A stretch of 63,855 nt of DNA, filler included, from Octopus bimaculoides (Eukaryota): NCBI RefSeq assembly GCF_001194135.2. It is 9 parts of 8 records of this genome, joined end to end, with 100 filler letters (N's around TTAATTAATTAA, not from the genome) between each part and the next. Parts side by side here need not be neighbours in the genome. Positions count along the whole stretch, not along the records: positions 32,137 to 52,435 come from NC_068983.1; 8 more parts are not named here. One strand, written 5' to 3'. Numbering within the stretch: the stretch's first letter is position 1; every line of letters begins with the position of its first letter. This document shows, piece by piece, positions 1 to 63,855 of the stretch. The translations under genes were made by a program, and so were the position numbers. Below the pieces are notes generated by a model. The model saw only the letters and a list, made by a program, of their open reading frames with translations, was not told the DNA's origin and did no database searches.

Positions 1-185
1 ATATATATATATACACATATATATATTTGCGTGTGTGTGTGTCTGTGTTTGCCCCCTACTACCACTTGGCCACCGGCGTTGATGTGTTTACATCCCTGTA
101 AGGTAGCGATCCGGCAAAAGAGACCAATCGAATAAGTACTTGGCCCTTTTTTATTTTCTTCTTAAGTCCTGGGTTTGATATGCTC
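1..185 (+). mobile_element. 3' half of Octopus-type tRNA-derived SINE
   Basis: TA/TG microsatellite followed by GATGTGTTTACATCCC...CGGCAAAAGAGACC..TAGAATAAGTACT-like...AAGTCCTGGG. The same block is seen in the fuller copies at 19395-19707 and 56685-57040. Confidence 0.65.
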
Positions 186-424
186 AAAGAAAAGTATGTA
201 TAATTGTATAGACCCATTTTTTTTTTGATTCACTGAATATTATTTCTAATTTTCCTTTCTTTACAACGTTAACTTGGCTTTTGCATGAGAACTCACCAAG
301 TTACTTGCCTGAGTTCTTAAAAAACAAATCCCCTTAGTGTCTGTCTTTGTATGTATGTGTGTAGCATAGAGTTGTTTTGTTACTGTGAATCAGTCCTTAA
401 GGAAACTCCGCTATTACTATTAAG

Positions 425-550
425 GTGCTGAGCTGGCAGGAGTGTTAGCACGCTGGACAAAATGCTTATAGACATTTTGTCTATCTTTATGTCCTGTGTT
501 GAAATTCCTCTGAGGTCAACTTTGCTGTTCACCCTTTTTGGAGGTCGATA
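425..550 (+). mobile_element. Decayed SINE, second family (MetaSINE-like core)
   Basis: GAGCTGGCAG...TTAGCACGCTGGACAAAATGCTTA...GAGGTCAACTTTGC...CCTTTTTGGAGGTCGATAAA matches the intact copy at 26524-26750. Confidence 0.6.
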
Positions 551-1219
551 AAGCAAGGACCAACTTGTGCCTATAATAGAAAAGGTCTATTAGTTTATTA
601 TTATTATGATTATTAAGGCAGCGAGTTGGCAGAATTGTTAGCAAGACAGGCAAAATGTTTAGCGGTATTTGAACACATTCTGAGTTCAAATACGCATATA
701 TGCATGCACACATGGAGACATACCGTAATCTACATTATATCAAGTCTTTTTCAACTTTATGTTGCTTTTTCTTTTTCCTTTCTGTTTTTTTTAGAAAGAA
801 ATTAATGGAAAAAAATATGCCAACTTCAGACGATTTATCTGACTTTATGCCAGTCTCAGGGAACATATTTAAAACATGAAAAATAAAAAACAATTCCCTA
901 AGAACAAATAAAATACTAAAGTGGAAAAAAAAAAGTCAAATAAAATATATATGAAAATATACACAAGACCGTCTATTAAAATAGATATACGCTAATGAAT
1001 TTTTTAAAAATGTTCTTACATGTTAAGTTGCATGTCTTGGAACTAAATACCAATGTGTGTGTGTGTGTGTAGATATGTATATGCCTCAATGTGTGTGTGT
1101 GTGTGTGTACACATAAATATGCATCTATATATATTCCAGCATGGCTGCAGTCAAATGACTGAACCAAGTAAAAGATATATACACGCATGCATACACACAT
1201 ACACACACACAAATATGTT

Positions 1220-1845
1220 ATGGGTATCGTTGCTGGTGCCCCTGGGCTGGCTCTTGTGCGGGTGACACACGAGGTTTCTCGAGCGAGATGAGCGTGGCCT
1301 TTGCCAGTACCGCCTGACTGGCCTTCGTGCGGGTGACACGTAAAAGCACCCACTGCACTCTCTGAGTGGTTGGCTTTGGGAGGGGCATCCAGCTGTGGAG
1401 ACACTGCCAAATCAGATTGGAGCCTGGTGTGGCCATCTGGTTTCACCAGTCCTCACTCAAATTGTCCGGCCCATGCTAGCATGGAAAGCGGACGTTAAAC
1501 GATGACGACAATACGTACAGACATAAATATATATATATATATATATATATCGCCTGACTGGCCTTTGTAGGGTTTTCGAGCGAGATCGTTGCCAGTGCCC
1601 CTGGACTGGCTCTTGTGCGGGTGGCACGTAAAAGACACCATTTCGAGCATGGCCGTTTTCGTGCGGGTGACACGTAAAAGCACCCACTACACTCTCTGAG
1701 TGGTTGGCGTTAGGAAGGGCATCCAGCTGTAGAAACTCTGCCAAATTAGATTGGAGCCTGGTGTTGCCATCCGGTTTCACCAGTCCTCAGTCAAATCGTC
1801 CAACCCATGCTAGCATGGAAGGCGGACGTTAAACGATGATGATGA
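1220..1845 (+). mobile_element. Two tandem 3' ends of an RTE-type LINE (or RTE-tailed SINE)
   Basis: Two copies (~1220-1510 and ~1550-1845) of GTGCGGGTGACACGTAAAAGCACCCA...GGGCATCCAGCTGT...GTTTCACCAGTCCTCA...ATGCTAGCATGGAA.GCGGACGTTAAACGATGA with (GAT)n-like tails. The same tail recurs at 28870-28940. Confidence 0.6.
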
Positions 1846-2187
1846 TTTTTCTTCAAAATTCATATATTAAGAACGTTTGAAGGTTGTTGTTGATTACAAA
1901 GTTAGTTTAGATATTTAATCATTTAGTAATTATCATTGCAAGATTAATGTCGCTGTTAACTCTTTTCTAACCAGTAATTTATTTCCATCCGAGTGGTTGA
2001 TGTAAATTTCTTGGCTGACTAAAGAACGACATGGTTTCAATAATATACTTAATATCAGTGTTAGTGATACTAATGTAAGACATAGCTGTTGCCAAACCTG
2101 TACTTTATGTCGGCTGTAGACTGCTACAGCTTGACAAATATACACGACATAATAGTTATGTCACAAACAGTTATTGTGGTTGTTTAA

Positions 2188-2466
2188 CCCATTACCTCCC
2201 ATAATTCTATTAACTGGAATTTTTTTAATGAAACTTTGATTTCTAGCATAAAACAACCTTAGAAACACACTCGAATGATCAAAATAACATTTTAAATAAA
2301 AAATAAGCGAGATATTGGGTGAAAAATTAGCAAACCTCATTTGAATATCAGAGAAATATACTTAGTAGATATAGCAAAAAGGTTAGATATGTGTAAATAT
2401 TGACAGATAATTACGAAATTTGTAATTTTTAAGTGATTTCGTATGAGATCACTGGTAGGTAATGGG
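2188..2466. mobile_element. piggyBac-type MITE
   Basis: TTAA|CCCATTACCT at 2184 and AGGTAATGGG|TTAA ending at 2470: terminal inverted repeats with TTAA on both flanks. Confidence 0.75.
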
Positions 2467-2572
2467 TTAAGACACCAGTTATGCTTGATGCTTGATTTAG
2501 CAGACATGTTGATAAGACATTAGAAATGGTAGGATATGAAATTGAGTAGATTTAGTACCTCTAGTGACTCAC

Positions 2573-2617
2573 ATGGCATTGTAGAGACTCTTCTGTTTTG
2601 CTCTTATTTTGTAGCCT
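2573..2617 (-). CDS. Putative 45-nt internal exon of an unidentified gene
   Basis: Minus strand acceptor GTGTTTTATCAG| and donor CAT|GTGAGT. Open frame (R)GYKIRAKQKSLYNA is phase-compatible with the candidate exon at 4883-5002. No homology recognised. Confidence 0.3.
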
Positions 2618-4882
2618 CTGATAAAACACATCTAATGTGTGTGTGTGTGTACAGTATTTTGTGTTTTACATATCATCTTGATTCATTATTAAATAATTTT
2701 TTTTTTTTGTTTTATCATTTTATTATACTAGACAAATTTAGAAAACATAGTTTGATATTCACCAGGAATGTGAACATGCCGCTATTTTTTTTAAGCCAGG
2801 TGGTCTCACATGAGGAAATGGCCATGGCAACTTCATATACATATGCCCCAACTCTTAATGCATACATATGTAATTGTCTTCCATACTGTTTCTGTCTAGT
2901 AACCCCACTGGCGAGGCACTGTTTGACCTAAATAGTAGATGCTTGGCCAAAGTGTGGTGCTGTCAGACTGGACGTAAGACTACGTGGTAGCAAAATGAAC
3001 TTTCTTGTCTACTCCGCCATACCTATGTGTGTGTGTAAAGTAAGGGAGAGAGAGATGTATATATATGATATAGATATAGCTATATAGATATGCATGTATG
3101 GATTTCCTGTAAGTCAGTCTCAATTTCTTGGTTGATGACTTGAGAGTATATTTAAGAAAAGTCTTACTTTTAAAAATTATAAGTTTATGTAGCAAAAAGC
3201 TTAAAAAATAAAACGTGTATAATTCATTACTTGTTGCCTACTTTGAAAAGCAAAGTGGAGGGCCTGGGAGGGATTTGAGTTCAGAAAATGAAAGAGATGA
3301 AATCCAATACCACAGGGTATTTTGTACAATGCCATATAAATTTGGCCGACCACTCTGTGTGTGTGTGTGTATTTGAAAATAATATATTTGTATTAACCCC
3401 TGTGCAGTTGGACATAAATTTATTGGCATTATGAAAAGATTTCAATTGTAAAACTTCTTTTCCTGTGATACATTCCCTATTGCACTAAATATTATTACCA
3501 GGTCCATTTGATATGCTTTATGTCCATATTGAGCTCACATTAGATGCGATGAAGCAGATCTGTTTATCCAGTCTTGAATAGGCTTTTGAATAATTATGTA
3601 TCTGTGTTTTCTACGAATCTTTGTAGTGTGTGTGTGTGTACATGCTAGAAATTATTTTAATCACACCAACATCCTGAAATCTGTTCTAGTTTACTATTCT
3701 GGTTAATATATTCCTGCATATTCATTACTTTTGTTTTTCTTTTTGGTTGTTGTAAATCCTCAACCTATGGCAGTGCAGTACCAATTCTTATTATTTAGTT
3801 TGGGTCGTCACATGAAAGGTGGACTTTTTGACATTAGCATCGATGATAAATTATCCAAAAGTGTTGCAATTACTATCACAGATTATCTTTTTTTTTACAG
3901 GAAGCAACTGAATAGTTAGGTTTAGGGCCCATTCAGTTTATAGTTGGTATTTCTTGATATTGGGTTGAAAGACTGACATTTCTTCCATCCAATCTTTGAC
4001 CTTTTTTTTTTGGTTTTGTTTTGTAAATTTTAAAAAAAGAATTTTTTTTTTAAAGCTATTTTTGTATTTTTATTTTCCCTGACTTATTGTATGAATTGGG
4101 AATATCTAAAATAATACAATGTTTGGTACCTCCCGTGCATGTACAATTTTCAGAGAAATAATTCAACTCTATGTTCAAAATTAGTGTCTGAGCGGGAAAA
4201 AACTCCCAGATTTACTCAGACGTAATGTGGTGTCAGAAGTGTCCACCCACACAGCTAGACAAAGAAAACCTTTTGTGTGCTTGTTCTAAAATATTCAGTA
4301 AGTCAGTCCGTGAATGTGAGAAGACGCTGGATGTATTCAAATTCACAAACAAACACAGTGATATCAAGAGTCATTAATGTCACTGAGAAATTTTTTTAAT
4401 TTTTATTTTCTATTATTATTATTATTATTTCAAAGTCCTTGATCACATCATCATGTGTATAGAGGTAAGATCTAGATCACTATATCTCTTTCTCTTTCTC
4501 TCTCTCTCTTCCACTCCAAATCCTATGGCAAATAAATTGTACCTTACATATGTTGCTTAAAGTGACATTGGTATTAAGATCTGAATGTACCTTTTGTACA
4601 TCATTTAAATACTGTACTTTTATCAACATAAACAAGGGGAATGGGAAAAGGATTTTAAATGGTAGAGTAAGCAACTTCACAAAAAAACGTATTTAAAAAA
4701 ACAAAATGAAAATGCATGATTCTGTTGGGGTGGAGGAGTGACATTTATTAGGCTAGTTATGTTAGGGTTATTTGATCTTAAAGCTTTCTGTTCAAAATGA
4801 AGATTGGATTACTGTAGGTTCTGCTACTCAAAATTGTCTGCCTCTTTTCTACGTTCCAGTAAAAGCTATATAGAATACATAC

Positions 4883-5002
4883 CTCATACATCTACTCCAT
4901 AGACAGTATTTTATAACTGTTGCAACGCTCATGTTTGATCTTCTTTCCAGTCTTTTGAGAGTGTCCAACTCCAGCTTCGTTTCAGTTTCCTTCTACAAAT
5001 AT
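4883..5002 (-). CDS. Putative exon of an unidentified gene (possible start at 4932: MSVATVIKYCLWSRCM)
   Basis: Minus strand acceptor GTGTGCAG| and donor GAG|GTATGT, high-complexity sequence, ATG at 4932 open to the donor in phase 2. No homology recognised. Confidence 0.3.
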
Positions 5003-5232
5003 CTGCACACATTAAATAATAGTACTATAGTCCTTCGACATTATCCTTCTATATAAATTTTTTTTTTTTCCACCCAATGTGCTCAAAGATCTTGAAATAA
5101 AATAAAATAAAAATGCAGTTTTTACCTATTTTATGTTACCATAAATAAAAAAAACTATTTCTCTTCCTTCCCCTCTTCTAATTCCCATGCTTCAGTTGCA
5201 AGTTGCAAGAAAGAATATTCTCTCATTTTTTA

Positions 5233-5355
<123 letters not shown>

Positions 5356-5654
5356 GTCTTCCTTTCTTTAAGTAAAGTTATTATCTATTATGAAAAATTT
5401 TTTTTTTCTTTTCCCCAGAACATTCATTCCATCAATTCACTTGTACTATTGGAGAGCTCAGGTGTTTGAAAGCTTGAAAGTGGCTCATATACTACTATTA
5501 TGCCTACTACTACATTGGTCTACATTTTGGCTAGCAGCAATTATTTTGACCAATTCTACAGAGAATAGTCATCCTTAGTAGGGCTTCAATTAAAAAATTG
5601 CAATCCATCAGACCTCACCCTGACTTAGTGTTCTTTACACTCTCTCTTTCTCTC

Positions 5655-5695
<41 letters not shown>

Positions 5696-6724
5696 CACTC
5701 ACACACTCACTCCAGCTTTTTGTATATATGTTGTATTTTCAAGTGGAAATAATATACTACTTCAAATATTACACATAAAATATCCTTTTAACCACTTATT
5801 AATTGTAATTCTAGCCTCATAAAGGTATTTGTTCTCAGTTGATTTGTTTGTTTGATAGTCAAATTATATTTACTTTCAACAACTATTTTAATTTTCACTG
5901 TTTAGACAATCATACGCACACACAGTAACTACATACATAATGATGATGTTATATACATGTGTGTGTATGTACATACATACGTATATACATAGACACACAC
6001 ACACACATACATAATGATGATGCTTGAGTTAATTTTCAGACAGGCCACTAATATATATGTCCTAGTGGATTAATACTCTGTATTATTTGATGTGCTATTG
6101 TAAGGAATTATTGTTGCTTGAGCTTTCTAAAAACTAATGGGAAATATATGTATTGCCATTTGTGTCTCTAGAGATCAATGAACAATTTACTAGCTATTGA
6201 TTTTTTTTCTTTTCTTTTTTTTAACCGTGTTTATAGTACCTTTCTAAATTGATAAGTGCAAAAGACTTTAAAAAACACTGTTTTATTGACAGCAAACGAC
6301 TTAAATTAATAACATTTAACAAAGGGAAAGTTTATTTCACTATCCTAACATTTTTTTTTTTTTTGTATTTTTTAAAATTCTCTTTTGCTGCAATCAAATA
6401 TTTAAAATCCTTATTTTGACTCTTAATTTAACCCTTAGAAACACTGACACCAGGATATATATATATATAGATAACTTTATTATTATTGTTGTTGTTGTTG
6501 TTGTCTTCTGATTCCAAATGAATTAATTATGTAGTTTTCAACCTATGACACAGAAATGTTATCATTCTTAATTTAAGTACTTACGCTTCAGATACAGTTT
6601 CAACTGGTATCTTAAGTTACGGTTATATTAGTGCAATTTCATTAATCTCTCACTCTCCCTCTCTTGCTTTTTCCTTAATCNNNNNNNNNNNNNNNNNNNN
6701 NNNNNNNNNNNNNNNNNNNNNNNN

Positions 6725-6736
6725 TTAATTAATTAA
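6725..6736. other. Artificial scaffold-join spacer TTAATTAATTAA (also 17693, 20944, 23198, 32081, 52480, 54205, 62595)
   Basis: Identical 12-mer, always flanked by N on both sides in a 100-bp gap. It places stop codons in all six frames. Confidence 0.95.
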
Positions 6737-6842
6737 NNNNNNNNNNNNNNNNNNNNNNNNNNNNNNNNNNNNNNNNNNNNGGGGGTTTGAAGTGAAAGGG
6801 AGAGAAGGAGAGAGAGGGAGTTGAGTGGATGAGGAGATGATT

Positions 6843-6890
<48 letters not shown>

Positions 6891-6971
6891 GCTGATTTGG
6901 CTTTTACAGACAATCATTTCACATCCACATTCCACAAAGGTTGGAACTAATCAGAAAATGTTCTCAGAAAA

Positions 6972-7010
<39 letters not shown>

Positions 7011-7994
7011 AGTAGCAACAACAACAAAAAGGATTATACCTATAATGAAAATTGCAGGCATGGCTGCTGGAAAGGTTGGCTGGTCATAAAGATTGGCTAA
7101 TTTCTTTATTCACCTTCCTATCATCATGGCTTTTTACCCATCTTTCCTTCTACACCTTCTTCCCTTCTACCCTGGTCTCATCATCATTTTCTACTCTATT
7201 TTATCATTACACACTTGTCTCATCCCCTCTCTCTCTCTCTCTCTCTCTCTGTCTATCTGTCTCAATATTTATTCCTCTATTTGCATCACCTTCCCTATAT
7301 GAATGACAATTCTCTGACCTCTCTTCTTTCTTCACCCACCCCCGATTCCATTTCTTATATATTTATTACTCTAACTGAAGTGATACACTATCCATTTTCC
7401 AGATGAAGTTCTTGAAAAATCTCTATATTAAAAGACCATTCAGGCAGTGGCCTGGAAGTACATTTTTTGGAGTGGTTTGCTGTCAGGATCAATCTGTTAG
7501 CTTACGTGTTGAGAGTTAGTCAAATCTTAACTCTAAGTCACTCAGTCTTGAGGTGGTACAGTGAAAGACTTATTAATCAGAAAAGCTAAGAGAACAATCT
7601 ACTGAATAGAGCTTGCACTTAAGTGATCTATCTTATTGCTTCAACCATTGAGTAGCTTGCTTTTTCTACTTTCTGACCTTTCTTGCTAGCTATGACAAGA
7701 AATTAGAGTTCGTATAGTCTTCTTACAAGAGCTATAAACTTTACTTTTTCTGTTTAGTTCACAAGATGGTGATTTCAAACCTCACTGGAGACATCGTAGT
7801 CTGTCCCTGATGATTCCCATGCAGCCAACTGGTTCGTGCTGTTGATAACGTTGTTCCTTAGTCTTTTATCTTTTACTTGTTTCTGTCATTAGTCCGTGGC
7901 CATGCTAGAGCAACCACCTTGAAGAATTTTTAATCAGTTGAATGGACTCCGGTACATGCTTTTTTAAGCTTAGTACTTATTCCATTGGTCTTAT

Positions 7995-8140
7995 ACGCAA
8001 CTGGTACTTAATTTATTAACCCTGAAAGGATGAAAAGCAAAGTCGACCTTGGTGGAATTTGAACTCGGAACATAAAGACAGACGAAATACCACTAAGCAT
8101 TTAGCCCCGCATGCTAATGTTTCTGCCAGCTTGCTGCCTT
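7995..8140 (-). mobile_element. SINE (MetaSINE-like family), minus strand
   Basis: CTGGTACTTAATTTATT..CCCTGAAAGGATGAAAAGCAAAGTCGACCTTGGTGGAATTTGAACTC...TAAGCATTTAGCCC..CATGCTAA..TTTCTGCCAGCT is the reverse complement of 26524-26655. Confidence 0.7.
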
Positions 8141-8153
8141 ATACTGCAGTATA

Positions 8154-8630
8154 CCATAAATCCTCGAGTATAGTCCGCCCTTGAGTATAATACGCAGGGG
8201 ATTTTTAGGGGGCTCTACCTCTGAAAAACCTAAACCTTGTGTATAATACGCACCCCTTCTCTTACTTGAGTCAAGGAGGTCTATATAACGTCCTTGGTTT
8301 GTACACATATACGGTAATGTCCTTTATTATTATTGTATATATAACATAATGCAAGTGTGTAGCTTTTTTGTGCACTTTGTTTGCAGAAAATAAAGAAATA
8401 ACAGTAATAACGTCAGTGAAAAATAAATATAGCTTAATGTATTAGCTTAAGGTATTTTCGCGCCTGACATCACAAAATGCGTCTGAATAAACATTGCCAG
8501 ACAGCAAATAAAGACTTGGACATTGCTTAGAAAATATTTTTTTATTTTTAACCTCGCATATAGTACGCACTAGGGATTTTGACCTTTAAATTTTGGGAAA
8601 AAAATGCGGATTATACTCGAGGATTTACGG
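8154..8630. mobile_element. Tc1/pogo-type MITE
   Basis: TA|CCATAAATCCTCGAGTATAGTCCGC at the left end and GCGGATTATACTCGAGGATTTACGG|CA at the right end: ~25-bp TIRs, with a TA TSD mutated to CA on the right. Confidence 0.75.
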
Positions 8631-8780
8631 CATTTCAGCTCTTTATGTTCTAAGTTTTACATCTTGTCTTGATCAACTTTTGTCTTTTATCCCTCATGGG
8701 GCCATGAAATAAAGCACTGTTCATGTGCTGAGGTCAGTCAAATCAACTTCTGGCCTTGTGCCTAAACTAGAAATGATGAA

Positions 8781-8816
<36 letters not shown>

Positions 8817-8827
8817 ATTATTATTAA

Positions 8828-8873
<46 letters not shown>

Positions 8874-9708
8874 TTCTATTTGCAGCTGTGCTTTTTTTTG
8901 TTTTTTTGTTTTTTTTAATAAATTATTTGTAAAATTTTAGTTATGACTAGAATCCACAATCCTATAATTCCAGGAGCTATTTGCATAATTCTCTTCATTA
9001 AAAAAAAACAACTTTTGGATACATGTTGTTGTTGTTGCTGTTGTTAATGTGAGAAATAAATTAAGTTAGCAGCCATAATCAGATGAAAATATTGACTGCA
9101 AAAATTTAACCTTGCAGTGATATGGTAAAACAAGTATGGCATAATAGAGTCATTAATAATCTTTGGCATAATTAGCTGAAACAATAACGAAAGAGGTAGT
9201 CGATAATTTTCACTGCACTGATGTGTTTGTGGCTTCTGTTTCTGAGTTCAATTTCTGTGTGAGTTGACAGTGAATTTTTTTGTCTGGTGGGGGAATGTTT
9301 TTTTTTTTTCTTTTTTTGTCCCAAGTTAGCTCTCACTCAGTAGACCTATTGATGCAAAGCATTCCAGCCATGGCCATCCTGTTCTTCATTTTGTCATTGT
9401 GCAGCTAGAATTACATTATCTGCTTTTTTTTCCTTCTTTTCATGGCTGTAAGATATTTGAGGGAGATATGACTGTTGTTTCTAGCAGGTTTAGTTACCAG
9501 CTACAGGCTCCTTCATTGGCTTGTGTTTCTCTATCTTTTACTTGTTTTAGTCATTGGACTGCGACCATCTTGGGGCACACCTTTAAGGGCTGAACAAATT
9601 GATGCCAGTAGTTATATTGCTAAGTCTGATACTTATTCTATATGCTACATTATGGGGACATAAACAAACCAACAGTGGCTGTCAAGTGATAGAGGGGGCA
9701 AACACAAA

Positions 9709-9749
<41 letters not shown>

Positions 9750-9759
9750 ATTTAAGAGT

Positions 9760-10105
9760 GGTGGCTTCGAAAGGGGTCTCAAAGAGTAGCATCCCGGCCT
9801 TCTTGGGCTAGTTTGCCACCACATTTCTTAAAAATCCTGGTAGGGGTCGTTGGTCTCAGACCACTCATGTCAAGAAATTGAGGTTTGGGGTAAGCAAGGG
9901 CATGCTCCCCATAGAAAATCCAGCTCCAAAAAAGTCTCATGATAACAAAGGAGGATGGGCACCAACCAACCAGCCAGCCAGCCAGCCAGCTCAAAGGTTG
10001 GGGTGGGCTGCACCTGCCTACCTCGGTTGCTATGGCATTGGGGTAGATCCAGCCACCCCAGTTAACGGGGACAAAACCTGGGTTTAAAACACTGGATGAT
10101 GATAA
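9760..10105 (+). mobile_element. GC-rich 3' end of a non-LTR retroposon
   Basis: GGTAAGCAAGGGCATGCTCCC motif, GC-rich body and a (GAT)n tail. Family not determined. Confidence 0.4.
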
Positions 10106-10224
10106 GCACATTCATACATACACACACGTGACAGACTTTAGATTCCATTGATCTAGTTCCCTCACAAAGTCCAGAGGACATTTGACCAAAGAGCTGTGCA
10201 ATGAAACTGAACCCTGGACCCCAT

Positions 10225-10387
10225 AACAACAGGCTTCCATACCGTTTCTGTCTACCAAATTCACTCCCAAGGTGTTGGTCAGTCTGGGGCTATGATAGAA
10301 AACACTTACCTAAGGTACCTTGTAGTGGGAATTGAACTCAAAACCATATCATTCATTGCAAAGCAAGCTTTTTACCACACCTGTGCT
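10225..10387 (-). mobile_element. tRNA-SINE head, minus strand
   Basis: CCGTTTCTGTCTACCAAATTCACT...GGCTATGATAGAAAACACTTACCTAAGG...AAGCAAGCTTTTTACCACACCTGTGC is the reverse complement of the head at 19395. Confidence 0.65.
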
Positions 10388-12203
10388 TGTTAGATATGTT
10401 TCTATAAGTTGTTTGATTAGTTTTGATTTCTCTTCAGATACCAGTGTTGTCATTTTCTCTTTCTGTTCTTTGTATTTGCAGATATTTCCTTTGAAAAAAT
10501 TACTGACTTTGTCAGCAAATGGAAAGGAATATGGAAAAGTAAAGGTTGAGGTTTCTGCCCAAACTTACAGAATGGTGGAACTTTAACAATGAACTATTGG
10601 TGCCAGATTCTTCAGTTATATCTACCTGCGGCTGGCATTTTGAGTGTGTTTTTGCTTGCTATCTCTATTGATAACATTGCATCAGTACCTACTGTCTGCC
10701 ACTTACTTAATAAAAACGGAAGAGAACAGGGATGCTGACGATGACAACAACAACAATGGCAACAGAAACCAACAGTGACATCGACAGCATTGCAGGGGAA
10801 GTTAATCACTTTTACCACCAGCAGTAGATTGGCCTTCAGAACTTAGATTTAAGGAGATAAAAAAATATACCATCGACAATAACAACAACATCAACAACAA
10901 CTGCAGTAGAAGCAGTAATTGAAACAAAGAAAATCAGGAGAAGAAACTGAACATGTAATTTCATGCCAAGCAATGTTGTTTTGAAGGAGACCGAATAATG
11001 CAAGCTGTCTTTGTCATATTCCAACAATTACCTTGTAATCTTTATCCTGTTCTGTTTCGTCCTTCAATCAAACAGTAATGCTTGCACCAAACTCCCTTCC
11101 TGACTAAAAAGGAAAAAAAAAAAAAAAAAATTTTAATTAAGGTATAATATATAAATAAACAGTAAAGGAAAAATAAAAATCTTGATAGAACACAGAAAGA
11201 AACTGTTGGTCGTAAAAAAAATCTTTTAAAAAAAAAAATGAAGAAAAATTTCTTAATGAATCTGCATCAATAAAAAAAATAACATAGAAATAATAACAAC
11301 AAAAAATGTGGCCAAGCCAGTTCTACTAGTGGCTACTGGAAACTTTGGTCCTCCCTGGATATGACCCGACCCCTGTTCCCTTGAATGACATCCCCCCACT
11401 CCTCTGTTTCAGGGCCGACAATAGGAAATAGATTCATTTTGGTGTTTTGCCTCTCAANNNNNNNNNNNNNNNNNNNNNNNNNNNNNNNNNNNNNNNNNNN
11501 NNNNNNNNNNNNNNNNNNNNNNNNNNNNNNNNNNNNNNNNNNNNNNNNNNNNNNNNNNNNNNNNNNNNNNNNNNNNNNNNNNNNNNNNNNNNNNNNNNNN
11601 NNNNNNNNNNNNNNNNNNNNNNNNNNNNNNNNNNNNNNNNNNNNNNNNNNNNNNNNNNNNNNNNNNNNNNNNNNNNNNNNNNNNNNNNNNNNNNNNNNNN
11701 NNNNNNNNNNNNNNNNNNNNNNNNNNNNNNNNNNNNNNNNNNNNNNNNNNNNNNNNNNNNNNNNNNNNNNNNNNNNNNNNNNNNNNNNNNNNNNNNNNNN
11801 NNNNNNNNNNNNNNNNNNNNNNNNNNNNNNNNNNNNNNNNNNNNNNNNNNNNNNNNNNNNNNNNNNNNNNNNNNNNNNNNNNNNNNNNNNNNNNNNNNNN
11901 NNNNNNNNNNNNNNNNNNNNNNNNNNNNNNNNNNNNNNNNNNNNNNNNNNNNNNNNNNNNNNNNNNNNNNNNNNNNNNNNNNNNNNNNNNNNNNNNNNNN
12001 NNNNNNNNNNNNNNNNNNNNNNNNNNNNNNNNNNNNNNNNNNNNNNNNNNNNNNNNNNNNNNNNNNNNNNNNNNNNNNNNNNNNNNNNNNNNNNNNNNNN
12101 NNNNNNNNNNNNNNNNNNNNNNNNNNNNNNNNNNNNNNNNNNNNNNNNNNNNNNNNNNNNNNNNNNNNNNNNNNNNNNNNNNNNNNNNNNNNNNNNNNNN
12201 NNN

Positions 12204-12520
12204 NATACATGCTTGCATTCATACATACATACATATTTGCATACATACAAATACACATACATCACGCTAATGTGCATATTAGCATACACACTAATATGCA
12301 TACCTATGTATACGAAACATACATACACACATACATACACACATACATTTATATGTTGATACATATATACATACACGCATACATCTATATGTTGATACAT
12401 ATATACATGCTTGCATTCATACATACATACATACATATTTACATACATACAAATACATATACATAACATCAGGCTAATGTGCATATTAGCATACACGCTA
12501 ATATGCATACATGCTAGTAT
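12204..12520. repeat. Tandem duplication of a ~200-bp CATA-rich unit
   Basis: ACATGCTTGCATTCATACATAC...GCTAATGTGCATATTAGCATACAC.CTAATATGCATAC occurs at ~12204 and ~12405. Confidence 0.75.
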
Positions 12521-12881
12521 GCATACCCATGTATACAAAAGATAGCTGCGTGTATGCGAAAACAGTAGTGAGGAAATATATCTGCATAGCTACTCTATCA
12601 GCCTGGCACATCTTAGCAGCACTTTGAGGACTCTTAGTTCTGTTCAGTATTACTCAGAGCATCTATGTCCTCTCATCTAAGCACCAACCTTTCTCAAAGC
12701 ATAACACATGCCATGCATGCACACATGTGTGAACACACTTGTGTTTGCATAGTTTGCATAGGTGCAAACACAGAGAGTGACAGAGGTTAGGCTGTAATAG
12801 CTTGTCTCTCACTGTCCTGTTGCATCTAATTTCTGTGCTATAAACACGTGCAGGAACTGATTTTCTCTATTTACATGCATG

Positions 12882-12925
<44 letters not shown>

Positions 12926-13185
12926 GTGTGCTTATTTATCGCATACAAGCATTCAATGACTGGTCCATAAGCACACATAAACGCATACAGTGTTAAGCTT
13001 AGCACTCTCACACAAACACACATGCATGTGCCATACATACAGGAAAAAAATTGGTATGCCATACACAGAAAATATCAACGTTCTGTATGCACATACACTT
13101 AGGCTCATGTATACACACACACACAAACACACACACAAATACAGTTACACACAGAAGTCTCTGAAGTACTGACTAGTGTATTAAT

Positions 13186-13218
<33 letters not shown>

Positions 13219-13239
13219 ACACACACACANNNNNNNNNN

Positions 13240-13299
<60 letters not shown>

Positions 13300-13554
13300 C
13301 ACACACAGACTGGTGTGTTACTTGTAGTAACTGATGTCTTTGACATTGGAATATGGTGTGTTTTCACAGTTGGAAATTTTAGCATTTTCTTGGATTGACA
13401 CATTTCTGAAGAGTTCTTCCCTGAACAAGCAGAATTTTTCCTACTATTATACTTTTTTGTCTGTCTGTCTGTCTGTCTCTCATTTTAAACCCCTTCCCTT
13501 TCTCTCCCATGTACCTGCATTGCTTACCCTGCTCTTTTTCTATCTTCCCTATCG

Positions 13555-13586
<32 letters not shown>

Positions 13587-14084
13587 ATGTTTGTGCTCCA
13601 TGTTTTCTAGTTTGATTTTAATTTCATTTGCTGTATAATTTTTCTTTTATTTAAATGATTGTTTTTTGTAATTAAAACTTTGATGCTTTCAAGAATTTGG
13701 TAATCCACCCCTACCATCTGTAATCATATTGCTCACTACACCCTACACACATACACACACCTTCACTCTCACATACACACGTATACTACAATTCTTGCAT
13801 GCACACTTAACATCCATACATCCAAATGTAACAACCAGACAGACATACATAGGCTCCACAAAGTACATCGTAATTTGTGAAAATGAAGAATTTTTTAATT
13901 GCTCAGCAATTAATTATAAAGAAATGAAAATAAATTACATGAGATCCAACCATAGTGAAATGCAAAAGAAACAAAATGGAAAGAATGAATTTCAAATCTG
14001 ACATACAAAACAGAGGAGACATGTACACATTACCCAAATAAATTATATGTATTATACACACACACACACATACACAAACATATA

Positions 14085-14116
<32 letters not shown>

Positions 14117-27980: not shown

Positions 27981-28869
27981 TATATATACATTTATAGCTT
28001 TGCTATAATGAGGTGATTTGATAATGAGGTGATTTATTCTACTATACTCGGAGTTGCGACATGTAGTACTGTAGAACCGGCAGATTGTGGGGTCCGTTGC
28101 TCTTGTTCACCTTCTTTTCACTCAACACATTCCTTCTTATTCTTCTGGACAGAAAGTTCTGGCGAGTTTCTTACTCGGACACGTGTAGTAATTGGACTTT
28201 ACTGTGTCACAAGTCTAACTGTGTTCCTTTCATATTCGCGAGTGTAGTATAACCTCGGGTGCATTTGTGACCTTCGCAGACCATCAGAGACTGCAGGTCT
28301 GTACAAACTCACTCTCCACCCCGTTCACATGTCGTTGCATTATCTTCTATTGATATTGAATCACGAAAGTGTCTCTATCTTAAGTCTCATCTTGTTCTCG
28401 GTCTTAAATATTAGGCTCACACTCCTAAACGCTGTGTATTGACGATGGAGTACGTAATGCGTCATGAAACACTTATTGATTTCTCCAACAGTTCTTGTCG
28501 GGACATATTAAAAGCTTAACTCAATTTCGAAACAGAGAAAAGAGAAATACCTCTTTACTCCTTGCTCTTTTCTCGCTGCATACCAGGAAAAGACGCACAG
28601 TTTTGTTGAATACTTCTCCTCTGGTTTGCTTTCCTTGAAGTCTGACCGATGTCCAGGGTTTCTTTTGGACTCCTAACACTTGCGAAACTTTTATTGTTGA
28701 TGTTAAAGCTATTAAAGCGATAGTTGCTTTATTCCTTTGTATTTATTTAAATGCTCACAATCATGTCTGTCTGTTCAAATGTCATTTTTATTTATGTGTT
28801 TGAAATCACTTAATGTTTTTCGAGTTCGTTGCTAAAAAGATTTACACGAAATACAAACATACACATATA

Positions 28870-28935
28870 CCAGTCCTCAGTCAAATCGTCCAATCCATGC
28901 TAGCATGGAAAGCGGACGTTAAACGATGATGATGA

Positions 28936-28940
<5 letters not shown>
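28870..28940 (+). mobile_element. Short 3' tail of the RTE-type element
   Basis: CCAGTCCTCAGTCAAATCGTCCAATCCATGCTAGCATGGAAAGCGGACGTTAAACGATGATGATGAT; compare 1782-1845. Confidence 0.75.
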
Positions 28941-28968
<28 letters not shown>

Positions 28969-29654
28969 NNNNNNNNNNNNNNNNNNNNNNNNNNNNNNNN
29001 NNNNNNNNNNNNNNNNNNNNNNNNNNNNCCTGTATTTATATTTCTTGCCAAGGTAACTCGCCATATCCTAGGATATATCTAATTTGTTATCGCTTGCAGA
29101 TTTAATCGACAGGCTTTCAAACTAAGTCAAAAAGTGAAAAAGCAGTATTAGTTACAAATCTAAAATGAAAAAATAAAGAGATAAGAGGAGAGAGGGGGAG
29201 GGAAGGAGAGAGAAGGGGTGAGGCAATGCTGAACTTTCAAAAATATTGAAAATACTAAAAAAAAAAAAAATTTTTAAGATTCTATTTAGGTTTTAAGCCT
29301 TTTCCATTGCTGAATTGCGCTTATGCTGGAACGCTACCAACGAACATGTTTGCTTCTTTCCTAATATTCAGGAGTACATAGCGGTCTAAAACCACGCAAT
29401 ACTTTCCCCAGCAGTGGCACAAAAAGAATCGTTGATGGGGTTTGCTTTTTCAAATACTTCGCAGCACAGAAGCCATTAAAGTGTGGAAATAACGTATAAA
29501 ATTTCAGTAAAGAACTCCAAGAAGTGTGACTAGCTTATATTTCTGCATTTTACACGCAGAAATGAAAAAAGAAATAGCGAAAAGTGGTTGACACATGCAG
29601 AATATATCTATTTAAACATATATGAAATTACACGTAAGTATTCTCTATCTCTCT

Positions 29655-29694
<40 letters not shown>

Positions 29695-29986
29695 NNNNNN
29701 NNNNNNNNNNNNNNNNNNNNNNNNNNNNNNNNNNNNNNNNNNNNNNNNNNNNNNNNNNNNNNNNNNNNNNNNNNNNNNNNNNNNNNNNNNNNNNNNNNNN
29801 NNNNNNNNNNNNNNNNNNNNNNNNNNNNNNNNNNNNNNNNNNNNNNNNNNNNNNNNNNNNNNNNNNNNNNNNNNNNNNNNNNNNNNNNNNNNNNNNNNNN
29901 NNNNNNNNNNNNNNNNNNNNNNNNNNNNNNNNNNNNNNNNNNNNNNNNNNNNNNNNNNNNNNNNNNNNNNNNNNNNNNNNNNNNNN

Positions 29987-30047
<61 letters not shown>

Positions 30048-30877
30048 TATATATATATATATATTCACATACACACATGCGTGTGTGTAAATGTGCGTGT
30101 ATGATAGTTGTATATGCGTGTATATCATGGCGTAGGCATGGCTGTGTGGTTAAAAACATTTCGCATTGAAATGCCGTCATTTCGAATTCAGTACCACTTC
30201 GCCTCACATTAGGCTAGCGTCTTCTACTATAAACCCGAGCCATGAGAGAATTTGGTAGATAAAAAAATGTGTGAGAGTGAACTAACCCATATATGCCCAT
30301 AAAAAATGTCACTGTTTTCAGATTAAACGTTATGGTAAGTTTTCACAATCTGGAATAGAAGGACAGTATGCAACTGTTAGCTACAGGTGTTGACTACCTG
30401 CTGAACATTTCGTTTGCTTAGTCAGATGCTTCCTGCTCGAGTTCAGGTCCAAACATGTAGGAGCAAGTTTTGCGTTGAGAAAACGCAACCAAGAGTATAT
30501 AAGTATATATAGGTTAACTTGTTCCTCCGTCGGAGCGACGAGGGCCACTTTGTATAACAGATGACTTGTGCAGTTATTTCGTTCCAAGTGAAGAAGAGTG
30601 ACACGCCCTCAATATCACACCCTTAACTGTGACCATTTTCAATCAAGTGGAATGACCAGGTCAAGACGATAGGGGATGTAGCAAGTAGGCAAGCCACAAT
30701 ATGCTAGATAACCCGTAATTGAGACCGTGACAGGTGCTACTAACTCGGATTACATAAGATCAATAATGGCTTAAAAAAAAAGGCGATTCTATACTCCTCA
30801 AGACTCTGGAACTCTCTATCAGGAACTTAGTACGAGAGGCAGTTTAGTCGTACCCGGAACGTAAACGTACAAGATGT

Positions 30878-31008
30878 CCGTCTACCAAATCCACTTTGGC
30901 CGGCCCGAGGTTATAGTAGAGGACACTTGCCCAAAGTGACGCGCAGTGGGACTGAATCCAGAACCACGTGGTTGGGAAGCAAGCTTCCACAAAGCCACTC
31001 CTGCGCTT
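30878..31008 (-). mobile_element. tRNA-SINE head, minus strand
   Basis: CCGTCTACCAAATCCAC...AGACACTTGCCCAA-like...CGCAGTGGGACTGAATCC...GTGGTTGGGAAGCAAGCTT. Confidence 0.7.
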
Positions 31009-31197
31009 ATGTTCAATGGCTTTTTTTAATCAAAGCTAGTGGGCTGACATCATTCGAAAGCTAAAGCGATGCAAAGCGCATTGTGACCAACGATGTATAA
31101 CAACGCCCTATATTTTGGTTGATCATGTGTGCACGGGATTTATATTGTATTACGGTTAATTGTTTGTTTCTTAAAAGATTTTGATAGATTTTCCATC

Positions 31198-31235
<38 letters not shown>

Positions 31236-31618
31236 NNNNNNNNNNNNNNNNNNNNNNNNNNNNNNNNNNNNNNNNNNNNNNNNNNNNNNNNNNNNNNNNN
31301 NNNNNNNNNNNNNNNNNNNNNNNNNNNNNNNNNNNNNNNNNNNNNNNNNNNNNNNNNNNNNNNNNNNNNNNNNNNNNNNNNNNNNNNNNNNNNNNNNNNN
31401 NNNNNNNNNNNNNNNNNNNNNNNNNNNNNNNNNNNNNNNNNNNNNNNNNNNNNNNNNNNNNNNNNNNNNNNNNNNNNNNNNNNNNNNNNNNNNNNNNNNN
31501 NNNNNNNNNNNNNNNNNNNNNNNNNNNNNNNNNNNNNNNNNNNNNNNNNNNNNNNNNNNNNNNNNNNNNNNNNNNNNNNNNNNNNNNNNNNNNNNNNNNN
31601 NNNNNNNNNNNNNNNNNN

Positions 31619-31677
<59 letters not shown>

Positions 31678-32369
31678 TAGGTTTGAATGTGTGTGTGTGT
31701 ATGCGCGTATATGTATATACATGGGTGTGTTACCCTTACAGGATCCGAATATATAAGACGCCACATCAAAACGACGTCACACTGACCCGCAATATCGGTC
31801 AAACGTCACCAGATATAGCTAAGGAAGACGCGGATGATGTAACTGCTGTGTGTGATATCAGTAAGATAGGCCGTGTCAATGACACTACAGTTGATAGTCA
31901 AGATAAAGGGGCAGGCGCAGTGTGGGGGTAAAAGCAGAAAGGGACAATATTCTGAAGAATAATAGTGGTGACGTCGCTGTAACAGTTCATTGTGTAAGTG
32001 CTCGGTATATATGTGTATATGTATGCATACATATATNNNNNNNNNNNNNNNNNNNNNNNNNNNNNNNNNNNNNNNNNNNNTTAATTAATTAANNNNNNNN
32101 NNNNNNNNNNNNNNNNNNNNNNNNNNNNNNNNNNNNGACATGAGTGTTTTTGTTTCACTTTTGACACGTAATACTTAAATAGTGGAGGAGATATTATGTT
32201 GCCGTGGGCTCGAACTCTGCAAGAAGTAAAAATTTTTTTTGACTAAAACACAACTGGAACCCTAAGTAAGGCATCTGTAAAATTTGAATGAAATTGGTTG
32301 CGTAGTTCTCGAGTTTTAGGGATTCACACAGACAGACAGACAGACACACATTCTCATTTTTATATATAT

Positions 32370-32404
<35 letters not shown>

Positions 32405-33236
32405 TTACAGTGCCACTCCTACTGTAACCTGCTTATATTACACATTACCTGACATTAAAATGTATTATGACAATTGTGAGTTAAGTGACCTCTGCAAACA
32501 ATATAATACCATCAATGAAATATGAACCAAACTGACTTGGCAGTTTTTCTCAAACTACTCTATCAACAATTTACATTGGTTTATTTTCTATGCATTACTG
32601 GACAAGCACAAGTTGAAAATTCAACTGAAAAAAAAATATTATTCAAGTGTAGGTTTGGATAATCTAGTAACTTATGTAAGATTTAAGACTGACAACAAAG
32701 ACTATAATTGTATTTGCTAATACAATCTCAGATATGTGAGCAATGCTCCCAATATGGGTTTTATTTGATAAGAACAAAATCAGTTACAGATAAATCATAG
32801 CCAGGTTAATATGTTTCAAGCATGTTTCCCACAGATATGAATTCTGATATACATGAGTCAACATGGTAGCCTTCTACTTGGTCACTCAATCTGCTAAAAG
32901 TAGCAGCCAAATCTCCCCCAAATCACACCCAACCACCTTCTGTAAGGACAGAACACATTAAGTAATTTAGTTCTACACACACTGTAAAAGATAGGATGGT
33001 CATGGCTACACAAACTTCAATTATAGTTTGACCTGAGGCTAAACAACAATATCTGATATGATTTTCATCTGACCAAATGGCAAATAGTTGAAAAAAGATA
33101 AAAGAAAGTGATGTAATAATATTAGGGAGATGAAAGACATGTCGTATCTGACAAGGATTCCTTGTGCTTCAATCCATTTGGAAACACTGTTTCATGAGGC
33201 TTATTATTTATGCTTGTATACCTACTAGGCATGAAA

Positions 33237-33570
33237 GCGCATGGCTTAGTGGTTAGAGTGTTGAGCTCATAATGATGAGGTAGCGAGTTCGATTCCCAGA
33301 CTGGGCTGTGTTGTGTTCTTGAGCAAGACACTTTATTTCAGGTTGCTCCAGTTCACCCAGCTGTAGAAATGAGTTGTGATGTCACTGGTGCCAAGTTGTA
33401 TTGGCCTTTGCCTTTCCCTTGGATATCATCAATGGCATGAAGAGGGGAGACTGGTATGCACGGGCGACTCTAGTTTTCCATAAACAGCCTTGCCTGGACT
33501 TGTGCTTTAGAAGGGAACTTTCTAGGGGCAATCCCATGGTCATTCATGACTGAAAGGGGTCTTTACTTTT
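33237..33570 (+). mobile_element. tRNA-headed SINE, third family (V-SINE-like core)
   Basis: A box TGGCTTAGTGG, B box GAGTTCGATTCC, then TGTGTTCTTGAGCAAGACACTTTA...TGCTCCAGTTCACCCAGCTGTA. Confidence 0.6.
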
Positions 33571-33775
33571 TACTTTTATACCTACTGGGTAGTTCTTATG
33601 CTAGCTTCTCTTCCTCCCTACTTCTCAACAACATAACTGGAAGGTATTAAGAAATAATCTGTGCTCTGTACAGTGTGAAATGTAGTAAACCTGAATCGAC
33701 AAAACAAAGACAGGTGCCACCTGAGCCTATTTAGGTAATGAGTCAACAAAATAATAACTTGACATAAACACTTAC

Positions 33776-33902
33776 CATCTTTGCCTGCCATGTATTTAAC
33801 ATCAGAAATGAAAATGTTCGGGAAACCATCATCGAAGCTGCCCCAGTTAATGGTTTTGCGTAACTGAACTTGCCGTTTGATACGTCTAGGTCTTTTAGCT
33901 GC
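33776..33902 (-). CDS. Internal exon of a class II ribose-phosphate pyrophosphokinase (PRS3/PRS4-like PRPP synthetase)
   Basis: Acceptor CTATTTATTCTTAG| and donor G|GTAAGT; 127 nt, open: AAKRPRRIKRQVQLRKTINWGSFDDGFPNIFISDVKYMAGKD. INW..F.DGFPN.FI matches the N-terminal motif I recall from plant PRS4 (INWRxFxDGFPNLFI...RGQHVAF), which differs from the class I FSNGE/FADGE motif. Confidence 0.8.
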
Positions 33903-34414
33903 CTAAGAATAAATAGAATGCTTTAAGTCAATGAATATGCATGGGCTGTAAGGGAGAATGAAGAAGAGGGGAAAATATACTAAAACAGAGAGAGGAAGAT
34001 GGCAAGAGCAGAAAAATTGTTTCCTTTTAATCAAGACAAAGTCATTCTTTGTGTGCAGCTACAGCAAAGTCAACTGGTTCTCCGAGACAGCCTCTTGAGC
34101 TAAAGAAGAAGACTCTAGGATGTATTTAAACCTTCAAGAAATAGCAACTAAATCTCCTTAAATCACTCCTGTGATCCTAGATGCACTATGCCTGAAAGAA
34201 AAATGAAATGGTCACAGCTGGGATGCCTTTAAATATGTCTACTTAAACAATGAAATACCAATTTGAATCTAGTGAGACTTCAACAAACTGAGAATCTACA
34301 GGAATAAAATGAAATACTATAGGGCATTTTGCAAATGTTAAAAAACAGACATGGCTTTACTATGTGTGTTTCTTAACTCTACTGGCCTAGAGCCTATAAG
34401 AGACAGAAATACTG

Positions 34415-34469
<55 letters not shown>

Positions 34470-34499
34470 TGCGTGTGTTTGCATGCATTACCTGTATCA

Positions 34500-34985
34500 C
34501 CTATACAGGCCAGACTGTTGGATATGAGCAATGGTCACAATTCACCTCCATCTTCGTCCAAATCAATTAACTAATCATCTTCCTATCATTGTGGAGTCCT
34601 TCTGAGTCGTCTTCTCTAAACTTTTGGATACTACTTGGCAACTGCATAGGTTCATCTGTTGTCTGCAAACCTTGCAATGTATCTGGCCCATGTCTAGAAA
34701 TGGTCATCAGAGACACTGACAGGGCAGGTGATGTGAACATCAACTGCAAACTGCTAATACACTACCAATTCACAGATGACACTATCCTCAACACCTAAAT
34801 CACAGATCAGCTACAGACAATGCTGACAGAACTGGACACTCATAGCTTGGCAGTGAGCCTTAAAACGAACCACATGAAAACAAAATATTTGCAGTCTGAA
34901 GACATAGTACAAGGTTGAATAGATATGGGTAGCAATAAAATCAGGATGGTAAAAGAGTACATCTAATTGGGGCACACAGTGAATA
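34500..34985 (+). pseudogene. Decayed RTE-clade reverse transcriptase
   Basis: CLEMVIRDTDRAGDVNINCKLLIHYQFTDDTIL...QLQTMLTELDTHSLAVSLKTNHMKTKY...VKEYI*LGHTV aligns with RTE GININGxxLxHLRFADDIVL...GLKMNxxKTK...EYxYLG. Contains stops. Confidence 0.8.
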
Positions 34986-35489
34986 TGCCCCGAGACATGG
35001 ATGCTAAAATTTTTTACTGAATAAATTTTAGTGTATCCTTTTCCTGTAAAATTCTATGGTCAAACATACAATGAAATTTATTTTGTAAAACTACTGTTTT
35101 AGGTAAGCTTTTCAGTAAAATGTGATTCTCTTTTTTTCTGGAAGTGAAAAACTGAGTATTTTTACAGTAAAAGCCTTAAACTTCTCAAATCTTTGCCAAC
35201 TGGGAAAATTTGCAAAATGAATTCAAATTATCAAATAAATTCTGAAAGTGACAAGCAGGTAGAATTATTAGCATTATGGACAAATTGCTTAATAACATTT
35301 CTTCTGGTTCGAGCTTATCAAAGGATGAAATTGCCTTTCATTTTTTCAGGGTTTATAAAATAAAGCATCAGTCACATACTGGGATCAATGTAATCAACTT
35401 AACCCTTCCCTCAAAATTGCTGGCTTTATACTAAAATTATAATTATTGAAAAATTCTGCAAGAATCTAGTTCTTTTCTGATGAAAGTTT

Positions 35490-36200
35490 TACTTTTTTAT
35501 TTTTCTCATATCAACCAGTTATCTTGAAGTTCATCCATTGATAGCCATCACACTTCTTATGCAGTAAAAGTTTACTTAGTCAAGCGTGGATGTGTAAATA
35601 AACAGTTATTCAGTGCATGACTTTTAATGATGTTCATAATTTTAACTGTATCTTATATTACTGTACTTAGCTCAGAAGAATTTGTTTTACTCATCAATAC
35701 ATCTCAATGAATCTTGCAATGAATGAATATCATCAGTATATCACTTGTGGATTTAACCTTTGTAGGAAATCTTACATTTTAACCTTATCTGCTACTAAGT
35801 AATTGAAGCATATACCAACAGTTATCCCATTCCAGATTTACTTCCTTTAAAAGCTGGTCCAATTAGCAGACAACATTCTTCTGTTGTATGTCCATCTTAT
35901 GATTAACAAAACTGAGATGTTGTGCACATTTTTCATCTAAATATCTAACAGACAACAATAGTTGAACCACAACTGTAATTCATTCAATTTGTCCAACAGA
36001 ATGACAGTTTAATACTCCTTTTAATTATTGCAATAAGTTTAACAAACTGGTTATTGATAATTTCTGAAATTCTCTTACATATCGTAACATACAGTTATTA
36101 AGTACAAAACTTCTCTGATGACTTCAACCCAACAAGATGACTAGTTCTGACAGTGTTCCCTCATCATTCACTCAAACAGTGCACTCCCAAGGTACACTTG
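35490..36200 (-). pseudogene. Decayed Charlie/Buster-type hAT transposase
   Basis: Fragments QLLLSVRYL...LDQLLKEVNLEWDNC.., NIIKSHALNNCLF and LLLH.EV*WLS match QLLVFVRY..L.W..CVG.CTDGA, VNFIKxRALNSRLF and LLLHTEVRWLS. Frameshifted. Confidence 0.7.
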
Positions 36201-36419
36201 TTCTCTACAATGTCTTTAATCTTTTCTGTATGGAGATCTATTGCAACTAACAGAAACGCAGTATTTACTCCATTATATCAACCACAATACTTAGTCAAGT
36301 ATAGATCTAATTGACCTATGAACTGAATAACCACGTTATTTTTGCAGTTACTTTAGAGTTACCTCCCCTTACACAGTATACCCAACGAATCTTTCATTGA
36401 TGTATTATAGAAAGTTATA

Positions 36420-36900
36420 AAGAGATCGATTGCAAAACGCAATAAGCGCCAAAATAATGATTTTGTAGATGTTGTTATCAATCTATTGTCCGTGGAAGCG
36501 GGAACGTTACTGCATAATTAATTTTTTTGCACTACGAATCATATCTCCAGCTTTTTCGTGTTAAAAAGTAACTTTTATCGCAAAACACAATAAACACCAC
36601 TACTCTTTCGCCGCAAAACGAAATATAATAAATATATCCACCTGGTCAATCAGGGTGCTCGATATGTCCAACATAGCAGGGCCCCTAATTAAGAAGCCGA
36701 TTCTACGGTACGTATACGCGGTGCGACTAGCGCGCGCTTACTACAACAAGTCTGCTTAAACTATACAACGCGTACGTACGTACATACAAGGTATAATTTT
36801 AAGGTGCATGCCTCAGTCACAGTAACTAACGCGTCAGCACAGTCACGTTCGTGTTCGAAAGTTTTAATTTCTTTGGAATCGTGCATGAATTTCCAGGAAA
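36420..36900. promoter_or_regulatory. CpG-island-like segment between two CpG-poor domains
   Basis: Dense CG (TACGTATACGCGGTGCGACTAGCGCGCGC, AACGCGTACGTACG). It could be a promoter or a young TE end. Confidence 0.35.
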
Positions 36901-37025
36901 ATGAATAGTTTTGACGTTACTCAAGCGAATGCGACATTCGGGTTTAGGTACAGTGCCTCAATTGGGCTGCAGACATACCATACTACAAAATGAACATTTG
37001 TGTCATGCTGATCTTCTTTCTCCAG

Positions 37026-37241
37026 CTAATCTATCTTTTAATCATGCCAAATCTTACGAAAAACTAAACAAGGTGATTCGGGATGAGTTTATTTTGAACT
37101 TAGTGGAAACTGGCGGCCGAAAACGACATCGTGGTGAGCAATGGGGAAGACACAGAGGTGTGGATGTAAAGTATTTCATGTTAACAGTGGATCATCCAAG
37201 GAAGATAAAAGTCTGCACGGAGACATTTGTTAAAGTTCTCT
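37026..37241 (+). CDS. Exon-like open segment resembling the N-terminal region of Sola-type transposases
   Basis: Acceptor CTTCTTTCTCCAG| and donor CT|GTAAGT, within ORF 36911-37279. YEKLNKVIRDEFILNLVETGGRKRHR...VKYFML...KIKVCTETFVKVL resembles the Q.AFI...KR.R...KYF...VC...F..L pattern. Family call from memory. Confidence 0.35.
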
Positions 37242-38039
37242 GTAAGTTGACACAGAAATTTCATTATAAATCTCAATGAAGCCTTAATTTGAAAATAATT
37301 CATGGGCAAAACCTACATAATGTTAGTGGCCTTAGGCTTAGTTGTAATCTATTGTAGATCTGAAGTTAGAAATCTAAAATAGATAGATACGTCTAGGATG
37401 TTAGAAATACGATTGATCAACTTGAAACCAGCAGGAAATGACAATAAATTAGTCTATGCTATGATACACGGTATGTGTTGTTCATGTAAGGCAGTGAACG
37501 CACCCAGTCCTAAGCTTATGTATGCGTTTGACATTGTATGGTTGGGGGAGGGGGGTCGTATAGCCGGACACTTAACTTAAGCCTTACATTAATTAAATAA
37601 TTAAACTAGTGTGTACAAACTTGTTGTAATGTACAAGTTTTACCTAAATTTGAACATTTTCTCAAATAATCTGATACTGATACTAGTGATGCAGTCAATA
37701 TTTTCATTAGATTTTTTCTTCTTTTTTTTTTTGGTTTGAATGTGTCTAATTTCTGACAGTCTGACAATACAGCGTGTGATGAATGGCGATGATGATAATG
37801 CATAAGCAGAATATTATATACTCTTAAACTAGTCTAGTAATGATAAATTTTAATGTCAAAATTTCATGAGTATCACTGAAATACGACAACTTTAACACAA
37901 AATAACTTCGAAAATGAAGCATTTTCTTTAAAATGCCAAGAGTAAATGATGTTTTAAATGATACATTCTACCAATATACGAAATTTGAAAGTGTTTAGTT
38001 GCAAAAAATTATTTTTTCTATGTGCCGGCCAAAAGGAAA

Positions 38040-38525
38040 AGATCCTCTTGCAGACCTTCTTGTTTGACTACCTTGAGGATGTTCCCATAATTTGACATAA
38101 AGACTTTTTTCAGTAGGATGGAACTCCAGCACACTTTGCTAATTGCGTGCATAACTACTTAAACCAGACCTTTCCTAACAGATGGATTGGACGCACAGGT
38201 TCCATGGAGAGGCCACCCTGATCCCCAGAGCTTACTTCCCTTGACTATTTCCCCTGGGGACATCTCAAATTTGTTGTGTGCCAGAATTGTTCACGCACTC
38301 TTGATGATTTGAAGGATGCAATAACAATTGAGTGCCAAAAGATCATCCTTTCCACCCTCAGGAGTGTAAAAGACAGCTTCATAAAGAGAATTGATGCATA
38401 TTTTATTGTAGAGGGTGCTCAATTTATGCATTTGTAATGAATAATTTCCATAAAGTGTTTTTGAAATCAATAAAGGTGTATTTTTTTTAAAAACCAGGAT
38501 GGTGCATGACTTCTGGGACACCCTG
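38040..38525 (+). mobile_element. 3' part of a Tc1/mariner (DD37D/DD41D-like) element
   Basis: FFQ*DGTPAHFANCVHNYLNQTFPNRWIGRTGSMERPP*SPELTSLDYFPWGHLK matches WFQQDGAPxH...FPxRWIGR...WPPRSPDLxPLDFFLWGYLK. Ends with GGGACACCCTG|TA. Confidence 0.85.
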
Positions 38526-39911
38526 TATATATATATAAAATTAAAAAAGACAGCAATTTGAAATGTTTTACCAAAAAGGAAAGCTATAATTGTCTCTAAA
38601 TGCAACTAGGGTGTTATAAATACCTACATTGCTAGAAATCAGAGCTAAAATGCTTTAATACTGTAATCAAAGCACATAATTAAGTACATATATACAGGCG
38701 GCGGGACTGTAATCGTCCAAAAACACCATTTGAGAATTTCTTATACTGACTTCAGTTTTGGCAATTTCTGTTGCCTCATCAGTAAGAACTAGGTCTACTT
38801 CAGTGGATACTGGACTTGATTCTCTGTCTGTATATATGTTTTCATCATAGAAATCTATGGACGATTAAGCGATTCATGAAATCATCCAGAGATTTCTATG
38901 ATGAAAACATTCCTAATGTGCTACATAGTAGGACTGAACCTAGAACTGTGGTTAAGAGAAATTTTCGATCACACAGCCATACTTGTATACCCATGTCCTT
39001 GTTTCCAAACTAATGTTCTAAAGCTGTGAACATGCTCAACAATTTCCATACATCAAGTTTAGCTTTCTGACAGTCTGTCTTCAATGGACGTTCACTCCAT
39101 TACTATCCTTTTTATCATGATAAGAATATTTTCTTCAGACACAGACTGCAGTGCTTATAGTATGGATGGCATTAAACTGTTGTTGACCTTAATGTTTGTA
39201 GCAGACTCACATTGTAGTAGCACCACTGATACAATTATTATTTGAAATTTTGTTAGTTATTTCAATATACTTAGGATGATTATATTAAGTTAAACCATTA
39301 ATGTTGAGCCTACATAGAAGCTTGTACGTGATTGCTCAGTCTGCTAGAAATAGCAACCAAATTGCCTTCAAACACCTTATCTTCCTTAAAAAAAAAGACA
39401 CATCAGTCAAGTTTGGAACACTTTTAATCATAGATCTGCTATATCAGGGTTGACCTGAAAGTAAATAACTACAGCCACTGACCACATTACTGTCTAAAGC
39501 ATTCCTTCTCAAGGGGATATCTAGTTAGGTTAAAGAGCCTTTATACACAGTATGCTTACTACATCATCTTGCATCTTATAGACCTCAGAGTTAGCAGAGT
39601 AGTGGATGGGACTGACTTATTTGACACTACTTGCTGTTGAGCTGTAAAGTTTTTTTAAATTTTTTTTTTCAAAAGATTAAGAAAACTCACATTTAAAAAA
39701 ATTATTTCTTTTTCCCACTCAGAAAACAATAATTTTTGTAATGTCTTTGATGTTTTTATACTCACATTTGCATTTCTTTCCCATTATCATTAGCAGAGAT
39801 TTGCATGAAATATGTAAATATAAATATTAAATACAGTTCTATATTTAAGAGGTGAGGAATTATGTACATTATTTACATTCAATGGATATTTGTCCTCATC
39901 TTGTTTGTTGT

Positions 39912-39950
39912 TAACACGTTTCGGCTGATATACCCTCCAGCCTTCTTCAG
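39912..39950 (-). ncRNA. Hammerhead-ribozyme-like core in the Penelope pseudo-LTR
   Basis: Minus strand CUGAAGA-A-GGCUG-GAGGGUAUAU-CAGCC-GAAAC-GU-GUU: CUGANGA and GAAA boxes plus a 5-bp stem II. I could not form stem I. Confidence 0.45.
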
Positions 39951-40456
39951 ATGTCTTGGGAAAATTTTGAACCTGAGTTCTCATTCCTAAGGTATTTTTC
40001 AATGTTATTATTATTATCATTATTATTATTGTTATTGTTCGAGTCACTGCTTGGAATTGAGTAAAACCACCAATAGAAGAGAATATGACCAAAGACTGTG
40101 GGTACTCCATCCCATGCAGCTGTGGTAGGTTATACAAAGGCGAAACATGTTGCCCCCTCAAAATAAGGGTAGACAAACACCGCAAAGCTGTAACACGAGG
40201 AGATATTGATAAATCGGGTATAGCTGATCATGTATGGAAAAATGGAAACCACCTTCCCCTGTGGGATGAAGTTAAAATAATACAGAGAACACCACTGGAA
40301 AATATGAAAACTAAAAGAGGCAGCACATATGCTAGGACACAACAACCTCCTAAGCAGACCGAGTGCAGATGTGAACAGCATATGGGAATCGGTATTAAGG
40401 AAGGATAGGAAAATATTAGATTTATAAGCCCTAAAATTCACTCCATAATTGCCCAT

Positions 40457-40519
40457 GGGCATATGGTGTAGTGGTTAAGAGTGCAGGCTACTAACCCCAA
40501 GATTCTGAGTTCAATTCCA
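40457..40519 (+). other. tRNA-like Pol III promoter cassette (not an intact tRNA)
   Basis: GGGCATATGGTGTAGTGGTTAAGAGTGCAGGCTACTAACCCCAAGATTCTGAGTTCAATTCCA: A box TGGTGTAGTGG, B box GAGTTCAATTCC. The CTACTAA loop resembles tRNA-Ser CTGCTAA. Confidence 0.65.
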
Positions 40520-43189
40520 ATAATAATAATAATAATAATAACATCAAAAAATACCTGGAAGGTATATCAGCTGAAACGTGTTAACAACAAACAAGATGAG
40601 GACAAATAACCGTCGAATGTAAATAATCTCATCGTGCTGTTTAGAAAATGATAATGTAAATAATATAAATATTAAATGTTACTTACTAAAGATGATGTTA
40701 TTCCACACAATGAGGTTCCTTGTGTATCATTTTGTGAAGTGTCATTCGTTATTTCATGGCCTCTGCATTCCTAATAACAATAATTGATTTTAGCAGCAGT
40801 AGAAGAATAGGCTCAAAGAATAAAAAAATGTTTGAAAAACAGGACTGTTCATTCAAATGTAGAATATGCAATGATATAGATAAGACTAAAACTCACATTA
40901 TTTCAAAATGCTTACAGTTGACTTAAATACAAAAGTGTAGGCAATAATTAATTAGAGCTTTTGCAATAGGCCTGGCTTTACATGCACAGAAAAGAGCTAT
41001 AATAATTTTGTGGGTACAGAAATTAAAGTCTTCAAAAACAATTAAGTGAGGCTGTCATGAGACTTTCCTATAAAAAATGAATGGAGAACAGACTACAAGC
41101 GAGATAATGTAGTTGCTGATAAGAAGCTGAAAGTGTTCTTGTTTCCTTTAGTCTCCTTGTTATGCAGGTTCCTTCTACTTAGATCACTTTGCATTTCTTT
41201 ACCTAATGGTCATCTTCTACAAATGTTGGTTTCCAATATATCTGATATCGTTGTTGGTAATATCAATGTTATAGGTGTTGTAGAAGATTCTGCTTGAGTT
41301 GAGATATTACCAACAGGTTTCCACACAGTTTCTACCTAACCAGCTTTCCTTACAAAGCCGTGGTTGCTCCTAGACTATGGTAGCAGTCACTTACTCTAGG
41401 CATTGTGCAGTGACATCAACACCAAAACTGTGTAATAGCAAAGTTAACTTTTTACCTACACAACAATTCTTGCTATCATTTTTGACAAAGGAATGATTAT
41501 CATACCTTCTACTCTATAGTTCTGACATCTATCTTACAGAATTTTAAAATATCTTACAATTCTTAGCTCAGGTTCTGCAGCAATATTTTTATTTTCATAA
41601 ACTCTCAATCCAAACAATAGTAGTAAAGTATAGTTATATACTAAGGTTGATGCTCAACCTGGTGCCAAGTTAGAAGAAATTGATATCACAACTTCAAGTT
41701 CATGAACATGTGCATGCAAATACTTAAGTGCTTAGGTGTGTGTACATACATCTGCAGGCATATATCTGTTTATACTGAAGCTTTTCCATGATAATAATTT
41801 TTTAACTAGACCAGGAACACATAAATCCTAAAATAATTGAACCAGTGAATTACTATTTTTGTAAAATGTAGACGAGTCTATTCCCAATATCAATACAGTA
41901 TATTTTATATAGTGTAGAAATTCATGATGAATTGAATGTATCTAAACTGATTTCTCTTTTTTTTTTTTACAGAATTTTAAATATCAGCATTATTCTTTGT
42001 GTAGCTCATACAAATGGTTCTATCTTTTTTTAGTGCAAAAATATCAGTAAACTTCATCTCCAAAGAATTAAGCAAATAAATTAAAAATACAAAACAAGAG
42101 ATATATGCTGATACACAGTTACATGAAGCAAAAACTAATGTCTTGGGCTATGACCTTCATCAGAAGAAATTTTTTCTCTATTAGCACACCAAGAATACAC
42201 TATCATTACCATACCAACTGTAAAGTGACTACCCTTCTAAACAAGTGGAGCTAAATGTCTAGCAGAGGGACAAGAGGTCTTGCCTACAGTAGGAAAATAC
42301 AAGTGTACTGAGTCTGATAACTTAAACCACCTGAATATTTTGATGATTGATTCTTTGTCCCTATCAGAGATGCAGCAGTGATAAATGTAGTATAGTGGTT
42401 GTAGTGATATTGGAAGTAGAAATGGCAGAGATAGCTGTAGTAATGGTGAAATAGCAAGTGGCAATATGGTAATGGTAACTGCAGCAAGAATATTGAAGGT
42501 GAAGATGGAAATATTTAGTGATAGCAGCAGCAACAGCTACACCAATAATTACATATTCAAAGCTACAATTTCTTCAAGAAATATTTCTGAACCAATAACT
42601 TACCCACCACACACATACACAGAATACTTGACATTGCCCAAGATGAAAAGTAGCTATAAATGCCCCAGAATTGTTCTTAAGGAAGGTTTTTTTTTTACCC
42701 ATGTAATAGAACACACTGTTAGGTATCTCTTAAAACAGTTACCAGCTATGTGAAAAATGAAATTGTTTTCCTCTCCATGTATTAGTCTGGTGTCTATTGC
42801 ACTTTAACACAGATTCATATTCAATATGAATGGTACATTTCATACATGACCTTTAGGTAATTCAATCATATTAAATAAGAATACAGTTTTATCTGAAAGT
42901 AAAAACAGTTTTATTTCATTTGAAATCATTACTCAACACAATATTTTATCTTTTATTCTAGAAAATTTTTATCTTCTATTCTTAAAATAATTTGAAAAAT
43001 GAATAGAAACAGGAGTGCTTGGAGAGGGAGATGAACCACCCACGAGAATAAAATCATTCTTAGAATATGTAGAAGCTGGAGAATCCAGAGGAAACCTACA
43101 CAGTCAAATATTTGAACTGCAATATATGCAATGATAAATAATAATGTTAGGAATTGTGATGAGTCCCAGGTTATATTAGATCTACACCT

Positions 43190-44460
43190 ATCAATTGTGA
43201 ATATTTTTGTTTTAACCATCAGAGGCATAAATAACGGATTTTGGAGGTTTCCTAACTACTGAATATTCTATATATGACTGGCCATGAAAAATGCAGGATT
43301 TCTCAAGGTGCAGTCCAGCAACTGTTAATGTTGTGACCTTGAGATTTATTGATTGACATGGCAAAATTTAGATTTACTGGGAGCTGAAGCCTTCTAAATG
43401 AAAGGGACACATCTACTGGTATGAATGGAATACTAAATATAACTATATCTTCTGCTTTGGTGCACCTAGTGAGAACAATACTTTCAATGACGTGCAGTAC
43501 AAAATTATTAACCATCAGTCATGTGCCATTGCATAATCACAACTTAAATAACTTTCACATTATTGGAGATCCTTTTTGGCTTTTTTTTTTTTTGCTGAAG
43601 TGTGTGTAGCAATAAACTTGAAGGTTCCAAGAAATTTCAAAATTCTATTGGAGAGTGAAATCTTCCTGATCCACATTATCCATTGATTTCCTGGAAGTGC
43701 CTACAACAGTTGCCAGTTAATGCTGTTAACTGGAATACTTTAGGTAAAAATATAAATCTTTCGCACAATCACACGTGTCAGATAATGATGTTGCAAGGTT
43801 AGAGAACACCTTCAATATTAATTCATTTGTGTATTAACCATTGTGTTCATAGGAGCAAAGTCAATTGTGTCAGCATTGTCAAAAGGAAACCTTCGTAATA
43901 AGCTTTGGGCAAACTGACTGGACAGCTTATCTCCAGAAAGATTGAACTTCATGTTTGCAGAAAGTTTGAAGACTTCAACTTTGGTCCTAAGTGATGGCAA
44001 TTTAAGATAAACTTGAATTTTAATGGTATTTGTTCCTTTCAGAACCACTGGCAAAGTCTGGTGGAAGTCACTTAACAATACCACTGTTACTCACCCCCAT
44101 TTAAGATCTACTGGCACACAAGTCGGCAAAGTCCTGTGCAGGGCCTCCAGTGCTATTTTGTGTTCTAATGTGCAGTCATCTTAGGCAATCATTTCTTAAG
44201 AACTTGCCCAGTTCACAAACTCTTTATTATGATCAAGGGCAAATTATAAGATCTATTAAAGGGATAAGAAGGTATAAAAGAGAAGATTTATTATTATTGC
44301 TAGATATTATTAATTTATTAATATTTATGTTAGCAAAGGAAATGCTTGAAAGCAGGACATACAGTCAAGTTTCTGGGAAGGAGTGGTGATGGCAATATCT
44401 GTAAAAGTAGCTGCTATGGCTACACCTTTACATTTATGGTAAACGTGTCGGAGGTGGTGG
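43190..44460 (-). pseudogene. Decayed Helitron RepHel, PIF1-helicase region
   Basis: VLLSDFHQTLPVV (LAGDFRQTLPVI), LSANMK..LSGD...QFAQSLL, VIESIVLTRCTKAEDI..IPFIPVD..FRRLQLPVNLNFAMSINKSQG (FKRLQFPVRLAFAMSINKSQG). Stops and frameshifts; the remnant may extend to ~44860. Confidence 0.85.
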
Positions 44461-45146
44461 GGAGAGATTGGTTTTGATGCAGGTGGTTGAATGAACTATC
44501 TCAAATCATGATATGATAGAAGTTTCTGCAAGAGATAGATTTTGAAGAATTTCATTTAACCTGTGGTAATTGTAAATGATATCAGTCTTCACTATTGCCA
44601 TAAAGAGTTATATCGCAGCATATCGTAGGAACTATATATTTCATTTATATTTGAAAGTGTTGTTTTTATACGTCAGAATGATGTTGCTTTTGTGATGTGA
44701 TTCTCCACTCATGACGACAGCAACCTCCATTGCACTCTGGCGTATTGAAACGGTGTGCATATTTTCTAGAGAGTCTCTTGTTCTCATGAACAATTTGAAA
44801 CTCCAGCATGAGCTCAGAGCATAAAACTTGTCAGAGCTGATCTTTGCTTGATACATCGATTTCTATCTATCCTACGCTTTCTATCTACTATTCTTTCAGT
44901 TTCTCTTTTATCTTGTTCTTTCTTTTTTGTTCACATATTCATAATTTCTTGCACTTGGATTAGATACTGTGCACTCACATTTGCAAAACCATTTGCATCT
45001 TTCTGTCATCTAGCAACTGCATTTATATTTAAAATAACGTCTTCCGTTCCTCTTAAACTTTTAATTGTATAGTGAATTGCTAATAAAATTATATTTCGTC
45101 ATAACTAATTTCAAATGACAACCACAAAATTTGACTTTCCCCTTAA

Positions 45147-45365
45147 CCCTTTAGTATTCAAATCGGCCATGCCAGGCCCAAATATTCTACCTGTTTTATG
45201 TTCCAACTGGCCAGGCCAAGCCTCCCACACCAATCCTACCAAGTCATTCTAAAAATAAACAATTACATCAGTGAAATCTCAAAGCTACAAGATAATGTAT
45301 GATAAATTTTAAATAATTCAAGTATATAAGCATTACAATTGTGATGTAGTCTGAATGCTAAAGAG
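45147..45365. mobile_element. piggyBac-type MITE
   Basis: TTAA|CCCTTTAGTATTCA ... TGAATGCTAAAGAG|TTAA. Confidence 0.75.
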
Positions 45366-46102
45366 TTAAATTAATTTCACAAGGAGTAGTAAGCAGACGT
45401 CGGATTTAAGAAGCACCAACAAGTTGAATTTTCTTCGTTTTGAAGGGGATTTTTCAGATTTTTTTTCACAGTGCCCTTGGAAATGCTTTGGACTATCTTC
45501 TTCGCAAAAAAAAAAAAATTACGAAAAATGATGCCCCCCACCCCCCACTCCGACCGATTTTGTGGACCTACGTACGACGATTATTTTGGGCACTACGCAC
45601 TTAAAAACTACAGAAGCATTTTCGGTTAAAAAAAAGCAAATATTTTCAGACGAAAAGGTGTGTCGTTATGTCTTATCTAATGTTGTCACATACAACTATC
45701 ACGCACACAATCCCAGTTTTCAAATTCAATTTTCTGATTGGGTAAAAATAATCAATCTTTAAATCTCTGTAACATTTTTCTAGAATTTTTCTGGAACAAG
45801 TGAATAATAAAATCAGAGTGAGTGTAAAAAATTACATCAATATACAAGGTTTGACAAGTTTCACTTAATTTTAAAATTTCGAAACCTATGGGTGAAACAG
45901 AAAAGATCCATAGAAAGAGAGGTGGGGGGGGGGAGAAGGAAACAAAAAGGATTTGATAGTAGTGAAGTGGTGATTATATATCAAAGTGAAAGGAGTAATT
46001 ATAGGGATAGTAAGAGAGTTGTTTGTGTGAGTTTCCTGTACAAGCGTACATTGTATAGGAACCAAGCATGTTCGAAGAATTACTTTATTTTCATTTTCAC
46101 AT

Positions 46103-46795
46103 TTGATTCTAGCTAGTTCAACACTAAAAAGAAAAAAAAATTTCACGAACAACGAAAGACAAATTTTAAAAAACATAATCTTAACAACTAATATTATAAA
46201 TGTTGTGTCTGGGGAGTGCCATTCTCTTTCAGTGCCTTATAATTTAACACACTCACCGAAAAGGTTGCAAAACGCAACGAAAATTTTAGAAAAATAAAAA
46301 AGAAATAAGTGGAAATTTTATCGGTGAGTGTGTTAAATTATAAGGCACTAAAAGAGAATAACTGTCCTCGGACAACAGAATATACTTCAACACACGAACT
46401 CACATAAAGAAACTTGCAAACCAAATCCCAAAACGAAATAATATTATAAATATTACTGATGACCAATACAACAAATTTAAACTTTACATGCCTTTTGTCA
46501 TTATACTGCTTGGCTATGTTTTGTTTTATGAGCTAGAAAGTGAAACTGATGAACTCAGCAGCGATCATAATTTGATGGAAACTCGTTCGTGAAACGCTTT
46601 CTGAAACACAAAACGAAGCAAAGCGGATAAACTGTAATGAACCAATGCATTTCATGAATTGCAGCACGTTTCGATGGAAAACTTGCATAAGATTCTTCCT
46701 TATTTTAGTTTCACATCCCATTGCCTCGCCTTATATTGGTGGGCAGCAGTTGACTGCAAACAATACGTTGTTATAGAATAGGTCATTGTCGCTAG
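46103..46795. pseudogene. Possible PIF/Harbinger remnant (Myb/SANT-like start on +, transposase N-terminus on -)
   Basis: + strand KRKKNFTNNERQILKNII resembles a Myb/SANT-like start. - strand SDNDLF...ETKIRKNLMQV...LQFMKCIGSLQ...VSESVSR loosely resembles HARBI1-type T.R....QV..AL.FY.SGSFQ....ISQ.S.SR. Weak similarity. Confidence 0.3.
46221..46359. repeat. 39-bp inverted repeat (1 mismatch) with a 61-nt spacer
   Basis: ATTCTCTTTCAGTGCCTTATAATTTAACACACTCACCGA (46221-46259) versus TCGGTGAGTGTGTTAAATTATAAGGCACTAAAAGAGAAT (46321-46359). Confidence 0.9.
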
Positions 46796-49114
46796 CAGGG
46801 TTTGTAAAAAATTAATTGAAATACATTGGTCCAATTAATTGATTGGAGTCGTACTGCCAGTTAAATAATTGATTGCTATCATATCAATTAATTGCAGTTA
46901 ATTGCAACATTGTCAGTGAAAGTTTTTCAAATGGCTCACTTCATTCAGCGTTCAATTGGCAAATACAACGTTCTATTATTATTTGAGGTATTGTGTTGAC
47001 GCTTTGTTCTGACTGCTGAGAATGATTGATATATTCTGTCGTGTTTGAGAATTGGCTATTGTGTATGTGGTCAAATAATCACTGTCGAGTGATTCTTGGT
47101 TCTGACTGCTGAAAATGATTCACACATTCTGTCTTCAAGTTATTATATCGTAACTTCGCCTGCTCCAATATATTAACTGTATAAGACTTTCATCAGTGGA
47201 GTGGCGAAATATCTTCTATTTTAAACTAACCCATGCCATGTGGAGACTAGCAAATCATCAGAAGATATTTTAACCAAACAGACAGTGAACATGTATGGAA
47301 ATGGAAGTGTGGGAAAAGGTTGATCCAAAAAAAAAGGAACTGGACAGATAAATCTTATGAATCATATAAGAAACCAGCATCCAGAGTATTCTACTACTCA
47401 CCAAGAAGTAGTTTGCTCAGTCGTTCGGCCTTAAATGTTTATGGTTGGATTGAGTAGGTATGTATTGGATCAAAACCTTTTTTTTTTTTTTTTACTGAAG
47501 ACCCTCTGACTCGCAAGTACACAAGCTTGAGAGGTATGACAAATGTGACTTTAAAGAAATACTCAAGAAGTGGAAAAGAACTGATGAACTTCCAAGTAAA
47601 TTTTCATTGGTAATTGACTGCTGGACTAAGGATTCGACGCATTTCAATGAACTTTTTGCATCTTATTCGTGCAATTATTAAAATGACTATTGAACTGTTT
47701 TGCTGGCATTTTCGCCAATGGTAAGTGAAATATCATTCATTGCTTCTAATTATGTCGAATTTATAGAGTATGTGTTAAGTGTCTATAACAAAAATTTAGA
47801 AAATGTAGCTATTACCGGAGATAATACTGGAGTGAACAAATCTATAGCGAATTTCTGTAGAATAACGTTGATTGTTATTCATTCTAGCTGTTTCTGCTTA
47901 TCTCGACAAACAGGAAGTTCTGCTTGATAAAATTAATATGTTGATGGGCAAGCTAAAATCATTAAAACTTGCGGGTAAACCAGGAAAAAACGCCTTTGCA
48001 ACCTCTACAAATAAATAAAAACCCGTTGGTCCAGTACTTATGACATGATTGAGAGGTACATCCAACTCAAGCCGTTTTTCTACTTTTTTCAAGACGATCC
48101 AAAGCTGGTTGATTATCTGTTGCCTCCATGCAATCATAAATGATCTGCAGACTCAAAAAGACAATTTAGGAATGTTACGCTCAGTAACAGTCGCCTTGCA
48201 AAGAACAGAAATAAATTTGGGAGATGTTCGAATTCTTTTTGACGAAATTCTCACATTGTATGGTTATGAGGAATTTTAAAAATATTTGGCTCGATCGGCA
48301 GTCATTGTGCACAGCCCAAATTTGGAAAGTGGAGTTGTGAAAATTTTACAACATGCAGAAGCAGAGCTAACTGCGGATGAAGTAGCTGCTCTACATCAGC
48401 AGAAAGTGGTGACAGACACGTCACAACAGTCTAATTTATCTGTAGTTGATGATTTTGCTTCAATTTGTTTGAAAAAACACGAAAAAGATAAAATTTCACC
48501 TCAGCAATATCTGAACTGTAGATACGTTTTGGGTAAATTTGGGTGTACTTCCCAAAATTTACCAATTGTTGTTACCAACGCCCAACATCTTGGAACATTT
48601 CTTCAGCTCAGCAGGTTACATTTTTAATGGTTTACGGCAATACTCAACACCAATGAATTTAGAAATGCAATTATTTCTAAAAGTCAATCGCGCTTTCTTG
48701 GATGAAGAACTAGTTTCAGAAGTCTGCAATCGTTCATGACCTTTTGCTATATTAGAACATTTTAATTGTACTCCTCCTTTGAGAAACTCTTTCAAGTAAA
48801 GACTTCCAATTTATTTGTTTCTCAACTTATGTACAATCTAGAGTATACACGTTGTTTGTTCCCTATTCTAAATCAATAAAATTGAACTTTGAACGTTTTC
48901 TGATAATAAAGTTTTTTGAAACTATAAGACGTGCCTTTTATTTTCCTATCATTTTGGCTCTTATCTAAATCGAAGCTAACACTCCAAAACAAATGATGTT
49001 TTTACAGTTGGTAAAGTAATTGACAATTAATTGGCCTGTATCCCTATTAAAATTTATTGATTGCTAGAAAAATAATTGATTGGAAAAGTTCCAATCAGTT
49101 ATTTACAACCCTTG
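46796..49114 (+). mobile_element. Full-length, non-functional hAT DNA transposon
   Basis: 8-bp TSD GTCGCTAG (46788-46795) / ATCGCTAG (49115-49122). Imperfect TIRs CAGGGTTTGTAAAAAATTAATTG / CAATCAGTTATTTACAACCCTTG. Repeated subterminal AATTAATTG/AATTGATTG motifs at both ends. Confidence 0.85.
47250..48739 (+). pseudogene. hAT transposase pseudogene
   Basis: BED-finger-like W.KCGK...NLMNHIRNQHPEY, VYGWIE*VC, VIDCWT (first D), LAFSP...TGDNTGVN, RWSSTYDMIERY, and C-terminal PTPNILEHFFSSAG..F..LR....PMNLEMQLFLKVNR. Multiple stops and frameshifts. Confidence 0.85.
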
Positions 49115-49463
49115 ATCGCTAGAACAGCAATAGTTAAATAGTATTTCAGCGATGTATGTATTTTGTGAAATATCGACTACTCTGTACAGATTGACGAAAA
49201 CAGCTTAGACAATTTGTAAAATATCTTCGGCAGTAATAAGTTGTCTAATTCTTACACTTTATTAAGCAAATCAAAATGAAATACATCTAAAGCATTTCAC
49301 AATATAAAGACAAACAAAAAACTAAACTAATTTTACAATAACTATCATATTATATCAGGTTCGTATCATTTTCTTTTCAAATTTTTTCACTTTCCCTCCA
49401 TCTGCGAATTCAGGAGTTTTGCTTTCCGAATCATGAAACAAAATACCGCTAAACTCAATATTA

Positions 49464-50652
49464 AAAGTTCCTGAGGAAAAGCTTAATTTGTGATTTCAAA
49501 AGGATTATATTTTCCTCCAAAGTTACGAGGGAAAAACTCGGATCCTGTGAATCTTGTGAATTTTCCGAAGTCCCCCACCTTTTTTTTATTGCTTTCAGAT
49601 TCGTTTCCTACGTGGGTGTAAAGTAGAAAGATATCCATTTTGGCAAGACTTCCTTTTGTACCCACCAAAAAACACCCCTTTTTTATTTTTGATTTTTTTT
49701 CTACACAANNNNNNNNNNNNNNNNNNNNNNNNNNNNNNNNNNNNNNNNNNNNNNNNNNNNNNNNNNNNNNNNNNNNNNNNNNNNNNNNNNNNNNNNNNNN
49801 NNNNNNNNNNNNNNNNNNNNNNNNNNNNNNNNNNNNNNNNNNNNNNNNNNNNNNNNNNNNNNNNNNNNNNNNNNNNNNNNNNNNNNNNNNNNNNNNNNNN
49901 NNNNNNNNNNNNNNNNNNNNNNNNNNNNNNNNNNNNNNNNNNNNNNNNNNNNNNNNNNNNNNNNNNNNNNNNNNNNNNNNNNNNNNNNNNNNNNNNNNNN
50001 NNNNNNNNNNNNNNNNNNNNNNNNNNNNNNNNNNNNNNNNNNNNNNNNNNNNNNNNNNNNNNNNNNNNNNNNNNNNNNNNNNNNNNNNNNNNNNNNNNNN
50101 NNNNNNNNNNNNNNNNNNNNNNNNNNNNNNNNNNNNNNNNNNNNNNNNNNNNNNNNNNNNNNNNNNNNNNNNNNNNNNNNNNNNNNNNNNNNNNNNNNNN
50201 NNNNNNNNNNNNNNNNNNNNNNNNNNNNNNNNNNNNNNNNNNNNNNNNNNNNNNNNNNNNNNNNNNNNNNNNNNNNNNNNNNNNNNNNNNNNNNNNNNNN
50301 NNNNNNNNNNNNNNNNNNNNNNNNNNNNNNNNNNNNNNNNNNNNNNNNNNNNNNNNNNNNNNNNNNNNNNNNNNNNNNNNNNNNNNNNNNNNNNNNNNNN
50401 NNNNNNNNNNNNNNNNNNNNNNNNNNNNNNNNNNNNNNNNNNNNNNNNNNNNNNNNNNNNNNNNNNNNNNNNNNNNNNNNNNNNNNNNNNNNNNNNNNNN
50501 NNNNNNNNNNNNNNNNNNNNNNNNNNNNNNNNNNNNNNNNNNNNNAAAGTTCCTGAGGAAAAGCTTAATTTGTGATTTCAAAAGGATTATATTTTCCTCC
50601 AAAGTTACGAGGGAAAAACTCGGATCCTGTGAATCTTGTGAATTTTCCGAAA
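49464..50652. repeat. ~105-bp direct duplication flanking an N gap (49464-49569 and 50546-50650)
   Basis: AAAGTTCCTGAGGAAAAGCTTAATTTGTG...GGATCCTGTGAATCTTGTGAATTTTCCGAA is identical on both sides, then the copies diverge. Confidence 0.8.
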
Positions 50653-53067
50653 GTCCTCCCTCCGTTTGTTTTCATATTGGTTTAATACAAATTTTTTTTA
50701 CACTAATTACACTCTTTTTTTTTTTTTTTGTGGCAGGGTGTTAAAGCAAACATTAACCCGGCATTCTACTGTGGCGGAGGTAAATAATACGCACACCATC
50801 AGTTTTCGGCGTAACAAAGACCATAACCCTAAATATCAGGTGTGCGTATTCTTTACCTTCAACCCTGCTGGTTACTGTTTACTTCATACGTATTTGACAG
50901 CATATAAGACGCGCCCCTATTTTACAAAAAAAAAAATGTTTTTAGGGGCTGGGGGTTATATAAATCTAGTATGTTTCATCATAAACTTATTTAATGAGAT
51001 TTTAAAGTGGTTTTGTAGGGAAAAAATGTATGATTCTGAATATGTAAATACATCATTATGATAGTATACTAGAATAAAATATGAAACCATAAATTTATCA
51101 TAAATAATTACGGTTATGGGCATACCGTATTTCAACTTCTTTCCGATCAACTGCAGAGTTGCTTATATTTTGTTCAATAGAGTTGCTATGCAGGATGTGA
51201 AACTAGTATTTCTTGTTGTGATGATATAAGTCATTGCTATTGGTTTTTAAGGTGATGCACCACTGCTATGGCCTTGTTGCCATCCACTCGTTGAAAATAA
51301 CCTCAGGCAGATGAAAGTTTGACATTTCTTTCATCTTTTTAGGAAATTAGATAATTAAAGGAATGTTTCTTAAAGGTAACAAAATCATTAAATAAGGTAA
51401 GACATATCCGGAGTAGATTACGAATACTGAGGAAAGTGGTATAATGAGACTAAGCAATTTTTCGTTAATTTGTACTAACAGACTGATAATTTGGCATGTT
51501 CTCAACATTATATCATTACTAACATGTATTGTACCTAGCAGAGGTATGCTCATCCGGCTCCCTAGTTTATGTCACTCAGTCTTACATCCGTAATTTTTGG
51601 ATGTATTTATAAAAAAAAATGTTTTTTTAACGCATCTTCATACGTCGGTAAATAAAACCTACTTTTCATAAGGTGAATACTTTCACTTTCCAGAGCGTGG
51701 TGTATGGAAAAGGAGTACTTTCTAACACAAACTGCTACATTTTGAAAATTTTGCAATTTTTATGAAATTTATGTGCCAATCTTGATTCACACAAGAACAT
51801 AAATGCGACCGACAAACAGGATGTGTTCTATCTGTCTTCCGTCCCCACAAACATCCTTTTTCTCTTTTAATGGCTTGAGGAGAAAAGAAATGGTAACGTG
51901 GCGATGTTCCTAAAGAATAGAGTTGGAAAAATTCCAATGCGCCAAAAACCGCAATTTTTTCGGATGTATATGTTTCAAAGATAGATTACAATTCGAGCAG
52001 GAGCGGGGGTGGGGTGGAATGTTCCCACTTTTCGTAATTTTTCAGTTCTGACTTTCTTTAAAACTTTTTTTCAGATATATGCTTTAAACGCCTGTGATTA
52101 TGGTTCGTAAAAAATATGCTTTTTCGAATCTGGAAAAAAAAAAAAAGCTTTCGAAAAAGCTTAAAACTTAAAATTTACAGGGAAAGGGTAGTATAGGAGC
52201 ACCACCATCTCTACCCTCCCCCCCATTATTTTTTTCTTTTCAGATTTGCAATCTATGATAATTTTTAAAAAGTACAATTTTTAGCGCACAAGTCAATTTC
52301 TAAATCTATTCTTTAAAACAACCCAAAAAACGTCATGGCTCTATTTAGGGCCTTGAAAACCAACTATCACAGTCGACGTTGAACCCCTGAAGGTTTTTGG
52401 TAAGTTCACAGCAGCACTCTACACAGCTGTGAACANNNNNNNNNNNNNNNNNNNNNNNNNNNNNNNNNNNNNNNNNNNNTTAATTAATTAANNNNNNNNN
52501 NNNNNNNNNNNNNNNNNNNNNNNNNNNNNNNNNNNTATATATGTATATATATGTATATATATATATATATATATGCATACATGCACACACGCCTATATGT
52601 GTGTGCGTACGGCTCTGTGTGCATGTGTATGTTTGCCTGTGTTCCTCTAAAATACAAGATAAATAAGTGAATAGCGAAATAGAAAATATGATATAAATTA
52701 AAAAAGAAAAAAAAGATTTTTAAGCGAAACGAAATCGATAAATAAATACATAAATAACAAAAATTCTAAAAAGAAAAATACAAATCTAAAATAGAAATAA
52801 ATAAAATTGAATAATAAATAAAGATTTATTATCTTTTTAAACTAATATCAATTTACAACTAGTTGTAACCCTACCGCTCTACCCATTCCTATTTCTTTGC
52901 ATAGCTGTGACTATGTGTATGTACACACACACACACATGCTTTCTTTCACACAGACACATAGACACACACACACATGTATATTTACATGAAAAAACATAT
53001 ATGTTCACATACATGCGTACATATATGTACACAAATATTTAAATACATATAAATTATATACATATAA

Positions 53068-53100
<33 letters not shown>

Positions 53101-54127
53101 AACGTACCCGGTTTATGAAGAACATATGTGTGTGTATGTTTGTGCAAGTAATTAATGTACTGCTATGGGAATTCACTCGTCTATATAACTATCTGTGCAC
53201 ATATTTCAATCTATACGAAAATAGTTGTATGTGCGTGTGTGTATGCAAGCATTTTATTAAGCATACACAGAAAAATAATGTGTACAATAATCCATCTACA
53301 TATGTACAGACATACATACATGCATATATATGCATACATACATGTGTATGTACATACATACGTATATATCTATATGTACATGAATGTATATGCATATGTA
53401 TACGTACATATGCATATTCCTATGTAAATATGGTCTCATTTAAGAATCAAATACAGCATGGATATTCCATATTAATGTTCAATGCTCCCATATTTGACGG
53501 GACTTCAATTGAAAGCCAGTTTTGTGAACACATCTCCAGCACACAAATCTATCTCCGCTAGGAGCTACGAATCAATGGAGGATTCGTAACTCAGGTATCG
53601 AAACCGCTAGAAATATCAGCCAAACGCCGTTTTAGTCATTGTGTTTCATATTCTGTCAGATTGTAAATTTGTGTAAAATTTATTTATTGGATCATCTTGA
53701 AGAGAAAGGCGATACTTAATGACACAGTTATATATATCGTGAAGTATATTGTGAAACAATTGTAAATTTATGCTATGAAAAACAAATTTGCATCGCACCA
53801 AGTTAGTAAAATTAACGCATCTTATTCCCTTTCAAGATTTCTGGCTCCAGAACAAGGATGTTTTTCATTCTTTCCATCATCAATATACAACACACCGAAA
53901 TGGGTTTTCGGTTCTTTCTATCGTGGAATAAAAAAGTCATTAAGACACCAACCGAAACATGGTCGTCCATAATGTTGTTCCAGTCTACATTTAAACCCCG
54001 AAAATATGGAATTAAGGCGAGCTACAAAGAAAAGGAGCAACATCAAATAAAAATTTAAGACTAAGATTTTGCCTTCATTTTCAAAATCTAGATAAGCATA
54101 GGAAAACATGTACATGTAAGTATATAC

Positions 54128-54160
<33 letters not shown>

Positions 54161-54260
54161 NNNNNNNNNNNNNNNNNNNNNNNNNNNNNNNNNNNNNNNN
54201 NNNNTTAATTAATTAANNNNNNNNNNNNNNNNNNNNNNNNNNNNNNNNNNNNNNNNNNNN

Positions 54261-54296
<36 letters not shown>

Positions 54297-54301
<5 letters not shown>

Positions 54302-54459
54302 CGTCGGCCTTCTTTCAGATTCCACCAAATCTACTCACAAGGCTTTGGTCGGCGCGAGGCTATAGTAGAATACACTTGCCCAAGGTTCCACGCAGTGGTA
54401 CTGAACCCGGAACCATGTGCTTAGTAAGCAAGCTGCTTACCATACAGCCACTCCTGTGC
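54297..54459 (-). mobile_element. tRNA-SINE head, minus strand
   Basis: CTTCTTTCAG...CTCACAAGGCTTTGGTCGGC..GAGGCTATAGTAGAA.ACACTTGCCCAAGG..CCACGCAGTGG.ACTGAACCCGGAACCATGTG. Confidence 0.75.
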
Positions 54460-54597
54460 ATATCTATATGTGTATGTGTGTGTGCGATTGTTTGTATTTG
54501 CATGATGTGTGTGTGCATGTATATATATATACACACACATATATATATATATATGTGTGTGTGAGTGTGTGTGTGTGTGTATGCATGCATATATGTA

Positions 54598-54631
<34 letters not shown>

Positions 54632-55199
54632 TGAAGCTACTTATTAGCATATAATCTTTCATTTAATCACCTGTGTGTACAAATTATGAATCAGATACTA
54701 TAAATAGAAACATATCCGCCCTCATAATCTTTTATCTCCTCCATCATTTCTTGTTTCTCTTTCAGCATCATACTTTTGTCCTTTTGTCTCTGTTATTCTT
54801 TTTTTCATTTTTTCTTAATTTGCTTTCTTTTTTTTTTCTTACTAAGCGTCCAGTTTCGGTTTCTTGTTTTATCGAATCACGTCACGATCACCATCAACAG
54901 TCCTCGCCACCTCCTCCCCTACCAATACAACTATCACCACCACCATTAGCACATCACCATTAGCGTCATCCCCTTCCACATCATTATCATCTTTATCCTT
55001 ACCATCACCAATATTAGTAGTAGTATTTTTGTTAATTTGTTAATATCATTTCTTGTTAAAATTGTATTATAGAAATCAAATGTTTCTCGGGTCGGATTAA
55101 GGAATTATTTAAGAGATGTATTACTAAAGAATTTATTAATAATTAGCCTTGTGTCTCTCTGAAAATGAAAAATTAGATCAGAATCTGTCAGTTTCAGCA

Positions 55200-56000
55200 A
55201 ATTTGCAGCAATAATGGAGACTAGATAAGCAGATGAGATTGTCAACCGATTACTCTACGCGAAGATAAAAGGCATTGCTTGGGACATAGTGGAATGAGAA
55301 TGGCCCTCAATCACACCGTCGATAAGAACCACAAAATAAGCTATGTTCGATAAAGGAGGCGTACTGATGTCATGAAATCCGTTTGATAGTATTGGACAGC
55401 AAATGAGAATCTTGGCAACACGGCTACGCTTAGAAATTTAATGTAAACCAGTATTCGTATACTACACCATTCGAGTAAATGCGCCTGGCCTTTCAGTGGC
55501 ATCTTGCTAAGGTGTTTGCAAATAACGACGAACATGAGACGGTGAGTGTTGATGCTTACTCACCGAGCAACTGCGCCTCTAGGCCGAGACACAACTACTG
55601 TTACATTCTTACCTTCATTGAAAGCTTAACTGCATTGGAAATGAAAGCGAACTTCTTCGGGATGCATGCAGTTCGATGAATCTGTCACGTAGCGTGCTTT
55701 TATTATACGTGCATTACATATGATTTGCAAGTTTATTTCGAACAGCCAGCATGCTTATGGAGCAGTTATTATTCGGTTATTATTCAGGCAATCGTGAAGA
55801 TTGCCTCACAATACGAAACAATTAGAATTTCTCTGTCACTTGGCAATGGACAGGGAAGTTGTATCAGAAACGCGGCTAGAAGTTATGCGGACGAGCGTTT
55901 TCATTGAAGGCCAAACAGACACCAAGCTTTTGTATGAGGTGAAGAGATAGGTGAGTGTAAAGACGATGCCATACAGGAAAATTTATGAAAGGGAGTTCAG
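55200..56000 (+). pseudogene. Possible highly decayed LINE apurinic-endonuclease region
   Basis: Fragments KIKGIAWDIV, TVSVDAYSPSN and GQTDTKLL loosely match ..KWDIIGLSE, IIxxYAPT and GSDHRLL. Weak similarity. Confidence 0.3.
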
Positions 56001-56399
56001 AGTGCCGCAATTGTCGCAGCCCAATGAGGCGACATTTAACTATGTAGTGGTTGGCTCATTACACAAACGATATGTTGGTATTTCCACAGTTCCAAATATC
56101 GTAGATTTTATGGCAAATAAAATACCGTTGGCACGTCGGAAAAAGTAATTCGAGGCGGTTTCTTCTGATTCTTTGCGTTCTAAGTTCGAATCACGCCGAT
56201 GTCAACTTTGCGTTTCATCAATACGAGGCACATAAAATAGAATACCCGTAACATTCTGGAGGTCGATGTAATTAACTTCCATCTAACTCTAGACTACTAG
56301 CCGTGTGACAAAATTGGAAAAAAAAAATTATTATTATAGAAGACATCGCACAGTATCCAATACTGTGATGTAGATTGAAGATATTCTGTGTACCGAGGA

Positions 56400-56640
56400 T
56401 TTGTACTTCCAGTCAAGTCACAACAGGACCACAAACAGACAGTACTTTGCGTAGTGTGCGTGTAATTCCAAGTGAAGCCTATTTTTCAGTGCACCAAGAT
56501 TGTAGGGTATTTCTAAAATGTCCTGATGTTTCTTGAGGTTGGTTGGTATTGAACCTAATGCTCCATGACAACAGGAACGAACATTGTTTGAAATTCGCGG
56601 TTGCCACATCTCGGCGATTTCAACTTTGAGGTAACTACAT
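56400..56640 (-). mobile_element. C-terminus of an R4/Dong-type (restriction-like endonuclease) non-LTR retrotransposon
   Basis: EIAEMWQP...GALGSIPTNLKKHQDILEIPYNLGALK matches the EI.KMW....PVVIGALG.I...L..HL..L...LQK pattern. Confidence 0.65.
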
Positions 56641-56684
56641 CTTTTACTATTTCACTTCTATCAGTTATTTTACTGTTGCCTTTA

Positions 56685-56845
56685 CTTGAGCACGTTGACC
56701 CCAGGAATTATTCTTTCTAAGCCTAGTACTTATTCTATCGGTTACTTTTGCCGAACCGCTAAGTTACAGGGACGTAAACACACCAGCATCGGTTGTCAAG
56801 TGATGTTGAGGGGACAAATACAGACACACAAATATATACACTCAT

Positions 56846-56876
<31 letters not shown>

Positions 56877-57040
56877 CGACGGGCTTCTTTCAGTTTCCGT
56901 CAACCAAATCCGCTCACGAGGCTTTGGTCGGCCCAAGGCTATAGTAAAAGACACTTGCCCAATGTGCCACGCAGTGGGACTGAACTCGGAACCATGTGGT
57001 TGGTAAGCAAGCTACTTACCACACAGCCACTTCTACGCCT
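56685..57040 (-). mobile_element. Near-complete Octopus-type tRNA-derived SINE, minus strand
   Basis: Reverse complement of the 19395-19707 family, including head, internal TA repeat and tail (CTAAGCCTAGTACTTATTCTATCGG...GCCGAACCGCTAAGTTACAGGGACGTAAACA). Confidence 0.8.
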
Positions 57041-57259
57041 CTGTTAACCTTTACTTATCTTTTTTTTTTTTTCATACGTCGATCTCCGACCACTGCCCCG
57101 TCGATAATTTGGCAATCTTGCTTGTCCTTCCTAAAGGTTACTATATCCGACCTTCGGTGTTTTAACAGCCTGTCTATCTGGAAGTCAAATTGCCAGTAGA
57201 TCTTTCCCTTCTTGTTTTCGTCCATTATATGTTGGTCCCAAGAACCCGTTACTTCACAC

Positions 57260-57445
57260 CGCCAAAAATTCTTAGCGGCATTTCGACCGTTTTAACGTTA
57301 AGTTCAAATTCCGACAAATTCGATATTGTCTTTCATCCTTTAGGAATGGATAAAATACGTACCAGTTGAACACTGGGGTCGATGAAATCGACTTGCCCTA
57401 CTCCCCCGTAATTGTTGGCCTTGTGCCATAATTTGAAAACAGTAT
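57260..57445 (+). mobile_element. SINE (MetaSINE-like family) with an (ATT)n tail
   Basis: CTTAGCGGCATTTCG...AGTTCAAATTCC...CTTTCATCCTTT...GATAAAATA.GTACCAGTTGAACACTGGGGTCGATG. Confidence 0.65.
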
Positions 57446-57459
57446 TATTATTATCCTCG

Positions 57460-57496
<37 letters not shown>

Positions 57497-58534
57497 CATC
57501 ATTATTGAGTTGTTGGTGCTATTAATATTGTTACTCCCATCCTTTTCAATTATATCATTTGTTGTTTTTGATTGGTTTTGATATTGTCTTATTGTTTCAC
57601 TTTCTTTCTATTAACGTGTACTTGTGTTATAATATCATTGAAATTGGCGTCACCGTCAATGTTTTCATTGGCTTCGGACGGTATTAGTCTGCCATCGCTT
57701 TTTCTGTTATCTTTCCCATCGATCTATTTCGATTGAAGATTAAGATTTCTTGTTGTTCTTCATGTTGACATTAATATTCTTGTGCGTGCGAGTTTGTGCG
57801 TAGATGCTTATATGTGCGAGGCTATGTGTAGCTATTACGGGTTTTGTATGGCAATGTGTAGCAATGTATAGTTATGTGTGAGTATCAGTAAAATGTAGGA
57901 TTTCCAGATCGCTATATCATATGTTTGGACAATATAAAATATATATAACATATATATTGATAAAATATTAAAAAAAAGAACAGAAATAATAGTGAACATA
58001 GAAGATGAACAAGATGAGAACAAATGATGAACCAAAACAAAACAAGATTAAAAACGAGATACAAATTATTGTATAGTTATCTACAAACATTCTGAAAACG
58101 AATGGAACCAGCAGAAATGCCATTCCTATATATATATATATATATATNNNNNNNNNNNNNNNNNNNNNNNNNNNNNNNNNNNNNNNNNNNNNNNNNNNNN
58201 NNNNNNNNNNNNNNNNNNNNNNNNNNNNNNNNNNNNNNNNNNNNNNNNNNNNNNNNNNNNNNNNNNNNNNNNNNNNNNNNNNNNNNNNNNNNNNNNNNNN
58301 NNNNNNNNNNNNNNNNNNNNNNNNNNNNNNNNNNNNNNNNNNNNNNNNNNNNNNNNNNNNNNNNNNNNNNNNNNNNNNNNNNNNNNNNNNNNNNNNNNNN
58401 NNNNNNNNNNNNNNNNNNNNNNNNNNNNNNNNNNNNNNNNNNNNNNNNNNNNNNNNNNNNNNNNNNNNNNNNNNNNNNNNNNNNNNNNNNNNNNNNNNNN
58501 NNNNNNNNNNNNNNNNNNNNNNNNNNNNNNNNNN

Positions 58535-58576
<42 letters not shown>

Positions 58577-59238
58577 CACGCGCGTAATACTAAAACTATA
58601 ATTAACTCGAAGACGAGGTAAGAGAACTAACATAAATATTCCATTAGGATAAGCCAAGATAGAAAGAAATGCATTTCATGTTACGAGTATAAGCTTGTCA
58701 ATAGAAAGAATCGACCAGCAGAGAGGGAACCGTGGATCGATGATAAAAATGTGTCTCTATTAGTGTCACTGCATGCTGAAATGACTGGAAGTAGTAAGCG
58801 GTCATTTGAAGCCTTGGTGGTAAGGGAGACAACTATGAATATGGCATATGGAAATGTATATGTCAGCACACGCGTGTGTGTATGTAGCTAATGTACGAGA
58901 GCATATTCTTTGTTTCTACATTTGTATATGTACATTTGCGTTTATGTATGTGCAAACGTGTGTGTATGAAGCTATTGTGTGTGTATAATTGTGTCTGTGT
59001 ATATGTGTGTGTGCCGTTGTTTCTGCTTTTGTTTGTGTATGAGGATACTGACATATATGCGCATCTAGGTGTGTGTGTGTGTGCGTGTATGAAGCCACTA
59101 TGTGTTTGTACATTCGTGCGTGCTTCTGTGTGTCCTTGTGTGTTTGCGTATTTGTATATATGTATGCATGTATGTGTAGATGTGTCCACTCGTTTTTGTC
59201 TCTTACCGATTGAAAACACGTATCAGTTTGCTTCCGCC

Positions 59239-59314
59239 ACCATAGCCGAACGGTGCAGGGAAAATACAACCATAGCCGAACGGTGCAGGGAAAATACAAC
59301 CATAGCCGAACGGT
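59239..59314. repeat. 30-bp minisatellite, ~2.5 copies
   Basis: Unit ACCATAGCCGAACGGTGCAGGGAAAATACA: two perfect copies plus a partial third. Confidence 0.9.
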
Positions 59315-61831
59315 ACAAGAAAAAGTGCTCCAGTGAAGAAGACCGTAACATAAAATAAGTACTTTGATTGGTCTCCTCGACTTTAAACCAACTGAGTCCG
59401 TGTTGTATCATCATATTCCAGTGAGTGAAACAAATAAAAGAAATTATTACTTTAAATGAATCGTATGTAAGTTTATGTTAAGAATCCTCTCCTACATCGA
59501 ATTCAGCATGCAACATACAGGCGTATTTAAAAGGTTAAGTTAACATTAATATAATATATACAACAAGGTTTCAAAACCTAACCGTAGCTAATCGCGGAAG
59601 AAAACAGTTAGTCATTGATAATTAATTGTTTAATTATATCGCAAACTCCAGGAGAAATGCAGAATATGTTTGCATCTTTATCATTATTCCAACCATATAT
59701 TTCAAAGTATTTTTTTTTCAAATATGTTGATGAAGTTCAAAATAAATTACAATAATTTACATAAGAGAGAAAAAGCAAGTAGCCTGGACGCCATAGACAT
59801 GTGTTCTTGGGCGAAACGTCATTTCAGGTGACATCATTTCACCATTACTGTAAACGAATAATTCTTTAATAGATTGCAGTATTGTTCAGAAGGAATGTTT
59901 TGATTTTGATCAGTCACACGCCATGGATACCGACTAACCACTCATACGATTACTAGGACTCGAGATTGGAATATCTTCCGAGTTTAACTGCAGAAAAGAT
60001 AAGCGTATTTGCACTTTGGCGCATACATACATACATACATATGTTACTCTATCCAGGTTACAAGTTCAGGTTTGCGCCTGTAATTATTTGGGCCCTGGGA
60101 TATGCAACACACAGCCTAAGCCCTCAATCTTGAGAAATTAGGCTTCTTAAAATCAGAAAGGAGAAAACTAATTCGAGGACTACAGATTCAATCCATCAGT
60201 GGAAATGTAAAAATGTGTAAAACTTTCCAGAAGTTTGATTTAAATATATATGAGCCTGTCTAGATATGCAACTATATGCTTGAGAATACATACGTAAAAC
60301 ATACAAATCTGCATATACATACACACACACATATATAAATATATACATATATACATCCATATGTATATGCATACATACATACATACATGCATACACTAAA
60401 ATAATACTCTGTTGTTGATGTTAAAATTTCAATGAAAAAGCCTTGGATCTAGGTTAGAAACCGATTGTTTCTCTATTGGCAAGAATTCTTGAAATAAACT
60501 GAATAATAATGACATACATACATACATACACATACACTTAAATCCACGCACACACACACACATACATACATACATAATACAAATATACATACAAACATAC
60601 ATGCATGCATGCATGCATACATACATACATACATACATACACACATACATACATAGGTTTTGTTAGTAAATGCTTCGTGGAGAATCTGGATAAACTGGGA
60701 TTTTCAGAAAGTGAAATTGACGGCTGATTCGTACATTACAAGTGCAGTCTGTGAGGGGAACAGTAAACATATTCAAGACTATCTACAAGTTCCATCTGAA
60801 AGATGGAGCCTTGTATCTTTGTTGGAAACTGGCTCTTAAAACCGGCTCTTAAAAAGAGAAGAGACATACAGGCTTTCTCTAACCGACTTCTTCTGAAAAT
60901 ACATTCTTAAAACATTCGTAGCAAATCCCACTTGACCATTAGCTCCGGTGTTTGGTGAGAGCAGAGGCTTCATTAAATCCTTACACTGCCTTTGGCGTGA
61001 CTACCATTAATGTGCGTAAAATTTCATTCAACTAGATATGGCTCAGCATACCTGCTACTTTTGATTAAAACCGTTTTTTCAATGCTATGTCTGTCTTCTC
61101 GCCGCAGGTTCAATGTAAATTAATCTTTTTTTCAACGCATAAGGATATCAGCTGTGAAATTTAATTTTCCAGCACGTTTTTATTTTTTACTTTGACATTA
61201 GTTCAATCAGTCCCAAGGCGACTACTAAAGGTGAGCAATCTGCTATTTATTTCTAACTCTTCTCAAAGTGTTTAAATTATACACCATATCTCACTACTAA
61301 AAGACGGAAGAGTTCCATTGCGAACTTTGAAAATTACCGCTTCATTTTTAATTGTAACAAAATAATTGCGAATGTAACAAAGTTTGTGTGATGGTAAGCA
61401 AGTCTTTATCGTTTGTTAATTTGAACAAAAACGAAAGAAAGAGATTAATCCAGTTCGTTAATCAGCCATGTATTAATTTAACGAAGTCTTTTCATAAACT
61501 TTGCTTGGCATGCCTTGGAACGATTCTGTGATTTTCAAACAGAATTAAAACTCAACCAAAGTAATTACACACTGACACTTGTAGAAATAGCTGTATTTGA
61601 AATCCGTAATTATTTCAAAATATCAGCAAAGAAACGTTACCATTGCAAGCAAAGACAATGGATGATGTTATATAGATTTAACAGTAAACAAATTCACTTA
61701 CACAGGAATGAAAATACATGCGTGAATTTGTTATGTGAGCAACTGTGCGCTCCTGTTTTTACATATATATGTATCTCACTCTTGCACATTCTTCTCTATT
61801 CCTCTTCTCTCTCTCTCTCTGTCTCTCCCCT

Positions 61832-61932
<101 letters not shown>

Positions 61933-62029
61933 TCAGTAAATAGTGGGGTTGTGTTAACCGCACGTGGATAAATAATAGGAAAATGAAAAAAAAGCCAGAA
62001 TGCTGAACTGGAAGCATAATTTAATAAAG

Positions 62030-62548
62030 ATTTTTTCTAACCGGTTTTCATTGCGAAGGAGCAAATTATCAAGGAGAATGAAAATGTCTTTTTACAAGGA
62101 AGTACAAAATGAAGAAAATAATATATAAAACAATAATATATACAAGAAAAAAAATATACCCATACATTAGATTGTCTTTGAGCTTTGTAGTTCAATAGTA
62201 GTTCATGTATAAATTGGTAGGAAAAATAAGGATGCATGAGAGTTGAGAGTTTTGTTAGGTTTAAAAAAAGGGTTAAAAGTTTGTGTTAAGCAGGAAATGT
62301 GGTGTCAAAACAGGAAGTGGAGACAAGTGTTTTTAGTTAGAGTTATGAACTCTTTTTTTCCCAACAGGAAGTTTGTCTCTGTTCATAGAGAAATATGGTC
62401 ACTGAGGGGTGTGTGTGTTAAGAAATGGTTGGAATTTCTCTATGAAAAGATTCTCCTTGTTGATTCTTTCTTGTGTGGAGATTCTGTCTTTACATTGATA
62501 GAAAGGGAATATAATGAATTTAGGGTTTTTGTTTCTGGCGCAAGAGTC
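62030..62548 (-). mobile_element. 3' end of a second Penelope-like element (GIY-YIG C-terminus and pseudo-LTR)
   Basis: Minus strand DSCARNKNPKFIIFPFYQCKDRISTQERINKENLFIEKFQPFLN matches the C...F.IFPFY....R..KE..FI.KF.P.LN terminus. A decayed hammerhead-like motif lies downstream at 62031-62079. Confidence 0.7.
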
Positions 62549-62650
62549 TANNNNNNNNNNNNNNNNNNNNNNNNNNNNNNNNNNNNNNNNNNNNTTAATT
62601 AATTAANNNNNNNNNNNNNNNNNNNNNNNNNNNNNNNNNNNNNNNNNNNN

Positions 62651-62770
62651 AACCCGGTTTTGGGTTCAATCCTACTGTGTAGCATCTTGAGTAAGTGTCT
62701 CTTACTGCAGCCTCGGGCTGACCAAAGACTTGTTAGTGGATCTGGTAGATGGAAACTGAAAGAAGCATTA
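62651..62770 (+). mobile_element. tRNA-SINE head fragment
   Basis: GGGTTCAATCCTACTG...GAGTAAGTGTCT...GCCTCGGGCTGACCAAAGACTTGT.AGTGGATCTGGTAGATGGAAACTGAAAGAAGC. Confidence 0.7.
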
Positions 62771-63397
62771 TAGTTTATATATATATATACTAGCAGTATA
62801 ACCCGACCTTGTCTGGGTGTGACTTATTAAGCCATCTACGATAAGTGTTGCTAGGTTAAAATCAACTAAAAAAGAAAGCCTTACAACGAAAAAACCCTTA
62901 TGATGTAAATATGTTCATAATTCAAAAGACGATGAAACTAATAGGGAAAGTCTGAAGGCTGTTTTGTGTAACATTAATAAGCGTACGTAAATTTCATCCG
63001 TCTAATTGGCTATAGAAATGCTTGTGCAAAACAACTTTTGCGCTGCCCTGATTATACATAGCAGGGTAATCCCTTTTCGCAGGAGCTAGGACGGCAATTT
63101 CTGATGAAGTAATTGCTGGCGATCTGTTGGTACACAGTTTTGCCAGAATTTTATAAGATTGGGCAGAAGATGTTGATGCACCATTTTGCATTATGTTCAA
63201 AGTAGCTTCTGAAATGTGGTGAATTGCTGCTGTCTGTTGCTGTCATTTTAAACTGATTGTTTTCTTTCCCCTGCAAACTCTCTACTTTGGAGGCATAATC
63301 TATGTATATATTAAACAGAACAACAAAAGTTATAATAGATGGCAGGTTCGGTACTTTTCACATTTCTGTAATTTTTCAGATTAACACCCGCACGTTT

Positions 63398-63538
63398 ACC
63401 CAATCCTAACCCTAAAACCCTAAACCTAACACTAACACTAACCCTAGACCCTAACTCTAACCCTAAAACCCTAACCCTGACCCTAAAACCATAACTGTAA
63501 CACTAACCCTATTCCTAACCATAACCCTAACACCCTAG
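63398..63538. repeat. Degenerate telomere-like (CCCTAA)n tract
   Basis: CCTAACCCTAAAACCCTAAACCTAACACTAACACTAACCCTAGACCCTAACTCTAACCCTAAAACCCTAACCCTGACCCT... Confidence 0.85.
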
Positions 63539-63855
63539 TGAAAATCGTGGTATATTTACGAAACATTGACGAACTTGAGTTATATTTTAGTGAATGATTG
63601 TGTACTTGCACGTGTATTCATTTGAGAGAGTGAGAGAGGAAGAGGTAGAGAGAGGGGGAGGAAGGAATAAAGAACGGGAGCAATGAAGAGAGAGAAAGAG
63701 AGGATAGGAGAACGGAAGACAGTTAGCAATGGGTGCACGTGTTTATATAAGAAAGACACAGAAACTAAATCTTATATCTATAATGTTGATGTGTGTATGT
63801 TGTTCTCACAGATCACATATGTGTGGTTGTGTGTGTTTTTACGTTTCTATGTTAT

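What the first reader, a model, noticed from the sequence alone, without database searches (positions are those of the whole stretch)
33776..33902. Spliced exon of a 'plant-type' class II PRPP synthetase in a cephalopod-like genome
Seen: a 127-nt open exon with canonical acceptor and donor, encoding ...LRKTINWGSFDDGFPNIFISDVKYMAGKD. Established: plant PRS3/PRS4 (class II) carry this motif. They are phosphate-independent, lack allosteric ADP inhibition and accept several NTP donors, and are often described as plant-specific, whereas vertebrates use class I PRPS1/2. Inference: this animal keeps an intron-containing class II enzyme and so may have a differently regulated route to PRPP. I recall similar annotations in other invertebrates, so patchy retention is more likely than recent transfer, and it may not be new.
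Basis: partly seen in the sequence, partly recalled or inferred. Interest (0 to 1): 0.7.

Follow-up and report, generated by a model that had tools for sequence, protein, structure and literature searches.

The report
Known octopus class II PRPP-synthase exon
This is a real, correctly spliced exon of an already annotated Octopus bimaculoides gene for a "class II" PRPP synthase, an enzyme type once called plant-specific but now published as present in most animals except vertebrates, so it is genuine but ordinary.

Summary
On the minus strand, 33902..33776 is a 127-nt exon with an AG acceptor and a G|GTAAGT donor. It encodes AAKRPRRIKRQVQLRKTINWGSFDDGFPNIFISDVKYMAGKD.

The piece is 100% identical to Octopus bimaculoides chromosome CM046603.1. 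The peptide matches 42/42 residues of the RefSeq model XP_014781861.1 (LOC106877469, formerly "ribose-phosphate pyrophosphokinase 4-like"), where it is coding exon 3 of 9. Transcript contigs from two related cephalopods leave the genome exactly at both splice sites.

The full protein scores 316 bits (51% identity) against spinach PRS4 and 374 bits against the assayed amphioxus class II enzyme. It scores only 85 bits (26%) against E. coli class I Prs. It carries both published class II marks. The FLAG-region Glu is replaced by Phe109, inside this exon. The RF-loop Arg is replaced by Thr (TGTMER), outside the piece.

A 2025 paper already reports class II PRPS in most metazoans except Craniata, and a 2026 preprint shows the amphioxus enzyme is active.

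Phosphate independence and broad NTP use are inferred for octopus, not tested. Verdict: already known, low interest. One minor extra is an Octopus-specific, alternatively spliced 84-nt cassette exon at 40770..40687.

The parts
33776..33902 (-). Coding exon 3 (127 nt, phase 0 in, phase 1 out) of O. bimaculoides LOC106877469. It encodes residues 83-124 of XP_014781861.1 plus the first base of Val125.
   Evidence: Searches give sequence and translation. The match to P0027 is 42/42. It maps to L001 34038-34164 at 100%. Transcript contigs share both boundaries.
33903..33920 (-). 3' splice site of intron 2: polypyrimidine tract ttctatttattcttAG, with the AG at 33904-33903.
   Evidence: Transcripts L002 and L003 diverge from the genome upstream of 33902.
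33770..33775 (-). 5' splice site of intron 3: GTAAGT after the exon-final G. The G joins TN of exon 4 to make Val125.
   Evidence: Sixteen short genomic gene calls from other animals read through the same site as 'GKD|G...'.
33816..33836 (-). Codons for F105-D-D-G-F109-P-N111, the 'FLAG region' of the N-terminal domain. Phe109 occupies the position of the adenine-N6-contacting Glu39 of class I enzymes.
   Evidence: Alignments to a PDB class I chain and to E. coli Prs pair FSDGE(39) with FDDGF. The diagnostic is described in PMC13252144.
33873..33896 (-). Codons for K85-R-P-R-R-I-K-R92, a basic patch that looks like a nuclear localisation signal. It sits in the variable linker before the conserved core.
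   Evidence: The patch is basic in cephalopods (GRRKRR in P0001, HRTKRE in Argonauta) but absent in amphioxus, plants and bacteria. Any function is inference only.
40687..40770 (-). Coding exon 2 (84 nt, phase 0-0, 28 aa: ECRGHEITNDTSQNDTQGTSLCGITSSL). Acceptor ttattAG at 40772-40771, donor GTAAGT at 40686-40681. It is an Octopus-specific cassette exon.
   Evidence: tblastn of P0027 and the sequence itself. It is skipped in O. sinensis isoform X2 and absent in Argonauta and decapodiforms. A shorter version is present in transcript L002.
33903..40686 (-). Intron 2 (6784 nt), with repeats and decayed mobile-element-like ORFs.
   Evidence: Exon map, repeats.
40771..52435 (-). 3' part of intron 1. 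Exon 1 (MESEKGKIGSQTVLPPVLLYAHPSMEMLAKKIVS...) lies about 5.3 kb beyond the piece's edge.
   Evidence: Exon 1 maps to L001 10001-10162, which corresponds to window positions 57939-57778, outside the piece. There is no tblastn hit to residues 1-54 inside the piece.
32137..33775 (-). 5' part of intron 3 (about 11.6 kb in all). Exon 4 (VIFLGSFHSPEIIFEQ...) lies outside the piece.
   Evidence: Exon 4 maps to L001 at about 45766-45843. No exon-4-like frame occurs in 32137-33775.

Best explanation
The feature is coding exon 3 of the nuclear Octopus bimaculoides gene LOC106877469 (XP_014781861.1). This is a vertically inherited metazoan class II ribose-phosphate diphosphokinase (PRPP synthase), which makes PRPP from ribose 5-phosphate and a nucleoside triphosphate.

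The exon encodes the end of a lineage-variable N-terminal linker (AAKRPRRIKRQVQL). It then encodes the first conserved core element, the 'FLAG region' strand-loop (TINWGSFDDGFPNIFISDVKYMAGKD). In class I enzymes this element reaches across the dimer to contact the adenine of ATP.

In octopus, the adenine-contacting Glu is replaced by Phe109. The partner Arg of the regulatory flexible loop is replaced by Thr in TGTMER. These are the class II signature.

By inference from plant class II enzymes, the protein should not need phosphate for activity. It should also lack allosteric ADP/GDP inhibition and be less strict about the diphosphoryl donor. It would act alongside the animal's class I PRPS.

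Shown here: gene identity, splice sites, class assignment by sequence, and retention of the core residues that class II shares with class I. Inferred: the enzymatic and regulatory properties in octopus.
For: - Genome identity: the piece is 100% identical to chromosome CM046603.1.
- Protein identity: 42/42 match to XP_014781861.1. Orthologues in O. sinensis and O. vulgaris are named 'ribose-phosphate pyrophosphokinase 4'.
- Gene structure: 9 coding exons over 54 kb.
- Splicing: related-species transcript contigs use exactly these splice sites.
- Family size: 1954 homologues at E<=1e-20. The named best hits are cephalopods, then other molluscs and other invertebrates.
- Class assignment by score: 316 bits/51% to spinach KPRS4_SPIOL; 374 bits/51% to the assayed amphioxus CAH1247366.1; 85 bits/26% to E. 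coli Prs; at most 75 bits to any solved PRPS structure.
- NCBIfam: all the specific ribose-phosphate diphosphokinase models (equivalogs and narrower subfamilies) score far below their cut-offs. The general model TIGR01251 scores 104.6 against a cut-off of 113.
- Diagnostic residues: FLAG Glu->Phe and RF-loop Arg->Thr match the class II description in PMC13252144.
- Core residues: invariant with E. coli Prs are H205, K268, R270, D293-D294 and the GGT of the TGGT loop (residues 299-301).
- Literature: class II is present in most metazoans except Craniata, with conserved holozoan splice junctions (PMC12238573). Recombinant amphioxus class II PRPS makes PRPP (PMC13252144).
Against: - No same-species RNA-seq was available, so transcript support comes from related cephalopods.
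- No octopus enzyme has been assayed.
- Only two of the nine coding exons lie in the piece. The RF-loop and catalytic-residue checks therefore rest on the public gene model, not on the window.
- The 42-aa peptile alone gave nothing against Pfam, against PDB sequences, or in the word-indexed protein search.
- RefSeq currently labels the O. bimaculoides protein 'uncharacterized protein'.
Confidence: 0.95

Rival explanations
1. The gene encodes a catalytically dead PRPS-like pseudoenzyme or regulatory subunit, analogous to PRPSAP1/2, rather than an active class II synthase.
For: PMC13252144 has a section on recurrent pseudoenzymification of PRPS in eukaryotes. GenBank entries for the amphioxus orthologue are labelled 'PRPSAP1'. 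The octopus protein carries an unusual N-terminal insertion.
Against: Core residues shared with E. coli Prs are kept: H205, K268, R270, D293-D294 and the GGT of the TGGT loop. The protein is 51% identical to the amphioxus enzyme, which was shown to make PRPP. There are no PRPSAP-type insertions in the RF or CF loops. The 'PRPSAP1' label is an automatic name.
Confidence: 0.03
2. The exon comes from contamination or a recent horizontal transfer from a plant, alga or bacterium into the octopus assembly.
For: The family was historically described from plants. Bacterial class II homologues exist, for example in Desulfonema.
Against: The exon sits in a 168-Mb chromosome-scale scaffold, in a 54-kb gene with 9 exons and long repeat-rich introns. 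Orthologues occur in O. sinensis, O. vulgaris, Argonauta and decapodiforms. It is 73-78% identical to cephalopod proteins but about 50% to plant ones. Cephalopods are monophyletic in the NJ tree at 98%. The phase-1 intron site is shared with many animal genomes.
Confidence: 0.01
3. It is a divergent class I or class IV PRPS, not class II.
For: All PRPS classes share the fold. Pfam and NCBIfam give only generic PRPS hits.
Against: Class I and class IV keep the FLAG-region Glu, whereas here it is Phe109. Class I keeps the RF-loop Arg, whereas here it is Thr. The bit score to class II anchors is about four times that to class I.
Confidence: 0.01

Closest known systems
Octopus bimaculoides XP_014781861.1 (LOC106877469; UniProt A0A0L8GEC9), with orthologues in O. 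sinensis (XP_029634381.1, 'ribose-phosphate pyrophosphokinase 4 isoform X1') and O. vulgaris (CAI9720269.1)
   Same: It is the same gene. The exon peptide is 42/42 identical and the DNA is 100% identical to the reference chromosome.
   Different: Nothing differs. The finding rediscovers an existing annotation. The current RefSeq product name is only 'uncharacterized protein'.
Branchiostoma lanceolatum class II PRPS (CAH1247366.1), the only metazoan class II enzyme assayed (PMC12238573, PMC13252144)
   Same: 51% identity and 374 bits over the whole core. It has the same FxDxFPN FLAG region and the same TGTMER RF loop.
   Different: Amphioxus lacks the roughly 45-residue cephalopod linker, meaning the cassette exon plus the basic KRPRRIKR patch.
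Plant class II PRPP synthases: spinach PRS3/PRS4 (KPRS4_SPIOL) and Arabidopsis-type PRS4
   Same: 51% identity and 316 bits. The motif INW.SFDDGFPN.FI is shared almost letter for letter. The FLAG Glu and RF Arg are lost in both.
   Different: The plant RF loop reads TGSFER rather than TGTMER. The plant N-terminus is shorter. The plant enzymes' Pi independence and broad NTP use were measured, whereas for octopus they are only inferred.
Class I PRPP synthases (E. coli Prs, B. subtilis Prs, human PRPS1/2)
   Same: Same two-domain PRT-type fold family and the same reaction. Catalytic His, Lys, Arg, the Asp-Asp pair and the TGGT loop are conserved.
   Different: Only 26% identity. Class I has FSDGE(39) and YAR(96)QD, where octopus has FDDGF and TGTMER. 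Class I is Pi-activated, allosterically inhibited by ADP/GDP and forms filaments (literature).

Membership tests
Class II PRPP synthase (PRS3/PRS4 type) | Overall sequence groups with biochemically defined class II enzymes and not with class I | tested here: met
   316 bits/51% to spinach KPRS4_SPIOL and 374 bits/51% to assayed amphioxus CAH1247366.1. This compares with 85 bits/26% to E. coli Prs and at most 75 bits to any PDB PRPS. In the NJ tree a long branch separates E. coli Prs from all class II sequences.
Class II PRPP synthase (PRS3/PRS4 type) | Loss of the conserved FLAG-region glutamate (human PRPS1 E39) that contacts adenine N6 | tested here: met
   Encoded in this very exon: FDDGF109PN aligns with FSDGE39 of class I. 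The criterion comes from PMC13252144.
Class II PRPP synthase (PRS3/PRS4 type) | RF-loop 'T-x-TMER'-type motif, with the class I Arg96 replaced by Thr | tested here: met
   PYFPTGTMER in P0027 aligns with PYFGYARQDR of class I, pairing Thr166 with Arg96. The motif lies in exon 5, outside the window, so this rests on the public gene model. The preprint writes 'TTMER', but the assayed amphioxus enzyme also reads TGTMER.
Class II PRPP synthase (PRS3/PRS4 type) | Core catalytic and substrate-binding residues retained, so an enzyme rather than a pseudoenzyme | tested here: met
   H205, K268, R270, D293, D294 and G299-G300-T301 are invariant across class II sequences and E. coli Prs.
Class II PRPP synthase (PRS3/PRS4 type) | Activity and stability independent of inorganic phosphate | not testable with these tools
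   Needs an assay of purified enzyme. Known for spinach enzymes only (literature cited).
Class II PRPP synthase (PRS3/PRS4 type) | No allosteric inhibition by ADP/GDP | not testable with these tools
   Needs enzyme kinetics. PMC12238573 states that class II is devoid of allosteric modulation.
Class II PRPP synthase (PRS3/PRS4 type) | Broad diphosphoryl-donor specificity (ATP, dATP, GTP, CTP, UTP) | not testable with these tools
   Shown for plant enzymes. The amphioxus enzyme was assayed with ATP only.
Metazoan/holozoan class II PRPS orthologue group | Shared intron positions indicating vertical descent | tested here: met
   The phase-1 donor after GKD is read through as 'D|G' in 16 short genomic gene calls from other animals. 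Full-length and spliced sequences continue 'D|V'. Two cephalopod transcripts use the same junction. PMC12238573 reports conserved holozoan junctions. The other junctions were not compared.
Class I PRPP synthase | FLAG-region Glu39 and RF-loop Arg96, and a match to class I equivalog models | tested here: not met
   Phe and Thr occupy these positions. All specific NCBIfam ribose-phosphate diphosphokinase models score 55-100 bits against cut-offs of 296-536.
Class IV PRPP synthase (PMC13252144) | Retains the FLAG-region Glu and has an STMER RF-loop motif | tested here: not met
   The FLAG Glu is absent (Phe109) and the RF loop reads TGTMER. No class IV sequence was available for direct comparison, so this rests on the published description.

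The most novel reading that the evidence does not exclude
Cephalopods have added a lineage-specific regulatory linker to an otherwise standard class II PRPS. One part is an NLS-like basic patch (KRPRRIKR) encoded at the start of this exon. The other is an Octopus-only, alternatively spliced 28-residue Ser/Thr/Asp/Asn/Gln-rich cassette, exon 2 at 40770..40687. Together they could give isoform-dependent localisation, for example nuclear, or isoform-dependent regulation of PRPP synthesis. This has not been described for any PRPS.
Probability: 0.1. Interest if true: 0.35.

Novelty: already known. Interest (0 to 1): 0.08.

Why it matters
It matters little beyond housekeeping. The exon confirms an existing RefSeq model, and the current product name ('uncharacterized protein LOC106877469') could safely be restored to class II ribose-phosphate diphosphokinase.

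The biological point is that non-vertebrate animals keep a feedback-insensitive, phosphate-independent route to PRPP alongside class I PRPS. This was published in 2025 (PMC12238573) and supported biochemically for amphioxus in 2026 (PMC13252144). The only unexplored angle seen here is the cephalopod-specific, alternatively spliced N-terminal linker.

Tried and rejected
- The 42-aa peptide alone gave nothing against Pfam at E<=10, nothing against PDB sequences, and nothing in the word-indexed protein search. Only the exhaustive HMMER scan found relatives.
- I looked by eye and by tblastn for exon 1 and exon 4 inside the piece. Neither is there. A weak 'LYLHISCKSLLMIMGKKC' match at 39823-39770 (E=2.2) is noise, because the true exon 1 maps outside the piece.
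- From memory I guessed that three intronic ORFs are decayed mobile elements. These were a GIY-YIG/Penelope-like ORF at 40085-40408(+), a hAT-like region at 47700-48740(+), and a Helitron/PIF1-like region at 43300-44100(-). Pfam supported only a sub-threshold PIF1 hit for 43818-44084(-) (22.9 bits against a cut-off of 25.9). The rest stay unverified.
- I used a remembered Arabidopsis PRS4 sequence only as a probe, to pull real, named plant proteins out of the database. No conclusion rests on the remembered sequence itself.
- The first tree script timed out. A simpler NJ tree with 100 bootstraps ran. Support is strong for cephalopods (98%) and weak for molluscs (38%) and metazoa (26%). It serves as a consistency check, not a phylogeny.

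Full report
**1. What is in the sequence**

The feature is on the minus strand. Read 5'->3' on that strand, the region is ...cattctatttattcttAG|GCAGCTAAAAGACCTAGACGT...GGCAAAGATG|GTAAGTgtttatg. The exon is 33902..33776, 127 nt.

The acceptor AG is at 33904-33903, behind a pyrimidine tract. The donor is a consensus G|GTAAGT at 33775-33770. Frame 1 gives AAKRPRRIKRQVQLRKTINWGSFDDGFPNIFISDVKYMAGKD plus one spare G; the other frames are uninformative or closed. Only the strand was left unstated.

**2. More than chance**

A 42-codon open stretch flanked by AG and GT is common, so the test is homology. The peptide alone is too short for Pfam, for PDB sequences and for the word-indexed protein search.

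An exhaustive phmmer scan of 1.84 billion representative proteins found 26 hits at E<=1e-3. The best was a 366-aa protein at 6e-11 and 78% identity. The full-length hits continue ...GKD|VIFLGSFHSP.IFEQLS..., and are PRPP-synthase-like.

**3. Whose gene it is**

Searching with the best hit returned 1954 homologues at E<=1e-20. The named best hits are cephalopods, then other molluscs and other invertebrates. Most carry the name 'ribose-phosphate pyrophosphokinase 4(-like)'.

The Octopus bimaculoides protein P0027 contains the window's 42 residues exactly. It is XP_014781861.1, gene LOC106877469. It was formerly 'PREDICTED: ribose-phosphate pyrophosphokinase 4-like' and is now 'uncharacterized protein'.

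Its genomic locus is L001: GCA_001194135.2, chromosome CM046603.1, 168 Mb. It matches the piece at 100% over 17,572 and 1,890 bases on either side of the same N gap. The conversion is L001 position = 67940 - window position.

The CDS has 9 exons over 54 kb. Two lie in the piece:
- Exon 2 is at window 40770..40687. It is 84 nt, phase 0-0, with acceptor ttattAG and donor GTAAGT.
- Exon 3 is the finding.

Exon 1 lies about 5.3 kb beyond the upper edge of the piece. Exons 4-9 lie below the lower edge.

**4. Splicing evidence**

No same-species reads were available. Two assembled transcript contigs from other cephalopods cover the junctions: L002 from SRR3401912 and L003 from SRR29271483.
- L002 matches exon 1, then a shorter version of exon 2, then exon 3 with boundaries exactly at 33902 and 33776, then exons 4-9.
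- In the nucleotide alignment both transcripts follow the genome through ...AAAGATG. They then continue TCATTTTTCTTGGCA and TTATCTTTCTTGGCA (Val-Ile-Phe-Leu-Gly), where the genome has GTAAGTG.

Independently, 16 short gene calls from other animals' genomic contigs read straight through the same site as 'GKD|G...'. Full-length or spliced sequences read 'GKD|V...'. The phase-1 intron position is therefore widely shared.

**5. Which class of PRPP synthase**

I anchored the comparison on real, named proteins.
- Spinach PRS4 (KPRS4_SPIOL, P0214) was retrieved with a remembered Arabidopsis PRS4 sequence used only as a probe.
- Amphioxus CAH1247366.1 (P0152) is the class II enzyme cloned and assayed in PMC12238573 and PMC13252144. 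It was found in the cluster of P0081.
- E. coli Prs was taken from NC_000913.3 as the class I archetype.

| Comparison with the octopus protein | Bits | Identity |
|---|---|---|
| Spinach PRS4 | 316 | 51% |
| Amphioxus class II | 374 | 51% |
| E. coli Prs | 85 | 26% |
| Best of 31 PDB PRPS sequences | 75 | not calculated |

The specific NCBIfam ribose-phosphate diphosphokinase models score far below their cut-offs. The general PRPS model TIGR01251 scores 104.6 against a cut-off of 113.

The 2026 preprint gives two class II diagnostics: loss of the FLAG-region Glu (human E39, which contacts adenine N6), and an RF-loop 'T.TMER' motif in which Arg96 (which contacts adenine N1) is replaced by Thr. 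It says class IV keeps the Glu. Both class II diagnostics are met:
- FDDGF109PN aligns with class I FSDGE39. This lies inside the exon, at window 33836..33816.
- PYFPTGT166MER aligns with PYFGYAR96QDR. This lies in exon 5, outside the piece.

Core residues are invariant with E. coli Prs: H205, K268, R270, D293-D294 and the GGT of the TGGT loop. That argues against a pseudoenzyme.

**6. Origin**

Identity to the decapodiform query falls in taxonomic order:
- Octopus 73%, Argonauta 67%
- other molluscs 57-66%
- nemerteans, annelids and brachiopods 57-59%
- echinoderms, hemichordates and amphioxus 53-58%
- cnidarians and sponges 50-55%

A quick NJ tree puts octopus with the other cephalopods (98% bootstrap) among molluscs. 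A long branch leads to class I. The deeper nodes are weak.

The gene also sits on a chromosome-scale scaffold, has long repeat-rich introns, and shares an intron position with other animals. Taken together, this excludes contamination and recent transfer. It agrees with PMC12238573: class II dates to LECA, is present in most metazoans except Craniata (Aplysia is the listed mollusc), and has conserved holozoan splice junctions.

**7. How it works**

Shown: the exon encodes the end of a variable linker and the FLAG-region strand-loop of the N-terminal domain of a class II PRPP synthase.

Established for the family (literature): class II enzymes make PRPP from ribose 5-phosphate. They are not allosterically regulated, do not co-assemble with class I complexes or form filaments, and in plants accept several NTP donors. 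The amphioxus enzyme is active with ATP.

Inferred for octopus: the same properties. They would give a feedback-insensitive PRPP supply alongside class I PRPS.

**8. Novelty**

There is none at the level of the finding. The gene is annotated in three Octopus species. The metazoan distribution of class II PRPS is published, and a metazoan member has been assayed.

The one thing not described, as far as I could see, is the cephalopod linker:
- a basic KRPRRIKR patch at the start of this exon, and
- a 28-aa cassette exon found only in Octopus. It is included in O. bimaculoides, O. vulgaris and O. sinensis X1. It is skipped in O. sinensis X2. It is absent from Argonauta and decapodiforms, and shorter in the L002 species.

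Whether this linker has a function is speculation.

**9. Verdict**

The feature is already known, and interest is low.

Noticed in passing
window 40687-40770 (-): Coding exon 2 of the same gene: an 84-nt, phase 0-0 cassette encoding ECRGHEITNDTSQNDTQGTSLCGITSSL. It is found only in Octopus species, is skipped in O. sinensis isoform X2, and is 15 nt shorter and diverged in a related octopod transcript. It is fast-evolving, low-complexity and probably disordered.
   Followed up: partly
window 33873-33896 (-): The first part of exon 3 encodes KRPRRIKR, which resembles a classical monopartite nuclear localisation signal. The patch is basic in cephalopods (GRRKRR, HRTKRE) but absent from amphioxus, plant and bacterial class II PRPS.
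   Followed up: no
window 49464-49569 and 50546-50651, flanking the N run 49709-50545: A 106-nt, 100% identical direct repeat whose second copy starts at the first base after the 837-N assembly gap. This looks like unmerged overlapping contig ends or a local duplication in the reference assembly, not biology.
   Followed up: partly
window 39868-39954 / 40541-40627, with ORF 40085-40408 (+): An 87-nt inverted repeat (87% complementary) brackets a 107-aa ORF on the strand opposite the gene (…YSIPCSCGRLYKGETCCPLKIRVDKHRKA…SGIADHVW…). From memory it resembles the GIY-YIG endonuclease domain of Penelope-like retroelements. Pfam gave no supporting hit. It lies about 60 nt downstream of cassette exon 2 in intron 2.
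   Followed up: partly
window 43303-44084 (-): Broken ORFs resembling a PIF1/Helitron-type helicase (…LLSDFHQTLPVV.KG…, …AMSINKSQG…). Pfam PIF1 scores 22.9 bits, just under its cut-off of 25.9. Probably a decayed Helitron or PIF1-like insertion in intron 1.
   Followed up: partly
window 47700-48740 (+): A run of ORFs in shifting frames ending in …LEHFFSSAGYIFNGLRQYSTPMNLEMQLFLKVN…. From memory this resembles the C-terminal dimerisation region of hAT transposases. There was no Pfam hit.
   Followed up: partly
window 34417-34478 and 32361-32402: Simple microsatellites: (GT)31 in intron 2 and (TA)21 in intron 3.
   Followed up: yes
L001 / public annotation: The current RefSeq product name for XP_014781861.1 is 'uncharacterized protein LOC106877469', although the earlier name and the O. 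sinensis and O. vulgaris orthologues are 'ribose-phosphate pyrophosphokinase 4(-like)'. The amphioxus class II entries are mislabelled 'PRPSAP1' in GenBank.
   Followed up: yes
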